From Ferrovaceae bacterium (lineage in GTDB: Bacteria > Pseudomonadota > Gammaproteobacteria > Burkholderiales > Ferrovaceae): a stretch of DNA of 64,000 nt. Shown here one piece after another: positions 1-64,000 of this stretch. The notes below the pieces were generated by a model. That model made no database searches, had not been told where the DNA came from, and saw nothing but the letters and a program-made list of their open reading frames with translations. The position numbers and the translations under genes were made by a program. Positions within the stretch are counted from its first letter, which is position 1; every line of letters begins with the position of its first letter. The stretch lies in the NCBI GenBank assembly GCA_027311025.1, contig DAICZS010000005.1, positions 7,784 to 71,783 of the forward strand. The letters run 5' to 3'.

Positions 1-1316
1 ATGATGGCGTATTGCGGGCTTGTGGAGGTATGCATCAGGTAGGCTTCATTGAAGCAGTCCCGATCCAGCTTGCGGGTCTTGCTGTCCTGAATCAGGATTT
101 GCGAAGCCTGGCTCAACCCCGCCAGCAGCTTGTGCGTGGACTGGGTGGACATGACCATGCTTGCCTGGCAAATCGGACGGTCGCGTCCTATGGCATGCAT
201 GTCCTTGTAAAAGTCGCTGAAGGTGGCGTGGGGCAGCCAGGCCTCATCGAAATGCAGCGTGTCGATCTCTCCGTCCAGCATGCCCTTGATGGTTTCCACG
301 TTGTACAGGATGCCGTCATAGGTACTCTGGGTGATGGTCAGCACGCGCGGCTGCAAGGTGCTGCCCTGGGCAAAGGGGTTGGCCGCGATCTTGCGCCGAA
401 TGTTTTCCGGCTTGAACTCGCTCAGGGGAATGGGGCCAATGATGCCGTAATGGTTTCGGGTGGGCATCATGAATACGGGAATGGCTCCGGTCATCATGAT
501 GGCATGCAGCACCGACTTGTGACAGTTACGATCCACCACCACCACATCGCCCGAGGCCACGGTGGAGTGCCAGACGATCTTGTTGGAGGTGGAAGTACCG
601 TTGGTGACAAAAAACAGGTGATCCGCGTTGAAAATCCGCGCCGCATTCCGTTCGGAAGCAGCCACAGGGCCTGTGTGATCCAGCAACTGCCCAAGCTCGT
701 CCACGGCGTTGCACACGTCGGCGCGCAGCATGTTCTCGCCAAAAAACTGGTGAAACATTTGCCCCACCGGGCTTTTCAGAAAGGCCACTCCGCCCGAGTG
801 GCCAGGACAATGCCAGGAATACGAGCCATCAGAGGCGTAATGGGTCAGTGCCCGGAAAAATGGCGGGGCAAGGGAATCCAGGTATACCCGTGCTTCACGC
901 GCAATGTGGCGTGCCACAAACTCGGGCGTATCCTCGAACATATGGATGAAGCCGTGCAGTTCTTTCAGTACGTCATTGGGGATATGGCGTGAAGTGCGGG
1001 TTTCACCGTACAGGAAGATGGGAATGTCGGCATTCCGCCACCGAATTTCCTGCACAAAGGCCCGCAGGTGCTTGAGTGCAGACTCCATTTCGCTGTGTGA
1101 GCCACCGCCGAATTCCTCGTCGTCGATGGACAGGATGAAGGTGGAAGCACGGCTTTGCTGCTGGGCGAAAGAGGCCATGTCGCCAAAACTCGTCACCCCC
1201 AATACTTCCAGTCCTTCCTTCTCAATGGCATCGGCCAGCGCACGAACCCCCAGGCCACTGGTGTTTTCAGAGCGGAAATCCTCGTCAATGATGACGACCG
1301 GAAAGCGGAATTTCAT
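1..1316 (-). CDS. Orn/Lys/Arg decarboxylase family enzyme (PLP-dependent, biodegradative type); N-terminal ~438 codons, C-terminus beyond left window edge
   Basis: Absent from the ORF track because it has no stop in the window. Own translation of the minus strand from ATG 1316: MKFRFPVVIIDEDF...WHCPGHSGG...FVTNGTSTSNK...STQSTHKLL (S-x-H-K PLP lysine)...MHTSTSPQYAI, open to nt 1. Confidence 0.85.
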   Translation of the reverse strand, partial: MKFRFPVVIIDEDFRSENTSGLGVRALADAIEKEGLEVLGVTSFGDMASFAQQQSRASTFILSIDDEEFGGGSHSEMESALKHLRAFVQEIRWRNADIPIFLYGETRTSRHIPNDVLKELHGFIHMFEDTPEFVARHIAREARVYLDSLAPPFFRALTHYASDGSYSWHCPGHSGGVAFLKSPVGQMFHQFFGENMLRADVCNAVDELGQLLDHTGPVAASERNAARIFNADHLFFVTNGTSTSNKIVWHSTVASGDVVVVDRNCHKSVLHAIMMTGAIPVFMMPTRNHYGIIGPIPLSEFKPENIRRKIAANPFAQGSTLQPRVLTITQSTYDGILYNVETIKGMLDGEIDTLHFDEAWLPHATFSDFYKDMHAIGRDRPICQASMVMSTQSTHKLLAGLSQASQILIQDSKTRKLDRDCFNEAYLMHTSTSPQYAI

Positions 1317-1343
1317 GGGGTTCTCCCTGCAAGAAGGGCGGAA

Positions 1344-2948
1344 TTATAGACCCCTTTGGGCCCGCAGCGCGGCTTTATTCAATTTACCCGTGGCGGTATG
1401 CGGCAAGCCATCCACAAACTCGATCTGCTCCGGAATCCACCATTTGGCAATGCGCTGCTCCAGATACCCCCGCAAATCCTCGGCTGACAGCACTTGCCCC
1501 GGCTTTTTCACGGCCAGAAGGAGCGGACGCTCGCCCCAATGCGGGTGGTGGATCCCGATGACGGCAGCCTCCTGAATGGCCGGATGGCCAACGGCCACCT
1601 GTTCAAGCTCTATGGAACTGATCCATTCCCCGCCACTCTTGATCATGTCTTTGGCCCGGTCGGTAATCTGCATGAAGCCTTCTTCATCGATCACAGCCAC
1701 GTCGCCCGTGGGAAACCAGCCCTGCTGCAGGGACTCCGAGGGGTCCTTGTAGTAACCGTTGCAAACCCAGTGGCCCTGCACCATCAGATGTCCGAATGTA
1801 CGGCCGTCGTGGGGCAAAGGCCACCCTTCATCGTCTACCACCTCCATGTCCACCCCAAACAATGGGCGTCCCGAGCGGGCTAACCAATCACGTCTGGCCT
1901 GGCCCACCAGCCCCGCCTGATTGGCTTTGGGCAGGGTCAGGGCCGCCACCGGGCTGGTTTCCGTCATGCCCCACCCCGGTAACACACTCACCTTCTGCAC
2001 ATCCTCAAAGTAGCTCACGATCGTCCTGGGGCAGGCCGCCCCCCCCACGCCCAGGCGTTTGAGATAGTGCAACTGGCGCCCCTCAGCCTGGAGGTATTGC
2101 ATCAGGTTATTCCAGACCGTGGGGACCCCTGCGGTCAACGTAACCTTCTCAGACTCCAGCAACTGGTAAAGGTTGGGTCCATCCAGCAGCGGTCCGGGAA
2201 GCACCAGTTTGGCACCCACCAGGGCGGCGGCATAGGGAAATCCCCAGGCATTGGCGTGAAACAGGGGAACAACGGGCAATACGGAATCACACGCTGAAAA
2301 GGACAGCGAATCCGGCAAGGACACGCCCCAGGCATGCAGCAGCGTGGAGCGGTGGCTGTAGAGCACGCCCTTGGGCTTGCCGGTAGTGCCAGAGGTATAG
2401 CATAGGGCTGCGGCCGTCCTCTCATCCATTTCAGGCCATTCGTAGTCACTGGAAGCCTGTTGCAGAAGCGCTTCGTAACCCAGGAGGGGCAACACTGAAG
2501 GCGGCAAATTGGCGTCCGGTTCGTCCATCACGATGACCTGGGCCACGCAGGTCAGTTGGCTTGCCAGGGATTCCACCAGGGGTAGAAACATGGGGTCGAC
2601 CAGCAGGATCTTGTCTTCGGCGTGCTGGATGATGCCCGCAATCTGCTCGGGAAACAGGCGCGGATTAATGGTATGACAGATGGCCCCCATGCCTGAGATG
2701 GCGTAATACGCCTCCAGATGGCGATGGTGGTTCCAGCCCAGGGTGCCTACCCGGTCTCCGGTGGTCACCCCCAGAGCCTGCAGGGCATTGGCAAGCTTGC
2801 GACAACGGGTGTGCGTGCTGCTCCAGGTACCGCGATAGATGGTGCCATCCGCATTGCGGGAAACAATCGGCGTATGGCCATGGTGCCGGTCCGCGTGCTC
2901 GATCAGGGACGAAACCAGCAGCGGACGGTGCATCATCAAACCCAGCAT
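1344..2948 (-). CDS. AMP-dependent acyl-CoA synthetase/ligase (fatty-acid-CoA ligase family)
   Basis: 534-aa ORF with ATG start. AMP-binding signature [12 protein letters not shown], then GWFPTGD and KSGGEWISS motifs of the adenylate-forming superfamily. Confidence 0.85.
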
Positions 2949-3006
2949 GGGGAACTTCTCCGTGAAATTTTCTGATCCTATCGTAATCGAAATGTGACAG
3001 GACAGT

Positions 3007-3012
3007 TATAAT
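3007..3012 (+). promoter_or_regulatory. possible -10 hexamer (TATAAT) for the moaA array
   Basis: Perfect TATAAT sits 15 nt before the moaA ATG. No convincing -35 and no SD, which implies a very short leader. Weak call. Confidence 0.25.
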
Positions 3013-3027
3013 GTCAGACCAGCTACC

Positions 3028-4047
3028 ATGAAAACCACTCTGCCCCGCCTTCAAGACGCTCTGGGCCGCCCCCTTCAGGATCTGAGGATCTCGGTGACGG
3101 ATCGGTGCAATTTTCGCTGTACTTACTGCATGCCAAGGGAAATCTTTGGCCCGGACCATGCCTTTTTGCCCCGGCCAGCGCTGCTCACCTTTGAGGAAAT
3201 CACGCGCGTGGCACGCCTTTTTGCGTCCCTGGGCGTGCACAAGATCCGTCTCACCGGTGGCGAACCGCTGTTGCGTAAACAGGTGGAATCCCTGGTCGCG
3301 CAGCTTTCCAGCATTCCCGGGACGGACCTCACCCTCACCACCAATGGCGCCATCCTTGCCAAAAAGGCGCAGGCCCTGCGGGATGCCGGCCTGAAACGCA
3401 TTACCGTGAGCCTTGATGCCCTGGACGACGCCACCTTCAAGCGCATGAACGACGCCGATTTTACGGTAAAGCAGGTGCTGGAGGGAATCGAAGCTGCCCA
3501 ACTGGCGGGCTTGCAACCCATCAAGGTCAATGCCGTCATCCAGCGCGGGGTCAACGAGCACGCCATCGTGGACCTGGCCCGGCATTTTCGTGGCAGTGGC
3601 ATCATCCTGCGTTTCATCGAGTTCATGGATGTGGGGGCAACCAATGGCTGGCGCCTCGACGACGTGGTGAGTGCCACCGAAATCCAGCAGCGCATTGCCG
3701 CCCACTGGCCTGTAGAACCATTGGAACCCACAGCCCCGGGTGAGGTGGCGGAACGGTACCGTTACGGTGATGGCAGCGGGGAGATTGGCATCATTGCTTC
3801 AGTCACCCGGCCATTTTGTCGCGACTGTTCCCGCATTCGGCTTTCCACCGACGGCAGCCTGTTTACCTGCCTGTTTGCCAGCCATGGTTTTGATCTTAAA
3901 ACCCCGTTGCGGGCAGGCGCGGATGACGCTGCGTTGTTGCAGTCCATATCCAGTTTGTGGCAACACCGGGCAGATCGCTATTCCGAAATTCGTTCTGAAG
4001 CCACACAGGGCCGGCACAAAATCGAAATGTCCTACATCGGAGGATAA
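3028..4047 (+). CDS. moaA: GTP 3',8-cyclase (molybdenum cofactor biosynthesis protein A)
   Basis: 339 aa. Radical-SAM [17 protein letters not shown], and the C-terminal second-cluster region [13 protein letters not shown]. Confidence 0.95.
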
Positions 4048-4637
4048 TGATGGCCATTACAGGTTGCATTCTGGCAGGCGGAGCCAGCACCCGCATGGGA
4101 GGGCAGGACAAGGGGCTGCTGCACTGGCATGGCCGTCCGCTCATCGAAGCCGTCATGGCGCGTTTCTTGCCCCAAGTGGAGAGCCTGGTCATCAGCGCCA
4201 ATCGCCACCTTGAACAATACAGTCACTATGGCCACGCCGTGCTCCCCGATGACGAACAAGGTTACGCCGGGCCCCTGGCAGGCATCGAACGGGCCCTGGC
4301 GCACGCCCATGGCACACATGAACTGGTGGCCGTAGTTCCCTGCGATGCCCCCCTCCTGCCGCTTGATCTCGTCGGGCGGTTGCAGGCTGCGTTGCGCGCA
4401 GAAGATGCCGACATCGCCTATGCCGTCACGGTGGGTGGAGACCAGCCCGTCTTTGCCCTCATCAAAACCGCCCTGCTACCCAGCCTCTCCGAATATTTGC
4501 GTGAAGGGGAGCGCAAGGTCCAGCGTTGGTACGCACGCTGCGCCACGGTCACCGTGCCCTTCGATGACGTGCCGCAAGCCTTTACCAACATCAATACACC
4601 GGAGATGCTGCACAGCGTTACGCCAGGGCCCCAATGA
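4047..4637 (+). CDS. mobA: molybdenum cofactor guanylyltransferase
   Basis: 196 aa. N-terminal ILAGGASTRMGGQDKGLL nucleotide-binding motif. Start overlaps the moaA stop (TAATG). Confidence 0.85.
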   Translation: MMAITGCILAGGASTRMGGQDKGLLHWHGRPLIEAVMARFLPQVESLVISANRHLEQYSHYGHAVLPDDEQGYAGPLAGIERALAHAHGTHELVAVVPCDAPLLPLDLVGRLQAALRAEDADIAYAVTVGGDQPVFALIKTALLPSLSEYLREGERKVQRWYARCATVTVPFDDVPQAFTNINTPEMLHSVTPGPQ

Positions 4638-5881
4638 AGACGATAACCAACGATTACGATCCACAGTCCATGACTGTGGAACAGGCACGAGCGGTGATCT
4701 CCCGCCACCTCAAACCGGTGGACAGCACCATGCGTGTGCCCGTACGCTCCGCCCTGAACCGCTTTCTCGCAGAAGATGTGCTTTCTCCCATCGACGTTCC
4801 AGCGCATGTCAATGCAGCCATGGATGGCTATGCCGTTCGTTTTGCCGAACTGGCTGCGGTTGGCGAAACGGCGCTCACCATCAGCGCCACGGTCCTTGCC
4901 GGTGATGCCCCGCCGCTACCGCTGGCACCCGGTCAGGCGGTACGCGTCATGACCGGTGCCGCAATTCCAGATAACGCCGACACAGTAGTGATGCAGGAGC
5001 AAACCCGACGGGAGGCAGATCGCGTATGGATTCAGCCAGGCCAGCACAATGGGCAGCATGTGCGTCAGGCAGGAGAAGACCTGCATAGGGGCGCTACCGC
5101 GTTGCACCGGGGAAAACGGCTGCGTGCCGCCGAGTTGGGGCTGATTGCCTCGCTGGGCATTGGAGAAGTCAGCGTATTCCGTCCGTTGCGCGTGGCTTTC
5201 TTTTCAACGGGAGACGAACTTGCTTCCATCGGCCAGCCCCTGGCTGAAGGGCAGATCTATGACAGCAATCGTTACACCCTCCATGGCATGCTCACCGCGC
5301 TGGGATTTGATTGTTTTGATCTGGGCGTGGTCCGCGACCATCCAGTGGCCATCGAAAACGCATTCGAGGAAGCCTCGAGGATGGCCGACGTAGTCATCAC
5401 CAGTGGAGGCGTTTCAGTGGGTGAAGCGGATTTCATCAAGCCCTTGCTGGCCCGGATGGGCGAAGTGGTGTTCTGGAAAATCGCCATGAAACCTGGTCGT
5501 CCACTGGCCTACGGGCATTTGGGCCCCTGTCATTTCTTTGGACTGCCGGGCAACCCCGTGGCAGTCATGGTGACCTTTTACGCCTTCGTGCGCGACGCCT
5601 TGCTAACCCTGGCGGGCGCCAACCCCCTTCCCATCTCGCCCCGATGGCTCGTGCGCACCACCACGCCGCTCAAAAAGGCGCCCGGTCGCACCGAATTTCA
5701 ACGCGGTATCGTCAGCCAAAACGCCCAGGGCGAATGGACGGTACGCTCCACCGGAAATCAGGGATCGGGTATTCTGCGATCCATGACTGAAGCCAACTGT
5801 TTTATCGTGCTTCCCCAGGACAGAGGGTCTGTGGAAGCGGGAGACGACGTTGAGATCCAATTGTTTGAAGGGTTGGTCTGA
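4634..5881 (+). CDS. moeA: molybdopterin molybdenumtransferase
   Basis: 415 aa. MoeA-type motifs [17 protein letters not shown] and [13 protein letters not shown] overlap with mobA. Confidence 0.9.
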
Positions 5882-5885
5882 TGCC

Positions 5886-6629
5886 ATGACGCGTCTGCAC
5901 GATTTACCGCTCCGCAATCTTCAGTTCTACGCCACGGCACCCTACCCGTGCAGCTATCTGCCCGGGCTCGACGCGCGCTCCCAGGTGGTGACCCCAGGCT
6001 ACCTGATCGACCAGCCGCTCTACAGTGCGCTGGTGGATTCTGGCTTTCGGCGTAGCGGCGCATTCACCTATCGCCCGCATTGCGACCATTGCAATGCTTG
6101 CGTTCCAGTACGCGTGGACGTCAATGCATTCCAGCCCAATCGCTCCCAGCGCCGGGCCTGGAACCGTCATGGTCACCTCACGGCGCAACAGCTGCCACTG
6201 CGCTTTAGCGCAGAGCATTACGCGCTCTACACCCGCTATCAACTGTCACGCCACCTGGAACGGGACATCGACCAGGACAGCCAGGAGCAGTACATCCACT
6301 TCCTGTTGCAATCCACCATTCCCAGCCATCTGGTGGAGTTTCGCGAGGCAGGTGTCCTGCGCATGGTCAGCATCATCGACGAACTGCAGCAAGGACTCTC
6401 TTCAGTCTATACTTTTTATGAGCCCGATCTGCCCAAGGCAAGCCTCGGAACCTACAACATCCTGTGGCAAATCGAACAGTGCAAAAGCCGCGGCCTGCCG
6501 TGGCTGTATCTGGGTTACTGGATCCGCCACAGTCAAAAAATGGCTTACAAAATCCATTTTCAGCCGCTGCAGGGCCTCGTCAGCTCACATTGGGCGCCAC
6601 TGCCCCTTCCTGAAGTGGAGAACAGCTGA
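5886..6629 (+). CDS. bpt: arginyl/leucyl-tRNA--protein transferase (Bpt/Ate family, N-degron pathway)
   Basis: CSYLPG, GFRRSG and [16 protein letters not shown] motifs with an acyltransferase-like C-terminal half. ATG 5886 preferred (ORF opens at 5850). Confidence 0.8.
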
Positions 6630-7639
6630 TGCTCTATCCCCTGGCAAAACGCCTGCTGTTCCAGATGGATGCAGAACAGGCCCACACCTTCACGCTCAAG
6701 GCGCTGAACCGGGCTGCCCAGTGCGGACTCATTCAGCCTGGTAAAGCCAGGATCGTCCTGCCACGCACCGTCATGGGGCTGAACTTCCCCAACCCGCTGG
6801 GCATTGCCGCGGGCATGGATAAAAACGCCGAGTATCTGGATGGCCTGGGAGCACTGGGTGTGGGCTTCGTTGAAGCGGGCACAGTCACTCCCCGGCCACA
6901 ACCTGGCAACCCCAGGCCGCGCGTTTTCCGCCTGCCTGAAGTGGAAGGGGTCATCAACCGCCTGGGGTTCAACAATGACGGCGTGGATCACTTTCTGCAG
7001 CAAGTCTCCCGAACGCACTACAGCGGCATCCTGGGTATCAACATCGGCAAGAATTTCGATACACCCATGGAAAATGCCGTTGACGATTATGTGAACGCGC
7101 TGCGCCGGGTGTACCCTCACGCCCACTATGTGACAATTAATATTTCTTCTCCCAACACGCGCAACCTGCGCGAACTGCAAGGCAATGACGAACTCACGCG
7201 ACTGCTCGGCGCCGTCAAGGGCGCACAGCGCGAACTGGCAGATCAAAGCGGGCGACATGTACCCATCGCCCTCAAGATAGCGCCGGATCTGGAGCCTGCC
7301 CAGATTGATGACATCGCCAAACTGTTGATTGCCCATGGCATGGATGGCGTCATTGCCACCAACACCACCATCAGCCGCAACACCATCGCGGCACATCCAT
7401 TGGCTCATGAAGGGGGGGGCCTCAGCGGTGCCCCGTTGCATGACATGTCGCTGGCCGTCGTGCAACGGCTGGCGCATGCACTGGATGGCGCCCTGCCCAT
7501 CATCGGGGTGGGAGGCATCAACAGCGTTGCCCGTGCCAAGGCCATGCTGGACGCGGGCGCCTCCCTGATCCAGCTGTATACCGGCCTGATCTACAAGGGG
7601 CCGGGACTGATCGACGAAATCCTGCAAGGGCTTGCATGA
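6629..7639 (+). CDS. pyrD: dihydroorotate dehydrogenase (quinone), class 2
   Basis: 336 aa. [39 protein letters not shown] and IGVGGI. Confidence 0.95.
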
Positions 7640-7869
7640 GCACTGCAGTAGCGCTGCCCACCCTCTCCAATCGCACCCAAGTGGCACTGATCCGGGAAGC
7701 GGAATGCATCGGCTGTTTTCGTTGCATCAAGGCCTGTCCTGAAAATGCAATCCTGGGCGCGTCGCGCTGGATGCACACCGTGCTGCACGATCTGTGCACC
7801 GGCTGTGAAAGCTGCCTGGCTCCATGCCCCGTGGATTGTATCGACCTCATCCCCGCAGCGCCGCTATGA
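7636..7869 (+). CDS. small 2x[4Fe-4S] ferredoxin, RnfB/RsxB C-terminal-module-like
   Basis: 77 aa. Two CxxCxxCxxxCP motifs ([24 protein letters not shown]). ATGA overlaps with pyrD upstream and nth downstream. Confidence 0.8.
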
Positions 7870-8498
7870 AACCCGCTGATCGCGTTGCGCTGTTTACACG
7901 GTTGCAATCGGCCAATCCCCATCCCACCACCGAACTGCACTACGCCAACCCGTTTCAATTACTGGTGGCCGTCATCCTCTCTGCGCAGGCCACGGACAAG
8001 AGCGTCAATCTGGCCACCGCCCCGCTCTTCAAAACCATCCGCACCCCCGCCGCGTTACTGGCGCTGGGCCATGAACGCTTCGAACAGGCCATCCGCACCA
8101 TCGGTCTGTATCGCACCAAAGCCCGCAACGTGATGGCTACGGCCCGGATTCTGGAGGAACAATTTGGCGGGGAGGTTCCTGATCGACGCGAGGCCCTGGA
8201 GTCGCTGCCCGGCGTGGGGCGTAAGACAGCCAATGTGGTGCTCAACACCGCGTTTGGCCAACCGACCATTGCCGTGGACACGCATATCTTTCGGGTAGCC
8301 AACCGTACCGGCCTCGCCCCAGGCAAGACTCCGCTAGAAGTGGAATTGAAATTGCTCAGGGCCGTCCCCGCAGCGTTCAGAAAAGATGCACACCACTGGC
8401 TGATCCTGCACGGACGCTATGTCTGCAAGGCCCGCCAACCCGACTGCACCCATTGTGTCATCGTGGATTTGTGCGCTTATGGAGCGAAGCGTGTTTAA
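7866..8498 (+). CDS. nth: endonuclease III
   Basis: HhH-GPD motifs [13 protein letters not shown] and DTHIFRV. Cluster loop C-x6-C-x2-C-x5-C ([17 protein letters not shown]). ATG 7866 (ORF opens at 7824). Confidence 0.95.
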
Positions 8499-8910
8499 TC
8501 CTTCGCGCAGCGAAGCGCGTCAATTCTTTTTTGAGGTCTGGCGCAAACAACGGGACAAAACCCTGATGACCCCCCTGGAAAGCGTTGCCTGGGAAATCAT
8601 CAGCCATCATCCCGAATACCACAGTCTTCTCGCGCATCCCGAACAGGCGCTGGAACGCGAATGGTTTCCGGAACAGGGCGAAACCAACCCGTTTTTACAC
8701 CTCGGGCTGCATCTTGCCGTGGAAGAACAGCTGGCCATCGATCAGCCTCCTGGCATCAGGGCAGCCTACAACCAGCTTTGTACCCGGCTCAAGGACGAGC
8801 ATGCCGCGCGCCACCATGTGCTGGAGTGCCTGGCTGAAGTGGTCTGGGATTCGCAGCGTCACGGCACCCCCCTCGACGGAGCGCGATATCTGGAGCTGAT
8901 CAGGAAGTAG
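8479..8910 (+). CDS. DUF1841-family protein
   Basis: HPEYHSLL and NPFLHLGLHLAVEEQ blocks match my memory of DUF1841. Start is uncertain (ATG 8479 or GTG 8491). Confidence 0.65.
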   Translation: MERSVFNPSRSEARQFFFEVWRKQRDKTLMTPLESVAWEIISHHPEYHSLLAHPEQALEREWFPEQGETNPFLHLGLHLAVEEQLAIDQPPGIRAAYNQLCTRLKDEHAARHHVLECLAEVVWDSQRHGTPLDGARYLELIRK

Positions 8911-9607
8911 GTAACGCCTTTTTCCAAAGGCATTGGCCTTTGCTGGCCTGTTCAATCTGCTCCAGCTGTTGCATGTGTCCGTCCAGTTCGTCGAGGCTGG
9001 CATACTGCACCCTGAGTGGTTTCACGGGGCGTTGAACCGAAACGCGCGTTGGCCCTGAGGAGTGCCCGGGGTCTTCCATCATCAGGGTTTCCTGCCCACG
9101 GGTCATGGCAAGGTAGACATCTCCCAACAATTCCGCATCCAGCAGCGCGCCGTGGAAAGTACGCTTCGAATTGTCAATGCCGTAGCGTTCACACAGGGCA
9201 TCCAGGGTATTGCGTTTACCAGGATGCAGTTCGCGGGCCACCATCAGGGTGTCCACCACTTGTGGGCAACGCACTGACAGGGGTTCGCGTCCCAATTGCC
9301 TGAGCTCATGGTTGAGAAACCCTATGTCAAAGGCAGCGTTGTGAATGACCAGTTCGGCACCGTCCACGAATTCCAGAAACTCCTCGACCACATCCGCAAA
9401 ACGGGGCTTATCCGACAGAAACGCCGTGGTCAGGCCGTGCTTTTGCAAGGCGCCAGGGTCACTCTCCCGGTCCGGATTGAGGTATTTGTGGAAATGCTTG
9501 CCGGTACGTCGCCGTTGAATGATTTCAACCAATCCGATTTCAATGACGCGATGCCCTTTGGCAGGCTCAAGGCCGGTGGTTTCCGTATCCAGGATAATCT
9601 GTCTCAT
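8900..9607 (-). CDS. dnaQ: DNA polymerase III subunit epsilon
   Basis: 235 aa. Exo I ILDTETTG, Exo [12 protein letters not shown], Exo [13 protein letters not shown]. Confidence 0.92.
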
Positions 9608-10056
9608 GGGGCACGCCCCGCCAGTCCCTGGTTGGCAAGCTCGTCCGCGCGTTCATTACCCGGATTACCGGCATGACCCTTCACCCAGCGCCAGTCAATT
9701 TCGTGCCTCGGTGCCTCCTGGGCCAGCATCATCCACAAATCGGCATTCTTGACCGGTTGCCTGCTGGCCGTTTTCCAGCCATTGCGCTGCCAGCCCTTGA
9801 TCCACTCCGTGATCCCCTTCTGGACATACTGGGAATCGGTGTGGAGGATCACCTGACAAGGACGCTTCAAGGCCTTGAGCGCCTCGATGACGGCCGTCAG
9901 TTCCATGCGATTGTTGGTGGTCTGCGCGGCGCCGCCACTGAGCTCCCGTCGCACGCCCTGGCAGTCCAGTAACGCTCCCCATCCCCCCGGGCCAGGATTG
10001 CCCTTGCATGCGCCGTCGGTGTAAATTTCTACGATAGTACTTTTATTTTCAGTCAC
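9604..10056 (-). CDS. rnhA: ribonuclease HI
   Basis: 150 aa. [24 protein letters not shown] and [18 protein letters not shown] start at 10056. ATGA overlap with dnaQ. Confidence 0.92.
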
Positions 10057-10103
10057 ATCTAATTGTTTTATATATGCTTTATGAACAAGATCACCATTGG
10101 AAA

Positions 10104-10892
10104 TCAGGGTGCATTGCCCTCGGGAGGCCGCACGCCGGGAATGAGATGCACCACTTTGTTATCGGGATATTCCGTACGCCGCACTGCGGTGCGCACCGCC
10201 CGGGCAAGTACCTTGTCCGCTGCGACACGGTTCCAGCGTGGTGTGATGAGGCGCACACCCTGGACGCGCTTGATCGCTTCCAGCATGTAAACCCCGCCAC
10301 CCACGCCCCACCAGCGATCTCCTGCAGGCTCAAGGAAACGAAACCGATGAAGCCAGGACTCGCTGGCAATGGGTGGCGCATAGGCCCAGAAACGCCCGCC
10401 GCTCACTTCAAAACCCAACAGTGCCAACCAGTCCTTGAGCCGGGGTAAAGAAATGAAGTGTCCACACCAAGGGTATGAGCCAGAACGCCTGCCGCGCGAA
10501 AAAAACTGGCGCATGCCCCAAAGGCTGTGGGGGTTGAAGCCGGTAATGATCAGACGCCCCTCGGGCATCATGACGCGGTCCAACTCGCGCAAAATGCCGT
10601 GGGGATTGTCGGAAAACTCCAATGCATGGGGCAATACGGCCAGGTCAATGCTTTGCGTGGCAACAGGCAGGGCTTCGGGTTTGGCCCGCAGGCGGGTGGC
10701 GCCATCACGACTCACGGTGATCTTGTTGGGAATGCGGTTGGCACGCAGCGCTTCCAGCTCCGGCAAAAAAACCTGGAGTGCATTGAAACCAAACACGTTG
10801 GAAACGGCCTCATCCAGGATGGTCTGCTCCCGTTGAAGCACATAAGCCCCCAGGGGTGTTTGAAGCCAGTCGTGCAAGGTTGCGTCAGCCAT
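10104..10892 (-). CDS. SAM-dependent methyltransferase-like protein (YafS-like)
   Basis: Sits in the same mltD-gloB-yafS-rnhA-dnaQ neighbourhood as in E. coli. Methyltransferase-type block [20 protein letters not shown] 10892 preferred over TTG 10910. Confidence 0.7.
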
Positions 10893-10932
10893 GCCAGAAT
10901 TGTAGACCAAACCGCAACATTAAGAGCAATCC

Positions 10933-11706
10933 ATGCCAAACAGAATCCAGGTCAGCGGCATTCCTGCCTTCAAGGACAACTACATCTGGGTCATTCATGA
11001 TGACCGCCACGCCGTCGTAGTGGATCCGGGCGATGCCACTCCGGTGCTGCGCTTCCTGCAGGATCAGGGGCTAGCCCTGGCTGCCATCCTGGTTACGCAC
11101 CATCATGCCGACCATGTGGATGGCCTGTCCCAACTGCTGTCCAAGGCCGCCGTCCCGGTCTTTGGCCCGCGCAACGAGGACATTGACGAGATCACACATC
11201 CCGTGGGAGAACCTGACCGCATCACCCTACCCCATCTCCATGTGACGATGGGGGTCATTGACGTTCCGGGACATACGGCAGGTCATATCGCCTATTATGG
11301 GGAAGGCAGGCTATTTTGCGGCGATACCCTGTTTGCCTGCGGTTGCGGTCGGATATTTGAAGGAACACCGGCACAAATGTTCAATTCATTGGACAAGCTT
11401 GCCGCACTTCCGGAGAATACCTCGGTTTACTGTGCCCATGAGTACACCTTGTCCAATATTGCATTTGCCCAGGCCGTAGAGCCGGATAACCTCCAGCTGC
11501 AAGAACGCGCCATTGCCGCGGCCGAAACCCGCCGTCAGGGAAAGCCCACGGTGCCCAGCACGCTGCAACTGGAAAAGGCCACCAACCCCTTCCTGCGCAG
11601 CAGGATCCCGGCCATCGCCCATGCGGTAGAATCCCATACCGGGACGCATCCCGCAGACACCATTGCCGTGTTTGCAGCCCTGCGGCAATGGAAAAACACG
11701 TTCTGA
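10933..11706 (+). CDS. gloB: hydroxyacylglutathione hydrolase (glyoxalase II)
   Basis: 257 aa. Metallo-beta-lactamase THHHADH and glyoxalase II-type C-terminal helices (NPFLR). Confidence 0.9.
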   Translation: MPNRIQVSGIPAFKDNYIWVIHDDRHAVVVDPGDATPVLRFLQDQGLALAAILVTHHHADHVDGLSQLLSKAAVPVFGPRNEDIDEITHPVGEPDRITLPHLHVTMGVIDVPGHTAGHIAYYGEGRLFCGDTLFACGCGRIFEGTPAQMFNSLDKLAALPENTSVYCAHEYTLSNIAFAQAVEPDNLQLQERAIAAAETRRQGKPTVPSTLQLEKATNPFLRSRIPAIAHAVESHTGTHPADTIAVFAALRQWKNTF

Positions 11707-13088
11707 CCCTCCTCTTGAAATCGCTGCGACTGCTTACCACCGGTTTACTGATGGTGCTGCCACTGCTCTGTTCTGCAGAGATGGTACCCACGACAAAGGC
11801 AGCCATTACAGAGGCCGACCCCGCAGAGACCACCCCTGCCGCTCCTGCGGCCGAGGCCGTTCAGGGCACCCTGCCTGGCCAGCCCTTGGTTGAGCGTGCC
11901 ACGCCCATGGTGCCCTTCGATTTATGGGATCGCATTCGTGACGGCTTTGCCATGGATCCATTGCCAGACGACCGTTTGGTGTTCAAGCAGGTGGCCTGGT
12001 TTGCCGCACGGCCCGACTATGTGGAACGTACCGTGGAACGCAGCCGCCGCTACCTCTACTTCATCGTGGAAGAAGTGCAGCGACGTGGCATGCCCATGGA
12101 AATCGCCCTGTTGCCCATCGTGGAAAGCGCGTTCAATCCCCATGCCCTGTCCCGCAGCCAGGCTTCTGGCATGTGGCAATTCATTCCTTCCACTGGTCGC
12201 ATCTTTGGCCTGCAGCAGGACTGGTGGTATGACGGACGCAAGGATGTGGTAGCCGCTACCTACAGCGCACTGGATTACCTGCAAAAGCTCTACGACGAAT
12301 TCGGCTCCTGGGAACTTGCCCTGGCTGGTTACAATTGCGGTGAAGGAAAAATTCGACGCGAAATAGCCTATAACCGGGCGCATAACCGCCCCACTGACTA
12401 CCAGAGCCTCAATCTGCCGGAGGAAACCCGCAATTATGTACCCAAATTGCTGGCAGCCAAGGCCATTGTCCTGGAACCCGAACACTATGGCCTGGCGTTA
12501 GCCCCCATTCCCGATGAACCCTATTTTGCGGCAGTAACCACGCGCAAAAAGATCGATACCAAGATTGCTGCCCAATTCGCTGAAATGAGCCCGGAAGAAT
12601 TCCTGATGCTCAATCCTGGCTTCAATCGTCCCGTCATCAGCCTGGACTTCAATCAGGAAAAAACCATTCTGATTCCTGCGGGTGTTGCCGACCGATTCGT
12701 GGCGCGGCTGGAAGACCCCAATGTCAAGCTCCTGTCCTGGAAAACCCACCATCTTCGTCGTGGTGAAGCGCTTGACAAGGTGGCCAGCCAATACGGGCTG
12801 ACCAGTGAAGAACTCAAACGCATCAACGGCATTGCCAGCAACAAAAAAGTAGCCGGTGGTGGCACCATTCTGGTTCCGGACAAATCAGCCACCCCCAGCG
12901 AATCGCTGGAGCTGGACGGCAAACCCGAGTCCGATTTTTCTCCGCCGCCGCCCTCAGCGCGTTCCAGGCACGCCAGGAAATCCGGTCACAAGGCCAGGGC
13001 TGGCAGCAAAGCCAAGGCAGCTGCCCCGGCGGCCCATGCGTCAAAAAAAGCTGCCGGCAAAAAGCCGTCCCATCCCCAACAGAAGTAA
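11688..13088 (+). CDS. mltD: membrane-bound lytic murein transglycosylase D-like (SLT + LysM)
   Basis: 466 aa. N-terminal hydrophobic signal, SLT catalytic block VESAFNP...SGMWQF, LysM-like repeats (e.g. HHLRRGEALDKVASQYGLTSEELKRING), Lys/Ala-rich tail. Confidence 0.85.
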   Translation: MEKHVLTLLLKSLRLLTTGLLMVLPLLCSAEMVPTTKAAITEADPAETTPAAPAAEAVQGTLPGQPLVERATPMVPFDLWDRIRDGFAMDPLPDDRLVFKQVAWFAARPDYVERTVERSRRYLYFIVEEVQRRGMPMEIALLPIVESAFNPHALSRSQASGMWQFIPSTGRIFGLQQDWWYDGRKDVVAATYSALDYLQKLYDEFGSWELALAGYNCGEGKIRREIAYNRAHNRPTDYQSLNLPEETRNYVPKLLAAKAIVLEPEHYGLALAPIPDEPYFAAVTTRKKIDTKIAAQFAEMSPEEFLMLNPGFNRPVISLDFNQEKTILIPAGVADRFVARLEDPNVKLLSWKTHHLRRGEALDKVASQYGLTSEELKRINGIASNKKVAGGGTILVPDKSATPSESLELDGKPESDFSPPPPSARSRHARKSGHKARAGSKAKAAAPAAHASKKAAGKKPSHPQQK

Positions 13089-14759
13089 TCAGACTCCCTT
13101 TGGGATGGCCAAGAGCAACCGGCGGGTGTAGGGATGTTGTGGATGCGCGTAGACTTCGTCCGCATCACCGGATTCCACCACAACCCCGTCATGCATGACC
13201 AGTACCTGGTCCGACATATAGTGGACCACGGCAAGGTCGTGGGAAATGAACAGATAGCTCATCTGGAATTCATCCTGCAAATCCTGCAACAGATTCAGCA
13301 CCTGGGCTTGTACAGACACATCAAGCGCAGAAACGGATTCATCGCAAATCAGGATTTCAGGTTTCACCGTCAGGCAACGCGCAATGGCGATGCGCTGGCG
13401 TTGCCCACCGGAAAACTCATGGGGGTAGCGCTGCAGTGCGTCCCGCGGCAGGCCCACCCGCCCCAACAACTCGCGCGCCATGGCCGAACGATCTGCGGCA
13501 TTGCGGCCAATGCCATGCAGCATCAAGGGCTCGGTCAGGATATCGCCTACCGTAAACCGTGGATTAAGGGAAGCGTACGGGTTCTGGAATACGATCTGAA
13601 TGCGTCGCTTCAAAGCCATCGTGTCCACGCTGCCAGGCTGGCGCAAATCAAGCCCTGAAAAAAGGATCTGGCCGCCATCGGCACCGAGCAGTCCCGCGAT
13701 GGTGAGGCCCAGTGTGGTCTTTCCGGAACCCGATTCACCAACGATACCCACGGTTTTACCTCGCGCAAGGCGCAGTGATGCCCCCTTCACTGCATGAAAA
13801 GGACGCTTGTGCCAAAGGCCGTCGCGAATCAGGAAATCCTTGTCAAGGTTGCGCACTTCAAGAACGATTTCATCCCCGGGGCTGACCCCGCGGCTGCGAA
13901 CCCCGGGAGTCGCAGTACCCTGCCCATCCCCCATGAAATCCTCAATGACCCGCAGTCGTTGCGGCCGCACCCCTAGCGGCGGGCGGCAGGCCAGCAAGGC
14001 ACGCGTGTAGGCATCCCGGGGTGCATCAAAGACCTGTCGCAGCGAACCCGCCTCACGCACCTCGCCCTGTTTCATCACCACCACCTGCGTGGCAATTTCG
14101 CCCACCAATGCAAGGTCATGCGTGATGAACAGCACGGCCATGGCGTGGCGCTGCTGGAGGTCGGCGATCAGATCCAGAATCTGGCGCTGGATGGTCACGT
14201 CCAGCGCAGTGGTGGGCTCATCGGCTATCAGGAGGCGCGGCTGACAACTGATGGCCATGGCAATCATGACGCGCTGCTGTTGGCCACCCGAGAGCTGGTG
14301 AGGATAATCGTCAAGGCGGCGCCCGGGATCCGGAATCCCCACTTCTGCCAGCAGATCCAGCGCACGACGCTGTGCCTGTCGCCGCGATAGCCCCATATGC
14401 AGGCGCAACCCTTCCATCAACTGGGTGCCGATGGAAAAAACCGGGTTGAGCGAACTCATGGGTTCCTGGAAGATGATGCCAATTTCCTTCCCGCGCAAGG
14501 CCCGTAGCCTGGGCGCATCAAACCCGAGAATGTTTTGATCGTTCCACAGGATCCTGCTCTCTGAGGCCACCTGCGCCACCGGCTTTGGCAAAAGCCCCAG
14601 AATGGAGAGCGCCGTGACCGACTTGCCGCTACCCGACTCACCTACGAGCGCCAGCGTGGTGCGCTCAGGCACATCAAAGCTGACGCCGTTCACGGCAGAA
14701 AGGCGCTCATTCCGGCTGACCTGAAAATCGATTCGCAAATCGCGCACACTGAGCAGCAT
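13089..14759 (-). CDS. yejF: peptide ABC transporter, fused double ATP-binding protein (YejF-type)
   Basis: 556 aa with two ABC cassettes. Walker A GESGSGKS twice; signatures LSGGQQQRV and FSGGQRQRI. Confidence 0.8.
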   Translation of the reverse strand: MLLSVRDLRIDFQVSRNERLSAVNGVSFDVPERTTLALVGESGSGKSVTALSILGLLPKPVAQVASESRILWNDQNILGFDAPRLRALRGKEIGIIFQEPMSSLNPVFSIGTQLMEGLRLHMGLSRRQAQRRALDLLAEVGIPDPGRRLDDYPHQLSGGQQQRVMIAMAISCQPRLLIADEPTTALDVTIQRQILDLIADLQQRHAMAVLFITHDLALVGEIATQVVVMKQGEVREAGSLRQVFDAPRDAYTRALLACRPPLGVRPQRLRVIEDFMGDGQGTATPGVRSRGVSPGDEIVLEVRNLDKDFLIRDGLWHKRPFHAVKGASLRLARGKTVGIVGESGSGKTTLGLTIAGLLGADGGQILFSGLDLRQPGSVDTMALKRRIQIVFQNPYASLNPRFTVGDILTEPLMLHGIGRNAADRSAMARELLGRVGLPRDALQRYPHEFSGGQRQRIAIARCLTVKPEILICDESVSALDVSVQAQVLNLLQDLQDEFQMSYLFISHDLAVVHYMSDQVLVMHDGVVVESGDADEVYAHPQHPYTRRLLLAIPKGV

Positions 14760-14774
14760 CGGGTCTCCTCGTAC

Positions 14775-15812
14775 TCAATACTTGAGCTTGGGGTCCAGCG
14801 CGTCGCGCAACGCGTCGGTCAACATGCTAAAGGCCGTGACGAGAATCGCCATGGCCACCCCGGCTGCGGCGAGCTGCCACCATTTGCCCAGGATCAGCTC
14901 ATTCTGGGCTTCATTGAGCATGCTGCCCCAGGACACCACATCCACAGGTACGCCAAAGCCCAGAAAACTCAAAATGACCTCGGACTTGATGAAGCCGACC
15001 ACATTCTGGGATAGCTGCACCAGGATGACATGGCTGGTGTTGGGGAGGATATGGACGAACATGCGCCGCATGTGCGACGCACCCATGGCACCTGCTGCCA
15101 ACACATATTCGCGGGATTTATGTTTGAGATATTCGGCCCGCACCAGACGGAAAACACCCGTCCAGCCTGTAAGCCCCAGAATCAGGACCAGGGTCACGAC
15201 CCCTTTTTGCTGCAGCACGGCTGCAATGGCAAACACCAACAACAGATACGGAATGGCCGTAAACACACCATACAACCAGTTGAACGCATCATCCACCCAA
15301 CGGCCAAAATATCCAGCCACTGCGCCCATCACGGTCCCCAGCAAGGTGGCAAGAATCGCCGCCACCAAGCCCACCAGAATCGAGGTTTCGCTTCCCTTGA
15401 TGACCTTGGTCAACACGTCATGCCCCCATTTGTCACCACCCAGAGGCAACGATAACCGGCGTGGCACTTCAGTGGCTTCCTGTGCGCCAGGATGTTGTGC
15501 CCGGATGGCAGCAAGTTCGGTGGCCAGGGGATCCTGCAGCCCATAGAGCGGTACCGGGCCAGAGAGCGCCTGCCCGGCCTGCGAAGGCTGCGCGGTCTCG
15601 TCCTGATCGTCGGCCCAAAAAACCGGAGGGGCGTAATTCACCCCCACTTCCCGGGTCCAGTCAGGAGCCACCCAGCCCATGAGTGCCAGGAGCACCACAA
15701 CCAGGTAGCAGCCCACCACGATGAGCGCCGTCATTCCCACCCGGTCTTGCTGCAGGCGTCGCCAGGCCAGCGTCCAGAGCCCGGGGGAAGTTTCGGAGGC
15801 CCTGGCGCTCAT
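14775..15812 (-). CDS. yejE: peptide ABC transporter permease (YejE-type)
   Basis: 345 aa polytopic protein of the BPD-transporter permease family. Fourth in the SBP-permease-permease-ATPase order. Confidence 0.75.
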   Translation of the reverse strand: MSARASETSPGLWTLAWRRLQQDRVGMTALIVVGCYLVVVLLALMGWVAPDWTREVGVNYAPPVFWADDQDETAQPSQAGQALSGPVPLYGLQDPLATELAAIRAQHPGAQEATEVPRRLSLPLGGDKWGHDVLTKVIKGSETSILVGLVAAILATLLGTVMGAVAGYFGRWVDDAFNWLYGVFTAIPYLLLVFAIAAVLQQKGVVTLVLILGLTGWTGVFRLVRAEYLKHKSREYVLAAGAMGASHMRRMFVHILPNTSHVILVQLSQNVVGFIKSEVILSFLGFGVPVDVVSWGSMLNEAQNELILGKWWQLAAAGVAMAILVTAFSMLTDALRDALDPKLKY

Positions 15813-16753
15813 TCGAAATGCACCCTGGGATCAAGCACCCGGTAGAGCAGATCACCCAGCAGATTGGCCAGCAAGGTTGCCATGGCCACATAGACCGTGG
15901 CGGCCTTGATGATGGGAAAGTCGCTGCGTTCCACTGCCATGATGATTTCCCGACCAATGCCGGGAATGGCAAAAAAACGTTCCAACAAAAACGCACCGGT
16001 CAACAGTGCCGGAAGCCCCATCAATACGTTGGTGACAATGGGAATGGCGGCATTGCGCAGCACATGGACAAGCAGGATGCGCCGCTCGGACAGACCCTTG
16101 GCCCGAGCCGTACGCACATAATCCTGGCCGACCTCATCGAGGATGAAGGTACGGTAGAGCCGCACTGAAGGCGCGACGCTCACCATCAACCCCAACAAGA
16201 TGGGCAGGACGGCATAGGTGGTGAGGTTGCGCCATAGATGGTCGCTCCACCCCTTGACGGGAAACCAGCCTAACAGGGAAGCAAACACGTATTGCCCGAC
16301 GATGATGTAGACAAGCAGGCTGATGGACATCATCACGGTGCTTGTCACCATCAGGGTGCGATCCAACACCGAGCCGCGCAGCGCCGCCACGGTGAGGGCC
16401 ACCACAATGGCCACAAGGGTTTCCAGCACCAGCATCGGCACCAACAGAACCAGCGAAGGGCCCAACCTGGTTCTGAATATTTCGGAAACGGGTTCACGCG
16501 TGGCCCAACTGTTGCCAAAATCACCCGTGACGATCTGGCTCACAAAAATCAGCAGTTGTTCCCACAAAGGGCGATCCACCCCAAGCTGGTGCCGGATGTT
16601 GGCGATGTCGTCTGGATTGGCCATTTTTCCAGCCAGGACATAGGCCGGGTCGCCCCCCACCCAGTTGAACAACAGGAACACCAGCAACACCACCCCCAGC
16701 AGGGTTGGAATCATTTGCCACAAACGTCTGAACAGGAATGCCGTGAGGTTCAT
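15809..16753 (-). CDS. yejB: peptide ABC transporter permease (YejB-type)
   Basis: DppB/OppB-like permease with EAA loop ARAKGLSERRILLVHVLRNA. ATG 16753 chosen ([11 protein letters not shown]), giving an ATGA overlap with the SBP gene. Confidence 0.75.
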   Translation of the reverse strand: MNLTAFLFRRLWQMIPTLLGVVLLVFLLFNWVGGDPAYVLAGKMANPDDIANIRHQLGVDRPLWEQLLIFVSQIVTGDFGNSWATREPVSEIFRTRLGPSLVLLVPMLVLETLVAIVVALTVAALRGSVLDRTLMVTSTVMMSISLLVYIIVGQYVFASLLGWFPVKGWSDHLWRNLTTYAVLPILLGLMVSVAPSVRLYRTFILDEVGQDYVRTARAKGLSERRILLVHVLRNAAIPIVTNVLMGLPALLTGAFLLERFFAIPGIGREIIMAVERSDFPIIKAATVYVAMATLLANLLGDLLYRVLDPRVHFE

Positions 16754-18528
16754 GGTTGGGGCACCCGACTGACGTCGATATCCAGCAGCGACCACACCGA
16801 GGGCAGGATGGGGTGAGCCTTGAAGCCAATCACCCACGGATGGGAAAGTACATTGCGAATATGCGTGGTACTGACCTTGGTGACACCATTCAACTCCAGC
16901 ATGCGAGCAAGCTGGTGATAAATGGCATCGCGCTCAGGCGAATCGGGCATGGTGAGGGTCTTTTCATACAGTCGGTCCCACACCGGATCCTGGTAGCAGG
17001 ACCCGTTGTTTTCATGCGTGTGCGGACCATACCAGAGTTGCATGAAGTTATCGCCGTCGGGATAGTCGGCAATCCAGGCGGACAGGCGGATCTGGACGCG
17101 ACACTGGCGTTCTGCCTTCAGGATTTCAGGAAACTTGAGCTTTTCACTTTCAAACCGGATCGACAGGCGATCCAGGGCCTTTTTCATCATCTCGTCGAGT
17201 TCCCGGTCCTGGGACGACAGGCTTGAAGTGTAGCGCACCGCAAGCGGGCTACCATCCGGCTGACGACGGTAGCCATCCGCTGCCCTGGCATATCCCATGC
17301 GATCGAGCAGGAGGTTGGCCTCACCCGGGTTATAGTCGAGCAGGCTGCGGTAGCTGGGGTCGGCACCCGCCACCCCTGCCGGAATGGGATAGGCGTTTCG
17401 CACAGCCTGGCCCTTGTGAATCACGCGAATCATTTCTTCGTCGTTCTGCGCCATGAATATGGCGCGACGCAATGCGATTTTTTCCTTGCTCATGCCCCCC
17501 AACACCGGATCCTGCTGATTGATGAAGTAGTATGCAATTGAAGGGTCACTGATGCGGTCCAGGCGAATGCCACGCTGGGCAAGCGAAGCCTTGAGATGGG
17601 CGCCGCGCAGCGCCATGGGGGCAAACTGGCCGGCGAGACCGATCATGTCGAGTTCGCCCTTGCCGAAACTGAGCCAGGCCGATTGAGATTCCTCGATGAC
17701 CTGGATTTCGACCCTGTCGATTTGTGGAATGAGCTTGCCTCGCATTTGTGCTGCAATGCGCTGATTGTCAGGATCGTTGCCCGGATCAAAATTCCATACC
17801 TCGTGCCTGAAATTGGGGTTACGCGCCAACACCATCAGGGACGAACGGGTCCAGCGCGCAAGATAATAGGGGCCGGTGCCCACGGGATGGGAGGCCGTGT
17901 CACCTGCGTAGCCCTCGATGACTTCGCGTGCGACGATGCCGTACATGGGTTGCGCCATGGCATGGGCAAAATTGTAGTCCGTTGTCTTGAGGCGAATCTT
18001 CAGGGTGTAACGGTCCAGCACTTCCAGCCCGGGAATTCTGGCGTCATAGTCAAAATGTCCGGAACTGCGGGCTGCCTCACCCAGCTCGTCGAGGCCGATG
18101 ATCTTGCCCTCCACCAGAAATTTGTAAGGCGAGCGGTTTTTTGGATCCATGAAGCGCATCAGGGTGTACGCTACATCCTGCGCCGTCACTTCGCGCTTTT
18201 GTCCTTTGAATATCGGATCAGGTGAAAAATAGACCCCATGCTTCAGCGTAAAGACCCAGGTTCTGCCCTGGTCCGTGACGCTGGGCATGGCCGCTGCGAG
18301 GCGCGGAATCAGTTTGACCGGACGGGCCAGGTAGTCGTAGGTCAGCAAGGACTCAAACAGCTGTTGTTCAATGGAAGCCGTGTTGAGGTCAGAGGTCATG
18401 ACCGGGTCAAACCCGGTTTCGGCGGCGGAAAGCTCAAGGTGCAGGACCTTTTCGGGCGTGGCCGCCCCGGCGCCCATCACCCACAAACCCAACAGAAATA
18501 AGAGGAATCGCCCCATATGGTTTATCAT
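16750..18528 (-). CDS. yejA: ABC transporter substrate-binding protein, family 5 (YejA-type)
   Basis: About 590 aa. Signal peptide [19 protein letters not shown] and a large family-5 SBP body. Start is ATG 18528 or 18516 (ORF opens at 18654). Confidence 0.75.
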
Positions 18529-18553
18529 ACCGGGCAAATCAAAAGGAGACCTC

Positions 18554-19339
18554 ATGGGATTTCTTGCCAATAAAAATATTTTGATCGCCGGACTTTTAAG
18601 CAACCGTTCCATTGCCTGGGGCATTGCCAAGGCCATGCAGCGCCAAGGCGCCACGCTCGCCCTGACCTACCAGGGGGAGGCCGTACGGGCACGGGTTGAG
18701 AAGCTGGCCGAAGAACTGGACGTCAAGCTCGTGCTGCCCTGCGATGTCGCCAGTGATGCCGAAATCGATGCCTTGTTCAAATCTCTGGGCCAGTCCTGGG
18801 AAGGTCTGGACGGCATCGTCCACTCCATCGCCTTCGCCCCGCGTGAGGCACTGTCCGGAGAGTACCTCGACGCCGTCACCCGCGAGAGCTTCAGGATCGC
18901 CCACGATGTGAGTTCCTACAGCTTTGCCGCCCTGGCCAAGGCCGGGGTGCCGTTAATGGCCGGACGTAATGGCGCGCTCGTCACCTTGTCGTACCTCGGT
19001 GCCGAGAAATCCGTCACCAACTACAACGTCATGGGCCTCGCCAAAGCAAGCCTCGAAGCCAATGTCCGTTACATGGCCCACAGCCTGGGGCCCCGCGGCA
19101 TTCGCGTCAACGGCATTTCGGCTGGCCCCATCAAAACATTGGCTGCTGCTGGCATCGGTGATTTTGGCAAGATCCTGAACTACGTGGAAGCCACCTCCCC
19201 ACTGCGACGCAATGTCACCATTGACGAAGTGGGCAACGTGGCTGCCTTCCTGTGCAGCGATCTCGCCTCAGGCATCACGGGTGAAATCGTGCATGTGGAC
19301 TCGGGTTTCTCCACCACCGTACCTGGCATGGCGGGTTAA
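18554..19339 (+). CDS. fabI: enoyl-[acyl-carrier-protein] reductase (NADH)
   Basis: ATG 18554 preceded by [21 protein letters not shown] and Y-x6-K ([13 protein letters not shown]). 261 aa. Confidence 0.95.
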
Positions 19340-21270
19340 TTACCGTTTTTGTTGCCTTCCAGTGCCGCCTTGTTGATCAGCCGAACATCAACGGTCTTGC
19401 GCAACCCCGCCATGAAGCCGGACATGGTGGCATCGCCGTAAGCGCGCGTGAGGCCCGCTTCCGCCTGCTTTCGTTGGGTTGCATCGGCAGGGTTGCCAGG
19501 CGTGACCTGCGTGACACGCACCAGGAAATAACTGCCCGATGGCATCTCGGTGCCTGTGTAGGCCGGCAATTGCGTGGCGCTGACCTTGAATGCCGGCGTG
19601 ACCACTACAGAGGGCAGTCCGCCAGCCAAAGCAGTCTGCCGAGTCAACTGCCGCGTTGCAGACCATGTCACTGCCACCGTTTTACCCGCCTTGAGGTCCG
19701 CCAGTCGCGCCTCGCCTTCTTTTTTCACCAGCTTGGCCGCCTCTTCCCGCTGCAGCATCTGACCGATCGCCTCCTTGACTTCGGCGTAAGGTCTGGCCAC
19801 TGAAGGTTCATGCGCCACCACATGGGCCGCCACCAGGGTGTTGGGGGCTACCTCAATGGCCTGGGTATTGCGCCCGTCCTGAATCGATTCCGGGGCAAAC
19901 ACGGCATTCAACAATTTCGGATTGTTAAGTAATGGCGCGTCTGCAGTACCGCCCCGCGTCATCCATCCCGAATCCTTGATCGTCAGTTTCAGTTTGTCGG
20001 CTGCAGGCTTTAATGAGTTGGATTGCTCATAGACCAGATTACTGAAACTTTCAGCCGACTCGGCAAAGCGCTGCGCTGCCCGTTGCTTGCGCAGTTCCTG
20101 CGTCAATTGTGGCGTGACTTCGGCCAGGCTGCGCCCCTTGGCTGCCTTGACATCGGTGAGCTTGATGATGTGATAGCCAAACTCGGTTTCCACCGGGCCC
20201 TGAATGGCCCCTGGTTTCATGCCAAACACGGCAGTCTCGAATGGTGGCGCCATGGTGCCACGCCCGAAATACCCGAGGTCACCGCCTTGGGCAGCAGAAC
20301 CCGGATCCTGCGAATATTGTTTGGCGAGTGCGGCAAACTGATCCGGGTGGGCCTGAACCTGCGCCAGAATCTTTTGCGCCTGTTCCCGCGCAGCGTTGCG
20401 TTGTGCATCGCTGGCCTTGGGGGGGACAGTGATCAGGATATGGCTGGCCCGGCGCGTTTCAGCGCCGCTCCAGCGGGGCTGGTTGGCAGGATCCGAATAG
20501 GCCTTGGCAATTTCCTCAGGGGTCACCACGATATCAGGTGCCTGGGGGTCAGCCGTCAGTACCAGATACTGCACTTTGACGCGCTCGGGCACCTTGAAGC
20601 GATCGAGGTGCTCATCGTAATACTGCTTGATGCTGCCGTCGTCGATCTTGACCTGCCCCAGGAAGGCGCTCAGGGGGATTTCAGCTACGGACAGCTCTCG
20701 CGATTGGTCGTTGAGCGTCAGGAAAGCATCCACTGCCACCTGGGGAACCCATTGGGTGGTGGCCAGCGATTCCTGGACCAGTTGAACCTTGAGGTCATCC
20801 CGCAACCTCGATTCAAAAACTGCTGGAGTCAGGCCCTTGGAACGCAGGATTTCTTCGTAACGCGCCTGTGAAAACTTGCCGTCGTCCTGGAAGGCTTCCA
20901 CCTGGGAAATTTCATTCACCAGCAGATTGTCCGGGATAGTCAGCCTGACCCGGCTGGCATAAGCCGTCAGTAAATGCCGGTTGACGAGCGCTGCCAGGGT
21001 TTCGCGACGCAATTCGGGCGTATCGAGCGTTGCCGGATCAAGTCGCGCATCACGCAAACCCGCCTGCATCCGTTCCAACTGGTTGCGCAGGTTTTCCGTG
21101 AATTCGGCCTGGGTAATGGCGTAACCATCCACCTTGGCTACCGTGTCGGCACCCCCGCCTGCCTGACGAAAGTAATATTCCACCCCGAAAAGGGCAAAGG
21201 GAATGGTGATGAGCGCCAGAATCACCTTGGCCACCCAGGTTTGCGACATGGTGCGGAATTTTTCAAGCAT
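19336..21270 (-). CDS. ppiD: periplasmic chaperone / peptidyl-prolyl isomerase D
   Basis: 644 aa. N-terminal membrane anchor ([18 protein letters not shown]) and parvulin block [17 protein letters not shown]...GYHIIKL. Confidence 0.88.
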
Positions 21271-21340
21271 GATAAATCACCATCAAAAAATCGTCGTGAA
21301 GTCTAACATGTCCTGGGGCGGCGCATGAAACGGGTGCGCA

Positions 21341-21370
21341 AGAAAAAAGCCGTTGATTTCTCAACGGCTT
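21341..21370 (-). terminator. Rho-independent terminator after tRNA-Asp
   Basis: Perfect 10-bp stem aagccgttga / tcaacggctt (21347-21356 / 21361-21370) with a 4-nt loop. On the minus strand it is followed by a T-run (plus-strand A-run 21343-21348). Confidence 0.75.
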
Positions 21371-21378
21371 CCGAATAT

Positions 21379-21455
21379 TGGCGGAGTGGACGGGACTCGA
21401 ACCCGCGACCCCCGGCGTGACAGGCCGGTATTCTAACCAACTGAACTACCACTCC
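21379..21455 (-). tRNA. tRNA-Asp (anticodon GTC)
   Basis: Reverse complement reads GGAGTGGTAGTTCAGTTGGTTAGAATACCGGCCTGTCACGCCGGGGGTCGCGGGTTCGAGTCCCGTCCACTCCGCCA. Acceptor stem pairs, and the anticodon loop reads CTGTCAC. Confidence 0.95.
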
Positions 21456-21500
21456 CAAACTGCTTCGTGCACGAATACCTGCCTCATCGGCGTTTTGCAC

Positions 21501-21576
21501 TGGTGGGTGCTGAGGGGTTCGAACCCCCGACATTCGCCTTGTAAGGGCGACGCTCTACCAACTGAGCTAAGCACCC
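21501..21576 (-). tRNA. tRNA-Val (anticodon TAC)
   Basis: Reverse complement reads GGGTGCTTAGCTCAGTTGGTAGAGCGTCGCCCTTACAAGGCGAATGTCGGGGGTTCGAACCCCTCAGCACCCACCA. Anticodon loop CTTACAA. Confidence 0.95.
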
Positions 21577-21587
21577 AACAAAGTCCT

Positions 21588-21860
21588 CTAGTTTATCGCA
21601 TCCTTGAGTGCTTTACCAGCCCGAAACTTCGGAACTTTTGCTGCCTTGATCTTGATGGTAGCGCCGGTGCGTGGATTGCGGCCGCTGCGCGCAGCACGCT
21701 TACCCACATAGAACGTACCAAAACCCACCAGGGTCACCTGGCCACCCTTTTTCAGGGCTGTTTTTACAGCAGCGATCGCGCCATCCAAGGCACGACCCGC
21801 AGCTGCTTTGGAAATATCTGCTGCATCAGCAATTTGATCAATTAGTTCAGTCTTGTTCAC
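21588..21860 (-). CDS. hupB: DNA-binding protein HU
   Basis: 90 aa from GTG 21860, preceded by AAGGGGA: (M)[10 protein letters not shown]...[21 protein letters not shown]. The listed 113-aa ORF is an upstream extension. Confidence 0.9.
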
Positions 21861-21949
21861 CTGGATTCCCCTTGTTTTAGTTGGTGCAAAGACGAGTATC
21901 ACCCGCCCGAAATTCGACGCGCGCGGCAAGATTTCGATACGCGTCGCTC

Positions 21950-21978
21950 TTTATAAAAGGGTAAGGATGCGGTGTCAA
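21950..21978 (-). promoter_or_regulatory. sigma70-type promoter for hupB (TTGACA-17-TATAAA)
   Basis: Minus strand reads ttgaca ccgcatccttacccttt tataaa. The -35 is at 21973-21978 and the -10 at 21950-21955, with a 17-nt spacer. Confidence 0.6.
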
Positions 21979-22003
21979 CCACTTTTTGTCTCTGAAAGCC
22001 CCA

Positions 22004-24415
22004 TCAATGCTTGATCGGCGAGCCGGTCGTTGCTTCGGCAATCGGTGCCGGCAATTTTGACACCTCCAGCGGGTCTGCCGGGGTCGGCATACGCTCGAGT
22101 GCAAAGGTCAGCACCTGATCAATCCATTTCACCGGGTGCAAATCCAGTTTGTTTTTAATGTTTTCAGGAATTTCAACGAGATCCTTGGTGTTTTCTTCAG
22201 GAATCAGGACCGTTTTAATGCCGCCGCGATGGGCAGCAAGCAACTTTTCCTTCAAGCCGCCAATGGGCAACACCTCGCCGCGCAACGTGATCTCACCCGT
22301 CATGGCCACATCCGCGCGCACGGGAATGCCCGTGAGGACAGAAACCATGGCCGTGGCAATGGCAATGCCGGCACTGGGGCCATCCTTGGGTGTGGCTCCT
22401 TCAGGCAGGTGAATGTGAATGTCGGATTTCTCGTAAAAATCGTCGGCAATGCCCAGGTTTCGTGCGCGACTGCGCACCACACTCAAGGCTGCCTGGATGG
22501 ATTCCTGCATGACATCCCCCAGCTTGCCCGTGGTGGTCATCTTGCCCTTTCCTGGAAGCTTGGCCGCCTCGATGGTCAGCAATTCACCACCCACCTCTGT
22601 CCAGGCCAGCCCTGTCACCTGTCCCACCTGATTGGTTTTTTCAGCGATGCCAAAGGTGTAACGACGCACACCCAGATACTTTTCCAGATTGCGTGACGAT
22701 ACCGTCACCTTGGCAGGCTTCTTGGAGAGCAGAAGGGACTTGACCACCTTGCGGCAGATCTTGGCGATTTCGCGATCCATGGCCCGCACCCCGGCTTCGC
22801 GCGTGTAGTACTGGACGATGTCACGCAGGGCAGACTCGGTTACAGAAATTTCATTGTCCTTGAGTCCGTTGGCCTTCAACTGCTTTGGCAACAGATACTG
22901 CCGGGCAATGTTGATCTTTTCATCTTCGGTGTAGCCGGCAAGCCGGATCACTTCCATCCGGTCCAGAAGGGGTGCCGGAATGTTGAGCGTGTTGGCCGTA
23001 GCCACAAACATCACATCCGAAAGATCATATTCCACCTCCACGTAGTGGTCGATGAAGGTGTGGTTTTGTTCAGGATCGAGTACCTCCAGCAACGCTGATG
23101 AGGGGTCTCCACGAAAATCCTGGCCAAGCTTGTCCACTTCGTCCAGCAGAAAAAGCGGATTGCGCACGCCAACCTTGGTCATGTTTTGCAGGATCTTGCC
23201 CGGCATGGATCCGATGTAAGTGCGGCGGTGCCCACGAATCTCGGCTTCATCGCGCACACCACCCAGGGCCATGCGCACAAACTTGCGATTAGTGGCACGG
23301 GCAATGGATTGCCCGAGCGAGGTCTTGCCCACGCCAGGTGGCCCTACCAGGCAGAGGATTGGTGCCTTGACCTTTTCCACCCTGCTTTGTACAGCGAGAT
23401 ATTCGACGATGCGCTCCTTGACCTTGTCCAAGCCGTAATGGTCCTCGTCCAGAATGCGCTCGCAGGCGCCAAGATCATTGCTGACCCGGGTTTTCTTCTT
23501 CCAGGGCAACCCCACAAGCGCGTCGATGTAGTTGCGCACCACCGTGGCTTCAGCAGACATGGGCGACATCAGGCGCAGCTTCTTGAACTCGGCATCAGCC
23601 TTGGTTTTGGCTTCTTTGGGCATGTGCGCGTTCTTGATCTTCTTTTCAAGCTCTTCAAGGTCTGCACCCTCTTCGCTGTCGCCCAGCTCTTTCTGGATGG
23701 CCTTGACCTGCTCGTTGAGGTAGTACTCGCGCTGGCTTTTTTCCATCTGGCGCTTCACGCGGCCACGGATGCGCTTTTCAACCTGAAGGATGTCGATTTC
23801 ACTCTCGAGCACGGAGAGCAGGTGTTCAAAGCGTTCCTTGACGTCAAACATCTCCAGGATCTGCTGCTTCTGTTCCAGCTTGAGCGGCAAGTGGGCCGCG
23901 ATGGTGTCGGCCAGGCGGCCTGCATCGTCAATATTGGAAAAAGACGTCAGTACCTCCGGGGGAATTTTTTTGTTGAGCTTGACGAACTGGTCAAACTGGG
24001 TCAGCAAGGTGCGACGCATGGCCTCGATTTCAGGATGCGTGCTGCCGGGTGAGGGAATGCCTTCGGCATCGCCCACAAAATGGGTTTTAACATCAGCCAC
24101 GCTGATGATTTTGGCGCGCTCAGAACCTTCCACCAGCACCTTGACGGTGCCGTCGGGCAATTTGAGCATTTGCAGAATGCTGGCCACGCTCCCCACCGCA
24201 TACAATTCTTCGGGTTTGGGCTCGTCGTTAGCCGCGGATTTCTGGGCCACCAACAGGATGTTCTTGCCCGTTTCCATGGCAGTTTCCAGCGCCTTGATGG
24301 ACTTTTGGCGGCCCACGAACAGCGGAATCACCATATGCGGAAACACCACGACGTCCCGTAGCGGCAACAGGGGTAATTGCACAGGCTCTTGGTTTGATTC
24401 AAAAATTGAGGTCAT
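22004..24415 (-). CDS. lon: ATP-dependent Lon protease
   Basis: 803 aa. Walker [10 protein letters not shown] and catalytic-Ser block [10 protein letters not shown]. Confidence 0.97.
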
Positions 24416-24450
24416 GAGGGGTCTCGCAAAATTGGGGTTACTGCTTATGT

Positions 24451-24487
24451 GGGGCCTTTTTCCATGATTTCAATGGAGAAAGGCCCC
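24451..24487 (-). other. long imperfect stem-loop in the clpX-lon spacer
   Basis: ggggcctttttccat (24451-24465) pairs with atggagaaaggcccc (24473-24487). 15-bp stem with one mismatch and a 7-nt loop. No U-run follows on the minus strand. Confidence 0.4.
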
Positions 24488-24494
24488 CCCGACC

Positions 24495-25748
24495 TCAAAC
24501 GCCAGCAACCTTGTGCTGATCGGCGTAAATCAACAGCGGTGGAGCCTCGGCGGTGATGCAACCTTCGTCGATAACCACTTTGGTCACGTTTTGCAAGGAA
24601 GGCAGCTCAAACATGGTGTTGAGCAGCACATGCTCGATGATGGAACGCAAACCCCGGGCCCCGGTCTTTCGGGCCAGCGCTTTCTTCGCGATGGCGCGCA
24701 AGGCATTCGGGCGAAACTCGAGTTCGACATTTTCCATGGAAAAGAGTTTCTGATACTGACGCGTCAGGGCGTTGCGTGGCTCAGTCAGAATCCGAACCAG
24801 GGCATCTTCATGGAGCTCTTCTAGCGTCGCCACTACTGGCAAGCGCCCCACGAATTCCGGGATCAGGCCAAACTTGATCAGATCTTCGGGCTCGACACCC
24901 GAGAGCACCTGGTTGGCATCCCGGCCATCCCGACTGACCACTTCTGCGCCAAAGCCGATGCCGCTGCGATCAGAGCGATCGCGAATGACCTTGTCGAGCC
25001 CGCCAAACGCCCCACCGCAAATGAACAGGATGTTGGTGGTGTCCACCTGGACGAATTCCTGATTGGGGTGCTTGCGCCCGCCCTGGGGCGGAACGGAAGC
25101 CACCGTGCCTTCAATGAGTTTGAGCAGCGCCTGCTGTACGCCCTCGCCCGAGACATCGCGGGTAATGGAAGGGTTATCCGACTTGCGGGAAATCTTGTCG
25201 ATTTCGTCGATATAGACAATGCCGCGCTGCGCCTTTTCCACGTCGTAATCGCACTTCTGCAGCAATTTCTGGATGATGTTTTCCACATCCTCACCCACAT
25301 AACCTGCCTCGGTGAGGGTGGTGGCGTCTGCAATCACGAAGGGCACGTTGAGCAAGCGCGCCAGTGTCTGGGCCAGCAGGGTTTTACCAGATCCTGTGGG
25401 GCCGATCAGGAGGATATTGCTCTTGGCAAGCTCGATATCGCGATCCTTGCTCTGGTTGCGCAATCGCTTGTAGTGATTGTAGACGGCAACGGCCAGAATC
25501 TTCTTGGCCTGCGTTTGATCAATCACATACTGATCCAGGATCTCAGCGATTTCCTGGGGAGAAGGCAGCTCGGTTTTGACGTTCTTGACTTCAGCGCCCT
25601 GAATTTCACGGATGATGTCGTTGCACAGCTCGATGCACTCGTCACAAATGAACACCGAGGGGCCCGCAATCAGCTTGCGAACTTCATGCTGGCTCTTTCC
25701 ACAGAAGGAACAATAAAGCAACTTTTCGTTGCCGGCTTTTTCTGTCAT
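24495..25748 (-). CDS. clpX: ATP-dependent Clp protease ATP-binding subunit ClpX
   Basis: ATG 25748 ([23 protein letters not shown]...FICDEC zinc finger). Walker A GPTGSGKT. Confidence 0.97.
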
Positions 25749-25762
25749 GGACACGATTCCTT

Positions 25763-25792
25763 CAAACAAACACCCGACAAACAAACACCCGA
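25763..25792. repeat. perfect 15-bp tandem duplication (caaacaaacacccga x2)
   Basis: Read directly: 25763-25777 is identical to 25778-25792. Lies in the clpP-clpX spacer just upstream of the clpX SD. Confidence 0.85.
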
Positions 25793-25837
25793 ATTTTCGG
25801 TCCTACAGTGTCAGTTTAACCCTTTCTGCCCCAGAGA

Positions 25838-26467
25838 TCACGATGCTGCTTCAGCCCGCGTCGTCAGCACCCGATCAATCAAACCGTACTGGCGGGCTTC
25901 CTCGGCACTCATGAAATTGTCCCGATCGGTATCCTTCTCGATGACCTCGATGGACTGACCCGTATGACGACTCATCATCTCGTTGAGTTGCCGGCGCAGG
26001 TAAAGAATTTCCTTGGCCTGGATTTCGATGTCCGACGCCTGCCCTGAAGCACCACCCGAGGGCTGGTGGATCATGACGCGCGAGTTGGGCAGCGAATATC
26101 GCTTGCCTTTGGTGCCGGCAGAAAGCAGGAAAGCCCCCATGCTGGCAGCAATGCCGATGCAGGTGGTGCTGACGTCGGCCTTGATGAACTGCATGGTGTC
26201 ATAAATGGCCAGCCCCGCAGAAACGGATCCTCCTGGCGAATTGATATAGAGGCTGATGTCCTTGTCAGGGTTTTCGGACTCCAGGAACAACAACTGGGCC
26301 ACGACCAGATTGGCCGTATCTTCGGTCACGGGGCCGACCAGGAAAATGACCCGCTCCTTCAGAAGGCGCGAGAAAATGTCGTAGGCACGTTCGCCCCGCC
26401 CGCTCTGTTCCACCACCATGGGTACGAGACCCAGGTTTTGCGGATCCATCTTCCACTGTGCATTCAT
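25838..26467 (-). CDS. clpP: ATP-dependent Clp protease proteolytic subunit
   Basis: Catalytic blocks AASMGAFLL (Ser) and MIHQPSGG (His). AAGGA lies 6 nt before ATG 26467 and directly abuts ATG 26473, so the second ATG is preferred. Confidence 0.93.
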
Positions 26468-26481
26468 ATGCATTCCTTAGA

Positions 26482-27777
26482 TTAGCGTTGGCCCGCCAGT
26501 TGTTCAAAAGGGGTGGGCACGTTTTCGGTCTTGGCACGGGCGCAAACCCACTCCACCACATTGTCCTCCAGAACCAGCGATTCCACCTCTCGCAACCGCT
26601 GGGGCTGCTGGTAGTACCAGCGAACGATCTCTTCCGGGTTCTCATAAGCGCCGGACATATCCTCTATAACGGCACGAATCTGCTCAGGCTGAGCCGTCAG
26701 TTTCTCCTTCTTGACCAGATCGGTGAGAATCAGCCCCAGCGCCACCCGGCGACGTGCCTGTTCTTCAAAGAGCTGGTCCGGCAGGTTCATTTCGGACTTC
26801 TGTCCGGAACGGGAAGCAAACTCCTGCAGGGCCGAATCGCGCAGGCGATTGATTTCCTGGGCTACCAGGGCACGGGGCAGGACCACTTCAGTAGCTCCCA
26901 ACAATGCGTCCATGACACGATCCTTCACCTGTGACTTGATGCGCTGGCGCATTTCGCGCTCCAGGTTTTCGCGCAATTCGAAGCGCAATGTGTCGAGGTT
27001 GCCGTCCTTTACACCCACGGAACGGGCGAATTCGGCATCCACTTCGGGCAGGATGGGCTTTTGCACCAGGTGAAGCGCTACGTCAAAGCGCACGGTCTTG
27101 CCCGCCATGTCCGCGGAATGATAGTCGACCGGGAAAGTCAGTTCGAAGGATTTGGTCGTCGCCGCCATCATCCCCATCAACTGGGCCTCGAAATCAGCCA
27201 AAAACTGCCCTTCCCCCAGTACCAGGCGGTGCCCCTTGGCTTGTCCGCCAGCAAACGGCTGGCCATCGAGGAAGCCATCGAAGTCGAACAATACCTGGTC
27301 GCCCTTTTGGGCAGGCCGGTCTTCCACCGTGTAGGTAATGCGCTGGCGGCGCAGAATGTCGATGGTCCGGTCCACGTCGGCATCGGTCACTTCAGTGACG
27401 GGGCGTTGAATCACGGCCCCGGAAATATCGCCCACCGTGATTTCAGGGTAAACCTCGAAGGTCGCCGTAAATTCAAAGGTGCCTTCAGCAGGGTCGGGTT
27501 TGGGCTCAAAACGCGGCATACCGGCCACGCGCAGGCTCTGTTCGCGCACGGCTTCACCAAAGCGGTCCTGGGCCAGTTCGTTCAAGGCATCCTGTTCCAC
27601 CTGCCAGCCATATTGCTGGACGAGCATTTTCATGGGAACCTTGCCGGGTCTGAACCCCTGCATTTTGGCCGTCTTTGAAAGCTTGTTCAGGCGGGCCTTC
27701 ACTTCGGTGTCCACTTGGGACAGGGGCACCGCGAGTTGCAGCGAACGTTCGAGCGAATTAGATTGCGTAGTTTCCAT
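26482..27777 (-). CDS. tig: trigger factor
   Basis: About 431 aa from ATG 27777 (METTQSNSLERSLQL...). FKBP-type central domain. Canonical tig-clpP-clpX-lon order. Confidence 0.93.
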   Translation of the reverse strand: METTQSNSLERSLQLAVPLSQVDTEVKARLNKLSKTAKMQGFRPGKVPMKMLVQQYGWQVEQDALNELAQDRFGEAVREQSLRVAGMPRFEPKPDPAEGTFEFTATFEVYPEITVGDISGAVIQRPVTEVTDADVDRTIDILRRQRITYTVEDRPAQKGDQVLFDFDGFLDGQPFAGGQAKGHRLVLGEGQFLADFEAQLMGMMAATTKSFELTFPVDYHSADMAGKTVRFDVALHLVQKPILPEVDAEFARSVGVKDGNLDTLRFELRENLEREMRQRIKSQVKDRVMDALLGATEVVLPRALVAQEINRLRDSALQEFASRSGQKSEMNLPDQLFEEQARRRVALGLILTDLVKKEKLTAQPEQIRAVIEDMSGAYENPEEIVRWYYQQPQRLREVESLVLEDNVVEWVCARAKTENVPTPFEQLAGQR

Positions 27778-27882
27778 TGCCAAGCCCTATGAAGAACATC
27801 AAAAGAATATGCTAAACCGAGCATTATACAAAATTAGGCGCATTTCGGGTATGCTCGGCGCTTGTCTCATGCGAACAACGGT

Positions 27883-28644
27883 ATGACAGCATCTGCCCGC
27901 AACACGATCCTGGAAACCCGCAACCTCAGCAAAAGCTTCAAAGGCTTTGTGGCAGTCTCTGGGGTCCATCTGAAAGTTGAGCGCGGCACCATCCATGCGC
28001 TCATCGGACCCAACGGCGCCGGCAAAACCACCTGCTTCAACCTGCTGACCAAATTTCTGGAACCCAGTTCCGGCCAGATTTTCTACAATGGCACCGATAT
28101 CACCGCCGAGACGCCTGTCGAAGTAGCACGCCGCGGCATGGTGCGTTCGTTCCAGATTTCGGCTGTTTTCCCTCATTTGACGGTCCTGGACAACGTCCGC
28201 ATTGCCCTGCAGCGCGTCCTGGGCACCAGCTTTCATTTCTGGCGTTCACAGAAATCGCTCGATGCGCTCAACCCCCGAGCCCTGGAGCTGCTGTCTCAAG
28301 TGGGACTGGAATCTTATTCCAGAAGGCTTGCCGTGGAACTGCCCTATGGGCAGAAACGCGCGCTGGAAATTGCCACCACGCTGGCTCAGGATCCGGAACT
28401 GATGTTGCTGGACGAACCCACCCAGGGCATGGGACATGAAGACGTGGACCACGTCATGGCCCTGATCAAATCCGTTTCGGCGCAACGCACCATCCTGATG
28501 GTGGAACATAACATGAAAGTGGTTTCGCAAATTTCGGATCGCATCACGGTCCTGGCCCGAGGAGCCATACTCGCTGAGGGCAGCTACAGGGAAGTCTCAA
28601 CCCACCCTGAAGTCATCACAGCTTACATGGGTACGGCCGCATGA
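27883..28644 (+). CDS. branched-chain amino acid-type (HAAT) ABC transporter ATP-binding protein, LivG-like
   Basis: Walker A GPNGAGKTT and LivG-type body. ATG 27883 preferred over TTG 27862. Confidence 0.85.
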   Translation: MTASARNTILETRNLSKSFKGFVAVSGVHLKVERGTIHALIGPNGAGKTTCFNLLTKFLEPSSGQIFYNGTDITAETPVEVARRGMVRSFQISAVFPHLTVLDNVRIALQRVLGTSFHFWRSQKSLDALNPRALELLSQVGLESYSRRLAVELPYGQKRALEIATTLAQDPELMLLDEPTQGMGHEDVDHVMALIKSVSAQRTILMVEHNMKVVSQISDRITVLARGAILAEGSYREVSTHPEVITAYMGTAA

Positions 28645-29348
28645 GTGGCGTCGAATACCTGCGCATCACCGGGCTACATGCCTTTTATGGTGAATCGCAC
28701 ATCCTGCATGGGATGGATTTTACGGTCAACCGGGGCGAATGCCTCTCACTGCTGGGACGCAACGGCGCTGGACGGACCACCACGCTGCGGGCCATCATGG
28801 GGTTGACCAGCAGGCGCACTGGCTCGGTCATGGTCAATGGCGTGGAAACCATCCATATGGCACCGCACCGGATTGCCCAGTTGGGCATTGGCTACTGCCC
28901 CGAGGAACGCGGCATCTACGCGTCGCTCACCTGCGAGGAAAACCTGCTGATGCCTCCCACCGTGGCCAGCGGCGGCATGACCCTCGATGACATCTATACG
29001 CTATTTCCCAACCTCAAGGAACGGCGTCATAGCCAGGGCACACGCATGTCCGGGGGCGAACAGCAGATGCTGGCCATGGCACGCATCCTGCGCACGGGAG
29101 CGCGGCTATTGCTGCTGGACGAAATTTCGGAAGGCCTCGCCCCGGTGATCGTGCAACGCCTGGCCGAAGTGATTACCCTGCTCAAATCCCAGGGGTACAC
29201 CATCGTGCTGGTGGAACAGAATTTCCGTTTTGCCGCCCCACTGGCGGATCGCATGGTCGTGGTGGAGCACGGACGACCCTGCATGGAAATTGCGCAGCAT
29301 GAATTATCCGAAAAAAGTGAAGTGCTGCATCGACTGTTGGGTGTCTGA
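28641..29348 (+). CDS. HAAT ABC transporter ATP-binding protein, LivF-like
   Basis: 235 aa. Walker A GRNGAGRTT and signature MSGGEQQML. ATGA overlap with the upstream gene. Confidence 0.85.
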   Translation: MSGVEYLRITGLHAFYGESHILHGMDFTVNRGECLSLLGRNGAGRTTTLRAIMGLTSRRTGSVMVNGVETIHMAPHRIAQLGIGYCPEERGIYASLTCEENLLMPPTVASGGMTLDDIYTLFPNLKERRHSQGTRMSGGEQQMLAMARILRTGARLLLLDEISEGLAPVIVQRLAEVITLLKSQGYTIVLVEQNFRFAAPLADRMVVVEHGRPCMEIAQHELSEKSEVLHRLLGV

Positions 29349-29376
29349 GCCCATAACCTGCTGGAGGAGCAACTCA

Positions 29377-30612
29377 ATGAAAACAACCAGAACCAATCGA
29401 TTCCAGATTCGCCCCATGGCTGCCATCGCCGCACTGGCGCTCACGATGGCCTGCGGTGCTGCTCGCGCTGAAATATCTGACAATGTGGTGCGCATCGGTG
29501 TCCTTACCGACATGTCAGGCGCTTACTCCGATCTTGCTGGCCCTGGCGCCGTGACGGCAGCCAAAATGGCCGTGGAAGATTTCATCGCCAAGCAAAAACC
29601 CGGCTTCAAGGTCGAGCTGGTTTCGGCAGACCACCAGAACAAGGGCGACATCGCCTCCAACAAGGCGCGAGAATGGTTTGATCGGGACCAGGTGGACGTG
29701 GTCACCGAGCTGGTGACGAGTTCCACGGCGCTGGCCGTCATGAAGGTGGCGAAGGAAAAGAATCGCATCGCCCTCATCACCGGGGCCGGCTCCTCGCGCA
29801 TCACCAACGAGGACTGCAATGACGTCAGTGTGCATTGGGCTTATGACACCTATGCAACAGGCAACGGTACGGGCAGGGCCGTGGTCAAGCAAGGCGGCAA
29901 AACCTGGTACTTCCTGACGGCTGACTATGCCTTCGGACAGTCCCTGGAAAAGGACACGACGGCCGTCATCCTGGCCAACGGCGGCAAGGTGTTGGGCTCG
30001 GTCAGACACCCCTTTCCCAGTACCGATCTCTCTTCCTACCTGTTGAAGGCGCAAGCTTCCGGCGCCGAGGTCATCGGATTGGCCAATGCCGGGGCGGACA
30101 CCATCAACTCGGTCAAACAGGCCGCAGAATTTGGCATCACGCCCAAACAGACTCTGGCCGGCCTGCTGATGTTCATTACCGACATCAACAGCCTGGGGCT
30201 GAAAGCCACGCAAGGCATGTACCTGACCGAAGCATTCTATTGGGACATGAATCCTGAAACCCGGGCCTGGTCCAAGCGCTTTTACGAACGCCAGAAGAAA
30301 ATGCCCACCATGGTGCAAGCAGGCCTCTATTCCGCCATCACCCATTATCTCGAGGCCGTGAAGGCCATCAACTCGGACGATACGCAAAAAGTCATGGCGC
30401 AAATGAAGAAGGTGCCCGTCAATGACTTCTTTGCCAAAAACGGCAAGATTCGCAATGACGGCCTGATGGAACATGACATGTTCCTGATGCAGGTGAAGAA
30501 ACCTGCCGATTCACATTATCCCTGGGACTATTACAACGTGCGCGCCACCATTCCTGGTGCCGAGGCGTTTGAACCCCTCAGCCAATCCCGTTGCCCCCTC
30601 ATCAAGAAATGA
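29377..30612 (+). CDS. HAAT ABC transporter periplasmic substrate-binding protein (Leu/Ile/Val-binding-protein fold)
   Basis: ATG 29377 after GGAGGA. Signal peptide MKTTRTNRFQIRPMAAIAALALTMACGAARA. About 411 aa. Confidence 0.8.
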   Translation: MKTTRTNRFQIRPMAAIAALALTMACGAARAEISDNVVRIGVLTDMSGAYSDLAGPGAVTAAKMAVEDFIAKQKPGFKVELVSADHQNKGDIASNKAREWFDRDQVDVVTELVTSSTALAVMKVAKEKNRIALITGAGSSRITNEDCNDVSVHWAYDTYATGNGTGRAVVKQGGKTWYFLTADYAFGQSLEKDTTAVILANGGKVLGSVRHPFPSTDLSSYLLKAQASGAEVIGLANAGADTINSVKQAAEFGITPKQTLAGLLMFITDINSLGLKATQGMYLTEAFYWDMNPETRAWSKRFYERQKKMPTMVQAGLYSAITHYLEAVKAINSDDTQKVMAQMKKVPVNDFFAKNGKIRNDGLMEHDMFLMQVKKPADSHYPWDYYNVRATIPGAEAFEPLSQSRCPLIKK

Positions 30613-31496
30613 CCGAGGTTTTTGGCGTTCCCCTGCTGGCCCTCCTGGGCCAGCTGGTACTGGGCCTCGTCAACGGTTCGTTCTACGCGCTGTTGAGCTT
30701 GGGGCTCGCCATCATTTTTGGCATGCTCAACATCATCAACTTCGCCCATGGGGCCCTGTACATGATGGGCGCCTTTGCTTCGTGGATGCTGTTGACCTAT
30801 TTCGGCATAGGTTATTTTGGCGCCCTGCTGCTGGCGCCCCTGCTGGTAGGCGCCTTTGGCATCATCATCGAACGCCTGCTGCTGCAACGCCTGTATCGCC
30901 TGGACCACCTGTACGGCCTGTTGCTGACTTTTGGGCTCGCACTCATCATCGAAGGGCTGTTTCGCGACCAGTTTGGCGTGAGCGGAGAGACCTATGAAGT
31001 GCCTGAAGCCCTGACGGGGGCCATCGACCTGGGGTTCATGGCCTTGCCGAAGTACCGGGTATGGGTAATCGGGGTGTCGACTCTGGTCTGCTTTGCCACC
31101 TGGGCCATCATCGAAAAAACCCGCCTGGGTTCCTACCTGCGCGCCGCCACCGAAAACCCGCAGTTGACCCAGGCCTTTGGGGTCAACGTGCCCCTCATGA
31201 TCATGATGACCTACGGCTTTGGCGTGGCACTGGCAGCACTCGCTGGCGTCATGGCTGCACCCATTTTTCAGGTCAGCCCCCTGATGGGCTCCAACCTCAT
31301 CATTGTGGTATTTGCCGTGGTGGTGATTGGCGGCATGGGCTCCATTCTGGGGGCCATCGTCACGGGCCTGATGCTGGGGCTGGTTGAGGGTCTCGCCAAA
31401 GTGTTTTATCCAGAAGCTTCCGCCACCGTGGTGTTCGTGATCATGGCCATCGTGCTGATCATCCGCCCGGCTGGCCTGTTTGGACGGGAAAAATGA
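30609..31496 (+). CDS. HAAT ABC transporter permease, LivH-like
   Basis: Polytopic protein. ATG 30609 overlaps the SBP stop (ATGA). Confidence 0.8.
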   Translation: MTEVFGVPLLALLGQLVLGLVNGSFYALLSLGLAIIFGMLNIINFAHGALYMMGAFASWMLLTYFGIGYFGALLLAPLLVGAFGIIIERLLLQRLYRLDHLYGLLLTFGLALIIEGLFRDQFGVSGETYEVPEALTGAIDLGFMALPKYRVWVIGVSTLVCFATWAIIEKTRLGSYLRAATENPQLTQAFGVNVPLMIMMTYGFGVALAALAGVMAAPIFQVSPLMGSNLIIVVFAVVVIGGMGSILGAIVTGLMLGLVEGLAKVFYPEASATVVFVIMAIVLIIRPAGLFGREK

Positions 31497-32440
31497 TGCG
31501 GCGATTGATGCTGGGACTGGTGTTATTGGCCTTCATTGCGGCACCCGCCGTACTCTATCCCGTCTTGCTGATGAAGGTATTGTGCTTTGCCATTTTTGCG
31601 AGTGCCTTCAATTTGCTGCTGGGTTACACGGGGTTGCTGTCCTTTGGCCATGCCGCTTTTTTTGGCAGTGCCGCTTATGTGGCAGGTTATCTGATTCGCG
31701 ACATGACCTGGCCCGTGTGGGCCGCCCTGCTGGTCAGCACGCTGGCTGCTGCGCTGATGGGGGGTATTGTGGGGCTGCTGGCCATCCGCCGCCAGGGCAT
31801 CTATTTTGCGATGATCACGCTCGCCATGGCGCAGATGGTGTATTTCATCTGCCTGCAGTTGCCCCAAACAGGAGGTGAGGACGGATTGCAGGGTGTGCCA
31901 CGAGAAACCCTGGCGGGACTCGATCTCTCCAATGACCTTACACTCTACTATGTGATTCTGGCGTTCTCCCTACTGGCCTTTGCCCTGATCTACCGCACCA
32001 TCCACTCCCCCTTTGGCCAGGTGCTCAAAGCCATTCGGGAGAATGAGCCGCGTGCCATTTCACTGGGTTATGACGTGGCTCGCTACAAACTGCTGGCCTT
32101 CGTGCTGTCCACGGGCCTGGCAGGCCTGGCAGGTGCCCTTAAAATGCTGGTGTTCAAGTTTGCCTCGCTCACCGATGCGCACTGGCACATGTCCGGCGAA
32201 GTGGTGCTGATGACCATTCTGGGAGGCATTGGCACCGTGCTGGGCCCCATCGTGGGCTCTTCCATCATCGTGGTGCTGGAAGACCAACTGGCCGACAAGG
32301 TAGGGTCACTCGTCACCGTCATCATGGGCGGCATCTTTGTGGTGTGCGTGCTGCTGTTCCGGCGTGGCATCGTGGGTGAAACCGCGGCATTCTATCAACG
32401 GATGCTGGGCCACCGTAAATTGCCCAAAGAATTGATCTAA
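31493..32440 (+). CDS. HAAT ABC transporter permease, LivM-like
   Basis: 315 aa polytopic protein. ATGA overlap with the LivH-like gene. Confidence 0.8.
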   Translation: MMRRLMLGLVLLAFIAAPAVLYPVLLMKVLCFAIFASAFNLLLGYTGLLSFGHAAFFGSAAYVAGYLIRDMTWPVWAALLVSTLAAALMGGIVGLLAIRRQGIYFAMITLAMAQMVYFICLQLPQTGGEDGLQGVPRETLAGLDLSNDLTLYYVILAFSLLAFALIYRTIHSPFGQVLKAIRENEPRAISLGYDVARYKLLAFVLSTGLAGLAGALKMLVFKFASLTDAHWHMSGEVVLMTILGGIGTVLGPIVGSSIIVVLEDQLADKVGSLVTVIMGGIFVVCVLLFRRGIVGETAAFYQRMLGHRKLPKELI

Positions 32441-32500
32441 CGCAAAAGGGGCTGGTGGGGCTGTCCTATACTCGCGATTTTGCGAGTAAAGCACGACCCC

Positions 32501-33979
32501 ATGGCCTACGCCGATTTGCGCGAATTTCTGCGCGATCTGGAACAACAGGAACAGTTGCTGCGGGTCACCGAAGCGGTCGACCCACATCTTGAAAGCACCG
32601 CACTCTGCCAGAAAAGCCTGCGTGCTGGCGGGCCTGCCCTGCTGTTCACCAAGCCGCGCCATTCCCGCATGCCGCTTCTGGGTAACCTGTTTGGCAATCC
32701 CCAACGCATTCATGCCGCCCTGCACCATCGTGCCATCCGTTCCTTCCGCGAACTGGGAGAGTTGCTGGCGGCGCTGAAAGAACCCCGCATCCCTCGCGGC
32801 ATGAAGGGCTGGCTGCAGGCCTGGCCCGAGTACGCCCAGCTGGCCTACGCGCGCCCCCGTGAGGCTGGCCATGCTGCCTTTGAGGAGGTGGTCCTGAAAG
32901 GCCCCGATGTGGATCTTGGCCTGCTTCCCATCCAGCACTGTTGGCCCGAAGATGCGGGCAAACTCATCACCTTCGGCCTCGTGGTCACCCGCGGGCTACG
33001 CCAGGAACGCCAGAATGTGGCCATTTACCGTCAGCAGGTCATCGGCCGAAACCGGGTCATCATGCGCTGGCTGGCCCATCGCGGTGGTGCGCTGGATTAT
33101 GCGGACTGGCTGGCACGGCATCCTGACAAGCCTTATCCGGTGATGGTGGTGATCGGCGCCGACCCCTGCACCCTGCTGGCCGCCGTGGCACCGGTGCCCG
33201 ACACGCTGTCCGAATATGAATTTGCCGGGTTGCTGCGCGGAGAATCCACCTTGCTGCGCCGGGGTTACCTGTCAAACCTCGAGGCGCCCGCAGGGGCCGA
33301 GATCGTGCTGGAGGGCTTCATCTATCCCAACGATCGCGCCCTGGAAGGTCCCTTCGGTGACCATACGGGCTATTACAACAGCCAGGCTGAATTTCCCGTG
33401 TTCACCATTGAGCGCATGAGCATGCGCCATGATGCCATTTACCACGGCAGCTACATGGGGCGCGCCCCGCTGGATGAACCCTCGGTGCTGGCGCACGAAC
33501 TCAACGACATTTTCGTGCCGATCCTGACCCGTGTCTTTCCCGAAATCCGTGACTTCTATTTACCCCCAGAAGCCTGTTCCTACCGCATCGCCGTGGTGAG
33601 TCTCTCCAAGCAGTACCCGGGGCATGCCCGACGCATCATGATGGGGATATGGTCCTGGCTGCGGCAGTTTACCTACACCAAATTCGTGATTGTGGTGGAC
33701 GACGACATCGACATCCGAAACTGGTCCGAAATCCTGTGGGCCCTGTCCACGCGCATGGACCCCGTGCGCGATTGCCTGCTTCTGGAGAACACGCCCATCG
33801 ACTACCTGGATTTTGCCAGCCCCGAGGCGGGCCTGGGCGGAAAGATGGGGCTGGATGCCACCAACAAATGGCCCGGTGAAACCCATCGCGCATGGGGACG
33901 CCCCATCGTGCCCGACAGCAACGTCAACGCGCGCATGGAATCCCTGTGGCAACGCATTTTCAAGAAGGAGCCTTCATGA
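32501..33979 (+). CDS. ubiD: UbiD-family (prenyl-FMN-dependent) decarboxylase, 4-hydroxy-3-polyprenylbenzoate decarboxylase-like
   Basis: About 492 aa from ATG 32501 (MAYADLREFLRDLE...). UbiD-type blocks GPALLF, NVAIYR and GDHTGYY. Confidence 0.85.
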   Translation: MAYADLREFLRDLEQQEQLLRVTEAVDPHLESTALCQKSLRAGGPALLFTKPRHSRMPLLGNLFGNPQRIHAALHHRAIRSFRELGELLAALKEPRIPRGMKGWLQAWPEYAQLAYARPREAGHAAFEEVVLKGPDVDLGLLPIQHCWPEDAGKLITFGLVVTRGLRQERQNVAIYRQQVIGRNRVIMRWLAHRGGALDYADWLARHPDKPYPVMVVIGADPCTLLAAVAPVPDTLSEYEFAGLLRGESTLLRRGYLSNLEAPAGAEIVLEGFIYPNDRALEGPFGDHTGYYNSQAEFPVFTIERMSMRHDAIYHGSYMGRAPLDEPSVLAHELNDIFVPILTRVFPEIRDFYLPPEACSYRIAVVSLSKQYPGHARRIMMGIWSWLRQFTYTKFVIVVDDDIDIRNWSEILWALSTRMDPVRDCLLLENTPIDYLDFASPEAGLGGKMGLDATNKWPGETHRAWGRPIVPDSNVNARMESLWQRIFKKEPS

Positions 33980-34977
33980 CCATGGAACTGGTTTGTCCTG
34001 CCGGCAGCCCCGCCGCCCTCACCGCTGCCCTCGAACAGGGCGCTGACGCCATCTATCTGGGGCTGCGTAACCCCACCAATGCCCGTGCCTTTCCCGGACT
34101 GAACTTCGCTCCGGAAAACTTGCGTCTGGCCGTGGATGCCGCCCATGCCCGGGGCAAAAAAATCTATCTGGCCCTCAACACCTATCCCACCTCAGACCAA
34201 ATGGCGTTGTGGAAATCCAGTATCGATATCGCCGCAGAAGCGGGTGTCGATGCCCTCATCATGGCAGAAATGTCGCTGCTCGATTACGCCATCCGCCATC
34301 ACCCGGGCATCCCGCGCCACCTGTCCGTGCAGGGCTCGGCCACGAGTCCTGCAGCGCTGCGGTTTTTCCATGAGCAGTTTGGCATCAGCCGTGCCGTACT
34401 GCCGCGCGTACTCTCGCTGTCCCAGGTGGAACGCGTCTGCGAGAAGTCTCCCGTGGGGATCGAGGTCTTTGCCTTCGGCAGCCTGTGCATCATGGTGGAA
34501 GGTCGCTGCCAGCTGTCGAGTTTCGTCACCGGCCGCTCACCCAACTGTCACGGCGTGTGCTCGCCTGCCGAATACGTTCATTGGGAAGAGCTGCCAGGCG
34601 GGCGACGCCGGGTGCGACTGGGTGAGGTCCTCATCGATGAATTCGACGCGGGAGAATCAGCGAGCTACCCCACGGTGTGCAAGGGCCGCTATCGTGCCGG
34701 CGACACCCCTTTCTATGCCCTCGAGGAGCCCACCAGCCTCAATACGCTCGAACTGCTGCCACGCCTTGCCCAGGCCGGCGTCGTGGCCCTCAAGATCGAA
34801 GGACGTCAGCGTGGGCCCGCCTATGTAGGCAGTGTCACCCGCGTCTGGCGAGAGGCACTCGACACGCTGGAGCGCAAAGAAGGCTTTGTAGTGCGTCCGC
34901 AATGGCAGGAAGCACTGGCCCATGTGGCAGAAGGGCACCAGACCACCCTGGGTCCGTATCATCGGTCCTGGCATTGA
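33976..34977 (+). CDS. ubiU: U32-family protein, ubiquinone O2-independent hydroxylase subunit UbiU-like
   Basis: ATG 33976 (ATGA overlap with ubiD). Exact U32 signature E-x-F-x2-G-[SA]-[LIVM]-C-x4-G-x-C-x-[LIVM]-S, read as EVFAFGSLCIMVEGRCQLS. Further Cys at SPNCHGVC. Confidence 0.75.
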   Translation: MTMELVCPAGSPAALTAALEQGADAIYLGLRNPTNARAFPGLNFAPENLRLAVDAAHARGKKIYLALNTYPTSDQMALWKSSIDIAAEAGVDALIMAEMSLLDYAIRHHPGIPRHLSVQGSATSPAALRFFHEQFGISRAVLPRVLSLSQVERVCEKSPVGIEVFAFGSLCIMVEGRCQLSSFVTGRSPNCHGVCSPAEYVHWEELPGGRRRVRLGEVLIDEFDAGESASYPTVCKGRYRAGDTPFYALEEPTSLNTLELLPRLAQAGVVALKIEGRQRGPAYVGSVTRVWREALDTLERKEGFVVRPQWQEALAHVAEGHQTTLGPYHRSWH

Positions 34978-34990
34978 ACCAGGAGCTTCC

Positions 34991-35896
34991 ATGAAAATCA
35001 GTCTGGGCCCGCTGCAGTATTTCTGGAGAAAATCAGAAGTCATGGATTTTTATCGCGAGGCCGCAAACTGGCCCGTTGATGTGTTCTACCTGGGAGAAAC
35101 GGTCTGTAGCAAGCGCCGGGAGATGCGCCTCAAGGACTGGCTGGAACTGGGTGCCATCCTGGCTGACCAGGGTCGTGAGGTGGTGTTGTCCACGCTGGCC
35201 CTGGTGGAAGCCGAATCGGAGCTGGCCGCCCTGCAACGTCTCGTGGACAACCAGCGATTTGCCGTGGAAGCCAACGATCTTTCCTCGGTACAACTCTGCC
35301 GCGAGCGCGGTGTTCCCTTTGTGGGTGGGCCCACCCTGAACATCTACAATCATGAAACCCTGGCCCTGCTGCAGCGCAGCGGCTTGACCCGCCTGGTACT
35401 GGGGGTAGATCAGGGCGCTCCACAACTGGAAGCGCTGCAGCGACAGGCCCAACTTGCAGGGCACGATTTTCCTGAACTGGAAATTCAGGGTTGGGGCCGG
35501 TTGCCGCTGGCCTACTCCGCGCGCTGCTTCACCGCCCGTGCCCACGATGTGCCCAAAGATGACTGCGGCTTCTGCTGCCTGGAATACCCGGATGGACTAC
35601 CCGTAAGCACCCGAGAGGGACAGCCTTTCCTGACCCTCAACGGCATTCAGGTGCAAAGCACCGCATGTGGTGACCTGGGACCGGAGTTGAATGAACTGGC
35701 AGTCCTTGGTGTGGACATCGTGCGCGTTGCCCCCCAGCGGGAGGGCACTGGCGCGGTGGTGCAGCGGTTTGCCGAAGCGCTGTCGCAAGGGCGGACCGCA
35801 CCACGTCATGGTGACTGCAACGGTTACTGGCACGGTGGTGCCGGCATGGCGCAGATCTCCCCTACCGCAATTTCGATGCAAGTCCCTGGAGCATGA
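34991..35896 (+). CDS. ubiV: U32-family protein, UbiV-like
   Basis: ATG 34991 after AGGAG. Cys pattern GETVCSKR ... ARCFTARAHDVPKDDCGFCC has the spacing I recall for the E. coli UbiV Fe-S ligands. Confidence 0.7.
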   Translation: MKISLGPLQYFWRKSEVMDFYREAANWPVDVFYLGETVCSKRREMRLKDWLELGAILADQGREVVLSTLALVEAESELAALQRLVDNQRFAVEANDLSSVQLCRERGVPFVGGPTLNIYNHETLALLQRSGLTRLVLGVDQGAPQLEALQRQAQLAGHDFPELEIQGWGRLPLAYSARCFTARAHDVPKDDCGFCCLEYPDGLPVSTREGQPFLTLNGIQVQSTACGDLGPELNELAVLGVDIVRVAPQREGTGAVVQRFAEALSQGRTAPRHGDCNGYWHGGAGMAQISPTAISMQVPGA

Positions 35897-36438
35897 TCCT
35901 CATGGCAATTTCAAACCTCCTCATTCCGGAAAACATTCCACCCCAAGTGCTGCGACTGCTTCCTCCTCCCCAGGCATTGAGGCATGGCGTGCGCCTCATC
36001 CCCCAGGAATGGCGGGGCCGCATCCTGACGAAGCTCATGAATAGTCTGGTGGCCAGTGCGCTACCCCCAGAAACGCTGGCCTTTCTGGAGCAACGCCGAC
36101 TGGCCATCGAGGTGGAAGACCTGGGGCTTCGCTGGGTGTTCATGGGTGCAGGAGGAAAACTGCAATCCCTGCCCATAGACACTGCCGCCGAGGTCACGAT
36201 CCGTGGCAAGACGCTCGATCTGCTCTTGCTGGGTAGCCAGTTGGAAGACGCCGATACCCTTTTCTTTCAACGTCGTCTGACCATGACGGGGGACACGGCG
36301 CTGGGCCTGGAAACCCGCAACGTTCTGGACCAACTCCCGTGGGAGCGACTCACGCCGGGATTGCGCATTGCACTCAACCGCATCGCGCGTGTGGCTCAGG
36401 CAGCCCATGAGGTGCGCAGTAAAACATTCCGGAAATGA
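35893..36438 (+). CDS. ubiT: SCP2-domain lipid-binding accessory factor, UbiT-like
   Basis: 181 aa. ATGA overlap with ubiV. SCP2-like C-terminal half (FFQRRLTMTGDTALGLETRNVL). Confidence 0.65.
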   Translation: MILMAISNLLIPENIPPQVLRLLPPPQALRHGVRLIPQEWRGRILTKLMNSLVASALPPETLAFLEQRRLAIEVEDLGLRWVFMGAGGKLQSLPIDTAAEVTIRGKTLDLLLLGSQLEDADTLFFQRRLTMTGDTALGLETRNVLDQLPWERLTPGLRIALNRIARVAQAAHEVRSKTFRK

Positions 36439-36462
36439 CGCCTGATGCAGCACTGTCACAGG

Positions 36463-36846
36463 TCAGTGATCGGTACCCTCCGAAGCACGCTGCACGACAA
36501 ATGGTGAATTGGCCCTGACGGCCTGCTGCTTGTTGACGGCTTCCCTGAATTTATCCTGTATCTCCTGCGGGCTCATTGGCGGGGCAGGCTGCCCGACAGG
36601 CGATGGGGGCACGGTATTTCCGCGCCTCTCCAGAAAAACCTTGATGGGATCAGATTGAACAGCGCTGGCAGGGGGGGCCGTGGGGCTGATCACCACGGAT
36701 TGTTCCTTGTGATGCCGCAAATCAATGCCATTGTTGTCCGGCATCCTGCCGAACTGCCAGCCCACGATTCCCGCGGCGCCCAGCAACACCCCAATGACAA
36801 CGACGCGCAGGGACACCCGAGCATGCCATTTTTTGAATGCCTTCAT
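36463..36846 (-). CDS. hypothetical single-pass membrane protein, Pro-rich C-terminal part
   Basis: ATG 36846 (MKAFKKWHARVSLRVVVIGVLLGAAGIVGW...); the ORF opens with TTG at 36888. One TM helix. No family recognised. Confidence 0.45.
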   Translation of the reverse strand: MKAFKKWHARVSLRVVVIGVLLGAAGIVGWQFGRMPDNNGIDLRHHKEQSVVISPTAPPASAVQSDPIKVFLERRGNTVPPSPVGQPAPPMSPQEIQDKFREAVNKQQAVRANSPFVVQRASEGTDH

Positions 36847-36944
36847 AGGATCGGAACGGGTATCAATGACGCTTTGGGTTTTTGACAATTGCCTGATGGA
36901 TACTATACTTGAAGCAAATCGGCCGGGACAACGCTGGAAGCACC

Positions 36945-38945
36945 ATGCACCTCAACAAGAACAAATTGATCGGTTTTCTGTTGCTGGCGATACTGTCCCA
37001 GAATTCCTTTGCCGTGACGGATGCCGAAGTCTTTTCTTATGCGGCCGCGAATTATCCCAGCCTTTTCACCGGGGCAGCCACCAGTGGACAATTTCAGCAA
37101 TACAGCTACCAATACTACCCTGCCACCGGTAATTATATCGCCGTAGACACCACCGGCACGGTCTATATCCTCGGCCCGGTGGCCACTGATGGCGCGATCA
37201 CTGCAGTTGGTCCTGTCACCGCATTTGCGGCCGCCATCAACTCCTGGCAATCTAACGGCGGAAGTTACCTGCTGAAGCATGCAGGGGTGTACACGTACTT
37301 CGAAGAACGAGGAGGGGCCTCGGGATATTGGCCAGGTCAGTCCATCCAGACCTGGAGTCAATATGATTCCGTGGTCGGAAGCACGGTGGCGCAGGAAGTC
37401 TCACTGCAACTCGACAAGTTAAAGGCAATGGGAGTCAATACCCTCACCATTGACCTACGCACCGCTGATCCAACCGCCACAGGCAATTTCACGCCTCCTG
37501 ACTGCAATGAACCTCCTGTGCTCGGACTCCAGTTTCCCCAACCTACGGCCACCGAACTTGCAAACTTGCCCCTGCTCTTTGATGCTGCGCAGAGCAAAGG
37601 CATGAAAATCTGGCTGCGTTTGGTCAATTCCCATATGGAGCAGTCGCCCCCAACGAACATCCAGACCTGGCTGACAGCCATCCTGGGCGCCATTGGACAA
37701 AAGCCGGCGCTTGATCTGGTGATGTTTGATGGAACCACCTATCTCGTCACCAATGCCAACGGCACGCAAAGTTGTGGCATTCCGGCAGAACCGCCCTTAT
37801 GGTTGGGCCCAACCTCCATTCCTGCGACTTACGTCCAGTGGGCCATTGGATACGCGATGTCCCTGGGCATTCCCGCACAAAAACTATCCGCTGAAGCCGT
37901 TGTGGGTGACTTCTTTCTGGACAGCCAGCCGCCGTCCGGATCAACGGCCACGGACAGCCACCTCTGGTCACCGATTGCAGTCGAGAAAACCATTTTCGAC
38001 AACCTGGGCATTCCCGCAAGTCAACGCACTTACGCCTTGTCCTTCTATGAACACAGAAAATGCTCGGACGCCCAGTCGCTGCCGTGTACAGACACCAATC
38101 CACATGATTGGGCAGACCAAACCTTGCAGAATGTCACCAATGTCGTAGGGTCTGGCCCACGAATCGTCGCCACAGAAATGGGCGATGAAACCCCAGTAGA
38201 CCAGACGAACTGGAACACGCAGCATGCAATGGAAAGCATCGTCTTCCTGCTGCATAAATACGGCATCGATGGCGGCGCATTCTGGCGCTGGACCAGTTTT
38301 TACGACACCGAAGACAAAGACACGACGCTGGCCTCACCGATCAAGCAACGCGGCGTGACGTTTACCTACAATCCCGTACAGAAAGAAATCCTGGACATGG
38401 GGGGGTTTCATGTTTCGCCCATTCCAAACGGCTCGTTTGAGGGTGCCGCAATCGGTGGCGTTCCAGAGGGCTGGACGGTTTCAGGCAGCGGTACGGCTTA
38501 CCAGTATTTATTGACGCAGGAAGGAGCCACACAGCCTGAAGTACCATCCCGGGGGGTGTATGCCATGCGAATCATTACCGGTCCCGCAAGCGCCACCATC
38601 AGTGCCAGCAGCGTCAAGATTCCAGTAACTGCAGCAACCGCCTACACGACGACGGCAAATTTGCGATTTGCCTGGGCGGGTGATCCAGCCGCAGGCACGG
38701 GCCCTTCACTTTCAAGGCCACAGGTATTTGTGTCAGTGCTCTATTATCAGGCAAGCGGTTCTGCCTCGGCCCTGCGTGCGCAGGACTATTACGCGTTCTA
38801 CCAGGAAGACAGCACGACAGGGTTTGGCACATTCCCCATTCAATACACCACGCCAGGCGATGCGGCCTACGTCGTGATCCAGTTTGGTGCATCACGCAAC
38901 GGGCTGGCCACTCCGATCACGCTGGATGTGGATAATGTCCGCTGA
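36945..38945 (+). CDS. hypothetical secreted protein; possible clan GH-A-like glycosidase barrel plus C-terminal CBM-like domain
   Basis: 666 aa from ATG 36945. Signal peptide MHLNKNKLIGFLLLAILSQNSFA. Motifs GVNTLTIDL, NEP, VATEMGDE and FWRW, with a C-terminal NGSFEG...GW beta-sandwich-like module. The function call is weak. Confidence 0.4.
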   Translation: MHLNKNKLIGFLLLAILSQNSFAVTDAEVFSYAAANYPSLFTGAATSGQFQQYSYQYYPATGNYIAVDTTGTVYILGPVATDGAITAVGPVTAFAAAINSWQSNGGSYLLKHAGVYTYFEERGGASGYWPGQSIQTWSQYDSVVGSTVAQEVSLQLDKLKAMGVNTLTIDLRTADPTATGNFTPPDCNEPPVLGLQFPQPTATELANLPLLFDAAQSKGMKIWLRLVNSHMEQSPPTNIQTWLTAILGAIGQKPALDLVMFDGTTYLVTNANGTQSCGIPAEPPLWLGPTSIPATYVQWAIGYAMSLGIPAQKLSAEAVVGDFFLDSQPPSGSTATDSHLWSPIAVEKTIFDNLGIPASQRTYALSFYEHRKCSDAQSLPCTDTNPHDWADQTLQNVTNVVGSGPRIVATEMGDETPVDQTNWNTQHAMESIVFLLHKYGIDGGAFWRWTSFYDTEDKDTTLASPIKQRGVTFTYNPVQKEILDMGGFHVSPIPNGSFEGAAIGGVPEGWTVSGSGTAYQYLLTQEGATQPEVPSRGVYAMRIITGPASATISASSVKIPVTAATAYTTTANLRFAWAGDPAAGTGPSLSRPQVFVSVLYYQASGSASALRAQDYYAFYQEDSTTGFGTFPIQYTTPGDAAYVVIQFGASRNGLATPITLDVDNVR

Positions 38946-38980
38946 CCCCCACCCCTGCATCACGGGATCAAGCCAACGGT

Positions 38981-39160
38981 TCACCCATTTCGATGCGGAA
39001 ATCGTCGCAAGCCCGCGCGCAGAAACTGCAACTGTTTGTTGAAGTTACGGCAGCCGTCGCACACCATCAGGTGAATTCGCAGGCTGGTCTGCCGCCACAA
39101 GCCAAGCTTTTTATCCATGCCCTGCGACATCAACGCGGTAGCCTGTTTACAATTCAGCAT
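38981..39160 (-). CDS. small zinc-binding (ZAS, zf-HC2) anti-sigma factor, no TM segment
   Basis: 59 aa from ATG 39160: MLNCKQATALMS...RIHLMVCDGCRNFNKQ. Shows C-x25-H-x3-C-x2-C. Overlaps the sigma-gene stop by 14 nt (ATG 39175 is the alternative). Confidence 0.75.
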   Translation of the reverse strand: MLNCKQATALMSQGMDKKLGLWRQTSLRIHLMVCDGCRNFNKQLQFLRAGLRRFPHRNG

Positions 39161-39719
39161 CCCGGTCCCCCGCATTAAACCACCGATCATCAAGACAAAG
39201 CCTGAGCGCCATGCGCGCCCGATGCAGTACAACCCAACAATTAGTCGGGCTGATGGCCAATTCCTTACATATTTCTTCGGTATCCAGATCCAGCATCTCG
39301 CGCATCATGAAAACCCGTGCGGTATTTTCGGGTAGGCGCGTCAGACAGATTTCAAATATTTTCCAGAACTGTTGACTGGAAAAACTGCTCTCGGGGTCAC
39401 CCCAAGCCGACGGGCGCGTATCCGCATTCCAGTGATCCCTCTCGTCAAAAAGGTCGTCGTAGGCATTTTCAGGAATTTCTTCCAGGGCTGCCCCTGTACT
39501 GCTAAAGCGGGCGCGTTCACGAATGATGTCAACGATCTTGTTCTTGAGAATGGCAAATACCCAGGTCTTGAGCTGTGCACGATTACCGAATGACTGCTTG
39601 CCAATCAGAACTGCCGCCATGGTCTCCTGCACCGCATCTTCTGCTGAACTTTCGTCACGCAACTGCAACCATGCAAATTTCAGCATGTCACTTCTGAATG
39701 AGATCAGTTCATTTTCCAT
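39147..39719 (-). CDS. ECF-type RNA polymerase sigma-70 factor
   Basis: 190 aa. Region 2 (DAVQETMAAVL...WVFAILKNKIVDIIR) and region 4.2 HTH (EEICKELAISPTNCWVVLHRARMALR). Confidence 0.88.
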   Translation of the reverse strand: MENELISFRSDMLKFAWLQLRDESSAEDAVQETMAAVLIGKQSFGNRAQLKTWVFAILKNKIVDIIRERARFSSTGAALEEIPENAYDDLFDERDHWNADTRPSAWGDPESSFSSQQFWKIFEICLTRLPENTARVFMMREMLDLDTEEICKELAISPTNCWVVLHRARMALRLCLDDRWFNAGDRDAEL

Positions 39720-39825
39720 GGGCGAAGCATAACAATTTTTGAAATCCCTGTAAGGATTCCGCAGGCATTGCGACTAACAAGCGGGGACACATTCTCCGTT
39801 TCAATCAATCCAACCTGAGGAGTTT

Positions 39826-40092
39826 ATGATGAACAATCGTCGCATGATTGCTGCCGCAATGGGAAGTTTGCTGTTACTTGGCCTGGCTAGTAGCAGTGCC
39901 ATGGCGGGTGACAAGCCAGAAATGGAAAAATGCTTTGGTATCGCCAAGGCGGGCAAGAATGACTGCTCCAGCAACAAGAGCGCCCATTCTTGCGCAGGCC
40001 AGGCCACTAAAGACAGGGATCCCATGGATTTTGTCGCAGTGCCCAAGGGAACCTGCGAACGAATCGCTGACGGTCAGTTGAAGAAAATGTAA
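39826..40092 (+). CDS. bufA: DUF2282-family Cys-containing secreted peptide = bufferin-type RiPP precursor (BufA1/GigP-like)
   Basis: 88 aa. GAGGAG SD. Sec signal [27 protein letters not shown]|G. Core motifs [20 protein letters not shown] and VPKGTCE are typical of DUF2282. Confidence 0.85.
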
Positions 40093-40934
40093 TGGAAAAG
40101 CCCGCAACGCACTCCCTGCCATGCGCAGCCGGTATTGGGTTGCGGGCACCTCATTACCTTGAGGTGTTGAATGAACGCCCCCATCTGGGCTGGGTGGAAG
40201 TCCACAGCGAAAACTTTTTCGGTGGTGGCGCACCCTTGAATACCCTGCGCCAGGTGCGTAACCATTATCCGGTCAGTCTGCATGGCGTGGGCATGGGACT
40301 GGCCTCCACCCGGGCTCTGGACCAGACGCATCTGTCGGATTTACGTCGACTGTGTGACATGATCCAACCTGCTGCCGTCTCAGAGCATCTCTGCTGGAAT
40401 GCGTCAGGAGGCTACGTAATCAACGATCTGCTGCCATTTCCTTATACCGAAGAGGCCCTGGCGCATGTGGTGTCTCGCATCGATCACGTTCAGGAAAGAC
40501 TGGACCGCCAGCTTCTGGTGGAGAACCTGTCATCCTATTTATCGTTTAGCCATAGTGAAATGACTGAAGGCGAGTTTATGTCCGAACTGGCAGACCGCAC
40601 AGGATGCGGCATCCTGCTTGACGTCGAAAACCTGTATGTGAACACGTGCAATCTGGGCGTTGACGCCAAAGCCTTTATCGCATCCATCCCGGTTGACGCA
40701 GTAAAGGAATTTCATCTGGCAGGATACAGCGAAAGGAACGGTTGCCTGGTGGACACGCACGACCATCCCGTCAGTACGGAAGTGTGGAGGCTATATGAGT
40801 ACGCGTTACTGCAAATTGGCCCGCGCCCAACCCTGATCGAATGGGACAGTGACATTCCTGCCCTGGGTGTCTTGATGGGTGAGGCGGCAGAGGCGCAGCG
40901 CAGACTGGAGCAGCATGATGTCCAGGCTGCATGA
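40092..40934 (+). CDS. bufB: DUF692 / MNIO (multinuclear non-heme iron oxidase, MbnB-like) RiPP-modifying enzyme
   Basis: 280 aa. TIM-barrel DUF692 blocks GIGLRAPHY, VEVHSENF, SLHGVG, VSEHL, LLVENLS, LLDVENLYVN, EFHLAGY, VDTHDHPV and LIEWD. Start overlaps the bufA stop (TAATG). Confidence 0.88.
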   Translation: MEKPATHSLPCAAGIGLRAPHYLEVLNERPHLGWVEVHSENFFGGGAPLNTLRQVRNHYPVSLHGVGMGLASTRALDQTHLSDLRRLCDMIQPAAVSEHLCWNASGGYVINDLLPFPYTEEALAHVVSRIDHVQERLDRQLLVENLSSYLSFSHSEMTEGEFMSELADRTGCGILLDVENLYVNTCNLGVDAKAFIASIPVDAVKEFHLAGYSERNGCLVDTHDHPVSTEVWRLYEYALLQIGPRPTLIEWDSDIPALGVLMGEAAEAQRRLEQHDVQAA

Positions 40935-41700
40935 CACTCTGTCAGATTTCACTTACTGCATCATCACCGGACTGGGGCTTTCAGATGAAACCACGGCCGT
41001 ATGCCCCAATTATCGCATCGAAACTGCGCTCGATATTTACCGCAATAATTATCGCGGCAACCTCCATGACGCGCTGAGCCATGCCTACCCCGTCATTGAA
41101 CAACTGGTAGGCAAGGACTATTTTCGGTACCTGTCGCGGCATTACGTGGATCGACACCCTTCTGTCAGTGGCAACCTTCATCAGTATGGCGCGGAAATGG
41201 CAGAATTTATTGCCGGCTTTGAATCTGCAAAAGGGCTGGCTTACCTGCCCGACGTTGCCGAACTGGAGTGGGCTTGCCATTGCGCCTATTTTGCGGAAGA
41301 TGCAGGCAAACTCGATGTCATGGCGCTCGCGAAAATCCCACAAGCGCAGTATGCCGACCTGATCCTGAATACGCATCCATCATGCCAGATGGTGCGTTCC
41401 GATTACCCGATTGCGTCCATATGGAATGCACATCAACCTGATGCCGATGGTGACTTCCACGTCACCCTGGATGGCATTCCATCCCATACCCTGGTCAGCC
41501 GGAAGGATCATGCAGTGAAAATCAGTGCGCTCTCTGAACCAGAAGCCACATGGCTGGCGTGGATCCGGTCAGGCGCCTCCCTGGGTAAGTCAACCGATGC
41601 GGCAGTAAATCAATGCGCTGCCTTTGACCTCCATGGCCTGCTGTTGAAATTGATCGATGACGGCGTTTTGATTCACTTTACTTTGAGGAGTACCCCATGA
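40915..41700 (+). CDS. bufC: DUF2063-family protein (MNIO partner / precursor-recognition subunit, BufC-like)
   Basis: About 261 aa from ATG 40915. DUF2063 blocks DIYRNNYRGNL, AYPVIEQLVG..YF and YLPDVAELEWA. 20-nt overlap with bufB. Confidence 0.82.
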   Translation: MMSRLHDTLSDFTYCIITGLGLSDETTAVCPNYRIETALDIYRNNYRGNLHDALSHAYPVIEQLVGKDYFRYLSRHYVDRHPSVSGNLHQYGAEMAEFIAGFESAKGLAYLPDVAELEWACHCAYFAEDAGKLDVMALAKIPQAQYADLILNTHPSCQMVRSDYPIASIWNAHQPDADGDFHVTLDGIPSHTLVSRKDHAVKISALSEPEATWLAWIRSGASLGKSTDAAVNQCAAFDLHGLLLKLIDDGVLIHFTLRSTP

Positions 41701-42179
41701 AAGCACTCTCATGCATGGCCAGGACTTATTACAGGGCATCACACTGGCCGGAATACCTGTCCCCCGTCATGGATCTTGGGCTAAGACTCTATCTTGCCCA
41801 GGTATTCTTCAAATCCGGATTGACAAAGATTTCCAATTGGCAGGGCACGCTATACCTGTTCAATGATGTATATCAGGTGCCGCTTCTGCCGCCGGAGGCC
41901 GCGGCCACCCTGGCGACCAGCGCAGAACTGGGGTTGCCCATATTACTGGTACTGGGTTTGTTGGGCAGATTATCCGCGGCAGGACTATTCATTCTCAATG
42001 CGGTTGCCGTCATTTCATATGCTGATTTAAGCGAGGGAGGCATCAACCAGCATATTTCATGGGGACTGCTACTCGCCGTCCTGCTCACACTCAACCACAA
42101 AAGCTGGTCAATGGATGCCTGGCTGGAAAAGCACCTGCAGGCAGCACCCCGAAAAAAATGCGTTGGTCGAGATGCCTAA
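41697..42179 (+). CDS. bufD: DoxX-family integral membrane protein (BufD-like)
   Basis: 160 aa with about 4 TM helices. DoxX-type RLYLAQVFFKSGLTK start. ATGA overlap with bufC. Confidence 0.8.
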   Translation: MKALSCMARTYYRASHWPEYLSPVMDLGLRLYLAQVFFKSGLTKISNWQGTLYLFNDVYQVPLLPPEAAATLATSAELGLPILLVLGLLGRLSAAGLFILNAVAVISYADLSEGGINQHISWGLLLAVLLTLNHKSWSMDAWLEKHLQAAPRKKCVGRDA

Positions 42180-43318
42180 TGCTTGCCTGACAGGAACTCG
42201 ATCACCGCAGCGTTAAACCGCTCTGGCTCCTCCAGATGTGGAACATGGCCTACGCCATCGAACTCCACCAGTTTGGCGCCGGGAATGGCCTGCTGTGCCG
42301 CCTTGCCCAGCACGGGAAAATTGCCAAGGGCCCTGACTCCGTCAGGGGAAACAAAGCGGCGACCAAACACGGTGCGGTCGAGCTGACCGATTACCAGCAG
42401 GGTCGGTACTTTCAGTTTTGGCAACTCGTTGAAGATGGGACCTTCATAAATCATTTGGTAGGTCAGCGCAGACACATGAGCGAAACGCGGGTATTCCGGG
42501 CTCTGCTGCACGCGCGAAAATTGCTCCACAAAGCGCTCGTATTCAGTTTTCCAGTTGGAAAAATAACCCTGGAGAAACTTGCGGTAGCTGTCGGGGGTTT
42601 GTGCCATTTCCAGTTTCACCAGCGCGGCCGTGTTCTGTGGCGGTATGCTGGCCCGATAATCTTCCAGACCCAAGGGATTTTCCAGAACCAGCGCCCAGAC
42701 GCGCTCGGGATGACGATTGGCAAAATGGACGCCCAGCATTCCTCCCATGCTGTTGGCAACGATCGCTATGCGCCCTGTTTTCAGGGTATCCAGCAGCAGC
42801 GTGGTATTGGAGACCAGCTGCTCGAAAGTGTAACGCGACTCCGGCTTCGATGATTTTCCAAAACCGATCTGATCTGGGGCAATGACTCGATAACCACGCT
42901 CGGACAAAGCCCGTATGGTTTGGGCCCAGTAATCAGAGCCAAAATTCTTGCCGTGGAGCAGCACCACCGTGCGCCCATTGGGATGAGCGGGCTGCACATC
43001 CATGTACGTCATGCGCAAAATCCGGCCGTGCTCCTTGAATTGCATCATCTGCGTTGGGTACGGATAAACCCAGCCTTCCATGGCAACACCCAGCGGCTCT
43101 GCTCCTGCATAGGGATGGGACACTGCAATGGCAGTTGACGGGGTGGCAATCGGCACTGTGTCGACCGGAAATTTTGCTGGTGACGCCAATGCTGCGGGAT
43201 TCGGTGTTGCCGTTGCAGTTGCAGCCAAGGTTGCAGGAGCCGATGGCAGCTGAAAATCGGCGCAACCCGCCAGCAATGCGGACACAATGAACAGGAGGAT
43301 ATGGAACGGGCGGAGCAT
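42176..43318 (-). CDS. alpha/beta-fold hydrolase, lipoprotein
   Basis: 380 aa. Lipobox LLAGC at residues 15-19, HG oxyanion block VVLLHGKNF, and nucleophile elbow ANSMGG. Confidence 0.75.
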   Translation of the reverse strand: MLRPFHILLFIVSALLAGCADFQLPSAPATLAATATATPNPAALASPAKFPVDTVPIATPSTAIAVSHPYAGAEPLGVAMEGWVYPYPTQMMQFKEHGRILRMTYMDVQPAHPNGRTVVLLHGKNFGSDYWAQTIRALSERGYRVIAPDQIGFGKSSKPESRYTFEQLVSNTTLLLDTLKTGRIAIVANSMGGMLGVHFANRHPERVWALVLENPLGLEDYRASIPPQNTAALVKLEMAQTPDSYRKFLQGYFSNWKTEYERFVEQFSRVQQSPEYPRFAHVSALTYQMIYEGPIFNELPKLKVPTLLVIGQLDRTVFGRRFVSPDGVRALGNFPVLGKAAQQAIPGAKLVEFDGVGHVPHLEEPERFNAAVIEFLSGKH

Positions 43319-43338
43319 CTTTGTCTCTAATTATTTTA

Positions 43339-43423
43339 TGGTGCCGTGGAGAGGACTCGAACCTCCACACCTTGCGGCGGCAGGACCTAAACCTGCTGCG
43401 TCTACCAATTTCGCCACCACGGC
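43339..43423 (-). tRNA. tRNA-Leu (anticodon TAG)
   Basis: Reverse complement reads GCCGTGGTGGCGAAATTGGTAGACGCAGCAGGTTTAGGTCCTGCCGCCGCAAGGTGTGGAGGTTCGAGTCCTCTCCACGGCACCA. Long variable arm. Anticodon loop TTTAGGT. Confidence 0.93.
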
Positions 43424-43494
43424 ATGAGCCCTCTATTTTAGCAGCAGCAACCCTGTATGGCGATGGCATGATGATGCTGCTATCCTGACGGACT

Positions 43495-44217
43495 ATGAAT
43501 ACGCACCCCCTTCAATCACGCGTCATCCTGGTCACGGGTGCCGGTTCTGGCCTCGGACGCCATGCGGCGCGTGCCTTTGCTGCCCAGGGCGCCTCCGTCC
43601 TGTTGCTGGGCCGCAATGAACGCCGTCTCAACGGGGTCTATGACGAGCTCGTTGCAGCAGGATTTGCACAGCCCGCCGTGATCCCTTTCGATCTTTCCGA
43701 GGCTGATGAACCGCGTTTCCAGGCATTGGCCCAGATGATCGAGCGGGAAATGGGCCGACTCGACGGCATCCTGCACAGTGCCAGCCACTATGTGAAACTG
43801 GGCCCGCTCTCGCAGCAGCATCTCAAGCAGTGGCAGCCCACCTTCGCCACCAACGTATTCGCACCCTTTGGCTTGACGCAGGCCTGCCTGCCGTTACTCA
43901 ACGAGTCCCCAGACGCATCCGTATTGTTTACGGCTGAAGAACATGGCTTGAAGCCTGCCGCCTATTGGGGTGGTTTTGGCGTCAGCAATGCTGCCCTGAT
44001 CGCACTTGCCAAGATCTTTGCGGATGAACATGCCCAACAACCGCACCTGCGCTTCAACGTACTGATTCCTGGTCAGGTGGCCTCGCCCATGCGCAACCGC
44101 ACCCACCCGGGTGAAGTGGGTGAACTGCTGCGACAACCCGCAAGTCTGATGGAAACCTATTGCTACTGGATGGGGCCGGAGAGCGCGGGACGAACGGGCG
44201 AGATCATTCGCCCCTGA
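43495..44217 (+). CDS. SDR-family oxidoreductase (YciK-like)
   Basis: 240 aa. Rossmann motif VTGAGSGLG and an SDR catalytic region. Confidence 0.8.
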   Translation: MNTHPLQSRVILVTGAGSGLGRHAARAFAAQGASVLLLGRNERRLNGVYDELVAAGFAQPAVIPFDLSEADEPRFQALAQMIEREMGRLDGILHSASHYVKLGPLSQQHLKQWQPTFATNVFAPFGLTQACLPLLNESPDASVLFTAEEHGLKPAAYWGGFGVSNAALIALAKIFADEHAQQPHLRFNVLIPGQVASPMRNRTHPGEVGELLRQPASLMETYCYWMGPESAGRTGEIIRP

Positions 44218-45565
44218 AGATTGCAGATACCGCGCGATCCACACGGTCCACGGTAGTAACCTGAATGCCCTCGATGGGTTGACGCGGGGCGTTGCCCTTC
44301 GGTATCAGGGCATGGGTGAATCCTAATTTTGCCGCTTCTTTCAAACGTTCCTGGCCTCGCTGAACGGGCCGTACTTCGCCCGCCAAACCCACTTCACCAA
44401 AGACCACCCATTTCTCGGGCAAGGGTTTGCCTCGCAAACTCGAGACCACGGCCAGCATCACGGCCAGATCCGCAGCCGGCTCGGCAATCCGTACGCCAGA
44501 GACCGCATTGATGAAGACATCCTGATCTGCACAGGCCACACCGGCATGCCGGTGCAGTACCGCCAGCAATAAAGCCAGCCGATTCTGTTCCAGTCCCACC
44601 GACAACCGTTTTGGCGTGCCCTGTTGTGCTTCGTCCAGCAGGGCCTGAATCTCCACAGCCAGGGGACGTGTACCTTCCAGCGTAACGGTGATGCAGGATC
44701 CTGGCACTGGTGCATCGTAGTGCGAGAGGAACATGGCTGACGGATTGGTGACTTCGCGCAAGCCCGTTTCGGTCATGGCAAAGACACCCAGCTCATTGAC
44801 GGCACCAAATCGGTTCTTGGCGGCACGCACCAGACGAAAACTCGAGCTGCTGTCCCCTTCAAAATACAGCACTGTATCCACGATATGCTCCAGCACGCGC
44901 GGACCAGCCAGCGATCCTTCCTTGGTCACGTGGCCTACCAACACCAGCACGGGCCCCTGCCCTTTGGCCGTGCGCGTCAGTTGTGCCGCGCATTCGCGCA
45001 CCTGAGAGACAGAGCCGGGTGCAGATTCCAGCGCATCGCTGTAGATGGTCTGGATGGAGTCAATAACCACCAGTGTGGGTCGGTTTTGCTGGATGGCCTG
45101 AAGGATTTTTTCCAGCTGGATTTCGGGCAGCAGGGCCACGCGGCCGGAATCCACCTTGAGTCGCTGCGCGCGCGAGGCCACCTGCTCGGGGGATTCCTCA
45201 CCAGTCACGTACATCACCGGGTGATTGCGGCTGACCTGGGCAAGGGCCTGCAGCAACAGCGTGGATTTGCCTATGCCAGGATCACCGCCCAGCAGCACAA
45301 CCCCTCCAGGGACGAATCCACCTCCCAAAACGCGGTCGAACTCAGAGATGCCGGAACTCAACCGGGCGGTCGCTTCTGCGCGCACGTTACCCAGCATCTG
45401 CAGCGGTTTGGATTCAGTCAGTGGCGAATAACGGGAGGGTACTGCAGTTTCAGGACGGGATTCCACCAGCGTGTTCCAGGCCTGGCAATGGGGACACTGT
45501 CCCTGCCATTTTGTAGATTGCCCACCGCATTCGGTGCAGACATAAATGGCTTTGGTGCGCGCCAC
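44204..45565 (-). CDS. radA: DNA repair protein RadA
   Basis: 453 aa. GTG start. Zn finger CTECGGQSTKWQGQCPHC, Walker A GDPGIGKST, KNRFG motif and a Lon-like C-terminal domain. Confidence 0.95.
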   Translation of the reverse strand: MARTKAIYVCTECGGQSTKWQGQCPHCQAWNTLVESRPETAVPSRYSPLTESKPLQMLGNVRAEATARLSSGISEFDRVLGGGFVPGGVVLLGGDPGIGKSTLLLQALAQVSRNHPVMYVTGEESPEQVASRAQRLKVDSGRVALLPEIQLEKILQAIQQNRPTLVVIDSIQTIYSDALESAPGSVSQVRECAAQLTRTAKGQGPVLVLVGHVTKEGSLAGPRVLEHIVDTVLYFEGDSSSSFRLVRAAKNRFGAVNELGVFAMTETGLREVTNPSAMFLSHYDAPVPGSCITVTLEGTRPLAVEIQALLDEAQQGTPKRLSVGLEQNRLALLLAVLHRHAGVACADQDVFINAVSGVRIAEPAADLAVMLAVVSSLRGKPLPEKWVVFGEVGLAGEVRPVQRGQERLKEAAKLGFTHALIPKGNAPRQPIEGIQVTTVDRVDRAVSAIFRGE

Positions 45566-45570
45566 GGGGA

Positions 45571-46959
45571 TCAGTAATCGCTGCTCTGGAAGTGACCGCC
45601 ACCCGCATGGGCAAAATTCTCGAAACGCGTGTAATGGCCAAGGAAGGTCAGGCGTACGGTGCCAATGGGGCCGTTGCGCTGCTTGCCGATGATAATTTCG
45701 GCCACTCCCTTGTCGGGCGAGTCCTCGTTGTACACTTCGTCGCGATAGATGAACAGGATGACGTCGGCATCCTGCTCGATGGCACCCGATTCGCGCAAAT
45801 CAGACATGACCGGGCGCTTGTTGGGACGTTGTTCCAGGCCGCGGTTGAGCTGTGAGAGTGCCATTACGGGCACGTGCAGCTCTTTTGCCAAAGCCTTGAG
45901 TGAACGTGAGATTTCAGAGATTTCCGTAGCCCGGTTTTCACCTGACTTGGCGGAGGTCATCAACTGCAGGTAGTCCACCACGATGAGGCCCAGCCCACCA
46001 TACTGGCGATGCAGGCGCCGCGCGCGCGCGCGCAGATCCATGGGGTTGAGCGCCGCGGATTCATCGATGTAGATGGGCACCTCGCTCAGCTCACCCATGG
46101 CCCGGGTCAGGCGGCCAAAGTCCTCACTCTTGAGGCGGCCAGTACGCAGATCCTGCTGGTTGAGCCGGCCATGAGAGCCCAACAGGCGCATGGCAAGCTG
46201 GCTTGAGGACATTTCCATGCTGAATATGGCCACGGGTAGTTTGGTATTCACGCCCACGTTACTGGCAATGTTCAGGGCAAAGGCTGTTTTTCCCATGGAA
46301 GGCCGCCCCGCCACGATGACGAGATCGCCTTGCTGCAGTCCTGAAGTTTTTTCATCCAGATCAGCAAAGCCCGAAGGGACGCCAGTGACGGGATCATGGT
46401 TACCTGAACGGTACAACTCATCCACCCGCTCCACCACTTCAGCCAGCGGATCGCGTAGCGGCCGAAACCCTTGTGTGGCGCGCGAACCGCGTTCGGCGAT
46501 GTGGAATACCTTGGCTTCGGCTTCGTCGAGCAATGCGCGTGCATCGCGACCAGAAGGGCTCAAGGCGCTTTCCGTGATTTCAGTGCCTACTTGAACGAGG
46601 CCCCGCATCAAGGATCGTTCCCGGACGATCTCGGCGTAACGGCGAATATTGGCGGCGCTCGGCGTATTGTGCGCGAGTGCGCCCAGGTAGGCCAGGCCTC
46701 CGACGCTTTCCAGCTCGCCCCGCAGCGTCAGTTCTTCAGTGACGGTAAGAATGTCGGCTGGACGCGATCGGTCCAGCAATGCCATGACGGCACGATATAT
46801 TTTGCGATGATCATCGCGGTAGAAATCGGACTCACTGACCTGGTCTCCAATTTTTTCCCAGGCCAGATTGTCCAGTAGCAGACCACCCAACACCGCCTGT
46901 TCCGCCTCGATGTTATGAGGCGGAACCCGGAGCGTGTCCATGGCGGCGTCGTCTGCCAT
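45571..46959 (-). CDS. dnaB: replicative DNA helicase
   Basis: 462 aa. PHNIEAEQAVLG N-terminus and Walker A GRPSMGKTAF. Confidence 0.96.
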   Translation of the reverse strand: MADDAAMDTLRVPPHNIEAEQAVLGGLLLDNLAWEKIGDQVSESDFYRDDHRKIYRAVMALLDRSRPADILTVTEELTLRGELESVGGLAYLGALAHNTPSAANIRRYAEIVRERSLMRGLVQVGTEITESALSPSGRDARALLDEAEAKVFHIAERGSRATQGFRPLRDPLAEVVERVDELYRSGNHDPVTGVPSGFADLDEKTSGLQQGDLVIVAGRPSMGKTAFALNIASNVGVNTKLPVAIFSMEMSSSQLAMRLLGSHGRLNQQDLRTGRLKSEDFGRLTRAMGELSEVPIYIDESAALNPMDLRARARRLHRQYGGLGLIVVDYLQLMTSAKSGENRATEISEISRSLKALAKELHVPVMALSQLNRGLEQRPNKRPVMSDLRESGAIEQDADVILFIYRDEVYNEDSPDKGVAEIIIGKQRNGPIGTVRLTFLGHYTRFENFAHAGGGHFQSSDY

Positions 46960-46970
46960 AAAGCGGGGGA

Positions 46971-47420
46971 TCAGCTCTCTCCCAGCACCGAAACCATGAT
47001 GTCCGCTGAGACATCGCCGTGCAGTGCCAGCGTCACAGGGTGATCGCCCACCGTCTTCAAAGGACCATTAGGCAGTCGTACTTCCGACTTGGTAGCTTCG
47101 AAACCCTGGGCTTTCAGGGCCTCGACGATGTCAAGGTTGGTGACGGAGCCAAACAGACGACCATCAACCCCGGCCTTCTGCGTGACCTGCACCAGCAGGC
47201 CAGCAAGCTTCTCTGCACGGGCATGCGCGGAAGAAAGGGCTTCCTGTTGTTGCTTTTCCAGCTCGGCTCGGCGGGCTTCAAACTCCTTGCGGTTGTTTTC
47301 AGTGGCGCGCTTGGCCTTGCCCTGAGGAATCAGAAAATTGCGTGCGTAGCCTTCCTTGACCTTGACGATATCGCCCAACTGGCCCAGGTTCACTACTTTT
47401 TCCATGAGGATGACTTCCAT
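46971..47420 (-). CDS. rplI: 50S ribosomal protein L9
   Basis: 149 aa. [36 protein letters not shown]. Confidence 0.96.
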
Positions 47421-47431
47421 GGTGAATCTCC

Positions 47432-47710
47432 TTAATGCAAATCAGTGTAGGGCAGCAAAGCCAGGAAGCGTGCACGTTTCACAGCAGTGCTCAGCTGACG
47501 CTGGTAGATCGCCTTGGTACCGGTAATCCGGGCCGGGATGATCTTGCCATTTTCATTGATGAAATCCTTCAGCAGATCCACATCCTTGTAGTCCACCCAG
47601 TCAATCTTCTCTACAGTAAACCGGCAGAACTTGCGACGGCGGAACATTCCGCCACGGTTGCTGTTGCGTGCATCTTTCTTGCCATCTTTCTTTTTGGTAG
47701 GACGAGCCAT
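47432..47710 (-). CDS. rpsR: 30S ribosomal protein S18
   Basis: ATG 47710 (MARPTKKK...RRKFCRFT...YKD..LLKDFI...[10 protein letters not shown]). Confidence 0.95.
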
Positions 47711-47711
47711 T

Positions 47712-48017
47712 TCACTCTCCGTCAATTAACTTAAATTGTTCGGCGCGCATGACAAACTGGCGACTGTTGCGGCTCTTTTTGGCCAGAAACCCTTTCAACA
47801 TGATTCGGGTTCCGGGGCCCAGACGGTCCAACTGCACCGCCACCTCACCCAACACGGACACAGTCATATCGAGCTGTGCCTTGAATGTCTGGCCGGCTTC
47901 CAGTTGTTCTGATTCGTGTTGCAATACGAAATTCAGTACGGGAAGGCCTGCCGGGGTATAGCGCAACAGATCGCGAGTTGCGATGACGCCACTCAGGACC
48001 AGTTCGTTCCGGCTCAA
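47712..48017 (-). CDS. priB: primosomal replication protein N (PriB, SSB-fold)
   Basis: 101 aa lying between rpsF and rpsR as in beta/gamma-proteobacteria. TTG start inside a TTGA overlap with the rpsF stop. Confidence 0.85.
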
Positions 48018-48403
48018 GAGGCCGGCGCCGCCTCCGCCACGGGCTCAATGTCGCGAAGGCCTTCTTCGCGGGGCTGTGCACGCTTGTCTTCACGCATCAT
48101 GGGGGAAGGTGCGGTCACTGCAGCCTTCATCTGGATGGTGAGGTGACGCAGAACGGCATCATTGAAGCGGAATGCATTTTCGAGCTCACTCAACACGGCG
48201 CTTTCGCACTCGATGTTCATGAGCACGTAATGTGCCTTGTGAATTTTCTGGATGGGATAGGCCAGTTGACGGCGGCCCCAGTCTTCCAGGCGATGGACGA
48301 TGCCGCCGCCCTGGGTGACCATGTTCCGGTAACGCTCGACCATGGCGCCCACTTGCTCGCTCTGGTCGGGATGCACGATGAATACAATCTCGTAATGCCT
48401 CAT
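48014..48403 (-). CDS. rpsF: 30S ribosomal protein S6
   Basis: ATG 48403 after [24 protein letters not shown]. Confidence 0.95.
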
Positions 48404-48488
48404 TAAGTTCTCCTTTTGGATAAGCCGCACCAGGGCGGCTAAGCCTGCACCGATGAGCGCAGTACAGGCAAGGTTTCAGGGAGCGGGT

Positions 48489-48517
48489 ATTCTATAGAAA
48501 AACTCTCGTGAAATCAA
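48489..48517 (-). promoter_or_regulatory. sigma70-type promoter of the rpsF operon (TTGATT-17-TAGAAT)
   Basis: Minus strand reads ttgatt tcacgagagtttttcta tagaat. The -35 is at 48512-48517 and overlaps the rlmB stop; the -10 is at 48489-48494. Confidence 0.55.
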
Positions 48518-49248
48518 GGATTCCGGCGTCGCGTCTCATAAAGACATATCCCTGCCGCCACGGAAACGTTAAGGGATTCCACCGAGCCAAACATGGGGAT
48601 GCGTACCAGCTGATCGCAATTTTCCTTCGTCAGCCGGCGCAGCCCTGCCCCCTCGGCTCCCAGCACCCAGGCCATGGGGCGTTGAAACCGGGCGGTAAAG
48701 AGGTCATCCTTGGCCTGATCGTCCGTACCCACCACCCAAACCGCGTGGTCCTTCAAATCCCGCAGGGTGCGCGCCAGATTGGTGACAGTGATGTAGGGTA
48801 CGGTCTCGGCGGCTCCTGAGGCCACTTTGGAGACGGTAGGAGACAGCGAAACCGCCCGGTCGCGAGGCGCCACGACCGCGTGTGCACCCATGGCATCCGC
48901 TACGCGCAGGCAGGCACCCAGATTATGCGGATCCTGAACGCCATCCAGCACCAGCAGCAACAGGTCCTGCCCTGCCCCCTCCACGAGTTCATCCAGATCA
49001 ACGCGCAATGCCACGGCATCGGCCTGTGCCACCACCCCCTGATGCCGGGAAGTGCCGGCCATGCCATTCAAGCGTTCAGCAGGCACGGCGTGCACGGGCA
49101 CACCGGCGGTTTGCGCCAGGGCCAGAAAATCCCTGGCACGGGGATCCTTTCTCGAAACGTCCACATAAAGTTCGCGGATGGTTTCTGGATGATGCCGCAA
49201 GCGACTGGCTACGGCATGAAAACCGTAGATGACTTTGAGTTTGGCCAT
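48514..49248 (-). CDS. rlmB: 23S rRNA (guanosine-2'-O)-methyltransferase RlmB (SpoU family)
   Basis: 244 aa. SpoU/TrmH motifs [21 protein letters not shown] and [10 protein letters not shown]. Canonical rnr-rlmB pairing. Confidence 0.9.
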
Positions 49249-49254
49249 GGTCTG

Positions 49255-51459
49255 CTATCGCTTTCTGGACTTTTTGGTGGCGCCGCCAGGCTGGGCAACG
49301 GATTGTGGCACGAAGTCGATCTTGTTGGTCTCCATGTCCACCCTAACCAGTTGCACGGCAATGCGATCGCCCAGGCGATAGCGCTGCCCGGTGCGTTCGC
49401 CCAGCAATTGATGGCGAGTCGCGTCGAACTGAAAATAATCGCTGCCCAGCTCGGAGATGTGCACCAGTCCTTCCACATAAACCTCATCCAATGCCACAAA
49501 CAACCCGAAGCCCGTCACGGAACTGACCGTTCCGTTGAACACGTTGCCCACCTTGTCTTTCATGAAGAAGCACTTGAGCCAGGCCTCCACGTCACGCGTG
49601 GCTTCGTCAGCACGGCGTTCCGTCATGGAACAGTGCACGCCGATGGCCTTCCAGTCTCCCGGAGCATAGGTTTCCTGGGCCAGAACGGCACGAATGGACC
49701 GATGTACCAGCAAATCAGGGTAGCGACGGATGGGTGAAGTAAAGTGTGCGTAGGCAGCGTAAGCCAATCCAAAGTGCCCCACGTTTTCAGGGCTGTATTG
49801 GGCTTGTTGCAAGGAACGCAGCAACACCGTCTCCAGCAGGCGCTGGTCCGGGCGGCCCTGGATTTTGTGAATCAACCTGGCGTAGTCCGCGGCCTGCGGT
49901 TCGTCGCCACCTGACAACTGCAATCCCAACTCGCCCAGAAACTCCCGCACAATCTCCAGGCGTTCAGGAGCAGGCGCAGGGTGGATGCGATAGAGTGTGG
50001 TGTGGTTATGCTCTTGCAGGAAGTGAGCAGCGCTCACGTTGGCCGCCAACATGCATTCTTCGATCAGACGATGAGCATCATTGCGCTCCACTGGCAGGAT
50101 GGTTTCAATCTTGCCACGGTCGTCAAACACCATGCGGGTTTCGTCACTGGCAAAATCGATGGCACCGCGGGCTGCACGCGCTTTCAAAAAGACGCGAAAC
50201 AGGGCTTCGAGCTGCTGCAGGTGGGGCACAATCGCGCGACGCGAGCTGTCGGCGCGTTCAGGATGTTCGAGGATGGCAGCCACTTCCGTATAGGTCAGGC
50301 GCGCATGGGAATGCATCACAGCAGGGTAGAACTTGTATTTCCGGATTTCGCCCTGTTCCGATATGTGCATGTCGCAGACCATGCACAAGCGGTCCACTGC
50401 CGGATTGAGCGAGCAGAGCCCATTGCTCAATGCCTCAGGCAGCATGGGAATGACCCGGCGCGGAAAGTAAACGCTGTTGCCGCGTTCATAGGCCGTCTGG
50501 TCCAACGCGTCCTTGGGCCGGACATAATGGGATACATCGGCAATCGCCACCACCAGCCGGTGTCCTCCACCAGGCAACGGTTCGGCATAAACCGCATCAT
50601 CAAAATCCTTGGCCGTTTCACCATCAATGGTCACCAGCGGCATCTGGCGCAGGTCCTCGCGACCCTTGAGGTCTGACTTGCGCACCGCATCAGGCAGCTT
50701 GTCAGCCAACGCCTGGGCTGCTGGGGAAAACTCATGGGGCAGCTCATGCTTGCGCAGGGCGATCTCCACTTCCATACCCGGATCGGCGTAGTTACCTACG
50801 ATTTCCACGACCTTGGCAATGGGTTCAGCCTGGCGACTGGGTTGCTTCATGAGCTCGACCATGACCACCTGGCCGGGTTTTGCTCCTCCTTCCTGTCCTG
50901 GTGCCACCAGAATGTCCTGGCTGATGCGCTTGTTCTCGGCTACGGCAAACAGGACGCCCTGCTCCTGGAACAAGCGCGCTACGAGGCGCGTGTTGACGTG
51001 CTCCAGAATCTCCACGATTGATCCTTCGGGTCGACCACGCTGGTCCACACCGATGGTACGCACCATGACCCTGTCGCCATGCAGCACCCGTTGCATTTCG
51101 CGAGCGCCGAGGAAAATGTCGCTGCCTCCATCCTCGCGAATGGCAAACCCAAAGCCGTCAGGGTGGCCCTCCACGCGCGCCTTGATGAGATCGAGTTTGG
51201 CGGGAAGGCAGAGCGCATTTTTGCGATTGCGCATGATCTGGCCTTCGCGTTCCATGGCACGCAGGCGCCGCGAAAACAGTTCGCGCTCGCCGGCTGTGAT
51301 CGTCAGGAGACGTTCCAGTTGTTCCACCGTGAGGGGTACGCCTTCTTGCTCCAGCAACTGCAAAATGAATTCGCGGCTGGGTAAAGGTTCGGGATATTGG
51401 GCCTTTTCACGCTCCAGAAACGGGTCCTGAAGCCTCAAAGGTATTTTTTTGGTTGACAA
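49255..51459 (-). CDS. rnr: ribonuclease R
   Basis: 734 aa. RNB catalytic domain (DGETAKDFDDA) and a C-terminal S1 domain with a basic tail. The start codon read from the sequence is TTG (ttg tca acc aaa aaa). Confidence 0.93.
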   Translation of the reverse strand: MSTKKIPLRLQDPFLEREKAQYPEPLPSREFILQLLEQEGVPLTVEQLERLLTITAGERELFSRRLRAMEREGQIMRNRKNALCLPAKLDLIKARVEGHPDGFGFAIREDGGSDIFLGAREMQRVLHGDRVMVRTIGVDQRGRPEGSIVEILEHVNTRLVARLFQEQGVLFAVAENKRISQDILVAPGQEGGAKPGQVVMVELMKQPSRQAEPIAKVVEIVGNYADPGMEVEIALRKHELPHEFSPAAQALADKLPDAVRKSDLKGREDLRQMPLVTIDGETAKDFDDAVYAEPLPGGGHRLVVAIADVSHYVRPKDALDQTAYERGNSVYFPRRVIPMLPEALSNGLCSLNPAVDRLCMVCDMHISEQGEIRKYKFYPAVMHSHARLTYTEVAAILEHPERADSSRRAIVPHLQQLEALFRVFLKARAARGAIDFASDETRMVFDDRGKIETILPVERNDAHRLIEECMLAANVSAAHFLQEHNHTTLYRIHPAPAPERLEIVREFLGELGLQLSGGDEPQAADYARLIHKIQGRPDQRLLETVLLRSLQQAQYSPENVGHFGLAYAAYAHFTSPIRRYPDLLVHRSIRAVLAQETYAPGDWKAIGVHCSMTERRADEATRDVEAWLKCFFMKDKVGNVFNGTVSSVTGFGLFVALDEVYVEGLVHISELGSDYFQFDATRHQLLGERTGQRYRLGDRIAVQLVRVDMETNKIDFVPQSVAQPGGATKKSRKR

Positions 51460-51540
51460 AATAAGGGGATCCTTTAAAATTCTGAGATTCGAAGTTCTCG
51501 ATTGTACTGATCACTGATCAGTCGGTCTTGTAAGTTTCGT

Positions 51541-51627
51541 GCCGAGATGGCGGAATTGGTAGACGCACCAGGTTCAGGTCCTGGCGGTGGCAACACTGTG
51601 GAGGTTCGAGTCCTCTTCTCGGCACCA
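51541..51627 (+). tRNA. tRNA-Leu (anticodon CAG)
   Basis: GCCGAGATGGCGGAATTGGTAGACGCACCAGGTTCAGGTCCTGGCGGTGGCAACACTGTGGAGGTTCGAGTCCTCTTCTCGGCACCA. Long variable arm. Anticodon loop TTCAGGT. Confidence 0.93.
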
Positions 51628-51778
51628 CCCTCGGCTCTAGTCGCGCAGTTAACTCCTACAGCAGGTTGCTAGTATCTCACTTACACCTGCTGCTTGCCAT
51701 GACTATCAACAAGGATAGCCCATGACGCCCTCCCTGCGAGGAGCGCCACGGGCGTTTTACAGCTCCTGGTTTTCCCGA

Positions 51779-52975
51779 TCAGACGTAGGTCAAGCCGTGT
51801 TGTGCCAGTCCCACGAGGCCAATATGGTCCTGGTTGATCTGGGTGGTCGCAGCAAGCGCCAGCAGCCCTGCCTGGCTGTAGGTGCCGTTATCCAGCAACC
51901 CCTTGAAAGTGGCCAGGTTGGTGGCGTCAATAGGCGAGCCCACGACGTTCAACCAAACTGCCTGTACGAAGGAAGCGTTGTCATGCAGCGTACTCACGGC
52001 CCCTGTATTGATGGCCAATTGGGCCACTTGGGCCATGGTCATGCCTGAATCGAACAGCTGCAACCCAATGCCAACATAGGACGGGTTCTTGGTAATGGAA
52101 GCTGCGCCAAAGGCCGCACCCAGTATTTCTGCAGTTTGTCCGCCGGACTGCGTGGTTCCCGTATCAAAGGCGAGGGAGACATCAGAAAACTTGATGCGCT
52201 GAATATTGACCAGTGCGTCCGTACCCTGGGCCCCTGTGGTGTCTTGCACGGTCAATCCGCTGGTTGTGTGGGTAATGGTGAAGTTGGCGGACTTGCCGTT
52301 GTAGATCACCGTGTTGATCCCACCGCTGCCGCCCGTAAAACTGTCGTTGCCCGGACTGCTGGTAAAGGTGTTGTTGCCTGGTTTTCCTGTAACGTTGAAT
52401 GCCGAGGCAACGGTCAGGTTAAAGGTATCCGTGACGCTCAGGTTGAGTGAATCCGTCATCTTGATGCTGATGCTGTAGGTGCCAGTACCCGGCGGGGTGC
52501 CGCTGAGCGTGTCAGCAGCCGGATCAAAAGTCAGCCACGAAGGCAGCGCCGCACCGCTGGACAGGGTGGCGTTGTAGCTGGGGGTGGCGCCCACATTGGG
52601 ATCGCTGAAGGTACTGGCGGGAACCACCAGTTTGAAGGGCATCCCGTAGACTGCAGACTGGTCGGCAATGAGGGTTGCAACCGAAGGGGGCACCGTGCCG
52701 AAATACGTGTTGAGGTTGACGGTCACGGTATCGCTATTGAACTTGAGATACTGAATATCCTTGAGTGTCAGGTTGTACGGGCTGCTGGCACCCGACACCG
52801 AATCCACGGTCACTGACTTGTCAGGGTTTTGAATGATGGTGAAGTTGGACTGCAGCCCCTGCAGAAAATCCACCGTATTGTTGGTGAACGCGGCGTTCCC
52901 GATAATGGTGTAGGTCAACCCTCCTGGAGGAATGTTGGCCAGATTTTGGGCACCGGTGAGTTGAAGTGTCGGCAT
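51779..52975 (-). CDS. hypothetical Thr/Ser/Asn/Gly-rich repeat protein (cadherin-like Ig module, Ca-binding-repeat-like modules, DUF4214-like C-terminus), no signal peptide
   Basis: 398 aa. ATG after GAGGAC. Modules: SGAALPSWLTFDPAADTLSGTPPGTGTYSISI (putative Ig / dystroglycan-type), GNDSFTGGSGGINTVIY...GTDALVNIQRIKFSD, and FVQAVWLNVVGSPIDATNLATFKGLLDNG. Confidence 0.6.
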   Translation of the reverse strand: MPTLQLTGAQNLANIPPGGLTYTIIGNAAFTNNTVDFLQGLQSNFTIIQNPDKSVTVDSVSGASSPYNLTLKDIQYLKFNSDTVTVNLNTYFGTVPPSVATLIADQSAVYGMPFKLVVPASTFSDPNVGATPSYNATLSSGAALPSWLTFDPAADTLSGTPPGTGTYSISIKMTDSLNLSVTDTFNLTVASAFNVTGKPGNNTFTSSPGNDSFTGGSGGINTVIYNGKSANFTITHTTSGLTVQDTTGAQGTDALVNIQRIKFSDVSLAFDTGTTQSGGQTAEILGAAFGAASITKNPSYVGIGLQLFDSGMTMAQVAQLAINTGAVSTLHDNASFVQAVWLNVVGSPIDATNLATFKGLLDNGTYSQAGLLALAATTQINQDHIGLVGLAQHGLTYV

Positions 52976-53009
52976 GGTATTGTCCTCATGAAATCAGAAG
53001 AAATGCGCT

Positions 53010-54824
53010 TCAGAGCGCAAGGTATTGCGTCAGGTGTTCCAGGAATCTGTCGGGTTGTTCATACCCGATGACCCTGCTGTTGGGGACTTCCCTGCCCGCA
53101 GCATCAAAAAAAAGGATCCCTGGCGGGCCAAACAAGCTGAATCTCTTCATCAGCGCGCGATCGTCTGCTGTGTTGGCCGTGACATCCACCTGCACGAGCG
53201 TGATGCCACGCAAATGGCTTGCAACCGCTGGATTGCTGAACGTGAAACGCTCCATCTCCTTGCACGACACGCACCAGTCCGCATAAAAATCCAGCATGAC
53301 GGGGTTCCGGGTCGTGGACAGGACCTGGTCCAGCTGGGAGATCGACGAGATGCGCTGAAAGGAAACGGCCTTTTCGGTCGGGGCGTTGCCAGTGGCCAAG
53401 GACTTGAACCCTTCCAGGGGCTGCAGCACATCAACGCCTCCGACGGCAGCACCCGCCAATTCAAAAATGCCGACGATGAAAGCCAGAATGCCCAGCGATC
53501 TCGAAAACCGTCGTGCCACCGAAACCTGGTCGGGGGGAGTATCGAAAATTCGCAGGAATACCGCGCACAAGATCGCGAAAGCGCCCCACATTGCAAGGAC
53601 AGCTGGTGCCGGCAGAATGGGTTGAACCATCCAGAGTGCGACCGCCATCAACATCAAGCCAAAAGTGTGCTTGACCGCGACCATCCAGGCCCCGGCGCGG
53701 GGCAAAAGCCGCCCTGCCGACAGCCCGATCAGCAACAGAGGTACGCTCATGCCCATGGCCATGGAAAAAAGGGCCAACCCGCCCAATACCACATCGTGGG
53801 TTTGGCTGATGTAAATCAGCGCGCCGGCAAGTGGGCCGGCCACACAGGGCCCCACGATCAGGGCAGAAAATCCGCCCATCACGAACACGCTAAGCGTTCG
53901 CCCACCCTGCAAGCGATTGCTGATCTGGTTCAGGCGCCCTTGAAATGCACTGGGCATCTGCAACTGGTACACGTCAAACAGGGACAGGGACATGGCAAAC
54001 AGCAATGAGGCAAACAACAGCAACACCCAGGGCTTTTGCAAGGCACCCGCAAGCCCCTCACCAGCAAGCCCCGCAGCGATGCCGAACAGGGTGTATACCA
54101 GCGCCATGCCCAGGCAATAGGAAAGCGCCAGCGTAAAGCTGCGCGCACGCGTCACCTCACGCTCGCCCACCACGATGGCAGCCAGAATGGGGACCATCGG
54201 GAGCACACAGGGGGTAAAGGACAACAAAAGCCCAAAGATCATGAAGGCAAAACCAATGGTCCACAGGCTGCCGCTGGCGAAAATCTGATGCACCGTGGAG
54301 GGTTGTTCCTGAACGGAAGCGCTGTTCTGCGCGACAGGCTGGAATACAGCCCCCTCCTCTGCCAGTGCGGTCAATGCGCCAGACTGCCCGGGGCTCAAGC
54401 GAAACCGTCGTTCCACCGGCGGATAACACAATCCTGCTTCAGCGCAACCCTGGTACGACACGGCCATGAGCGCGGATTCGCCCTGCAGTTCCACAGGGAC
54501 AGCCACATCGAGTTTCTGGTGGTAGATCTCTACATCCTGATCGAAATTGTCGTCGTGAACGCGGAACCCCTTGGGCAACACAATATTGCCCAGGGTCGCC
54601 CCGCCGCCCACGGCAGCCAGGTGCACGCGACCCCGATATAGCTTGTAGCCTGGAGCAATGTCCCAGTGAAGCAACAGCCGATGCTCTGGCGTATAACTGG
54701 CGCTCAGTCGAAAAGCCGATTCCGGGCTGAGGAATTCGTCGGAAGCACTGGCAGAATGACCAAAGAGCAGGGCCAGCATCGCACCCAGCAAGGCAATTTG
54801 GATGAGTGAATGGAGTCTATTCAT
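53010..54824 (-). CDS. dsbD: thiol:disulfide interchange protein DsbD (transmembrane electron conduit)
   Basis: ATG 54824 (MNRLHSLIQIALLGAMLALLFGHSASA). Three Cys pairs: nDsbD GCAEAGLCYPP, TM FTPCVLPM, and C-terminal thioredoxin DWCVSCKE. Confidence 0.9.
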   Translation of the reverse strand: MNRLHSLIQIALLGAMLALLFGHSASASDEFLSPESAFRLSASYTPEHRLLLHWDIAPGYKLYRGRVHLAAVGGGATLGNIVLPKGFRVHDDNFDQDVEIYHQKLDVAVPVELQGESALMAVSYQGCAEAGLCYPPVERRFRLSPGQSGALTALAEEGAVFQPVAQNSASVQEQPSTVHQIFASGSLWTIGFAFMIFGLLLSFTPCVLPMVPILAAIVVGEREVTRARSFTLALSYCLGMALVYTLFGIAAGLAGEGLAGALQKPWVLLLFASLLFAMSLSLFDVYQLQMPSAFQGRLNQISNRLQGGRTLSVFVMGGFSALIVGPCVAGPLAGALIYISQTHDVVLGGLALFSMAMGMSVPLLLIGLSAGRLLPRAGAWMVAVKHTFGLMLMAVALWMVQPILPAPAVLAMWGAFAILCAVFLRIFDTPPDQVSVARRFSRSLGILAFIVGIFELAGAAVGGVDVLQPLEGFKSLATGNAPTEKAVSFQRISSISQLDQVLSTTRNPVMLDFYADWCVSCKEMERFTFSNPAVASHLRGITLVQVDVTANTADDRALMKRFSLFGPPGILFFDAAGREVPNSRVIGYEQPDRFLEHLTQYLAL

Positions 54825-54831
54825 GAGGGTG

Positions 54832-55740
54832 TCAGGCTGTGGCTGGTGTAACGCTGGTGGCGTTGCGAAAGGTGTTTCCATGGTGATCGATGGCAAAATA
54901 GGGAAAGCCCGTTTCGTTCAAAAAGGCCAGGCCATCCTTCTCCTTGAGCATGGCGATGGTGGTGCAGCTACCTGCGGCAATCGCAAGCGGAGCCAGCACG
55001 CTCACCGAACGCCAGTGAGAGACCGGCATCCCCGTTTTGGGATTGAGGATGTGGCAATAGCGACGCCCATCGCGTTCGAAGAAACGCTCATAATCCCCAC
55101 TGGTAGCCAGGGCGCCGCCCGACATGGGAATGGTGGCAATGAGCTGGCGCTCCCTGGGATGCTGTATTCCGAAAGACCAGGCGCTGCTGTCGGGCTTGGG
55201 GCCGATCACACGGATGTCTCCTCCCAGATTGACGTAGCCATGGGCAATGCCGGCATCGATGAGGATCTGGGCGGCACGGTCAGCGGCGTATTCCTTGCCA
55301 AACCCACCAAAATCGATTTCCATGCCCGTCCTGGACAGCCTGACGTTGTCGCTCTTCAAATCCACATGGGACCAGCCGATTTTGTCCAGCAGCGGGCGCA
55401 ATTCATTCTGATCTGGAACGCGCGGTGTATTGAAGTTCCAGGCGCGGCGCAGGATGCCTGAGGTGATGTCGAACAATCCTGCACTCGTGCGGTACAAGGT
55501 ATCGGCATACCGAAGCAAATGCAGCGTTTCCTCGTCACAGGCCACCCATCCCAATCCTGCGGCAGCGTTGATTTTCGACACCACACTGTCCTTCAGGTAC
55601 CTTGAATACTTCGTCTCGATGCGCAGTACTTCGTCGATGGCGTGTTGCGCCTTCAGTGCGGCTTCTGCTTCCGTGGCGTCAGCCAGTGCGATTTCACACG
55701 CACAGGCCATGGCTTTGAATTGGCGGACGGTAACGTTCAT
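54832..55740 (-). CDS. apbE: FAD:protein FMN transferase (ApbE family)
   Basis: ATG 55740, 1 nt after the DUF3570 stop. ApbE blocks FGGFGKEYAADRA, NLGGDIRVIG and LATSGDYERFF..DGRRYCHILNPKTGMP. No N-terminal hydrophobic signal. Confidence 0.88.
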   Translation of the reverse strand: MNVTVRQFKAMACACEIALADATEAEAALKAQHAIDEVLRIETKYSRYLKDSVVSKINAAAGLGWVACDEETLHLLRYADTLYRTSAGLFDITSGILRRAWNFNTPRVPDQNELRPLLDKIGWSHVDLKSDNVRLSRTGMEIDFGGFGKEYAADRAAQILIDAGIAHGYVNLGGDIRVIGPKPDSSAWSFGIQHPRERQLIATIPMSGGALATSGDYERFFERDGRRYCHILNPKTGMPVSHWRSVSVLAPLAIAAGSCTTIAMLKEKDGLAFLNETGFPYFAIDHHGNTFRNATSVTPATA

Positions 55741-55741
55741 G

Positions 55742-56923
55742 TCAGAAAAGACAGGACAATCCAAACTGGATGCTGCGCGCACGGAATGGATCCAGCGGAA
55801 CGCTGTTGCCCATCACGCTCCAGTTATTACGCTGTTCATACTGCTCGTACTTGATGTCGGCCAGCCAGTCTGAACCAATCTTTTTGGAGACCTTGAACCC
55901 CAGCGTGATGGCGCCGAACGAAGAGAGTCGTTGATCCAGCGAATAGTAGGTGGAGCCATAACTTGGAAACGTGGGATAAGGTCGCGCCGTAGGGTCTGGT
56001 TCAAGGTAGAACCAGGCGGCTGACTGCGAGTAGAGACGAACTTCAGGAGTCAGCATCCATCCCGATGCGGTGGGCTGATCGTAGGATGCGTTCAGCGTAT
56101 GCGCGCGGATGTCGTAGGTGTCACTGTAATACCGATAAGACAGATGCCCGGTTCCCTCCGTGGCATGGAAGAAGTGGTTCCAGAGCAGCATGGCGGTGGT
56201 ATGGTTGCGTGATCTGGGCCGATTGTCGAAGATCTTGTAGGGGTCTGAAAAATAGCCGTCACCCATGGAATGCCCCAAATCGAACTGGGCAATGTCCTGG
56301 GGAGTGAAGACCTGGGTCACACCCGCGAGCATGTCCAGAACATGCTTGCGCTCCCCTATCACGATCTTGTTGACTGGGTTGATTTCATCATTGGACACCG
56401 CAGTGCCGAAATTGAAGGTGGTGTTCTTGTCTTCCGTGGAAAGCGTGCCCTGTGCTGAAAGCCCTTGGGAAATGTAGTCCGACTCCTTGGAATATGAGGC
56501 CCCGACGGTAGCTGTGCCTTGTGAAAAATAGCGTGTCAGTGAGACATCCTCGGCGCGACGCAAATCGTGCATTTTTGGAAACTTGCCGTTGCTGTCGTAG
56601 GTGTAATAGCGCGGCGAAGCGCCTGAAATGGAGTCCGTGGTGTAGGTTCCCGTCACCGCCCATTCCCCTGCAAGGGGCACCATCACCATGGCCGAAGTGG
56701 CGCCCACATGGATTCTGTTTTCGCCCGGTTGGCTGTCCTGATAGTCCAGGTAACGCAGGCTCATCAGACCACGATCAGGGGCAATCTCCGCCACAGCTGG
56801 CTTGAGTGTCATCAAACTCATGGCAGCGAGCAAAATCGCCGGGCCAGAAGCTGAAGCGTTACTTGCCGATGCCCTGGCAGGTTTCAGGAGGTGGCGAACC
56901 TGCTTCAATTTCCTCAGTTGCAT
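55742..56923 (-). CDS. DUF3570-family protein, probable outer-membrane beta-barrel, candidate ApbE substrate
   Basis: 393 aa. Signal-like ...GPAILLAAMSLMTLKPAVA|E, DSISGAS motif at residues 97-103, alternating beta-strand pattern, and a C-terminal ...IQFGLSCLF with terminal Phe. Confidence 0.75.
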   Translation of the reverse strand: MQLRKLKQVRHLLKPARASASNASASGPAILLAAMSLMTLKPAVAEIAPDRGLMSLRYLDYQDSQPGENRIHVGATSAMVMVPLAGEWAVTGTYTTDSISGASPRYYTYDSNGKFPKMHDLRRAEDVSLTRYFSQGTATVGASYSKESDYISQGLSAQGTLSTEDKNTTFNFGTAVSNDEINPVNKIVIGERKHVLDMLAGVTQVFTPQDIAQFDLGHSMGDGYFSDPYKIFDNRPRSRNHTTAMLLWNHFFHATEGTGHLSYRYYSDTYDIRAHTLNASYDQPTASGWMLTPEVRLYSQSAAWFYLEPDPTARPYPTFPSYGSTYYSLDQRLSSFGAITLGFKVSKKIGSDWLADIKYEQYEQRNNWSVMGNSVPLDPFRARSIQFGLSCLF

Positions 56924-57153
56924 CCGCAGCCTCCGCCACCCACGCCAGAGCCGCCCGAGGCGCCTTCCTTGCTTGAATAAATATGTTCTGTAAAGGCGCT
57001 ATCCAGGGGATCCTGGCCAAACATCATTTCAGGACGCGCCAGATCCCCCTTTTCCCAGGGCTGTACCGGTGCCGTCGTGGCACAGCCCGATAACAGGGCC
57101 AGGAAAACGAAACGCACGCCGCCTCTTCGTACATGAACCCAGTGCGCGTTCAA
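56914..57153 (-). CDS. DUF4266-family small lipoprotein
   Basis: 79 aa. TTG start in a TTGA overlap with the tlpA stop (GTG 57117 is the alternative). Lipobox LLSGC. C-terminal tail GASGGSGVGGGGCGCN. Confidence 0.7.
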   Translation of the reverse strand: MNAHWVHVRRGGVRFVFLALLSGCATTAPVQPWEKGDLARPEMMFGQDPLDSAFTEHIYSSKEGASGGSGVGGGGCGCN

Positions 57154-57656
57154 TTGCGTTGCTCCAGGGCCGAAGTGATGATGCGTTCGAGATCACCACG
57201 ATCCTTGTTGTTAAAGCCCATGTGCTCTGAAATGATCTTTCCGTCACGCCCGATGAGAACACTGGTGGGCATGCCCTTCACCTGATATTTGCGAGGCGTA
57301 TCGCCGTTGGGATCAAAAGCCACGATGAATGAAGCGGGCGTTGTCGAAAGGAACCGACGGCCATCTTCCGACTTCATGTCGAGGTTGATGCCGATCACCT
57401 GGAGCCCTTGCTTTCCGTATTTCGCCTGCATTTCATTCATCCAGGGAAAGGATTGCTTGCACGGTCCACACCAGGAAGCCCAGAAATCCAGATAAACCAG
57501 CTTGCCGCGGTATTGGTCCAGATTGACGGCGCCATCTGCTCCGGGTAGCGCAAATTCGGGGGCTGTTCCAGCATTTCCTGCCGAAAATGCTGTCAGGGGG
57601 AAAAACATCAGGCTATTTATCGTTAATACTATGAATAATAATGATATTTTTTTCAT
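57150..57656 (-). CDS. TlpA/ResA-type periplasmic thiol:disulfide oxidoreductase (thioredoxin fold)
   Basis: ATG 57656 (MKKISLLFIVLTINSLMFFPLTAFSA signal). Active site WASWCGPCKQSFP. Confidence 0.85.
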   Translation of the reverse strand: MKKISLLFIVLTINSLMFFPLTAFSAGNAGTAPEFALPGADGAVNLDQYRGKLVYLDFWASWCGPCKQSFPWMNEMQAKYGKQGLQVIGINLDMKSEDGRRFLSTTPASFIVAFDPNGDTPRKYQVKGMPTSVLIGRDGKIISEHMGFNNKDRGDLERIITSALEQRN

Positions 57657-57739
57657 TTTTTCTTTCACCTCTAGCCAGTGGGCGTGTCGTGACACCCCCT
57701 AAGGAAATGCTTCTGTGGATATGTATGGGATTTTTTCCC

Positions 57740-57767
57740 ATTATATCCAGTTGCATCAACGCGTCAA
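57740..57767 (-). promoter_or_regulatory. near-consensus sigma70 promoter of the tlpA cluster (TTGACG-16-TATAAT)
   Basis: Minus strand reads ttgacg cgttgatgcaactgga tataat. The -35 is at 57762-57767 and the -10 at 57740-57745. Confidence 0.6.
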
Positions 57768-57808
57768 GAAATCTTTAAATCGGTGAAGAAAAAATGGGCG
57801 TGCCAGCG

Positions 57809-57842
57809 AAAAAAAACGCACGAAGCCCGAGAGCTTCGTGCG
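57809..57842 (-). terminator. Rho-independent terminator of purA
   Basis: Perfect 10-bp stem cgcacgaagc / gcttcgtgcg (57817-57826 / 57833-57842) with a 6-nt loop. An 8-nt U-run follows on the minus strand (plus-strand A-run 57809-57816). Confidence 0.85.
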
Positions 57843-57904
57843 CGAGGATCGCGTCAGTGAACGGCTATGAGGAGAAAGCAGGAATCAGCTAAAGCGGTGG
57901 CCGT

Positions 57905-60220
<2,316 letters not shown>

Positions 60221-60224
<4 letters not shown>

Positions 60225-60415
60225 CGTGTCACCTGCAGCAGGATGACGCCCACGAGAATGGCGCCCAATCCCAGAAAACGGATTTGACCATCACTGAACT
60301 GGCCAATCCGCGTGATGGTCTCACGCCAGCGGGCAGGCGCAACGAAAGGCATCAAGCCTTCCAGAACGAGCACCAACGCCAGGGCGGTTAACAAAGACTG
60401 CATGGAAAGACTCAC
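60221..60415 (-). CDS. DUF2065-family small membrane protein
   Basis: 60-64 aa with two hydrophobic helices. Conserved position between hflC and hisZ. Start is GTG 60415 (GTGA overlap) or ATG 60403. Confidence 0.7.
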
Positions 60416-61296
60416 TTTTTACCAGAGGCGCCCGGCGTATTTTTGAAATACCTAAAGAACTCGGAAGATGGATCGAGCACCAGTACATCCCCTTTTCCTT
60501 TCAGCCCCTGCTGGTAGGTCTCCAGACTGCGATAGAACGCGTAAAACTCGGGATTGCGGCCATAGGCTTCCGCATAGATGGCCGAAGCCCTGGCATCGCC
60601 GGACCCTTTGATGTGTTGGGCTTCGCGGAAAGCCTCTGCCAGGATGACCTCACGCTGCCGTTCGGCATCTGCCCTGATTTTTTCGGCTTCGCCAGCACCC
60701 GTCGAGCGCAATTCATTTGCCACACGCTTGCGTTCGGCTTCCATGCGCCGATAGACCGACTCACTGACCTCAGGGGTCAACTCCACGCGACGGATTCTGA
60801 CATCCAGCACCTGGATGCCAATCTGTCGTGCATCGTGATCAGCGCGCGCGCGCATGGCTTCGATGATATTGGCCCGTTCACCCGATACGGCCTCATGCAC
60901 CGTGCGTTGCGCAAACTCTGAACGCAGGTCGCCATTGACGGTCTGGCTCAGACGCACCTGGGCGCGCCGCTCGTCGCCACCCACGCTGACGTAGAACTGT
61001 TTGACGTCGGCGATCTTCCACTTGACGAAGTAATCCACCAGCAAGGGTTTCTTTTCGGAAGTGATGAATCGTTCGGGATCCTTGTTGTCGAGCGTCTGTA
61101 TGCGAATATCGAAGAACCTGACGTTCTGGATCAGGGGAATCTTGAAATAAAGTCCCGGCGAAGTCCGGACGGCAACCACTTCACCCAGTTGAAACACCAG
61201 CGCCTGCTGGGTCTGATTGACGGTATACAGACTGAATATGGCCAGCAAGACAACGACGATCAAGCCGATCAGGTAGGCACCCATATCCTTCATCAT
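60412..61296 (-). CDS. hflC: protease modulator HflC (band-7/SPFH)
   Basis: 294 aa. N-terminal TM and SPFH domain. ATGA overlap with hflK. Confidence 0.92.
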   Translation of the reverse strand: MMKDMGAYLIGLIVVVLLAIFSLYTVNQTQQALVFQLGEVVAVRTSPGLYFKIPLIQNVRFFDIRIQTLDNKDPERFITSEKKPLLVDYFVKWKIADVKQFYVSVGGDERRAQVRLSQTVNGDLRSEFAQRTVHEAVSGERANIIEAMRARADHDARQIGIQVLDVRIRRVELTPEVSESVYRRMEAERKRVANELRSTGAGEAEKIRADAERQREVILAEAFREAQHIKGSGDARASAIYAEAYGRNPEFYAFYRSLETYQQGLKGKGDVLVLDPSSEFFRYFKNTPGASGKK

Positions 61297-62585
61297 GGCC
61301 GGGGCTCCCTGTCGCGGGTACGGAAGGCATCGCGAGAGCGCCCATCCTGAACCGCATCCACCTGGGGTGGTGATGTTGAAGCAGCATTACCTGAAGAAGA
61401 AGGTGCAACCGGCGTTGGCGTTGGTGTGGGTGCCGGTGCTGTAGTTGCATGCGCCGCAGGCGGTTGATTCTCTGAACCGCCTTCGGATGCCCCACTGCTG
61501 GCCTGGATCAGCTTGTCGAGAGGCAAATACAACAGGTTGGTTCCGGATTTCTGGTCTGCCACCACTTTGGTGGTATTGGTCAAAACCTGCTGCATCATGT
61601 CCTGGTATAAACGTTGACGAGTCACTTCAGGCGCTTTGACATACTCCACCAGCACCTGTTTGAAACGACTGGCATCGCCTTCAGCGCGAATCACCACTCG
61701 TTGGGCGTAGGCTTTGGCCTCTTCCAGCAAACGGGAGGCCGTTCCCTTGGCACGGGGCACGATGTCGTTGGCGTAAGCCTGGCCCTCGTTGGTCTGACGT
61801 TCCCTGTCCTGACCCGCCTTGACCGCATCGTCAAAAGCCGCCTGAACCTGCTCTGGAGGTTGCGCATTCTGCATGTTGACCTTGCTGATGGCAATGCCGG
61901 TTTGGTAGCGATCCAGAATTTCCTGCATCAGACGTGCTGATTCATCAGCAATCTGGGTGCGTCCTTCATACAACACAAAATCCATTTTGTGGCGCCCCAC
62001 CACTTCGCGAATTGCCGTTTCGGCCACCTGCATGACGGCTTCGTCAGGATCGCGGTTGTTGAACAGAAAGGCCTGCGGATCCTTGATGGTGTACTGGATG
62101 GCGAACTGGTTGTCGATGATGTTTTCGTCATCGGTCAGCATGAGGGACTCGTGCAGCACCTTTGATTTGAGGTTGGTGCGATAGCCCAACTCCACAGTAC
62201 GAACCTGTGCCACATTGAGGGGGCTGCCCGTAGCCTGGGTTTCTATGGGATAAGGCAGATGCCAATGGGGGCCGGGCGCCGTGGTTTCCTGGAATTTGCC
62301 AAAGCGCAGGATCACGCCGATGCGCCCCGCATCAACGATGTAAAAGCCTGACAGCAGCCAAACCACCACGAGGCCTGCCAACAGGGCCAACAGGGCATTC
62401 TTCCCTCCGGGAAGGTTACGGCCCGTCCCTCCAGGGCCGGGAGGCGTTGCCCCGGGAGTGCGCGGCGGCGCCTGTCCGGGCGCGCCCTTGGACTTCAGCT
62501 TTTGAACGAGACGACGCCAGATCTCATCGAGATCTGGGGGGCCTTCGTTATTACTCTTTCCCCACTGGGGATCATTCTGTGCCAT
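61293..62585 (-). CDS. hflK: FtsH protease activity modulator HflK (band-7/SPFH)
   Basis: ATG 62585 (MAQNDPQWGKSNNEGPPDLDEIWRR). TM and SPFH domain with a Pro/Ala/Thr-rich C-terminal tail. Confidence 0.92.
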   Translation of the reverse strand: MAQNDPQWGKSNNEGPPDLDEIWRRLVQKLKSKGAPGQAPPRTPGATPPGPGGTGRNLPGGKNALLALLAGLVVVWLLSGFYIVDAGRIGVILRFGKFQETTAPGPHWHLPYPIETQATGSPLNVAQVRTVELGYRTNLKSKVLHESLMLTDDENIIDNQFAIQYTIKDPQAFLFNNRDPDEAVMQVAETAIREVVGRHKMDFVLYEGRTQIADESARLMQEILDRYQTGIAISKVNMQNAQPPEQVQAAFDDAVKAGQDRERQTNEGQAYANDIVPRAKGTASRLLEEAKAYAQRVVIRAEGDASRFKQVLVEYVKAPEVTRQRLYQDMMQQVLTNTTKVVADQKSGTNLLYLPLDKLIQASSGASEGGSENQPPAAHATTAPAPTPTPTPVAPSSSGNAASTSPPQVDAVQDGRSRDAFRTRDREPRP

Positions 62586-63807
62586 TGGGATATTCAGTAT
62601 GTCTCTCGATGGGAGCATCGGATTGCTCGGCTACCTGTCGCCGGGATTGGCACATTTCAGCAAAGGCTTGCCGGATGTACTCCATCCCGGCACCCGTCAA
62701 AGCGCTTGCCCGAACCGTCGAAATTGTACCATAGGCATCCCGCTCCAATCCGGCCTCAACCAGCGGCAAACGATCCACCTTATTGTAGACCAGGAGTTGC
62801 GGCACCTGGTCCGCACCGATTTCCGCAAGCACGGCATTGACCGCCGCGATCTGCTCATCGCGTTCAGGGTCGGCGCTGTCCACCACGTGTACCAGCAGGT
62901 CGGCATCCCGGGTCTCGTCGAGGGTCGCCCTGAATGCTGCCACCAAGGTGTGGGGCAAATGGCGAATGAACCCCACCGTGTCAGACAACACCACCGTCGC
63001 TTCAGGACCGAGATAGAGTTTGCGGGTGGTCGTATCAAGGGTGGCGAACAGCTGGTCCGCGGTATACGCCTTGGCGTGGGTCAGCCGATTGAACAAGGTG
63101 GACTTGCCCGCATTGGTGTAACCCACCAGGGAAACCTGCAGCACCCCTGCCCTGCCGCGGGCCTGTCGCTGCGTGCGGTGACTGCGACGCACTTTGGCAA
63201 GACGCTCCTTCAGGGTCTTGACCCGCTTACCCAACAGCCGGCGGTCCGTCTCCAACTGCGTCTCACCAGGACCGCGCAGTCCAATCCCGCCTTTTTGCCG
63301 TTCCAGATGGGTCCAACCGCGAACAAGCCGCGTGGCCAGACGTTGCAATTGGGCCAGTTCCACCTGGAGCAATCCTTCGTGGCTGCGGGCGCGTTGCGCA
63401 AAAATATCCAGGATCAGGCTGGTACGATCAATGACCCGGCAACCCAGGACACGCGCCATGTTGCGTTCCTGCGCTGGAGAGATGTCGTGGTTCATGATGA
63501 CGAGGCCCGCCTGTTCTGCAGCCACCCGCTCGGCGACTTCCTGCAGTTTGCCACTACCCACGAACGTGCTTGAATCCGGTTTAAGCCGTTTGCCCAGTAC
63601 AGTATCGGCCACAGTGAGGCCTGCACTCTGTGCCAGCAGTGCCAGCTCATCCACGCTATCAGAATCGCGACCTAAATCGAGGCTGACCAGAACGGCCCGC
63701 TGTGGATCTCCGATGACCTGCTCTGTGGTTTCCAGAGCACCTACTGCTTCTGACCTTCTGGGTGGGGACTTGCGACCCCGGCCCACCAATGGGCCAGAAT
63801 CCGTCAT
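62572..63807 (-). CDS. hflX: GTPase HflX
   Basis: ATG 63807, 8 nt after the hfq stop. G1 GYTNAGKSTLFN, G3 DTVGF, G4 NKVD. Confidence 0.93.
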   Translation of the reverse strand: MTDSGPLVGRGRKSPPRRSEAVGALETTEQVIGDPQRAVLVSLDLGRDSDSVDELALLAQSAGLTVADTVLGKRLKPDSSTFVGSGKLQEVAERVAAEQAGLVIMNHDISPAQERNMARVLGCRVIDRTSLILDIFAQRARSHEGLLQVELAQLQRLATRLVRGWTHLERQKGGIGLRGPGETQLETDRRLLGKRVKTLKERLAKVRRSHRTQRQARGRAGVLQVSLVGYTNAGKSTLFNRLTHAKAYTADQLFATLDTTTRKLYLGPEATVVLSDTVGFIRHLPHTLVAAFRATLDETRDADLLVHVVDSADPERDEQIAAVNAVLAEIGADQVPQLLVYNKVDRLPLVEAGLERDAYGTISTVRASALTGAGMEYIRQAFAEMCQSRRQVAEQSDAPIERHTEYPNGTE

Positions 63808-63814
63808 TGCGCCA

Positions 63815-64000
63815 TCAGCTTTCTGAAGCGGAATCGGTCGTGGGCATGGACACAGAACGTGCCGGAACAACAGTGGAAATGGCGTGCTTGTATACCATTT
63901 GAGTGGTGGTGTTTTTCAACAACACCACGTATTGGTCGAAAGACTCCACCTGGCCTTGTAGCTTGATGCCGTTAACCAGATAGATTGAAACGGGAATATG
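63815..64000 (-). CDS. hfq: RNA chaperone Hfq, C-terminal 61 codons (N-terminus beyond right window edge)
   Basis: Absent from the ORF track. Own translation: [61 protein letters not shown]. Confidence 0.93.

Follow-up and report, generated by a model that had tools for sequence, protein, structure and literature searches.

A probable Buf1-type bufferin gene cluster adjoined by an ECF sigma factor and a small zinc-binding anti-sigma factor in an uncultured betaproteobacterium

The window analyzed here, a 64-kb stretch of DNA, comes from an organism known solely as a metagenome-assembled genome. Six closely spaced genes occupy positions 38981-42179, with bufABCD on the plus strand and the genes of an ECF sigma factor and its anti-sigma factor on the minus strand. 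An ORF check of the window recovered every ORF described in the earlier note on the strand given there. The genes and their associated features are as follows.

38981-39160, minus strand: anti-sigma factor of the ZAS type (59 aa from ATG, zf-HC2)
39147-39719, minus strand: ECF sigma factor (190 aa, regions 2 and 4)
39240-39268, minus strand: second predicted sigma-E-type promoter motif (GTAAGGAAT-N12-CGACTAAT)
39750-39778, plus strand: predicted ECF-dependent bufABCD promoter (-35 GTAAGGATT, 12-nt spacer, -10 CGACTAAC)
39779-39801, plus strand: hairpin at the predicted 5' end of the bufA mRNA (AAGCGGGGA-CACAT-TCTCCGTTT)
39826-40092, plus strand: bufA, bufferin precursor (88 aa, PF10048 DUF2282/BufA1)
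40092-40934, plus strand: bufB, multinuclear non-haem iron oxidase, MNIO (280 aa, NF050167 and PF05114)
40915-41700, plus strand: bufC, DUF2063/HvfC_N partner of the MNIO (261 aa, PF09836)
41697-42179, plus strand: bufD, DoxX-family membrane protein, accessory component (160 aa, PF07681)

The fused gene junctions described in the earlier note were all read directly in the sequence: TAATG at 40090-40094 between bufA and bufB, a 20-nt overlap of bufB and bufC, and ATGA at 41697-41700 between bufC and bufD. Most bufC homologues begin at the next ATG, 40918, which is likely the true start; it gives a protein of 260 aa and an overlap of 17 nt. Profile searches for DUF2282, DUF692, DUF2063 and DoxX, proposed in the same note as a check, all gave matches above the curated cut-offs, and the Pfam scores of the locus families lay far above chance level.

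BufA matched PF10048 (DUF2282) with 90.7 bits (cut-off 22.4) over profile positions 1-53 of 53. Residues 1-27, judged by eye alone, form a putative Sec-type signal peptide with cleavage between AMA and GD, which would leave a core of 61 aa. Four cysteines (CysI-IV) are located at residues 36, 47, 56, and 77; this is the 88-aa Cys-containing secreted peptide of the earlier note. The core is near-identical among relatives, with the cysteines and their flanking residues conserved, and inspection of the BufA sequence revealed no EGKCG repeats. A signal-peptide precursor with four cysteines is what defines Buf1 (PMC11626156).

BufB passed the NCBIfam equivalog model NF050167 (MNIO_BufB) with 367.9 bits against a cut-off of 310 and matched PF05114 (MbnB_TglH_ChrH) with 345.3 bits. 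It stayed below the cut-off of each of the NCBIfam models for HvfB (215.3 bits; cut-off 360), MbnB (67 bits; cut-off 325), ApyH, and ChrH. The predicted His/Glu/Asp blocks were borne out by alignment with solved MNIO structures: H99, E144, D177, N180, H208, D221, and H223 are identical in 3BWW, TglH (8HCI), and MbnB (7TCR). H64 aligns with 3BWW only and E250 with 3BWW and TglH only, both lying outside the MbnB alignment. By analogy with its family, BufB would be expected to convert Cys to 5-thiooxazole. By comparison with MbnB structures, its aligned residues are putative iron ligands.

The N-terminal domain of BufC matched PF09836 (DUF2063) with 74.5 bits (cut-off 27.2), and BufC remained under the NCBIfam cut-off for HvfC (49.6 bits; cut-off 142). 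Partners of this type would also carry an RRE-like domain at the C terminus. The AlphaFold model of BufC has a mean pLDDT of 58, with residues 200-250 alone being confident (82-88); in this low-confidence model they are arranged as strand-strand-helix-helix-helix. The top Foldseek match of the model was TglI (E value of 4.6e-4, but TM score of 0.27), itself the partner of the MNIO TglH. BufD, encoded by the DoxX gene that often forms the fourth member of such clusters, matched PF07681 (DoxX) with 66.8 bits (cut-off 23.6) and likewise fell short of the NCBIfam HvfX family (57.2 bits; cut-off 80). In Caulobacter, the DoxX protein is dispensable for modification and function (PMC11626156).

The divergent ECF sigma/ZAS anti-sigma pair reported previously agrees with both profiles and residue layout. 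The sigma factor matches PF04542 and PF08281 (Sigma70_r2 and Sigma70_r4_2) and scored 243 bits against TIGR02943 (cut-off 162.2). The mechanically called anti-sigma ORF starts at TTG and comprises 83 aa; when read from its ATG, with 14 nt shared with the 3' end of the sigma gene, it encodes a cytoplasmic protein with no membrane segment. This protein scored 25.7 bits against PF13490 (zf-HC2; cut-off 22.2) and 77 bits against NF052368 ('antisigmaE'; cut-off 50) and carries the ZAS layout Cys4, His30-x3-Cys34-x2-Cys37. The same residue positions have been shown to be important in Neisseria MseR/NMB2145 (PMC2893595). A small anti-sigma gene follows the sigma gene in 75 of 80 metagenome loci. These signatures place the regulator with Neisseria sigma-E/MseR (Haemophilus RpoE2/HrsE), as a predicted cytoplasmic thiol/zinc switch. 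A membrane-sensing module of the SigF/NrsF-RpoQ (ECF16) kind was rejected: the anti-sigma factor is a 59-aa zf-HC2 protein without a match to NrsF (PF06532).

The predicted promoter at 39750-39778 fits the Neisseria sigma-E consensus GTMAGBWTT-N12/13-CGTCTAAH (PMC2893595) with a single deviation, an A in place of T in the -10 element. It lies 31 nt from the sigma start codon and ends 48 nt before the bufA ATG (39778 versus 39826). It is the sole strict sigma-E-type motif in 64 kb; sigma-E-type motifs occur at two sites in the window, versus 0.01 expected. Of 74 related loci, 24 have such a motif some 80 nt ahead of bufA, and it is present upstream of bufA in all 6 sigma-adjacent metagenome loci where this region is visible. 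The SigF-type promoter GTAACC-N16-CGAA has zero matches in the entire window, and a search upstream of bufA yielded no sigma-70-like promoter. The motif supports the ECF control of bufABCD that the earlier note had suggested.

The second motif (39240-39268) is situated within the region 4.2 codons of the sigma gene (CKELAISPTN), roughly 80 nt before the anti-sigma ATG. In the clade with sigma factors at least 71% identical, the synonymous sites of its -35 and -10 codons are nearly invariant and the spacer codons variable. Its putative role is negative feedback via the anti-sigma factor. The hairpin at 39779-39801 is a weak feature, with a folding energy of -10.3 kcal/mol (z, -1.28) and a mean segment z of -1.06 over 59 loci versus +0.11 for an upstream control segment. 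On its 3' side lie the conserved sequence ATCAA(T/C)C(C)AAC and then a GGAG ribosome-binding site.

More than 550 related loci were found in one genome scan. The synteny of bufABCD was kept in 71-80 of 80 related genome loci, bufD being present in 71. Linkage of the sigma/anti-sigma pair to bufABCD appears to be facultative, since the two adjoin in only about 8 of the 80 genome loci and about 12 of 80 sigma-centred loci. Most close relatives (38 of 74) carry a SigF-type promoter in place of the sigma-E type, and a GTAACC-N16-CGAA match is present in 41 of 74 related loci. Genes driven by the sigma-E-type promoter in related loci include thioredoxin-like and ArsM-like ones.

This analysis establishes the order of the genes, their family membership, the conservation of the putative metal-ligand residues, and the promoter motifs with their conservation. 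Profile scores and synteny confirm the earlier identification of a bufferin/gig-type cluster of DUF2282 peptide, MNIO, DUF2063, and DoxX genes, and the family assignments above curated cut-offs, together with the rejection of sister MNIO subfamilies, were counted in favor of Buf1. Very probably, bufABCD is a biosynthetic gene cluster for a Buf1-type bufferin (captophorin), under the control of the adjoining ECF sigma factor with its small, zinc-binding anti-sigma factor in the cytoplasm.

Other readings of the locus differ in what the cluster makes, what it is for, and what transcribes it. It is extremely unlikely that the cluster is of the oxazolin/HvfABC (EGKCG-repeat captophorin) or methanobactin type: although the MNIO, DUF2063, and DoxX proteins show weaker HvfB, HvfC, and HvfX matches and this type of regulator is known from Haemophilus and Neisseria clusters, the HvfB and MbnB scores lie far under their cut-offs, the BufB model is passed, and the precursor is a full-length DUF2282 match without EGKCG repeats. 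The profile scores contradict such an assignment. Just as hard to credit is the proposal that the DUF2063 protein acts as a DNA-binding transcription factor, with the locus being no RiPP pathway. It goes back to an earlier Pfam description and to names in the deposited records ('putative DNA-binding domain') as well as to the NGO1945 structure paper, which suggested a regulatory role (PMC2954202), but BufC1 and BufB1 are necessary and sufficient for modification in vitro (PMC11626156), and the best fold match of BufC, for a low-confidence model and at a TM score of 0.27, is the MNIO partner TglI. Published biochemistry has superseded the transcription-factor role.

We consider it rather unlikely that protection from oxidative, hypochlorite, or thiol stress, and not from copper, is the main task of the bufferin here. 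This idea arises because the operon is wired to a cytoplasmic redox-type ZAS anti-sigma factor of the MseR/HrsE type and not to the periplasm-facing NrsF of copper-responsive systems. It gains from the H. influenzae sigma factor, which answers HOCl and H2O2 and controls msrAB and an MNIO cluster (PMC7907618), from the thioredoxin-like and ArsM-like genes behind the same promoter in related loci, and from the association of DoxX homologues with oxidative and sulphur stress (PMC12452194). On the other hand, thiooxazole peptides of Haemophilus and Neisseria are reported to aid copper detoxification (PMC13097082), Cu(I), being thiol-reactive, could itself trigger a ZAS switch, and the two roles may coexist. 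Less probable still is that the sigma/anti-sigma pair is a mere neighbour and bufABCD is read from another promoter by a sigma factor encoded elsewhere. The facultative linkage and the SigF-type promoters of most relatives would fit, as would the C. metallidurans gig operon: induction of gig via RpoQ had been cited in the earlier note, yet control by this adjacent sigma factor 'could not be demonstrated' (PMC13492112). Against this stand the lack of any SigF-type motif in the window and of a detectable sigma-70-like promoter upstream of bufA, the position of the only strict sigma-E-type motif between the sigma start and bufA, and the occurrence of the same motif ahead of the cognate anti-sigma gene.

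For the favored Buf1 cluster under local ECF control, we propose a working scheme whose chemistry, metal specificity, induction, and every biochemical or regulatory step are modeled by homology on the Caulobacter, Neisseria, and Haemophilus systems. Thiol-reactive stress, that is copper, an oxidant such as hypochlorite, or both, would inactivate the anti-sigma factor and free the sigma factor. The inducing signal is tentative because Neisseria sigma-E was not induced by peroxide, diamide, or singlet oxygen in the MseR study (PMC2893595). RNA polymerase with the sigma factor would then initiate at 39750-39778, giving a single translationally coupled bufABCD message. Precedents for this type of sigma factor at MNIO operons are NMB2140-2145 in Neisseria (PMC2893595) and the doxX/COG3220/DUF2063 cluster in H. 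influenzae (PMC7907618). In the cytoplasm, BufB-BufC, with an iron cofactor and O2, would convert the central Cys47 and Cys56 of BufA to 5-thiooxazoles; Sec would export BufA, with cleavage after Ala27 and formation of a Cys36-Cys77 disulfide. The 61-residue product may chelate periplasmic Cu(I)/Cu(II) and so buffer copper stress, in keeping with the copper induction and copper binding established for the model system (PMC11626156). Finally, the promoter copy inside the sigma gene might boost anti-sigma expression and shut off the response.

The earlier note saw here a likely novel system. This view does not hold: bufferins were characterized biochemically in 2024, tens of thousands of homologous clusters have been catalogued since in genome-wide surveys (PMC11626156, PMC12452194, PMC13097082), and dedicated Pfam and NCBIfam models, including a BufB equivalog, now cover the family. 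Its expectation of hypothetical or DUF annotations is correct for the names under which the proteins were deposited (UPF0276, putative DNA-binding domain, hypothetical, putative oxidoreductase) and no longer for present-day profile libraries; the Pfam labels of the gene calls are by now BufA1 and HvfC_N. The practical value lies in annotation, for which the appropriate names would be bufferin precursor, bufferin maturase, maturase partner, and DoxX accessory protein; the records of close relatives likewise still say 'UPF0276', 'putative DNA-binding domain', and 'hypothetical'.

The cluster is intact and otherwise an ordinary member of the bufferin family, its sole unusual trait being the kind of stress-sensing switch beside it. 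It neatly illustrates a Buf1 operon governed by an ECF switch of the cytoplasmic ZAS type, would add one further uncultured betaproteobacterium to a very long list of bacteria with a periplasmic copper-buffering peptide, and raises no new question on the chemistry or function of the family. Tentatively, and with somewhat more doubt than confidence, we suggest that any novelty resides in the wiring: a Buf1 operon placed under an MseR-type cytoplasmic zinc/thiol switch rather than SigF/NrsF, a sigma-dependent promoter inside the sigma factor's own region 4.2 codons such that only the anti-sigma factor is fed back, and a bufA promoter born by deletion between two tandem promoters, with loss of a 40-residue Cys-rich membrane peptide that is the commonest target of this sigma factor in relatives. 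If this were true, this iron-oxidiser-like clade of Betaproteobacteria would swap bufferin operons between two unrelated ECF circuits.

Among known systems, the founding bufferin cluster of Caulobacter vibrioides, buf1ABCD (CCNA_03363-03366), has the same order of DUF2282, MNIO, DUF2063, and DoxX genes (PMC11626156), a precursor with a Sec signal peptide and four cysteines, and an ECF sigma gene nearby. Its regulator is SigF (ECF16) with the six-helix membrane anti-sigma factor NrsF and a GTAACC-N16-CGAA promoter, whereas the locus described here has a 59-aa soluble ZAS anti-sigma factor and the promoter GTAAGGATT-N12-CGACTAAC; the core peptide comprises 61 residues here versus 68 in Caulobacter. 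In Cupriavidus metallidurans, a homologous operon of four genes, gigPABT, also has a divergently placed ECF sigma/anti-sigma pair, rpoQ-rsqA, but RpoQ is an ECF16 factor and RsqA is membrane-bound, so that the analogy drawn previously with gig and RpoQ holds for the layout and fails for the regulator type.

In Sinorhizobium meliloti, SMb20530-20527 form an ECF-dependent operon with DUF692 and DUF2063 genes and mapped promoters under RpoE7 (PMC6180224), differing in the ECF16 sigma factor and its GTAACA-N16-CGAA promoters. Methanobactin MbnABC shares the principle that an MNIO and its partner act on Cys residues of a ribosomally made peptide to yield a copper-binding heterocycle/thio group; however, the relation is distant (MbnB, 67 bits versus 325). 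Its product, made with a leader peptide and exported by a dedicated route, is secreted as a chalkophore that serves copper uptake, rather than being a Sec-exported periplasmic buffer.

The rpoE operon NMB2140-2145 of Neisseria meningitidis/gonorrhoeae (DoxX, precursor, DUF692, DUF2063, sigma-E, MseR) shares the Cys4/His30/Cys34/Cys37 layout of the anti-sigma factor, the promoter consensus, and an MNIO, DUF2063, and DoxX set under sigma-E (PMC2893595). There, a single autoregulated operon comprises all six genes, and the precursor, a gonophorin, has EGKCG repeats (PMC13097082), whereas here a DUF2282-type precursor is combined with a divergent sigma pair, of which the anti-sigma gene alone has a sigma-type promoter. 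Haemophilus influenzae RpoE2/HrsE has a similar cytoplasmic ZAS anti-sigma factor of about 60-67 aa, and its ECF sigma factor upregulates a DoxX/MNIO/DUF2063 cluster (PMC7907618), but this hvf cluster is unlinked to the sigma gene, encodes an oxazolin-type precursor, and has as its MNIO HvfB, the cut-off for which BufB does not reach.

Four fused plus-strand genes with a divergently transcribed sigma/anti-sigma pair occupy positions 38981-42179, as the earlier note had read them, and the ORF list and the raw sequence bear out this arrangement:

39826-42179, plus strand, bufABCD, four genes (ORF list and raw sequence)
40090-40094, plus strand, bufA/bufB junction, TAATG (raw sequence)
40915 or 40918, plus strand, ATG of bufC, overlapping bufB by 20 nt or 17 nt, respectively (raw sequence)
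41697-41700, plus strand, bufC/bufD junction, ATGA (raw sequence)
39147-39719, minus strand, sigma factor gene, divergent from bufABCD
39160 (ATG) to 38981 (end), minus strand, small anti-sigma gene, 59 aa, divergent from bufABCD

The start of bufC at ATG 40918 is the choice of most homologues. For the anti-sigma gene, ATG 39160 is taken as the true start because the NCBIfam profile begins there; a longer ORF beginning at a TTG runs across the sigma gene's end. The start codons of the sigma gene and bufA are separated by 106 nt.

The profile searches proposed in the earlier note for DUF2282, DUF692/MNIO, DUF2063, and DoxX were all positive. BufA matched Pfam DUF2282 over the full profile (90.7 bits), BufB the MNIO family (345.3 bits), BufC DUF2063 (74.5 bits), and BufD DoxX (66.8 bits). 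BufB also passed the NCBI BufB maturase equivalog (367.9 bits, cut-off 310); as HvfB, ApyH, MbnB, or ChrH it scored under the cut-off of each model. In alignments to solved MNIOs, BufB residues H99, E144, D177, N180, H208, D221, and H223 are identical in 3BWW, TglH, and MbnB, while H64 falls within the 3BWW alignment only and E250 within those of 3BWW and TglH only. By the MbnB structures, these nine residues are the putative iron ligands. BufA has a Sec-like N-terminus, judged by eye to end in AMA|GD, and four cysteines at positions 36, 47, 56, and 77; the precursor has the Buf1 architecture as defined previously (PMC11626156). The weakest link among the family assignments is BufC, which matched no PDB sequence at E <= 1. 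Its AlphaFold model, built from 42 homologues, is of low confidence (pLDDT 58), with a strand-strand-helix-helix-helix module as the single confident part. The top fold match obtained with this low-confidence model was TglI, which partners the MNIO TglH; this likeness is only suggestive.

The genes around the cluster are of the housekeeping type (ubiT/U/V-like, radA, dnaB, and SDR). Two U32-peptidase-family genes followed by an SCP2-domain gene (33892-36438, plus strand) resemble the ubiU/ubiV/ubiT set of oxygen-independent ubiquinone synthesis. An ORF of 678 aa (36909-38945, plus strand), its N-terminus resembling a signal peptide, is convergent with the anti-sigma gene across a 35-nt gap; it had no Pfam or NCBIfam match, permissive thresholds included, and was found in the source MAG contig too. 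At the other end, the stop codon of bufD overlaps that of a convergent alpha/beta-hydrolase gene (42176-43318, minus strand) at 42176-42179, and thus there is no space for a terminator between these genes; a simple scan of the bufD end found nothing convincing. At 53.7-54.0%, the G+C content of 38001-42000 is below the roughly 56-62% seen across most of the window, and 1.2 kb downstream of the cluster lies a tRNA-Leu gene (43339-43423, minus strand). Together with the variable context of bufABCD in relatives, these features hint at horizontal acquisition. No second bufferin cluster was found in a search of the window.

The control of bufABCD by an ECF sigma factor, claimed in the earlier note, is well supported at the sequence level, since the predicted promoter fits the Neisseria sigma-E consensus, matches to this consensus are rare, and there is precedent in Neisseria and Haemophilus. 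Comparison of upstream regions across relatives revealed a conserved motif, TGTAAGGAAT-N-CGACTAA, in front of bufA, which in the window takes the following form:

39750-39778, plus strand, bufA promoter motif, GTAAGGATT-N12-CGACTAAC
39779-39801, leader hairpin at the extreme 5' end of the predicted bufA transcript

The motif is one base off the Neisseria sigma-E consensus GTMAGBWTT-N12/13-CGTCTAAH (PMC2893595), which has two matches in the 64-kb window against 0.01 expected. In Neisseria and Haemophilus, sigma factors of this type drive DoxX/MNIO/DUF2063 clusters (PMC2893595, PMC7907618). Hairpins at the leader position are somewhat enriched in relatives, a modest signal from single-sequence folding (mean z -1.06 versus +0.11 for a control segment); in the alignment, loop lengths differ, only 3 pairs are in register, and the covariation term is -0.51 kcal/mol. 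An Rfam scan of the whole window returned four tRNAs only, with no match in the bufA leader. For the sigma gene, a simple scan found no convincing sigma-70 promoter. Directly upstream of its ATG, TTACAG-N16-TGTTATGCT was seen by eye, and we speculate that it might give rise to a nearly leaderless sigma mRNA.

The analogy drawn in the earlier note to RpoQ of Cupriavidus pointed to the wrong kind of regulator. RpoQ is an ECF16 sigma factor with a membrane-bound anti-sigma factor (PMC13492112), similar to Caulobacter SigF/NrsF and S. meliloti RpoE7 (PMC11626156, PMC6180224), and a 2026 study of transcription starts was unable to demonstrate its control of gig (PMC13492112). In contrast, the anti-sigma factor of the window is a 59-aa soluble zinc-finger protein of the MseR type (NCBIfam 'antisigmaE', 77 bits, cut-off 50). 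Its Cys4, His30, Cys34, and Cys37 correspond to the positions mutated in Neisseria MseR, where substitution of the cysteines abolished anti-sigma activity but His30Ala did not (PMC2893595). The gene context of this sigma group is not described in the ECF reclassification paper.

A second sigma-E-type motif is embedded in the sigma gene itself:

39268-39240, minus strand, second sigma-E-type motif, within the CKELAISPTN codons of region 4.2

The anti-sigma ATG follows approximately 80 nt downstream of this motif, which every one of the eight genome loci encoding a homologous sigma factor retains, even where the encoded residue differs: the codon preceding ACT is CCG, TCG, GCG, or ACG. Across 16 distinct metagenome sequences sharing 71% identity or more with the sigma factor of the window, the -35 and -10 codons are near-fixed (TGT in 15, AAG and GAA in all 16, ACT in 15), with free synonymous variation in the spacer codons. 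More distant sigma factors lack the motif. This pattern of conservation suggests that the motif might serve as a sigma-dependent promoter of the anti-sigma gene and so provide negative feedback. Within the coding sequence of SigF-like (ECF16-type) sigma genes of several relatives (L040:381-407, L042:771-797, L060:3218-3244, and L080:2662-2688), there is likewise a match to the promoter type of these sigma factors, GTAACCGAA...TACGAA, which parallels the embedded promoter motif of the window.

The bufA promoter itself appears to have a composite origin. In the closest relatives (comparison loci L004, L005, L085, and L086), two sigma-E-type promoters lie divergent from the sigma gene: the first precedes a 40-codon gene, and the second stands between that gene and bufA. 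Comparison of window positions 39720-39830 with L005:2997-3130 and L005:3246-3345 showed that the intergenic region of the window corresponds to the sigma-proximal promoter of the relatives up to the -35 element and, starting at the -10 element and continuing across the leader, to their bufA-proximal promoter. These matches suggest a chimera of two tandem promoters and point to a deletion of approximately 236 bp between them, by which the small gene was apparently lost. A search across the window did not find this gene, which in relatives is located as follows:

L004:3289-3453; L005:3128-3250; L085:1147-1025 (minus strand); L086:2399-2277 (minus strand); L087-L103: gene of the 40-residue peptide

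With its own sigma-E-type promoter, it lies directly divergent from the sigma gene in approximately 17 related loci, and no other divergent target of this sigma factor is as common in the clade. Neither Pfam nor NCBIfam has a family for the peptide, which reads MSLMC(S/P)xxGCKQKxGMCxHEK and continues into a single membrane helix. One possibility is that it senses metals or redox state as a small membrane component of this regulon.

Linkage of the sigma/anti-sigma pair to bufABCD is facultative, as the two adjoin in approximately 8 of 80 BufB-centred and 12 of 80 sigma-centred loci. Among the 74 related loci whose upstream sequence is long enough, bufA is preceded by the sigma-E-type motif only in 21, by the SigF-type motif GTAACC-N16-CGAA only in 38, by both in three (e.g., L015 and L019), and by neither in 12; the SigF-type motif occurs nowhere in the window. 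The bufABCD operon seems to be swapped between, or shared by, two unrelated ECF circuits. In relatives, the sigma-E-type motif also fronts genes for a thioredoxin-like periplasmic protein and, as assigned by eye, an ArsM-like methyltransferase. Further genes behind it encode proteins with a signal peptide and NPCAAK repeats, which resemble additional Cys-rich metal-binding peptides:

L019:1449-2489; L036:1789-2826; L036:6897-7322; L036:6796-6131 (minus strand); L021:3390-3124 (minus strand): other genes behind the motif

Scanning a single genome for each species yielded more than 550 BufB relatives, the best 80 of which are 69-79% identical and stem mostly from Gallionellaceae, Nitrosomonadales, Ferrovaceae, Sideroxydans, and Nitrotoga genomes. 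At these 80 loci, bufC is present in all, bufA in 77, and bufD in 71, and the BufA core peptide is near-invariant among the closest relatives. An identical BufB protein is encoded in the metagenome-assembled genome GCA_027307865.1.

The family profiles and the four-Cys precursor support the bufferin/gig-type identification. The locus is intact and typical of its family, which is large and has been characterized recently but thoroughly. The earlier proposal of a likely novel system does not hold, because bufferins and captophorins have already been characterized and catalogued. In Caulobacter, described in 2024, the two central cysteines are converted to 5-thiooxazoles and the outer two are joined by a disulfide; modification needs both BufB and BufC, which together suffice for it, and DoxX can be dispensed with. 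The product is exported by Sec, has a very high affinity for both Cu(II) and Cu(I), and confers protection from copper (PMC11626156). A 2025 survey catalogued the gene clusters and recorded sigma and NrsF genes in those of the Buf1 type (PMC12452194), and in 2026 tens of thousands of such MNIOs were unified as captophorins, with thiooxazoles confirmed in the Haemophilus and Neisseria products (PMC13097082). The expectation of hypothetical or DUF annotation was correct for the deposited names, including those of close relatives, which are still uninformative, but not for the Pfam gene-call labels, which already read BufA1 and HvfC_N.

By homology to these systems, each biochemical step would probably proceed in the same way at the locus studied here. 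The locus departs from the model systems only in its regulation: the MseR-type switch, the putative embedded feedback promoter, and the apparently fused bufA promoter. These regulatory features, like the 40-residue peptide found in relatives, are leads of minor weight. Since sigma genes in Buf1 clusters and sigma factors of this type acting on MNIO operons have already been described, the regulator is no ground for defining a separate bufferin variant.

Follow-up and report, generated by a model that had tools for sequence, protein, structure and literature searches.

A bufferin-1 precursor gene with a Sec-type signal peptide in a probable bufABCD operon of an uncultured betaproteobacterium

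The open reading frame at 39826..40092 on the forward strand of the window, the 64,000 nucleotide stretch of DNA analysed here, is very likely the bufA gene of a canonical bufferin-1 operon, bufABCD, of an uncultured betaproteobacterium. It is a genuine though unremarkable member of the published bufferin-1 (DUF2282/BufA1) family, to which bufferin 1 (BufA1/Buf1, CCNA_03363) from the buf1ABCD operon of Caulobacter vibrioides belongs (Leprevost et al., PNAS 2024; PMC11626156). The preliminary description had classed the product among the bufferin-1 RiPP precursors, with a Sec signal and four cysteines in the core, a reading which stands; its further proposal, that the modifying enzyme recognises the precursor by the Sec signal, is not supported in that form. 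The combination was also called unusual among RiPPs; the feature is genuine but not new, being the headline of the 2024 paper. The finding is already known, since all of it was published in 2024-2025, and it has little significance beyond correct annotation. The name bufABCD, for bufferin 1 as a copper-buffering RiPP of the periplasm, suits the locus better than 'uncharacterized membrane protein / UPF0276', and the occurrence of the locus in uncultured Gallionellaceae-like betaproteobacteria fits the published view that bufferins are a metal-stress defence of very wide distribution. The question which the locus touches, by what means a precursor bound for Sec is modified by a cytoplasmic enzyme complex ahead of export, and whether the signal peptide is involved, is already under study in the Caulobacter model, and the sequence of the window gives no special handle on it.

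The precursor gene is composed of the following elements, with the basis of each assignment in brackets:
39817..39822, forward strand: Shine-Dalgarno sequence GAGGAG of bufA (sequence; related loci)
39826..40092, forward strand: bufA, bufferin-1 (DUF2282/BufA1) precursor (PF10048, homologues, gene call)
39826..39906, forward strand: Sec-type signal peptide, residues 1-27, predicted cut A27/G28 (heuristics, conservation)
39907..40089, forward strand: predicted core (mature) peptide, 61 amino acids (translation, conservation)
39931-39933, forward strand: codon of C36 (CysI), context EKCFG
39964-39966, forward strand: codon of C47 (CysII), context NDCSS
39985-39987, forward strand: codon of His54 (translation)
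39991-39993, forward strand: codon of C56 (CysIII), context HSCAG
40054-40056, forward strand: codon of C77 (CysIV), context GTCER

Re-translation of 39826..40092 returned the open reading frame and the 88 amino acid peptide exactly as previously described, with a length inside the 80-120 amino acids of bufferin 1 precursors. The peptide matches PF10048 (DUF2282/BufA1) with 90.7 bits, the gathering score being 22.4 (E=5.8e-26); in Pfam the match spans residues 33-85 and profile positions 1-53 of 53. A word-indexed search found 786 homologues of the peptide and an exhaustive search with it found 1244 representatives at E<=0.001, so that, together with the domain match, the frame is not due to chance. 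An identical public protein carries the precomputed annotation PF10048:BufA1. The second ATG (39829) is probably the true start, giving 87 amino acids, because GAGGAG lies 6 nt from it and 3 nt from the first ATG, because Met2 aligns with the start methionine in 119/121 close homologues, and because the public gene call for the peptide (P0001) has 87 amino acids. Related loci carry AAGGAG or GAGGAG at the equivalent position before bufA. A start at 39829 moves the numbering by one and alters nothing else.

The N-terminus, assessed by simple heuristic measures, has the n-, h- and c-region features expected of a signal peptide, in agreement with the earlier assignment of residues 1-27 to a signal peptide with an A-x-A site and of a 61 amino acid mature peptide starting at G28. 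The n-region MMNNRR has a charge of +2, the h-region is made of 15 uncharged residues with a mean Kyte-Doolittle hydrophobicity of 2.19, and the c-region SSSAMA has alanine at positions -3 and -1. Alanine at -1 is found in 120/121 close and 96/129 diverse relatives, and a K/R-containing n-region followed by a hydrophobic h-region in 123/130 diverse family members. The peptide thus begins with full Sec features and not with a classical leader devoid of them. A heuristic scan of the N-terminus detected neither a lipobox nor a Tat consensus; a lipoprotein, one of the candidate readings, was rejected. No protease or ABC exporter gene was seen in the bufABCD cluster in the ORF listing, Pfam matches or gene calls. 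For C. vibrioides BufA1, cleavage at the predicted signal-peptidase site was observed by mass spectrometry (PMC11626156).

The core has exactly four cysteines and His54, at the positions and in the contexts given before. Their conservation was determined in 130 diverse DUF2282 members, taken as representatives of clusters at 50% identity, and all four cysteines proved to be 97-100% conserved (C36 131/131, C47 130/131, C56 129/130, C77 127/129 in the column counts), with His54 at about 90% (118/131). Exactly four cysteines are present in 112/130 of these relatives, and in 120 close homologues the four cysteines and His54 are invariant. The monoisotopic mass computed for G28-M88 is 6499.07 Da unmodified and 6488.99 Da in the predicted modified form (-10.08 Da). 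An AF2 model of the precursor from a 40-sequence alignment has residues 33-39 and 68-73 as strands and 53-56 and 76-79 as short helices, an order of secondary structure that may agree with the published Buf1 topology; it adds little, because its pLDDT of 54 denotes low confidence. A PDB search with the precursor gave no sequence match.

Downstream of bufA follow three genes on the same strand:
40092..40934, forward strand: bufB, MNIO (DUF692) bufferin maturase, 280 amino acids (NF050167, PF05114)
40918..41700, forward strand: bufC, DUF2063 partner, 260 amino acids (PF09836, gene call)
41697..42179, forward strand: bufD, DoxX-family membrane protein, 160 amino acids (PF07681)

The final A of the bufA stop codon TAA (40090-40092) is also the first base of the bufB ATG (TAATG), bufB and bufC have 17 nt in common (in the mechanical ORF listing bufC begins at a GTG, 40879), and the bufD start overlaps the bufC stop in the 4-nt ATGA; these overlaps are compatible with a single operon. 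BufB matches the NF050167 MNIO_BufB equivalog with 367.9 bits (cutoff 310) and PF05114 with E=2.6e-103, and in the PDB finds 3bww at 1e-34 and MbnB at 2e-9. BufC matches PF09836 (DUF2063) with 74.5 bits against 27.2 (E=8.2e-21) and gave no sequence match in the PDB; an HvfC-family profile aligns to its residues 48-245 below the equivalog cutoff, which suggests, at the level of sequence, a C-domain homologous to that of HvfC. BufD matches PF07681 (E=2.7e-18), like BufC above the Pfam gathering score, and, below cutoff, the HvfX family. Among 79 species-level loci, bufB is directly 3' of bufA in 75. The small cysteine-rich ORF of related loci is absent from the window.

Upstream of bufA are found a regulator pair on the opposite strand and the putative control elements:
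39147..39719, reverse strand: ECF sigma factor gene, divergent from bufA (TIGR02943, Pfam)
38981..39190, reverse strand: zf-HC2 (zinc-binding) anti-sigma gene, 69 amino acids as called (PF13490, NF052368)
39749..39776, forward strand: inferred ECF-type promoter-like motif TGTAAGGA-N14-CGACTA (motif scan, related loci)
39242..39269, reverse strand: second copy of the ECF motif (TGTAAGGAATTGGCCATCAGCCCGACTA) within the 3' portion of the sigma coding sequence and ahead of the anti-sigma gene (motif scan)
39779..39801, forward strand: hairpin or inverted repeat AAGCGGGGA-cacat-TCTCCGTTT, just past the -10 element (shuffle test)

The sigma factor matches TIGR02943 with 243 bits (cutoff 162) and Pfam Sigma70_r2 and r4_2. 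The anti-sigma gene, which overlaps the end of the sigma gene, encodes a PF13490 protein (NF052368, 75.8 bits, cutoff 50) with the motif H-x3-C-x2-C and no transmembrane segment visible by eye. Clusters of the Caulobacter type have the membrane anti-sigma NrsF (DUF1109) where the window has this zf-HC2 protein, a regulatory variant which leaves the family membership of the precursor unaffected; as the pair is unlike that of the Caulobacter model, the inducing signal may differ.

The ECF motif has two matches in the window where 0.00 are expected. Upstream of bufA it recurs in 24/80 loci, with its end in most of them 43-54 nt from the start codon, and resembles the C. crescentus SigF site GTAACC-N16-CGAA (PMC3511200). 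The motif bases of the second copy are invariant in four related loci (L007, L016, L032, L038) while third-codon positions of the spacer vary, and the residue encoded over its 'CG' varies (P/S/T). Candidate sources of a promoter consensus included C. metallidurans gig/RpoQ, which was rejected for lack of a match, the RpoQ sigma being of the ECF16 type. A scan of the locus for sigma-70 promoters and terminators gave no excess over shuffles.

The hairpin is conserved and probably sits at the 5' terminus of the buf transcript. When the 5' UTRs were aligned with MAFFT and given to RNAalifold, no pairs were predicted, since loops of unequal length throw the arms out of register; a hairpin test of each sequence against shuffles was used in its place. 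A stem of at least 5 bp occurs at the site in 22/24 loci, whereas shuffles gave 9.5 and, in 500 of them, at most 16; the mean MFE is -10.0 against -4.6 kcal/mol. The UTR of the window folded alone is not significant (z=0.31), and an Rfam scan of 38900-40200 returned solely a sub-threshold chance match to P10 sRNA (E=0.26). The stem sequences differ among loci.

The gene, its domain, cysteine pattern, signal-peptide features and operon, and the conservation of these, come from the sequence analysis; the chemistry, export and function proposed for the window peptide follow, by homology, those of the experimentally studied C. vibrioides protein. The ECF sigma factor, once metal or thiol stress has freed it from the small zinc-finger anti-sigma, would transcribe bufABCD from the 39749..39776 motif. 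In the cytoplasm a complex of BufB, the MNIO iron oxidase, and BufC, with its DUF2063 and RRE-like parts, would bind the precursor mainly via the folded DUF2282 core and oxidise the central C47 and C56 to 5-thiooxazole heterocycles. The Sec signal peptide would then carry the modified peptide through SecYEG, signal peptidase I would cut after A27, and the outer C36 and C77 would form a disulfide in the periplasm. The 61-residue product may chelate Cu(I)/Cu(II) via its thiooxazoles and so buffer excess periplasmic copper. The statement in the preliminary description that in bufferin 1 the central cysteines are heterocyclised and the outer pair forms a disulfide agrees with the publication (PMC11626156), in which CysII and CysIII of C. 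vibrioides Buf1 become 5-thiooxazoles and CysI-CysIV a disulfide; the roles assigned here to C47/C56 and C36-C77 are predicted from it.

It is less easy to say how the precursor is recognised. BufB and BufC might, through the RRE-like domain of BufC, recognise the Sec signal peptide itself as the RiPP leader, which would also keep it hidden from Sec as long as modification lasts; this reading concerns the recognition step only, is otherwise compatible with the pathway above, and we consider it possible though unlikely. Signal-peptide-bearing precursors correlate strictly with PME-type-1 (DUF2063) partners, and preliminary results of the group that characterised bufferin 1 make the signal peptide part of the recognition sequence (PMC12452194); that a leader overlaps the signal peptide under natural conditions was not excluded by the original study (PMC11626156). 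In the alignments Ala11 is an unusually conserved column of the signal peptide (108/127 diverse relatives), and the h-region is near-invariant inside the close subfamily. However, in the sole published test BufA1 without its whole signal peptide was fully modified (-10 Da) when co-expressed with BufB1/BufC1 in E. coli (PMC11626156), a result which tells against the Sec signal as the enzyme's recognition element, and the related FonA system required no single residue ahead of the core. The signal peptide is also far less conserved than the core, with identities to the query of 0.28 vs 0.55 in diverse and 0.63 vs 0.86 in close relatives and a mean column entropy of 2.64 vs 1.58 bits, and has no outstanding motif beyond Ala11 and the A-x-A site; judged from these alignments, it evolves as ordinary signal peptides do. 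Recognition mainly via the core is thus the preferred reading, with its basis in an overexpression experiment in a heterologous host and with the preliminary data of the same authors in conflict with it.

Three other readings of export and modification were weighed. The twin arginines of NRRM (residues 4-7) could belong to a Tat signal, the folded modified peptide leaving via TatABC, and such a route would suit a small protein that leaves the cytoplasm already modified and perhaps folded. Yet the RR at residues 5-6 is not conserved, position 6 being H, R or Q in close homologues; of the 130 diverse members just 6 have RR and none the [ST]RRxF consensus, and the short h-region has the strong hydrophobicity (the 2.19 above) that is typical of Sec. 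The BufA1 signal peptide, moreover, exported beta-lactamase in Caulobacter, and its export is called Sec-dependent by the authors (PMC11626156). Tat export was accordingly rejected as hardly credible, the RR of the window sequence being present by chance and the consensus before a weak h-region lacking. Equally little can be said for an uncleaved signal anchor, which would make the product a small membrane protein: there is a single hydrophobic segment, N-terminal, and the old Pfam text for DUF2282 ('predicted integral membrane protein') and the JGI name 'uncharacterized membrane protein' point that way, but the h-region has just 15 residues before a polar c-region with alanine at -3 and -1, a residue kept across the family, the cleaved Buf1 core was seen by mass spectrometry (PMC11626156), and the Pfam family has since been renamed BufA1. 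It is very improbable, finally, that the peptide leaves the cytoplasm without modification and serves in the periplasm as a simple metal-binding Cys/His protein, beside an MNIO that is inactive or acts elsewhere. DUF2282 genes do stand without an MNIO gene at loci L028, L032 and L068, and a sizeable share of precursor genes is unlinked to one (PMC12452194); here, however, bufA is translationally coupled to a full-length bufB above the equivalog cutoff and then bufC, the bufA-bufB order is kept in 75/79 loci, and in Caulobacter modification and copper protection need BufB as well as BufC, and the two together suffice for them (PMC11626156).

Two further readings may also be put forward, which we hold to be rather unlikely: one is that the signal peptide of DUF2282 precursors, for example by Ala11 and the h-region, aids BufB/BufC binding and delays engagement with Sec until the thiooxazoles are installed, as a signal and leader in one; the other is that this betaproteobacterial subgroup controls its bufferin operon by a circuit not described before, made up of a soluble zinc-finger anti-sigma, an ECF promoter inside the sigma coding sequence driving the anti-sigma gene (negative feedback) and a conserved hairpin at the 5' terminus of the buf mRNA. 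Neither reading alters what the peptide is.

Compared with Buf1, the window peptide has the same DUF2282/BufA1 family, a Sec-type signal peptide, four conserved cysteines and the same flanks, D before CysII and S-CysIII-A. The cysteine spacing is nearly the same, 11/9/21 against 11/8/21, the latter from the published numbering (CysI=12, CysII=23, CysIII=31, CysIV=52; PMC11626156) and not from a direct alignment. The gene order bufA, bufB (MNIO), bufC (DUF2063), bufD (DoxX) is that of buf1ABCD, and both have an adjacent ECF sigma/anti-sigma pair and a similar-shaped promoter (GTAA..-N-CGA.). The differences are a core of 61 instead of 68 amino acids, CysI at residue 9 of the core where Buf1 has it at 12, a CysII-CysIII loop longer by one residue, Ser in place of Lys after CysII, the small zf-HC2 in place of the membrane protein NrsF, and a sigma factor of the TIGR02943 family. 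The window member is known from sequence, while Buf1 has been studied experimentally; Cu(I)/Cu(II) binding and protection from copper stress are known only for C. vibrioides Buf1 and Buf2 (PMC11626156).

Bufferin 2 (BUF_6/12Cys) of C. vibrioides shares the MNIO and DUF2063 pair and the Sec signal peptide, and also the central thiooxazoles, outer disulfide and copper protection that are predicted for the window peptide, but is of another precursor family with 6 or 12 cysteines instead of the four of this DUF2282 peptide, and its clusters have neither DoxX nor sigma/anti-sigma genes (PMC12452194). The EGKCG-repeat 'captophorins', which are oxazolin (HvfA), fontiphorin and gonophorin (PMC11252979; bioRxiv 10.1101/2025.11.18.689057), have the related HvfB (MNIO), HvfC (DUF2063) and HvfX (DoxX-like), whose NCBIfam cutoffs the window proteins do not reach, as well as signal-peptide-bearing precursors and the 5-thiooxazole chemistry and copper binding predicted here; they differ by unstructured repeats with many modified cysteines from the single folded DUF2282 domain of the window, of which two cysteines are predicted to be modified. 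The lipoprotein RiPPs Chryseobasin/DybA (PMC13056109) are likewise modified by an MNIO and secreted by a general signal, with no dedicated exporter, and recognition is via a core motif and not the N-terminus; unlike the lipobox-free window peptide, they carry signal peptidase II (lipobox) signals and have a different chemistry. In methanobactin (MbnA/MbnB/MbnC) an MNIO also turns cysteines of a ribosomal peptide into a copper-binding heterocycle, and MbnB is a distant homologue of BufB (E about 2e-9), but the precursor has a classical leader and no signal peptide, the partner MbnC is not a DUF2063 protein, and the oxazolone/thioamide products leave by a dedicated exporter and serve copper acquisition instead of buffering.

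The gene cluster around bufA is a bufferin-1 cluster of the standard type reported by Leprevost et al. (PNAS 2024, PMC11626156). It is composed of the following features, given in window coordinates where these apply:

38981-39190, reverse strand: zf-HC2 anti-sigma gene (59-69 aa, H-x3-C-x2-C)
39242-39269, reverse strand: ECF promoter-like motif, copy 2, inside the sigma gene towards its 3' end, upstream of the anti-sigma gene
Upstream of bufA, divergent: ECF sigma factor gene, TIGR02943 family
39749-39776, forward strand: ECF promoter-like motif, copy 1, 50 nt upstream of bufA
39779-39801, forward strand: hairpin or inverted repeat, adjoining the -10 element of the bufA promoter on its downstream side
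39826-40092, forward strand: bufA, bufferin-1 precursor
Downstream of bufA: bufB, MNIO maturase (280 aa), whose ATG shares a base with the bufA stop codon
Next: bufC, DUF2063 partner (260 aa), with a 17-nt overlap with bufB
Next: bufD, DoxX protein (160 aa), with an ATGA overlap with bufC

The bufA ORF has 88 codons, and its translation is identical to that of the preliminary description, including exactly four cysteines at positions 36 (EKCFG), 47 (NDCSS), 56 (HSCAG) and 77 (GTCER) and a histidine at 54. The start is probably the second ATG (39829), since the Shine-Dalgarno sequence GAGGAG (39817-39822) lies 6 nt before it and only 3 nt before the first ATG, Met2 aligns with the initiator methionine of 119 out of 121 close homologues, and the gene calls for the identical public protein are of 87 aa.

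The product matches the full profile of Pfam PF10048 (DUF2282; E=5.8e-26), and PF10048:BufA1 is also its precomputed label on identical public contigs (MAG assemblies GCA_027307875.1, GCA_027307865.1 and GCA_027307915.1, plus SRA runs); BufA1 and BufB models are now present in Pfam and NCBIfam. A word-indexed protein search yielded 786 homologues, and when 1.84 billion cluster representatives were searched exhaustively, 1244 had E<=0.001 and 367 E<=1e-10. Judged by its sequence relatives, bufA is more than a chance ORF. The four cysteines and His54 are invariant in 120 close homologues (68-100% identity). In a diverse set of 130 sequences, each representing a 50%-identity cluster and sharing 39-75% identity with the window peptide, the cysteine columns are nearly invariant (C36 131/131, C47 130/131, C56 129/130, C77 127/129); the His54 column holds in 118/131, and 112 of the 130 have exactly four cysteines. 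The family motif reads E-K-C-[YF]-G-[VI]-A-K-A-G-x-N-D-C ... H-[SA]-C-A-G ... G-x-C.

The bufB product is assigned to the NF050167 equivalog 'MNIO family bufferin maturase' (367.9 bits, cutoff 310) and matches Pfam MbnB_TglH_ChrH at E=2.6e-103; its nearest solved relative is the DUF692 protein 3bww (1e-34), MbnB being distant (2e-9). The DUF2063 domain of the bufC product is recognised by Pfam at E=8.2e-21, and an HvfC-family profile aligns, below its equivalog cutoff, to its residues 48-245. One genome per species was scanned, which gave 577 relatives. In 75 of the 79 best loci bufB directly follows bufA, usually with bufC and bufD next; for the most part these loci lie in betaproteobacterial MAGs (Burkholderiales, Gallionella, Sideroxydans, Ca. 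Nitrotoga) and in gammaproteobacteria. Among the related loci (L numbers), a few have a DUF2282 gene without a neighbouring MNIO gene: in L028, L032 and L068 it is solitary, and in L059 only DoxX adjoins it. This is consistent with a published note that not all precursors are linked to their maturase.

DUF2282 precursors are described as having 80-120 aa, four cysteines and a predicted Sec signal (PMC11626156). In Buf1 of Caulobacter vibrioides, CysII (Cys23) and CysIII (Cys31) lose 4.03 Da each and are 5-thiooxazoles by NMR, CysI (Cys12) and CysIV (Cys52) form a disulfide, BufB1 and BufC1 are necessary and sufficient for modification while DoxX is dispensable, and the product has a KD of ~6e-15 M for Cu(II) and confers copper protection (PMC11626156). 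The preliminary description of bufferin 1, with the two central cysteines heterocyclised and the outer pair disulfide-bonded, agrees with these data. Cysteine spacing is 11/9/21 in the window peptide and 11/8/21 in Buf1, the difference of one residue falling in a loop (columns 51-52) with indels in about half of the family. Both peptides have Asp before CysII and Ser and Ala flanking CysIII. An AF2 model of low confidence (pLDDT 54), to which little weight is given, predicts strands 33-39 and 68-73 and short helices 53-56 and 76-79, the same arrangement as published for Buf1, where the first strand holds CysI and a short helix holds CysIV. By homology, stress would free the ECF sigma factor and the operon would be transcribed; in the cytoplasm, BufB and BufC would convert C47 and C56 into thiooxazoles by oxidation; Sec export and a signal peptidase I cut after A27 would be followed by formation of the C36-C77 disulfide in the periplasm, and the mature product would chelate copper.

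A rule-based check found all regions of the textbook Sec signal peptide that had been proposed: an n-region MMNNRR of net charge +2, an h-region of 15 uncharged residues with mean Kyte-Doolittle hydrophobicity 2.19, and a polar c-region SSSAMA whose positions -3 and -1 are Ala. A cut after A27 would yield the proposed 61 residues (calculated monoisotopic mass 6499.07 Da, pI 8.4; 6488.99 Da with the predicted modifications). [quoted passage not shown] Tat export, prompted by Arg-Arg at 5-6, was rejected on the strongly hydrophobic h-region, RR being present in 6 of 130 relatives and the Tat consensus in none (0/130). A lipoprotein was rejected as there is no lipobox.

The observation on bufA is confirmed, and of its interpretation the identity and the chemistry stand, while the Sec signal as recognition element for a cytoplasmic enzyme is unproven and partly contradicted. 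Upon co-expression in E. coli, BufA1 from which eight signal-peptide residues or the entire signal peptide had been removed still gave the -10 Da product, the authors leaving it possible that a leader overlaps the signal peptide under natural conditions (PMC11626156). The signal is also poorly conserved: mean identity to the window peptide is 0.28 over residues 2-27 versus 0.55 over the DUF2282 core (34-85) in the diverse set, and 0.63 versus 0.86 in the close set, with a mean column entropy of 2.64 versus 1.58 bits. Besides generic features and the A-x-A site, only Ala11 stands out (108/127, diverse set), and in these alignments the bufA signal peptide evolves like ordinary signal peptides. 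A dual role, in which the Sec signal is also recognised by BufB/BufC, is favoured by a 2025 survey of the same group (PMC12452194), where precursors with signal peptides are always paired with DUF2063-type partners and preliminary results are mentioned that place the signal peptide within the recognition sequence. On this evidence we consider a dual role possible but rather unlikely; no feature of the window bears specially on the question. The Sec signal in place of a leader, the four-Cys core, the thiooxazoles and disulfide and copper binding are already known (PMC11626156, 2024; PMC12452194, 2025), and signal peptides are used by other MNIO RiPPs too (oxazolin, fontiphorin, lipoprotein RiPPs).

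The promoter-like motif TGTAAGG-N15-CGACTA has exactly two matches in the 64-kb window (0.00 expected from shuffles). In 24 of 80 loci copy 1 recurs upstream of bufA, and its distance from the gene hardly varies; it resembles the Caulobacter SigF site GTAACC-N16-CGAA (PMC3511200). Four other species (L007, L016, L032, L038) also conserve the intragenic copy 2 as a DNA sequence, with variation at third-codon positions of the spacer. As the motif bases are invariant while the overlapping 'CG' codon encodes Pro, Ser or Thr, the sequences suggest that copy 2 lets the sigma factor drive the anti-sigma gene, which would amount to negative feedback. In the small window zf-HC2 anti-sigma no transmembrane segment was seen by eye, in distinction to NrsF, the six-helix membrane protein known from Caulobacter and listed for Buf1 clusters in PMC12452194; sensing of the inducing signal may thus be cytoplasmic.

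In 22 of the 24 loci (e.g. L041:3949-3970, L064:2564-2578) the first 28 nt contain a hairpin stem of 5 bp or more, versus 9.5 expected (maximum 16, 500 shuffles), with a mean MFE of -10.0 versus -4.6 kcal/mol; both frequency and stability significantly exceed those of the shuffles. Stem sequences vary by locus (GGGGA/TCTCC, TGGAG/CTCCA, GGTGG/CCACC, GTGGA/TCCAC), and the bufA hairpin has no Rfam match. It may be a 5'-terminal stabilising mRNA stem-loop or a palindromic operator.

Some related loci carry a Cys-rich ORF of ~40 codons (e.g. MSLMCSMDGCKQKGGMCIHEKMMLGVLVIIAVGSAVMWLK) between sigma gene and bufA, on the forward strand in L007:3310-3432, L016:~3680-3810 and L032:~3700-3820 and on the opposite strand in L017 and L021; a search of the window did not find it. 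Its N-terminal part has conserved Cys/His residues, its tail is hydrophobic, and it is accompanied by a TGTAAGGA..CGACTA motif of its own; it may be a further member of the ECF regulon.

Directly upstream of the anti-sigma gene, window 36909-38945 (forward strand) encodes a 666-678-aa protein with a signal-like N-terminus (MHLNKNKLIGFLLLAILSQNSFA) and without Pfam match at E<=0.01, present, among the related loci examined, in same-species contigs only. At ~33900-36440 (forward strand), downstream of a UbiD-family gene, precomputed Pfam labels on the identical contigs give two Peptidase_U32 genes and an SCP2 gene, an arrangement resembling UbiU/UbiV/UbiT, the set that makes ubiquinone without oxygen.

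Follow-up and report, generated by a model that had tools for sequence, protein, structure and literature searches.

What does a six-gene set that brings thiol-redox proteins together with a flavin transferase do in a Ferrovaceae genome, and does its last gene belong to it? The six open reading frames (tlpA-like, DUF4266, DUF3570, apbE, dsbD and an Ig/RTX-like gene) were analysed within the window, a DNA stretch of 64,000 nucleotides to which all positions refer. All lie on the minus strand and together span 51779-57656; their junctions, 5' to 3' in the operon, are a 4-nt overlap (TTGA) of the DUF4266 TTG start with the tlpA stop codon, a 10-nt overlap, and gaps of 1, 7 and 34 nt. An earlier note on this DNA had given the same six genes, positions and junctions, and every one matched exactly. 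The region is one operon, bounded on its 5' side by the intrinsic terminator of purA (Table 1). The strong promoter proposed in that note lies downstream of this terminator, between it and tlpA, and agrees with the sigma-70 consensus at 11 of 12 positions; promoter-like sites are not enriched across the region (3 found, 3.7 expected from shuffled sequence), so the case for the operon promoter rests on match quality and position. The weak hairpin at the dsbD stop codon is possibly a partial terminator that reduces read-through into the sixth gene. The same synteny was found in three sister metagenome-assembled genomes.

Table 1. Features of the operon and its boundaries; positions are those of the window, residues those of the protein concerned.
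Feature	Position	Strand	Description
purA intrinsic terminator	57816-57843	-	12-bp stem, 7 GC pairs, then T-run
Promoter	57740-57767	-	sigma-70-type, TTGACG-16-TATAAT
tlpA-like	57150-57656	-	168 aa; TlpA/ResA-like periplasmic thiol:disulfide oxidoreductase; signal peptide; WCGPC, residues 62-66
DUF4266	56914-57153	-	79 aa; small lipoprotein; Pfam DUF4266 5.5e-24
DUF3570	55742-56923	-	393 aa; Pfam DUF3570 1.9e-55; signal peptide; C-terminal Phe
DUF3570 flavinylation motif DSISGAS	56615-56635	-	residues 97-103; predicted acceptor Ser103; end of strand 3/start of loop L2
apbE	54832-55740	-	302 aa; FAD:protein FMN transferase family; Pfam ApbE 2.8e-77
dsbD	53010-54824	-	604 aa; full-length; alpha, transmembrane and gamma domains; all six redox cysteines
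Weak hairpin	53004-53019	-	6-bp stem, 4 GC pairs, interrupted T-run; overlaps dsbD stop codon
Sixth gene	51779-52975	-	398 aa; no signal peptide, no cysteine
N-module of sixth protein	52691-52975	-	~95 residues; N-terminal; all-beta
Candidate second flavinylation site DSVSGAS	52784-52804	-	residues 58-64; predicted acceptor Ser64

The cluster belongs to the DsbD/thioredoxin-like/DUF4266/DUF3570/ApbE system published by Meheust et al. 2021 (eLife, PMC8238504), and its core is not new. This is the study of ApbE neighbourhoods to which the earlier note referred, and its content agrees with what the note said of it: DUF3570 was introduced as a new ApbE substrate, the SGAS motifs of C. luteolum DUF3570 having been flavinylated by the cognate ApbE in an experiment; of the DsbD clusters, 227 contained DUF3570, 221 DUF4266 and 183 a thioredoxin-like protein; 316 further clusters had no local DsbD, and 25 clusters contained the iron transporter VIT1. 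A hybrid thiol/flavin chain with DsbD as the electron supplier was already proposed in that paper (model of Fig. 4D), so a thiol-to-FMN envelope chain is not the new kind of chain for which it had been taken. The families, whose lack of co-occurrence outside this genome would by the earlier note have counted as a refutation, do co-occur widely: in a sample of 79 DUF3570-anchored genome loci the partners were DUF4266 (75), TlpA (66), ApbE (62), a gene with the N-terminal module of the sixth protein (N-module; 36) and DsbD (31); a local DsbD and the N-module gene are thus not obligatory.

Pfam and NCBIfam profile searches upheld all family assignments made before. The tlpA-like protein matched Pfam Redoxin (2.1e-21) and AhpC-TSA (2e-20), and its matches to NCBIfam ResA and TlpA were below the equivalog cutoffs; the CGPC named in the earlier note occupies residues 63-66 (cysteines Cys63 and Cys66). 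Translation likely starts at the ATG with the ribosome-binding site AGGTGA; the mechanical reading frame opens at GTG 57695. DsbD scored 577 bits against the NCBIfam DsbD model (cutoff 330) and matched Pfam DsbD_TM (4.7e-90), DsbD_N and Thioredoxin_7; its redox cysteines are Cys127/133, Cys206/327 and Cys518/521. To our knowledge, reductant import is the only role established for DsbD. The DUF4266 protein bears the lipobox LLSGC (Ala at +2) and ends in GCGCN, as befits the lipoprotein with a terminal Cys-Gly-Cys that had been described; the outer membrane is its probable anchoring site. Its glycine-rich tail, with the C-terminal end GGGGCGCN, is nearly invariant among homologous sequences (pattern SKE.ASGG.GVGGGGCGCN; final GGCGCN in 80 of 85 homologues). 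Chlorobiaceae loci have two DUF4266 genes beside two DUF3570 genes, which argues for one-to-one pairing of the two proteins.

DUF3570, previously called a probable outer-membrane barrel, is modelled with confidence as an outer-membrane beta-barrel of 16 strands, all within residues 53-392 (AlphaFold2 mean pLDDT 83.4); Foldseek returned outer-membrane barrels only (PgaA, CymA, FadL, PelB, BcsC), at TM-scores of only ~0.5 and 8-12% identity, which amounts to generic barrel similarity. The flavinylation-type motif seen earlier is DSISGAS; its general form, D-x-[VI]-[ST]-G-A-[ST], was present in every DUF3570 locus examined, once in the protein studied here, whereas the tested Chlorobium protein has two motifs. 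The long, indel-rich loops come after odd-numbered strands. Both the universal motif (L2) and the additional Chlorobium motif (L1) thereby fall on one side of the barrel, the one that faces the surface; the flavin loop, modelled at low confidence (pLDDT 57-68), would lie either there or inside the lumen.

The cluster ApbE, by its conserved catalytic motifs (GGD, TSGDYER, H-I-L-N-P) and its best PDB homologue (1vrm, 3.5e-43), is a genuine FMN-transferase homologue, as the earlier note had it; its leaderless state conflicts with a simple periplasmic transfer step. It has no signal peptide or lipobox, and ApbE is likewise leaderless in ~60 related loci of Betaproteobacteria and Chlorobi, in which only 6-11 residues precede the first strand. 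The missing export signal suggests that the flavin is probably attached before export, a point beyond Meheust et al. 2021. C. luteolum DUF3570 was flavinylated despite accumulating in the insoluble pellet (PMC8238504), so a folded barrel is dispensable for flavinylation; the seven-residue motif alone suffices as an ApbE substrate. In some loci the motif is kept and no apbE adjoins DUF3570, from which it follows that an ApbE encoded elsewhere serves these. We know of no precedent for Sec export of an FMN-modified chain.

The sixth gene had been passed over as encoding a repeat protein; by comparison of loci and sequences it is instead a conserved cluster partner whose product has a flavinylation-type motif of its own. 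The protein (AlphaFold2 mean pLDDT 89.3) consists of the N-module with this motif, an Ig-like He_PIG domain (Pfam 7.2e-17), an RTX-like beta module and a helical DUF4214-like C-terminal domain; its C-terminal half is common to serralysin-type and NF038122 metalloproteases, and homologues bear Big_5, HemolysinCabind and DUF4214. It would be exported and is a candidate surface protein of the Ig/RTX/DUF4214 type; no type I secretion genes were found in the window, nor next to the cluster in the eight loci checked for them. The N-module had no Pfam match even at E ≤ 10, and no NCBIfam model matched. An exhaustive HMMER search with it gave 140 cluster representatives at E ≤ 1e-10, in almost all of which the module begins at residue 1-9. 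The DSVSGAS sequence sits in an exposed beta-hairpin loop of the model, and among 24 homologues the module is invariant only at Met1, D58, A63 and S64 and nearly so at S61; apart from Met1, these residues reproduce the ApbE motif D-x-x-S-G-A-S. The motif was strict in 74 and variant in 39 of 144 representatives, D-x-x-x-x-A-S being retained in 113. Some homologues exchange Gly for Ser, Ala or Arg (SSAS, SAAS, SRAS); in a model protein that was tested, substitution of this Gly reduced flavinylation. When metagenome loci were sought with peptide patterns leaving out the motif, those recovered still kept VDS[VI]S[GSA]AS; DUF3570 and DUF4266 adjoined the N-module in all 16 loci with enough upstream DNA, and in most loci the N-module gene was directly 3' of apbE. 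A paralogous internal module of the sixth protein has TGAQ at the motif position, so the Ser acceptor is specific to the N-terminal copy. A stand-alone N-module protein (P0126) bears a lipoprotein signal peptide, which indicates that the module is able to work once exported through Sec.

From these features we infer the electron-transfer steps and their direction, the protein locations, the flavinylation of the sixth protein and the timing of flavin attachment in general. DsbD would move electrons from cytoplasmic thioredoxin over the inner membrane to the periplasmic CGPC protein TlpA, which would reduce the C-terminal Cys-Gly-Cys of DUF4266, probably the one-to-one partner of the barrel. With its glycine-rich tail, DUF4266 would reach the FMN phosphoester-linked to Ser103 of DUF3570; from this flavin, electrons would pass to another FMN, bound covalently to Ser64 of the sixth protein, and from there to an extracellular acceptor, e.g., Fe(III), humic material or an oxidant. 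Both flavins would be installed by the cluster ApbE, most likely in the cytoplasm on unfolded precursors. That an operon of the published system relays electrons in this way from thiols to flavins and on to the cell surface, with flavinylation before export and a second FMN on the sixth protein, is in our judgement an evenly balanced proposition.

It is possible, though doubtful, that flavin is attached in the periplasm instead, by the leaderless ApbE arriving through an unconventional route or by a second, exported ApbE encoded elsewhere, the sixth protein being periplasmic or modified there. Most characterised ApbEs work outside the cytoplasm (review PMC12052999), P0126 has its lipoprotein signal peptide, and the motif persists in some loci without an adjacent apbE; but a leader is missing from ApbE in essentially all linked loci of two phyla, that of P0126 included, the apbE start here lies 1 nt past the DUF3570 stop codon, both barrel flavin loops are predicted on the surface side, beyond the reach of a periplasmic enzyme after folding, and Klebsiella pneumoniae provides a precedent for a cytosolic ApbE (PMC12052999). 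Unlikely is a five-gene core that is the whole system, with the sixth gene encoding an unrelated, adhesin-like surface or secreted protein in which DSVSGAS forms a structural turn and never receives a flavin. Its modules (He_PIG, RTX-like, DUF4214-like) are common extracellular ones, the N-module gene is absent from 43 of 79 DUF3570 loci, the weak hairpin separates it from dsbD, SGAS can arise by chance in Ser/Gly/Ala-rich proteins, and several homologues depart from it at Gly; against this stand the invariance of the D, A and S of the motif, the recovery by motif-free patterns of a motif-bearing module that always adjoins DUF3570 and DUF4266, its usual place right behind apbE, and the absence of the acceptor Ser from the internal paralogous module.

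The flow could also be reversed, as in a sulfhydryl oxidase of the Erv2/QSOX kind, electrons passing from periplasmic thiols through TlpA and the DUF4266 Cys-Gly-Cys to the DUF3570 flavin and on to O2 or an external acceptor, with DsbD only resetting or protecting the system; the Cys-Gly-Cys tail matches the design of yeast Erv2p, whose flexible C-terminal Cys-Gly-Cys tail shuttles electrons to flavin. TlpA/ResA-type CGPC proteins, however, are reductants in their characterised roles, and no DsbB-like or quinone-linked oxidant was found among the cluster genes. Most clusters have no local DsbD (316 vs 227, PMC8238504; present in 31/79 here), and a review mentions an oxidase-active protein with several covalent FMNs (PMC12052999); yet clusters that do encode a membrane conduit have DsbD in this role, a reductant importer (PMC8238504), and this reversal is judged quite unlikely. 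Very improbable is that DUF3570 is mainly a transport channel for substrate, polymer or metal, the flavin and thiol proteins gating it, sensing or assisting assembly and conducting no electrons: the folds closest to its own are those of 16-strand exporters and of substrate channels, and VIT1 occurs in 25 clusters (PMC8238504), but the fold likeness is generic, what stays invariant throughout the family is the flavinylation motif, and its obligatory partners are redox proteins.

Returning to the outward relay, four points go beyond Meheust et al. 2021, namely the barrel with its motif predicted on the surface side, the leaderless ApbE, the GGCGCN tail of DUF4266, and the conserved sixth gene, whose product, to judge from its sequence, looks like a second, previously undescribed flavin-carrying protein.

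The six open reading frames of the cluster are arranged head to tail, all on the minus strand; they are joined by a 4-nt TTGA overlap and a 10-nt overlap (the latter between the DUF4266 and DUF3570 genes), followed by gaps of 1, 7 and 34 nt, and the junction lengths reported in the earlier note match these coordinates exactly. Housekeeping genes lie on both sides: hflX, hflK, hflC, hisZ and purA on one flank; rnr, rlmB, rpsF, priB, rpsR, rplI and dnaB on the other. The identical gene order with the same cluster inserted was found in three MAGs, the sixth protein of which is 91% identical to that of the window; the nearest taxonomically labelled relatives are betaproteobacterial MAGs, Methylovorus, Novimethylophilus and Gallionellaceae. 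Three sister MAGs (loci L114-L116) have no DUF4266 gene called at about 5820-6047 in their public gene sets, likely because it starts with TTG and overlaps the genes on either side; DUF4266 is therefore under-reported when neighbourhoods are counted automatically. The neighbouring tRNA-Leu(CAG) has a promoter-like site of its own (TTGACA-16-TAAAAT, 11/12 positions, 51453-51480).

Features of the thiol/flavin cluster, its borders and a possible bufferin-type operon of the window
Feature	Position	Strand	Remarks
purA terminator	57843-57816	-	strong hairpin, 5' of the cluster
Cluster promoter	57767-57740	-	TTGACG-16-TATAAT; 11/12 positions match; after the purA terminator
TlpA-like gene	57150-57656	-	ATG start, preceded by AGGTGA
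DUF4266 gene	56914-57153	-	TTG start
DUF3570 gene	55742-56923	-	
ApbE gene	54832-55740	-	
DsbD gene	53010-54824	-	
Weak hairpin	53019-53004	-	overlaps the dsbD stop codon
Sixth gene	51779-52975	-	398 aa
tRNA-Leu(CAG)	51541-51627	+	between the cluster and rnr; then rnr, rlmB
ECF sigma factor	39147-39719	-	upstream of the bufferin-like operon
Secreted precursor	39826-40092	+	88 aa, four cysteines; bufferin-like operon
MbnB/TglH/ChrH (DUF692) enzyme	40092-40934		bufferin-like operon
DUF2063 protein	40879-41700		bufferin-like operon
160-aa ORF	41697-42179		bufferin-like operon

Elsewhere in the window, the region 39147-42179 resembles a bufferin-type RiPP operon; a 678-aa ORF (36909-38945) has a probable signal peptide and no Pfam match at E<=1e-5.

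Family membership of the cluster proteins (Pfam and NCBIfam): TlpA-like protein, Redoxin/AhpC-TSA fold with WCGPC, Redoxin 2.1e-21; DUF4266 (PF14086), 5.5e-24; DUF3570 (PF12094), 1.9e-55; ApbE (PF02424), 2.8e-77, 260 bits; DsbD, DsbD_TM (PF02683) 4.7e-90 and, in NCBIfam, 577 bits for DsbD (cutoff 330); sixth protein, He_PIG Ig-like domain. DsbD is complete, with DsbD_N, DsbD_TM and Thioredoxin_7 as alpha, transmembrane and gamma domains and one cysteine pair in each (Cys127/133, Cys206/327 and Cys518/521). All family labels of the earlier note, DUF3570 and DUF4266 among them, were confirmed by these HMM searches. The gene content (ApbE, DUF3570, DUF4266, a thioredoxin-like protein and DsbD) is that of a DsbD-type flavinylation cluster.

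These are the same five families, including a DUF3570 with SGAS and a DUF4266 with a C-terminal CXC, and the same DsbD-fed logic as in the DsbD-type clusters of Meheust et al. 2021 (PMC8238504), and the locus is therefore a member of that described system. In that work more than 500 clusters of the DUF3570 system were counted, among them 316 that lack a local DsbD (PMC8238504). What the earlier note says of the study of ApbE neighbourhoods is accurate; the thiol/flavin chain that it suggests is not new, a hybrid thiol/flavin chain fed by DsbD having been proposed in Fig. 4D of the same paper (Meheust, Huang, Rivera-Lugo, Banfield and Light, eLife 2021). The observation holds and the annotation is correct; the system is already published. 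The main text of Meheust et al. 2021 contains no mention of an outer-membrane barrel fold of DUF3570 or of an Ig/RTX/DUF4214 partner that carries such a motif itself, nor any comment on a missing ApbE signal peptide in the cluster. A 2024 follow-up by the same group (PMC11334425) does not treat the DUF3570/DsbD system, the 2025 ApbE review (PMC12052999) does not mention DUF3570, and among the papers searched no later one combines flavinylation with DsbD.

Co-occurrence was surveyed with DUF3570 as anchor and one genome per species; the best 79 loci were kept, and a partner was counted if it lay on the same strand within 7 kb of DUF3570. DUF4266 was present in 75/79 of these best loci, TlpA in 66/79, ApbE in 62/79, a relative of the sixth protein's N-terminal module in 36/79 and DsbD in 31/79. 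The families thus co-occur widely, and the possibility weighed in the earlier note, that they might not be found together outside this genome, clearly does not hold. A compact variant (L010, L024, L030, L106-L108) consists of DUF4266, DUF3570, a short protein of ~280 aa with the N-terminal module, and TlpA; apbE is absent within the fetched flanks, the DUF3570 SGAS is kept and the motif of the N-terminal module reads SSAS or SAAS.

The DUF3570 protein carries a signal peptide and ends in Phe; its AlphaFold2 model (33 homologues, mean pLDDT 83.4) has 16 strands within residues 53-392. Every strong Foldseek match was an outer-membrane barrel (PgaA, CymA, FadL, PelB, BcsC), with TM-scores of ~0.5 and identity of ~10%, and the likeness to the matched barrels is therefore generic. 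The protein is predicted from this model to be an outer-membrane beta-barrel. The loops after odd-numbered strands are long and indel-rich, as is usual for surface loops of a barrel whose two termini lie in the periplasm. The motif DSISGAS (97-103, with Ser103 as predicted FMN acceptor), invariant across loci, ends strand 3 and opens loop L2; a second motif, present only in 6/33 aligned homologues (one annotated as Chlorobiales), lies in an insertion of loop L1. With the motifs placed in L1 and L2, both flavin sites would therefore be on the same, outer face, and the flavin site of the window protein is predicted to face the cell surface, loop L2 being modelled with low confidence. Covalent FMN that depends on the cognate ApbE is documented solely for the DUF3570 homologue of C. 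luteolum, where it is attached at two SGAS motifs, and this Chlorobium protein was modified although it was recovered in the insoluble pellet (PMC8238504); the window protein has only one motif, that of L2, whereas the extra motif of the tested Chlorobium protein lies in an insertion absent here.

The DUF4266 protein has the lipobox LLSGC with Ala at +2 and a mature part of ~55 residues. Its last 24 residues (EH.Y.SKE.ASGG.GVGGGGCGCN) are almost invariant across two phyla; GGCGCN is the C-terminal end of 80/85 homologues, and the window protein ends in GCGCN. Chlorobiaceae loci with two DUF3570 genes also hold two DUF4266 genes; in L011, L012, L014 and L019 the DUF3570 duplicates are in tandem. 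We infer a one-to-one complex of the lipoprotein with the barrel, in which the DUF4266 tail (~16 residues) may be long enough to reach into the barrel.

The window ApbE aligned with solved FMN transferases (best PDB 1vrm, 3.5e-43), its FAD/Mg and catalytic motifs GGD, TSGDYER and H-I-L-N-P being intact; against the E. coli-type NCBIfam equivalog NF007774 it scored 116 bits, below the cutoff of 498, and is a family member, not an equivalog. Neither a signal peptide nor a lipobox was found in it, the likely ATG leaving 6 residues before the first strand. A longer start hiding a signal peptide was considered and rejected: even at its greatest length the ORF gains no more than 14 residues, none of them hydrophobic (20 in total before the first strand). 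In ~60 DUF3570-linked loci of Betaproteobacteria and Chlorobiaceae only 6-11 residues precede the first strand, the typical N-terminus being M-x-x-F-R-I / P-F-x-A-M-A-S-x-C-E. DUF3570-linked ApbEs share a conserved Cys in this strand (A-M-[AG]-[SC]-x-C-E); the window ApbE has C-A-C at residues 13-15.

The recognition motif of ApbE is D-x-x-[S/T]-G-A-[S/T], and the seven-residue motif suffices for the enzyme. This sufficiency, the outward position predicted for the flavin loops and the flavinylation of the insoluble Chlorobium DUF3570 all bear on the timing of flavin attachment. On the simplest reading, which we hold tentatively, as a possibility, the precursor would receive its flavin while still unfolded in the cytoplasm and take it along on export. 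For modification before export a precedent exists in HlyC, which acylates HlyA in the cytoplasm before type I secretion. For a leaderless ApbE the precedent is the cytosolic enzyme of Klebsiella pneumoniae, active in fumarate reductase maturation (PMC12052999); its substrate stays in the cytoplasm, whereas the two predicted substrates of the window are bound for the outer membrane or beyond.

The sixth protein shares with its relatives an N-terminal module of ~95 residues (hereafter N-module). Behind it lie Ig-like domains that vary between proteins (He_PIG, Big_5, Big_12), together with RTX repeats and a helical domain of DUF4214 type. Genes with the N-module lie directly after apbE in many betaproteobacterial loci and after DUF3570 in some. 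The N-module gave no match in Pfam at E<=10, FMN_bind (PF04205) included, and none in NCBIfam. In its alignment (n=24) full invariance is confined to the initiator Met and to D58, A63 and S64; these last three correspond to D, A and the acceptor Ser in the ApbE motif, and S61 is nearly invariant. A motif-independent metagenome search, with the peptide patterns H-A-T-L-Y-N-M-E and T-G-T-A-G-N-D-S-W from other parts of the N-module, gave 34 loci; wherever the motif region was covered, VDS[VI]S[GSA]AS was kept. HMMER was run exhaustively against 1.84 billion cluster representatives, of which 140 matched at E<=1e-10. Among 144 newly listed representatives, D..SGAS was found in 74 and variants at the Ser/Gly positions in 39; the acceptor was Ser, never Thr, in all of the motif-keeping ones (113/113).

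In the AlphaFold2 model of the sixth protein (mean pLDDT 89.3) the N-module is predicted to be all-beta, with the motif in an exposed beta-hairpin loop. It is paralogous to the RTX-like module 195-275 of the same protein (33% identity, E = 8e-6), which has TGAQ at the equivalent loop; the acceptor Ser of the N-module would therefore be a specific acquisition. No flavoprotein was among the Foldseek matches of the whole model, a search dominated by the Ig domain and uninformative for the N-module. On the basis of motif and linkage, the sixth protein is probably a second ApbE substrate, with Ser64 as candidate acceptor. Like the known substrates (FMN_bind NqrC/RnfG, NqrB/RnfD, DUF2271, DUF3570, Flavodoxin_4, FMN reductase), the N-module has the motif in an exposed loop, as modelled, and its gene adjoins apbE; it differs from them in having no Pfam match, in its predicted all-beta fold, in its RTX-like derivation and in its Ser-only acceptor.

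The N-module almost always starts at residues 1-9 and hence leaves no room for a signal peptide; the sixth protein itself has no cysteine and no N-terminal signal peptide. HemolysinCabind is weak in it (0.015) and strong in homologues (4.9e-10), and its C-terminal half, common to serralysin-type secreted proteases, points to export without a signal peptide. Type I secretion genes were not seen in the window or in eight related loci (ORF listings, one partial Pfam scan). P0126, a stand-alone N-module protein with a lipoprotein signal peptide, is encoded between DUF3570 and a leaderless ApbE, an arrangement that supports a location of the N-module outside the cytoplasm. In the Chlorobiaceae locus L038 an 867-aa RTX-like protein with IIVSGAS lies between DUF3570 and apbE, which suggests that green sulfur bacteria have a partner analogous to the sixth protein.

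JDVT-CTERM sorted proteins occur next to DUF4266, DUF3570 and TlpA, near such clusters in Duganella, Janthinobacterium and Massilia; they are marked by a Cys motif at the C-terminus, a transmembrane helix that contains a DP motif, and an Arg cluster (Haft 2023). The sixth protein was rejected as a member of this class: Cys, transmembrane tail and Arg cluster are all missing from it, and it ends in ...GLAQHGLTYV. In the same three genera the cluster ends at DsbD, without an N-module gene; in L045 (Oxalobacteraceae) DsbD is followed by a small protein of 250 aa (11863-12615) that has a signal peptide and ends in an aromatic residue.

In the proposed chain, electrons would start at thioredoxin and pass through DsbD to TlpA (CGPC), from there to the Cys-Gly-Cys tail of DUF4266, then to the FMN on Ser103 of the DUF3570 barrel, further to an FMN on Ser64 of the sixth protein, and finally to some external acceptor. 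The order of redox potentials along the chain is plausible. Values of about -230 to -260 mV apply to DsbD and TlpA, and of about -170 mV to CGC peptides. Covalent FMN is near -180 mV (PMC12052999). Taken as a whole, the following arrangement is one that we consider unlikely: a cytochrome-free outer-membrane electron conduit, in which a leaderless ApbE would flavinylate the unfolded barrel and the exported RTX/Ig-type precursors in the cytoplasm, FMN would cross the export machinery covalently bound, and two surface flavins would act as a relay powered by thioredoxin via DsbD, TlpA and the barrel-threaded Cys-Gly-Cys tail of DUF4266, the N-module being a new class of ApbE substrate. With MtrCAB of Shewanella and Geobacter it would share only the idea of a cofactor in or at the mouth of an outer-membrane barrel, fed from the periplasm and with an extracellular partner docked; in place of haems and cytochromes, covalent FMN and a dithiol are proposed, with thioredoxin/DsbD and not the quinone pool as source. 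No homology to MtrCAB was found by Pfam or Foldseek, and the likeness is an analogy only.

Several other readings were considered. The sixth gene could be a mere passenger. In every metagenome locus that extends 2.5 kb or more upstream (16/16), DUF3570 and DUF4266 adjoin the N-module gene, accompanied by TlpA in 13/16 and ApbE in 12/16; we take the sixth gene to belong to the system. A comparison of loci with and without a local apbE gave no signal of co-variation: DUF3570 keeps its motif everywhere, and variants of the N-module motif occur in both groups. The electron flow could be reversed, the DUF4266 tail and the DUF3570 flavin acting together as an Erv2-like thiol oxidase. In the sulfhydryl oxidases Erv2p and QSOX a flexible terminal Cys-Gly-Cys does stand beside the flavin centre, as proposed for the tail and the FMN here; these enzymes differ in fold, use non-covalent FAD and carry electrons in the opposite direction, whereas the elements of the window are on separate proteins.

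The barrel might be primarily a transport channel, a reading to be set beside its generic likeness to other outer-membrane barrels; the flavinylation motif of DUF3570 is kept in every locus examined. Flavin attachment could also take place in the periplasm, by an ApbE exported in an unconventional way or through the action of a second ApbE. The majority of ApbEs are lipoproteins that undergo export (PMC12052999); those linked to DUF3570 have the short N-termini described, and attachment in the cytoplasm is the simpler reading of these.

What is new here are computational predictions: a barrel in the outer membrane whose flavin lies on the surface side, a flavin transferase that lacks a leader, and a conserved, hitherto undescribed partner family with a flavinylation-type motif. 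Taken together, these make the function of DUF3570 systems directly testable: they predict a defined chain of carriers, a new ApbE substrate (Ser64) and modification before export. If not confirmed, the locus would still be a clean and compact example of the published system for genetics. If true, a thiol/flavin route for electrons across the Gram-negative outer membrane would stand alongside the multihaem conduits, and the set of ApbE substrates would be enlarged. Freshwater Betaproteobacteria and green sulfur bacteria commonly carry the system, and for them surface redox reactions with iron, humic material and oxidants are ecologically relevant.

Follow-up and report, generated by a model that had tools for sequence, protein, structure and literature searches.

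A predicted FMN-carrying DUF3570 outer-membrane barrel encoded beside a leaderless ApbE in a Ferrovaceae bacterium

Main finding

The window, the whole stretch of 64,000 nucleotides analysed here, encodes a further member of a known, functionally unsolved flavinylated DUF3570 redox system. Ser103 in the motif DSISGAS is the predicted site of an FMN attached by ApbE, a prediction that is well supported and almost certainly correct. We propose, with a probability of about 0.6 for the explanation as a whole, that Ser103 would receive FMN from the downstream ApbE in the cytoplasm, that the protein would then be exported by the Sec and BAM machineries, and that the flavin would lie at the surface mouth of the barrel in a thiol-fed relay. 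The explanation is based on motif conservation, the barrel model, the position of the site, the leaderless ApbE and synteny; the cytoplasmic timing, the direction of electron flow and the acceptor we infer.

Overall structure of the DUF3570 protein

The gene and the parts of its product are as follows.
55742..56923, minus strand: DUF3570 gene, 393-residue precursor of a predicted 16-strand outer-membrane beta-barrel (open reading frame, Pfam PF12094, AlphaFold, Foldseek)
56789..56923, minus strand: Sec-type signal peptide, residues 1-45 (by-eye reading, pLDDT, alignment)
56615..56635, minus strand: ApbE acceptor motif D97-S-I-S-G-A-S103 (sequence, family-wide conservation, motif rule of PMC12052999)
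56576..56617, minus strand: loop L2, residues 103-116, between strands 3 and 4 (secondary structure of the model, 105-representative alignment)

The Pfam DUF3570 profile (PF12094) matched the protein with an E value of 1.9e-55 and a score of 188.8 bits (cut-off 25), and at E <= 0.001 the representatives include 1,442 relatives. An earlier sequence-only reading had described a signal peptide, an outer-membrane barrel and a C-terminal end ...GLSCLF, and all three descriptions agree with the present results. The signal peptide, judged by eye from the sequence, has a basic n-region, a hydrophobic stretch GPAILLAAMSLMTL (14-residue core) and an A-V-A cleavage motif before E46, which is the N-terminal Sec signal expected of outer-membrane barrels. 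Residues 1-44 are disordered in the AlphaFold model, with pLDDT below 50; in the alignment of this region A45 is invariant and A33, A34 and L37 almost so.

The AlphaFold model revealed a 16-strand barrel with a pLDDT of 87.3 and a pTM of 0.82, and every top PDB match found by Foldseek is an outer-membrane barrel (among them FadL, CymA, PgaA, PelB, BcsC and OmpG). The last residue is F, W or Y in 199 of 223 homologues, as in a beta-signal. Loop lengths on the motif side are 2, 14, 3, 9, 14, 4, 35 and 14 residues, with turns of 2-5 residues on the opposite side; this combination of an even strand number, short turns and loops of up to 35 residues is that of a closed antiparallel barrel. The motif lies where strand 3 ends and loop L2 starts, on the long-loop side, which by the usual convention for outer-membrane proteins is taken as extracellular in the model. 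When the alignment was mapped onto the model, all 12 invariant columns and 15 of the 18 columns conserved at 90% or more fell on the motif side.

The acceptor motif and its conservation

Direct reading of the minus-strand codons GAC TCC ATT TCA GGC GCT TCG at 56635..56615 gave D97-S98-I99-S100-G101-A102-S103, confirming that DSISGAS occupies residues 97-103 as first noticed. The codon of Ser103, the predicted FMN phosphoester site, is the TCG at 56615-56617. ApbE acceptors share the consensus D-x-x-[S/T]-G-A-[S/T], in which the last S/T receives the FMN, and these seven residues are enough for recognition by ApbE (review PMC12052999). The motif of the window protein matches this consensus (PMC12052999) and a full-length apbE follows directly after the DUF3570 stop, as expected for a flavinylation substrate with a cognate ApbE, supporting its assignment as an ApbE acceptor.

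The pattern is short and degenerate. A search of some 2,000 crude open reading frames of this genome with its loose form, D-x-x-[ST]-G-A-[ST], gave 6 matches against 3.8 expected, so that by itself the pattern lies within chance expectation. The motif is nevertheless considered real because it is conserved across the DUF3570 family. In an alignment of the query with 105 representatives of 27-68% identity (n = 106), position 97 is D or E in all 106 sequences and position 100 is S or T in 101. The sequence-only reading had asked for just such an alignment, and its claim passed: G101 is found in 106/106 sequences, A102 in 105/106 and S/T103 in 106/106, followed by P104 in 104/106. In addition, the motif is at the same place in 120 of 120 closest homologues. 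A chance match therefore has a negligible probability and is ruled out by the family-wide conservation, the motif being near-invariant at its column down to 27% identity, next to an adjacent apbE. One detail of the earlier reading was wrong, namely the tryptic peptide TTDSISGASPR: the nearest upstream K or R is R70, and trypsin would release I71-R105 (35 residues).

DUF3570 was identified as an ApbE substrate from gene clusters with orphan apbE genes (Méheust et al. 2021, eLife 10:e66878, PMC8238504). The protein of Chlorobium luteolum DSM 273 (ABB24424.1) was flavinylated when co-expressed with its cognate ApbE (ABB24423.1), as seen by UV fluorescence on SDS-PAGE, and the signal disappeared only after the serines in both [S/T]GA[S/T] motifs had been replaced by alanine (PMC8238504). 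It was found mostly in the cell pellet and was still flavinylated upon denaturing purification (PMC8238504). The FMN-carrying barrel, which the sequence-only reading had called an unusual combination, is thus real but already known, since DUF3570 flavinylation has been published (PMC8238504). The window protein shares the Pfam family, the acceptor motif and the adjacent apbE with the C. luteolum pair, and in Chlorobiaceae homologues other than DSM 273, which are 47-52% identical to it, the first motif aligns with Ser103. The main text of PMC8238504 does not call DUF3570 a barrel or porin, leaves the side of the flavin unstated and does not use the phrase 'cytosolic ApbE'.

The C. luteolum protein has two modified sites, whereas the window protein has the first only. 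The first [S/T]GA[S/T] core, at the end of strand 3, is SGAS at residues 100-103, and its column is kept in 101 of the 106 sequences. A second [ST]GA[ST], in loop L2, is present in about half of the family, and the query has SNGK where others have SGAS. Strict motifs number two in 43 and one in 46 of the 106 DUF3570 sequences, and the 120 closest homologues comprise 87 with one motif and 33 with two, indicating that the second motif does not define the family. By its sequence, the window protein is a one-site DUF3570 that has lost the second site. It could be argued that the one-site clade keeps its motif for structure or for another ligand, without flavinylation, as the only homologue assayed has two sites and the second of these is lost here. 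We regard this as very improbable: the remaining site is the better conserved one, each site alone still gave a signal in the tested homologue (PMC8238504), and at least 24 loci keep apbE in translational coupling with a one-site gene. Moreover, without DUF3570 (or the RTX-like protein described below) the ApbE would have no recognisable substrate in the genome.

ApbE and the compartment of flavin attachment

The enzyme is encoded immediately downstream of the DUF3570 gene.
54832..55740, minus strand: apbE (FAD:protein FMN transferase), lacking a signal peptide or lipobox (Pfam, N-termini of orthologues)

The Pfam ApbE profile matched over its full length with an E value of 2.8e-77, which bears out the adjacent apbE that had been noticed from the sequence. 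The likely ATG is at 55740, just past the DUF3570 stop at 55742-55744, and the longest open reading frame reaches 55782. A longer frame hiding a signal peptide was considered and rejected: even when the frame is taken as far as 55782, the added residues are hydrophilic and are encoded within the DUF3570 gene. The window ApbE is matched by the E. coli ApbE model only from profile position 32, and orthologues begin 3-15 residues upstream of a conserved F-x-A-M block. For the ApbEs, the presence of a signal peptide was assessed by inspecting the sequence and scanning its hydropathy. Among 57 DUF3570-linked ApbEs, 51 have no hydrophobic N-terminus even at the longest possible extension, 5 acquire one only through implausible upstream starts, and 1 has a real signal peptide; judged in this way, 56 of the 57 are leaderless, across four phyla or classes.

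A whole-genome search (99.3% completeness) found a single ApbE. [quoted passage not shown] As the ApbE is leaderless and the only one in the genome, FMN transfer is most likely cytoplasmic, and the attachment would probably precede Sec export. Sec can export preproteins that already bear Ser-linked phosphopantetheine or biotin (PMC3418276); our literature search on flavinylation before export found no direct precedent for cytoplasmic flavinylation of a Sec substrate. Tat export, which might reconcile a cytoplasmic ApbE with an exported DUF3570, was rejected, as a twin-arginine-like N-terminus is found in only 7 of 226 homologues and is absent here.

Alternatively, Ser103 might be flavinylated in the periplasm, either by the leaderless ApbE arriving through an unrecognised route or by another enzyme after Sec export. 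Among characterised ApbEs, those acting on exported proteins are lipoproteins of the periplasm, and a cytosolic version of Salmonella ApbE failed to complement (PMC12052999); in addition, unfolded barrel precursors transit the periplasm. However, no other ApbE is available in this genome, the enzyme starts with the conserved domain itself and lacks a hydrophobic segment, like nearly all its DUF3570-linked counterparts, the donor FAD is a cytoplasmic metabolite, and cytoplasmic ApbEs are known from K. pneumoniae. Periplasmic attachment is therefore clearly unlikely, and cytoplasmic attachment remains our preferred reading.

The gene cluster and a candidate second substrate

The further genes and sites of the cluster are listed below.
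57740..57767, minus strand: promoter-like TTGACG-16-TATAAT upstream of tlpA (consensus scan 11/12; a pattern match only)
57150..57695, minus strand: TlpA/ResA-like periplasmic thioredoxin with WCGPC (Pfam Redoxin E 2.1e-21; NCBIfam ResA/TlpA)
56914..57153, minus strand: DUF4266 lipoprotein with lipobox LLSGC and a Gly-rich tail ending CGCN (Pfam PF14086 E 5.5e-24)
53010..54896, minus strand: DsbD, inner-membrane thiol:disulfide electron transporter (Pfam DsbD_TM E 4.7e-90, DsbD_N; NCBIfam)
51779..52975, minus strand: signal-less RTX/Ig-like protein after dsbD (tight motif, synteny, Pfam)

The genes for TlpA, DUF4266, DUF3570, ApbE and DsbD are all present, co-oriented and abutting or overlapping (Pfam/NCBIfam), and the NCBIfam DsbD model scored 577 bits against a cut-off of 330. 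A terminator-like hairpin of purA lies at 57816-57843, and the promoter-like site comes just after it. The TlpA–DUF4266–DUF3570–ApbE–DsbD cluster has been described, with 227 clusters containing DsbD and 316 without, DUF4266 being described as a CXC protein and the function of the system being called uncertain by the authors (PMC8238504). The window holds the same five co-localised components as these 'DsbD system' clusters, with the same proposed electron entry through DsbD and no essential difference; what it adds is the RTX-like neighbour with the same motif and the one-site barrel. Related loci share the gene order: most of those from Betaproteobacteria, other Pseudomonadota, Chlorobiaceae and Verrucomicrobiota retain tlpA-DUF4266-DUF3570-apbE. 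Tractable relatives with the cluster include Methylovorus, Duganella and Undibacterium strains.

The N-terminal module of the RTX-like protein carries D58-S-V-S-G-A-S64 at 52784-52804. In a motif scan of the genome, this protein is the only other one with the tight form D[ST][ILVM]SGAS. The module adjoins the cluster in 15 further loci, where D..SGAS is its best-conserved block, and a sequence-database search with it returned at least 3 close relatives. Pfam found He_PIG in the protein itself, and Big_5, HemolysinCabind and DUF4214 in its relatives. The genome also encodes a type I secretion system. The RTX-like protein is thus a possible second substrate of ApbE.

Proposed mechanism

We propose the following course of events. 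ApbE would move FMN from FAD to Ser103 as a phosphoester, acting in the cytoplasm on the unfolded DUF3570 precursor. Sec would then export the flavinylated precursor, and BAM would fold it into the 16-strand outer-membrane barrel. Folding would place the flavin at the junction of strand 3 and L2, in the long-loop, conventionally extracellular mouth, within a ring of family-invariant polar residues. There, FMN would form the flavin end of a relay in which electrons pass from cytoplasmic thioredoxin to DsbD, to the TlpA-like thioredoxin, to the CXC tail of DUF4266 and to the flavin. Possible final electron acceptors are a metal ion and the neighbouring RTX-like protein.

A more limited role would need no relay across the outer membrane. 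The FMN could be accessible from the lumen or the periplasm and form only a local thiol-flavin couple with the CXC thiols of DUF4266/TlpA. This reading would fit an operon in which thiol-disulfide proteins prevail, namely the CXC protein DUF4266, TlpA and DsbD. In outer-membrane barrels, long loops are often folded inward into the lumen, and no gene for an acceptor was identified. The site and nearly all invariant residues, however, are at the barrel end farthest from the periplasm, and the conserved signal-less RTX-type neighbour, which shares the motif and is encoded in a genome that also has type I secretion, suggests an extracellular partner. We consider a purely local couple rather unlikely and retain the relay to the surface as the preferred explanation.

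Going further, we tentatively suggest a wider scheme, about which we are less than evenly confident: a dedicated leaderless ApbE would flavinylate DUF3570 before export and, in Betaproteobacteria, a secreted RTX-type second substrate or partner with D-S-[IV]-S-G-A-S, probably leaving by type I secretion, which together would make up a thiol-fed flavin relay to the cell exterior. Cytoplasmic flavinylation before export, a surface flavin and an RTX-type second substrate are not stated in the literature that we searched.

Comparison with known flavinylated and outer-membrane redox systems

NqrC and RnfG, the FMN_bind proteins of Na+-NQR and RNF, are modified by the same class of ApbE at the same motif, with FMN as a phosphoester on the last residue (PMC12052999). 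In these cases the modified domain is small, either soluble or anchored in the inner membrane, and a lipoprotein ApbE acts on it in the periplasm, whereas the window DUF3570 has an unrelated fold, that of an outer-membrane barrel, with a leaderless ApbE in a genome without FMN_bind or NqrB/RnfD. The ApbE of Klebsiella pneumoniae is likewise without a signal peptide and cytoplasmic, its substrate being a soluble fumarate reductase (cited in PMC12052999). That substrate stays in the cytoplasm, in contrast to the predicted substrates of the window, which bear export features, namely a Sec signal in DUF3570 and RTX repeats in its neighbour.

In porin-cytochrome conduits of the MtrCAB type, haems on separate proteins are threaded through a 26-strand barrel. 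The likeness is a working analogy only, in that an outer-membrane barrel positions redox cofactors at or across the outer membrane. There is no homology, and the window system would instead use a single covalent FMN on a loop of a 16-strand barrel with thiol proteins as donors.

Biological implications

The finding itself matters little: the motif is canonical, and both DUF3570 flavinylation and this gene cluster have been in the literature since 2021. The interest of the system lies in the pairing of an apparently cytoplasmic attaching enzyme with an exported outer-membrane barrel as its substrate, in the predicted location of the flavin and the family-invariant residues at the outer end of the barrel, and in a secreted-type neighbour that repeats the motif in Betaproteobacteria. 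As a one-site DUF3570 from a small, ApbE-orphan Ferrovaceae-like genome, the window protein would make a simple test subject. If the explanation is true, it would be a natural case of a cofactor attached before Sec export, and the DUF3570 system would provide a flavin route for electrons to the cell surface that is fed by thioredoxin and not by quinones or cytochromes.

Conservation of the flavinylation motif in DUF3570

The codons GAC TCC ATT TCA GGC GCT TCG on the minus strand (56615-56635) encode D97-S-I-S-G-A-S103 in a 393-aa open reading frame at 55742-56923 that ends with GLSCLF and belongs to the DUF3570 family (Pfam PF12094, E 1.9e-55). The sequence-only reading, which reported this DSISGAS motif in a DUF3570 protein, was right in all these details. 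The peptide that it proposed for LC-MS/MS, TTDSISGASPR, would not be produced by trypsin, as the closest upstream basic residue is R70. By itself, the loose pattern D-x-x-[ST]-G-A-[ST] is unremarkable, with 6 instances against 3.8 expected in 2,008 crudely called ORFs of this genome; at the sequence level, it is the conservation within the family that decides against chance. The motif is found at the same position in all 120 closest homologues (47-99% identity), so the suggested check of its conservation turned out in its favor. An alignment of the query with 105 full-length representatives (27-68% identity) from an exhaustive HMMER search revealed Asp or Glu at position 97 in 106/106 sequences, Ser or Thr at 100 in 101, Gly101 in 106, Ala102 in 105, Ser or Thr at 103 in 106 and Pro104 in 104. 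Only twelve columns are invariant in a 67-sequence alignment with a mean column identity of 32%, including those of Gly101 and Ala102.

Flavinylation of this family has been reported by Méheust et al. 2021 (eLife 10:e66878, PMC8238504), whose starting point was 'orphan' apbE genes, those of genomes without an FMN-binding-domain protein; they found DUF3570 beside these genes and noted two conserved [S/T]GA[S/T] motifs. Co-expression of the Chlorobium luteolum DUF3570 with its cognate ApbE yielded a flavinylated protein (PMC8238504). A 2025 review defines the motif as D-x-x-[S/T]-G-A-[S/T] with FMN on the last residue, the seven residues being enough for recognition (PMC12052999). Beyond PMC8238504, our literature search found one further paper that touches on DUF3570 in a bacterial gene neighbourhood, and it does so in passing. 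The assignment of Ser103 as the FMN site is supported by both the family precedent and the motif rule. DSISGAS is therefore a genuine site under strong conservation, the system to which it belongs has been described before with experimental backing, and we put the probability of Ser103 flavinylation by the adjacent ApbE at about 0.85.

Gene cluster and genome setting

The cluster genes share the minus strand, each touching or overlapping the next, and are followed by an RTX-like gene.

Genes of the DUF3570 cluster and the RTX-like neighbour
57150-57695, minus: TlpA/ResA-like thioredoxin (Pfam and NCBIfam matches)
56914-57153, minus: DUF4266 lipoprotein, lipobox LLSGC, tail GGGGCGCN (Pfam, E 5.5e-24)
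55742-56923, minus: DUF3570 (Pfam PF12094, E 1.9e-55)
54832-55740, minus: ApbE (Pfam, E 2.8e-77)
53010-54896, minus: DsbD (NCBIfam, 577 bits)
51779-52975, minus: RTX-like protein of 398 aa, after dsbD (motif at residues 58-64)

Pattern matching placed a near-consensus promoter-like site upstream of tlpA, past the terminator-like hairpin of purA. A weak terminator-like hairpin (53004-53019, minus strand) overlaps the dsbD stop, and the RTX-like gene may have its own transcript or depend on read-through.

The combination of ApbE, DUF3570, a thioredoxin-like protein and DUF4266 has been counted 227 times with DsbD and 316 times without, and VIT1 iron transporters were present in 25 clusters; a hybrid thiol/flavin system fed by DsbD was proposed, its function being termed uncertain by the authors (PMC8238504). 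Among the loci compared here, the order tlpA-DUF4266-DUF3570-apbE recurs in Betaproteobacteria, other Pseudomonadota, Chlorobiaceae and one Verrucomicrobiota genome. Of the named relatives, a Ferrovaceae metagenome-assembled genome is the closest, with a DUF3570 that is 92% identical. The window's genome (2.2 Mb, 99.3% complete) encodes exactly one ApbE, and no FMN_bind, NqrB/RnfD or DUF2271 genes were found in it. This is the same orphan-apbE situation that led to the discovery of DUF3570 as a substrate.

In the DUF4266 lipoprotein no Asp follows the lipidated Cys, so that by E. coli sorting rules the outer membrane is its probable destination. The protein ends with the Gly-rich tail SKEGASGGSGVGGGGCGCN, which could extend into the lumen of the barrel.

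Variant loci were also observed. At two loci from genomes of the same order (L038, G157:C1:2067376-2068914; L039, G175:C25:8021-9577), the open frame with the DUF3570 match is roughly double the normal length, at 912-923 aa, which suggests a barrel fused with another domain. At the Chlorobiaceae locus L008 (5956-8816), a DUF4266 gene is flanked by two DUF3570 paralogues, one of which contains an additional DTVSGAS in an insertion that precedes the usual site; about 6 kb of upstream and 4 kb of downstream sequence contain no ApbE or TlpA.

Barrel fold and position of the site

The AlphaFold2 model of the query (119-sequence alignment; mean pLDDT 87.3, pTM 0.82) consists of a disordered segment of residues 1-44 followed by sixteen β-strands. 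The disordered residues form the signal peptide, read from the sequence as a basic n-region, GPAILLAAMSLMTL, and AVA preceding Glu46. The top Foldseek matches in the PDB are all outer-membrane barrels (FadL, CymA, PgaA, PelB, BcsC and OmpG; TM-scores up to 0.50), none of them pointing to a family closer than outer-membrane barrels in general. Together with an aromatic C-terminal residue in 199 of 223 homologues, these results bear out the earlier suggestion of an outer-membrane β-barrel.

Strand 3 (88-102) ends with the motif, and Ser103 starts the loop L2 (103-116, pLDDT 60-74). In the model, the connections on the motif side have 2, 14, 3, 9, 14, 4, 35 and 14 residues, against 2-5 residues on the side of the termini. 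By convention, the termini and short turns of outer-membrane proteins face the periplasm; therefore, the modeled flavin site would lie at the extracellular mouth of the barrel, unless L2 turns inward to the lumen. The motif-side loops and the upper two-thirds of the strands together hold every one of the 12 invariant columns and 15 of the 18 columns conserved at ≥90%, and the short turns hold none. The outer loops, which vary more than any other part in ordinary porins, are the best conserved in DUF3570, and this speaks for a functional pocket surrounding the flavin.

A DUF3570 with a single motif

The second motif of the relatives is located 10-40 residues downstream, still within L2 and just ahead of a conserved D-x-R-x-A that opens strand 4, where the query has S-N-G-K in the 106-sequence alignment. 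Two strict motifs are present in 43 of the 106 sequences and one in 46; a single motif is present in 87 of the 120 nearest homologues. As the first motif is conserved family-wide while the second is often missing, the aligned sequences identify the first as the universal one. The query is a member of a large one-site subgroup, which is probably derived. In C. luteolum DUF3570, single mutants were still fluorescent, and it took the replacement of the serines in both motifs to abolish the flavin signal (PMC8238504); a single site should therefore be sufficient for flavinylation.

Leaderless ApbE and timing of flavinylation

The apbE frame (54832-55782, minus strand) encodes neither a signal peptide nor a lipobox. 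From the likely ATG at 55740 the protein starts with MNVTVRQFKAMACACE, already in register with the first conserved block, and the E. coli ApbE model aligns with it from position 32 only, past the lipoprotein signal. A signal peptide hidden by a longer start was considered and rejected, as the longest extension, to 55782, is hydrophilic. Among 57 distinct ApbEs encoded beside DUF3570 in several phyla, 51 have no hydrophobic N-terminal segment even at the longest conceivable start, and 5 were flagged solely through implausible upstream starts or a script artefact, so that 56/57 are without a signal peptide. The one genuine case, at locus L078, is 32% identical and lies on the opposite strand. 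Tat-type export of DUF3570 was also considered, and its signal peptides were read as Sec-type instead.

If Ser103 is flavinylated at all, attachment would most simply occur in the cytoplasm on the unfolded precursor, because the genome's sole ApbE has no export signal. This fits the recognition of only seven residues (PMC12052999), the existence of cytoplasmic ApbEs, and the C. luteolum DUF3570, which was flavinylated though mostly in the cell pellet and purified under denaturing conditions (PMC8238504). It also fits the Sec export of preproteins already modified with Ser-linked phosphopantetheine or biotin (PMC3418276). Our literature search found no statement of DUF3570 flavinylation in the cytoplasm before export.

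A candidate second substrate

The tight motif D-[ST]-[ILVM]-S-G-A-S occurs twice in the whole genome, against about 0.04 expected from the product of residue frequencies: in DUF3570, and as D58-S-V-S-G-A-S64 (52784-52804) in the RTX-like neighbour. The latter, which has no signal peptide, contains weak RTX repeats besides a He_PIG domain of the Ig-like type, and its relatives carry Big_5, HemolysinCabind and DUF4214 domains. In 15 more betaproteobacterial loci, a gene next to the DUF3570 cluster encodes a homologue of its N-terminal module, which spans about 95 residues and matches no Pfam family; D..SGAS is the best-conserved block of the module. A modest AlphaFold model (pLDDT 72.9) places the site at a strand end, going into a hairpin loop. 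The HMM of this module weakly matches the DUF3570 flavinylation region (E 1e-3 to 4e-6; residues 88-115, 83-112 and 85-111 of the DUF3570 proteins at L004, L005 and L072), so by sequence comparison the two acceptor contexts are alike beyond the seven-residue core. A complete type I secretion pair elsewhere in this genome (contig C22:20432-23092) could export the protein; it consists of a PrtD-type ABC exporter (753 bits) and, next to it, an HlyD-type adaptor. We regard the RTX-like neighbour as a candidate second ApbE substrate; a tight motif in a signal-less protein fits a cytoplasmic ApbE with two predicted exported substrates.

Proposed mechanism

In a homologue, it is established that ApbE flavinylates DUF3570 at the serines of [ST]GA[ST] (PMC8238504). 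This analysis shows that the Ser103 site is the universal one of the family and that a confident 16-strand barrel model places it at the mouth with the long loops, among polar residues that are invariant. It also shows that the cognate ApbE, the only one in the genome, has no leader, and that the five-gene cluster is conserved. We propose that FMN would be attached to DUF3570 ahead of Sec export. Electrons might then pass from thioredoxin through DsbD, TlpA and the CXC tail of DUF4266 to FMN, as proposed in PMC8238504, and on to an acceptor, perhaps a metal ion, that would be extracellular or located in the lumen. Taken as a whole, from flavinylation and its timing to relay and acceptor, this chain seems moderately probable. 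DUF3570 flavinylation and the cluster were already known (PMC8238504); what the query adds is the one-site form.
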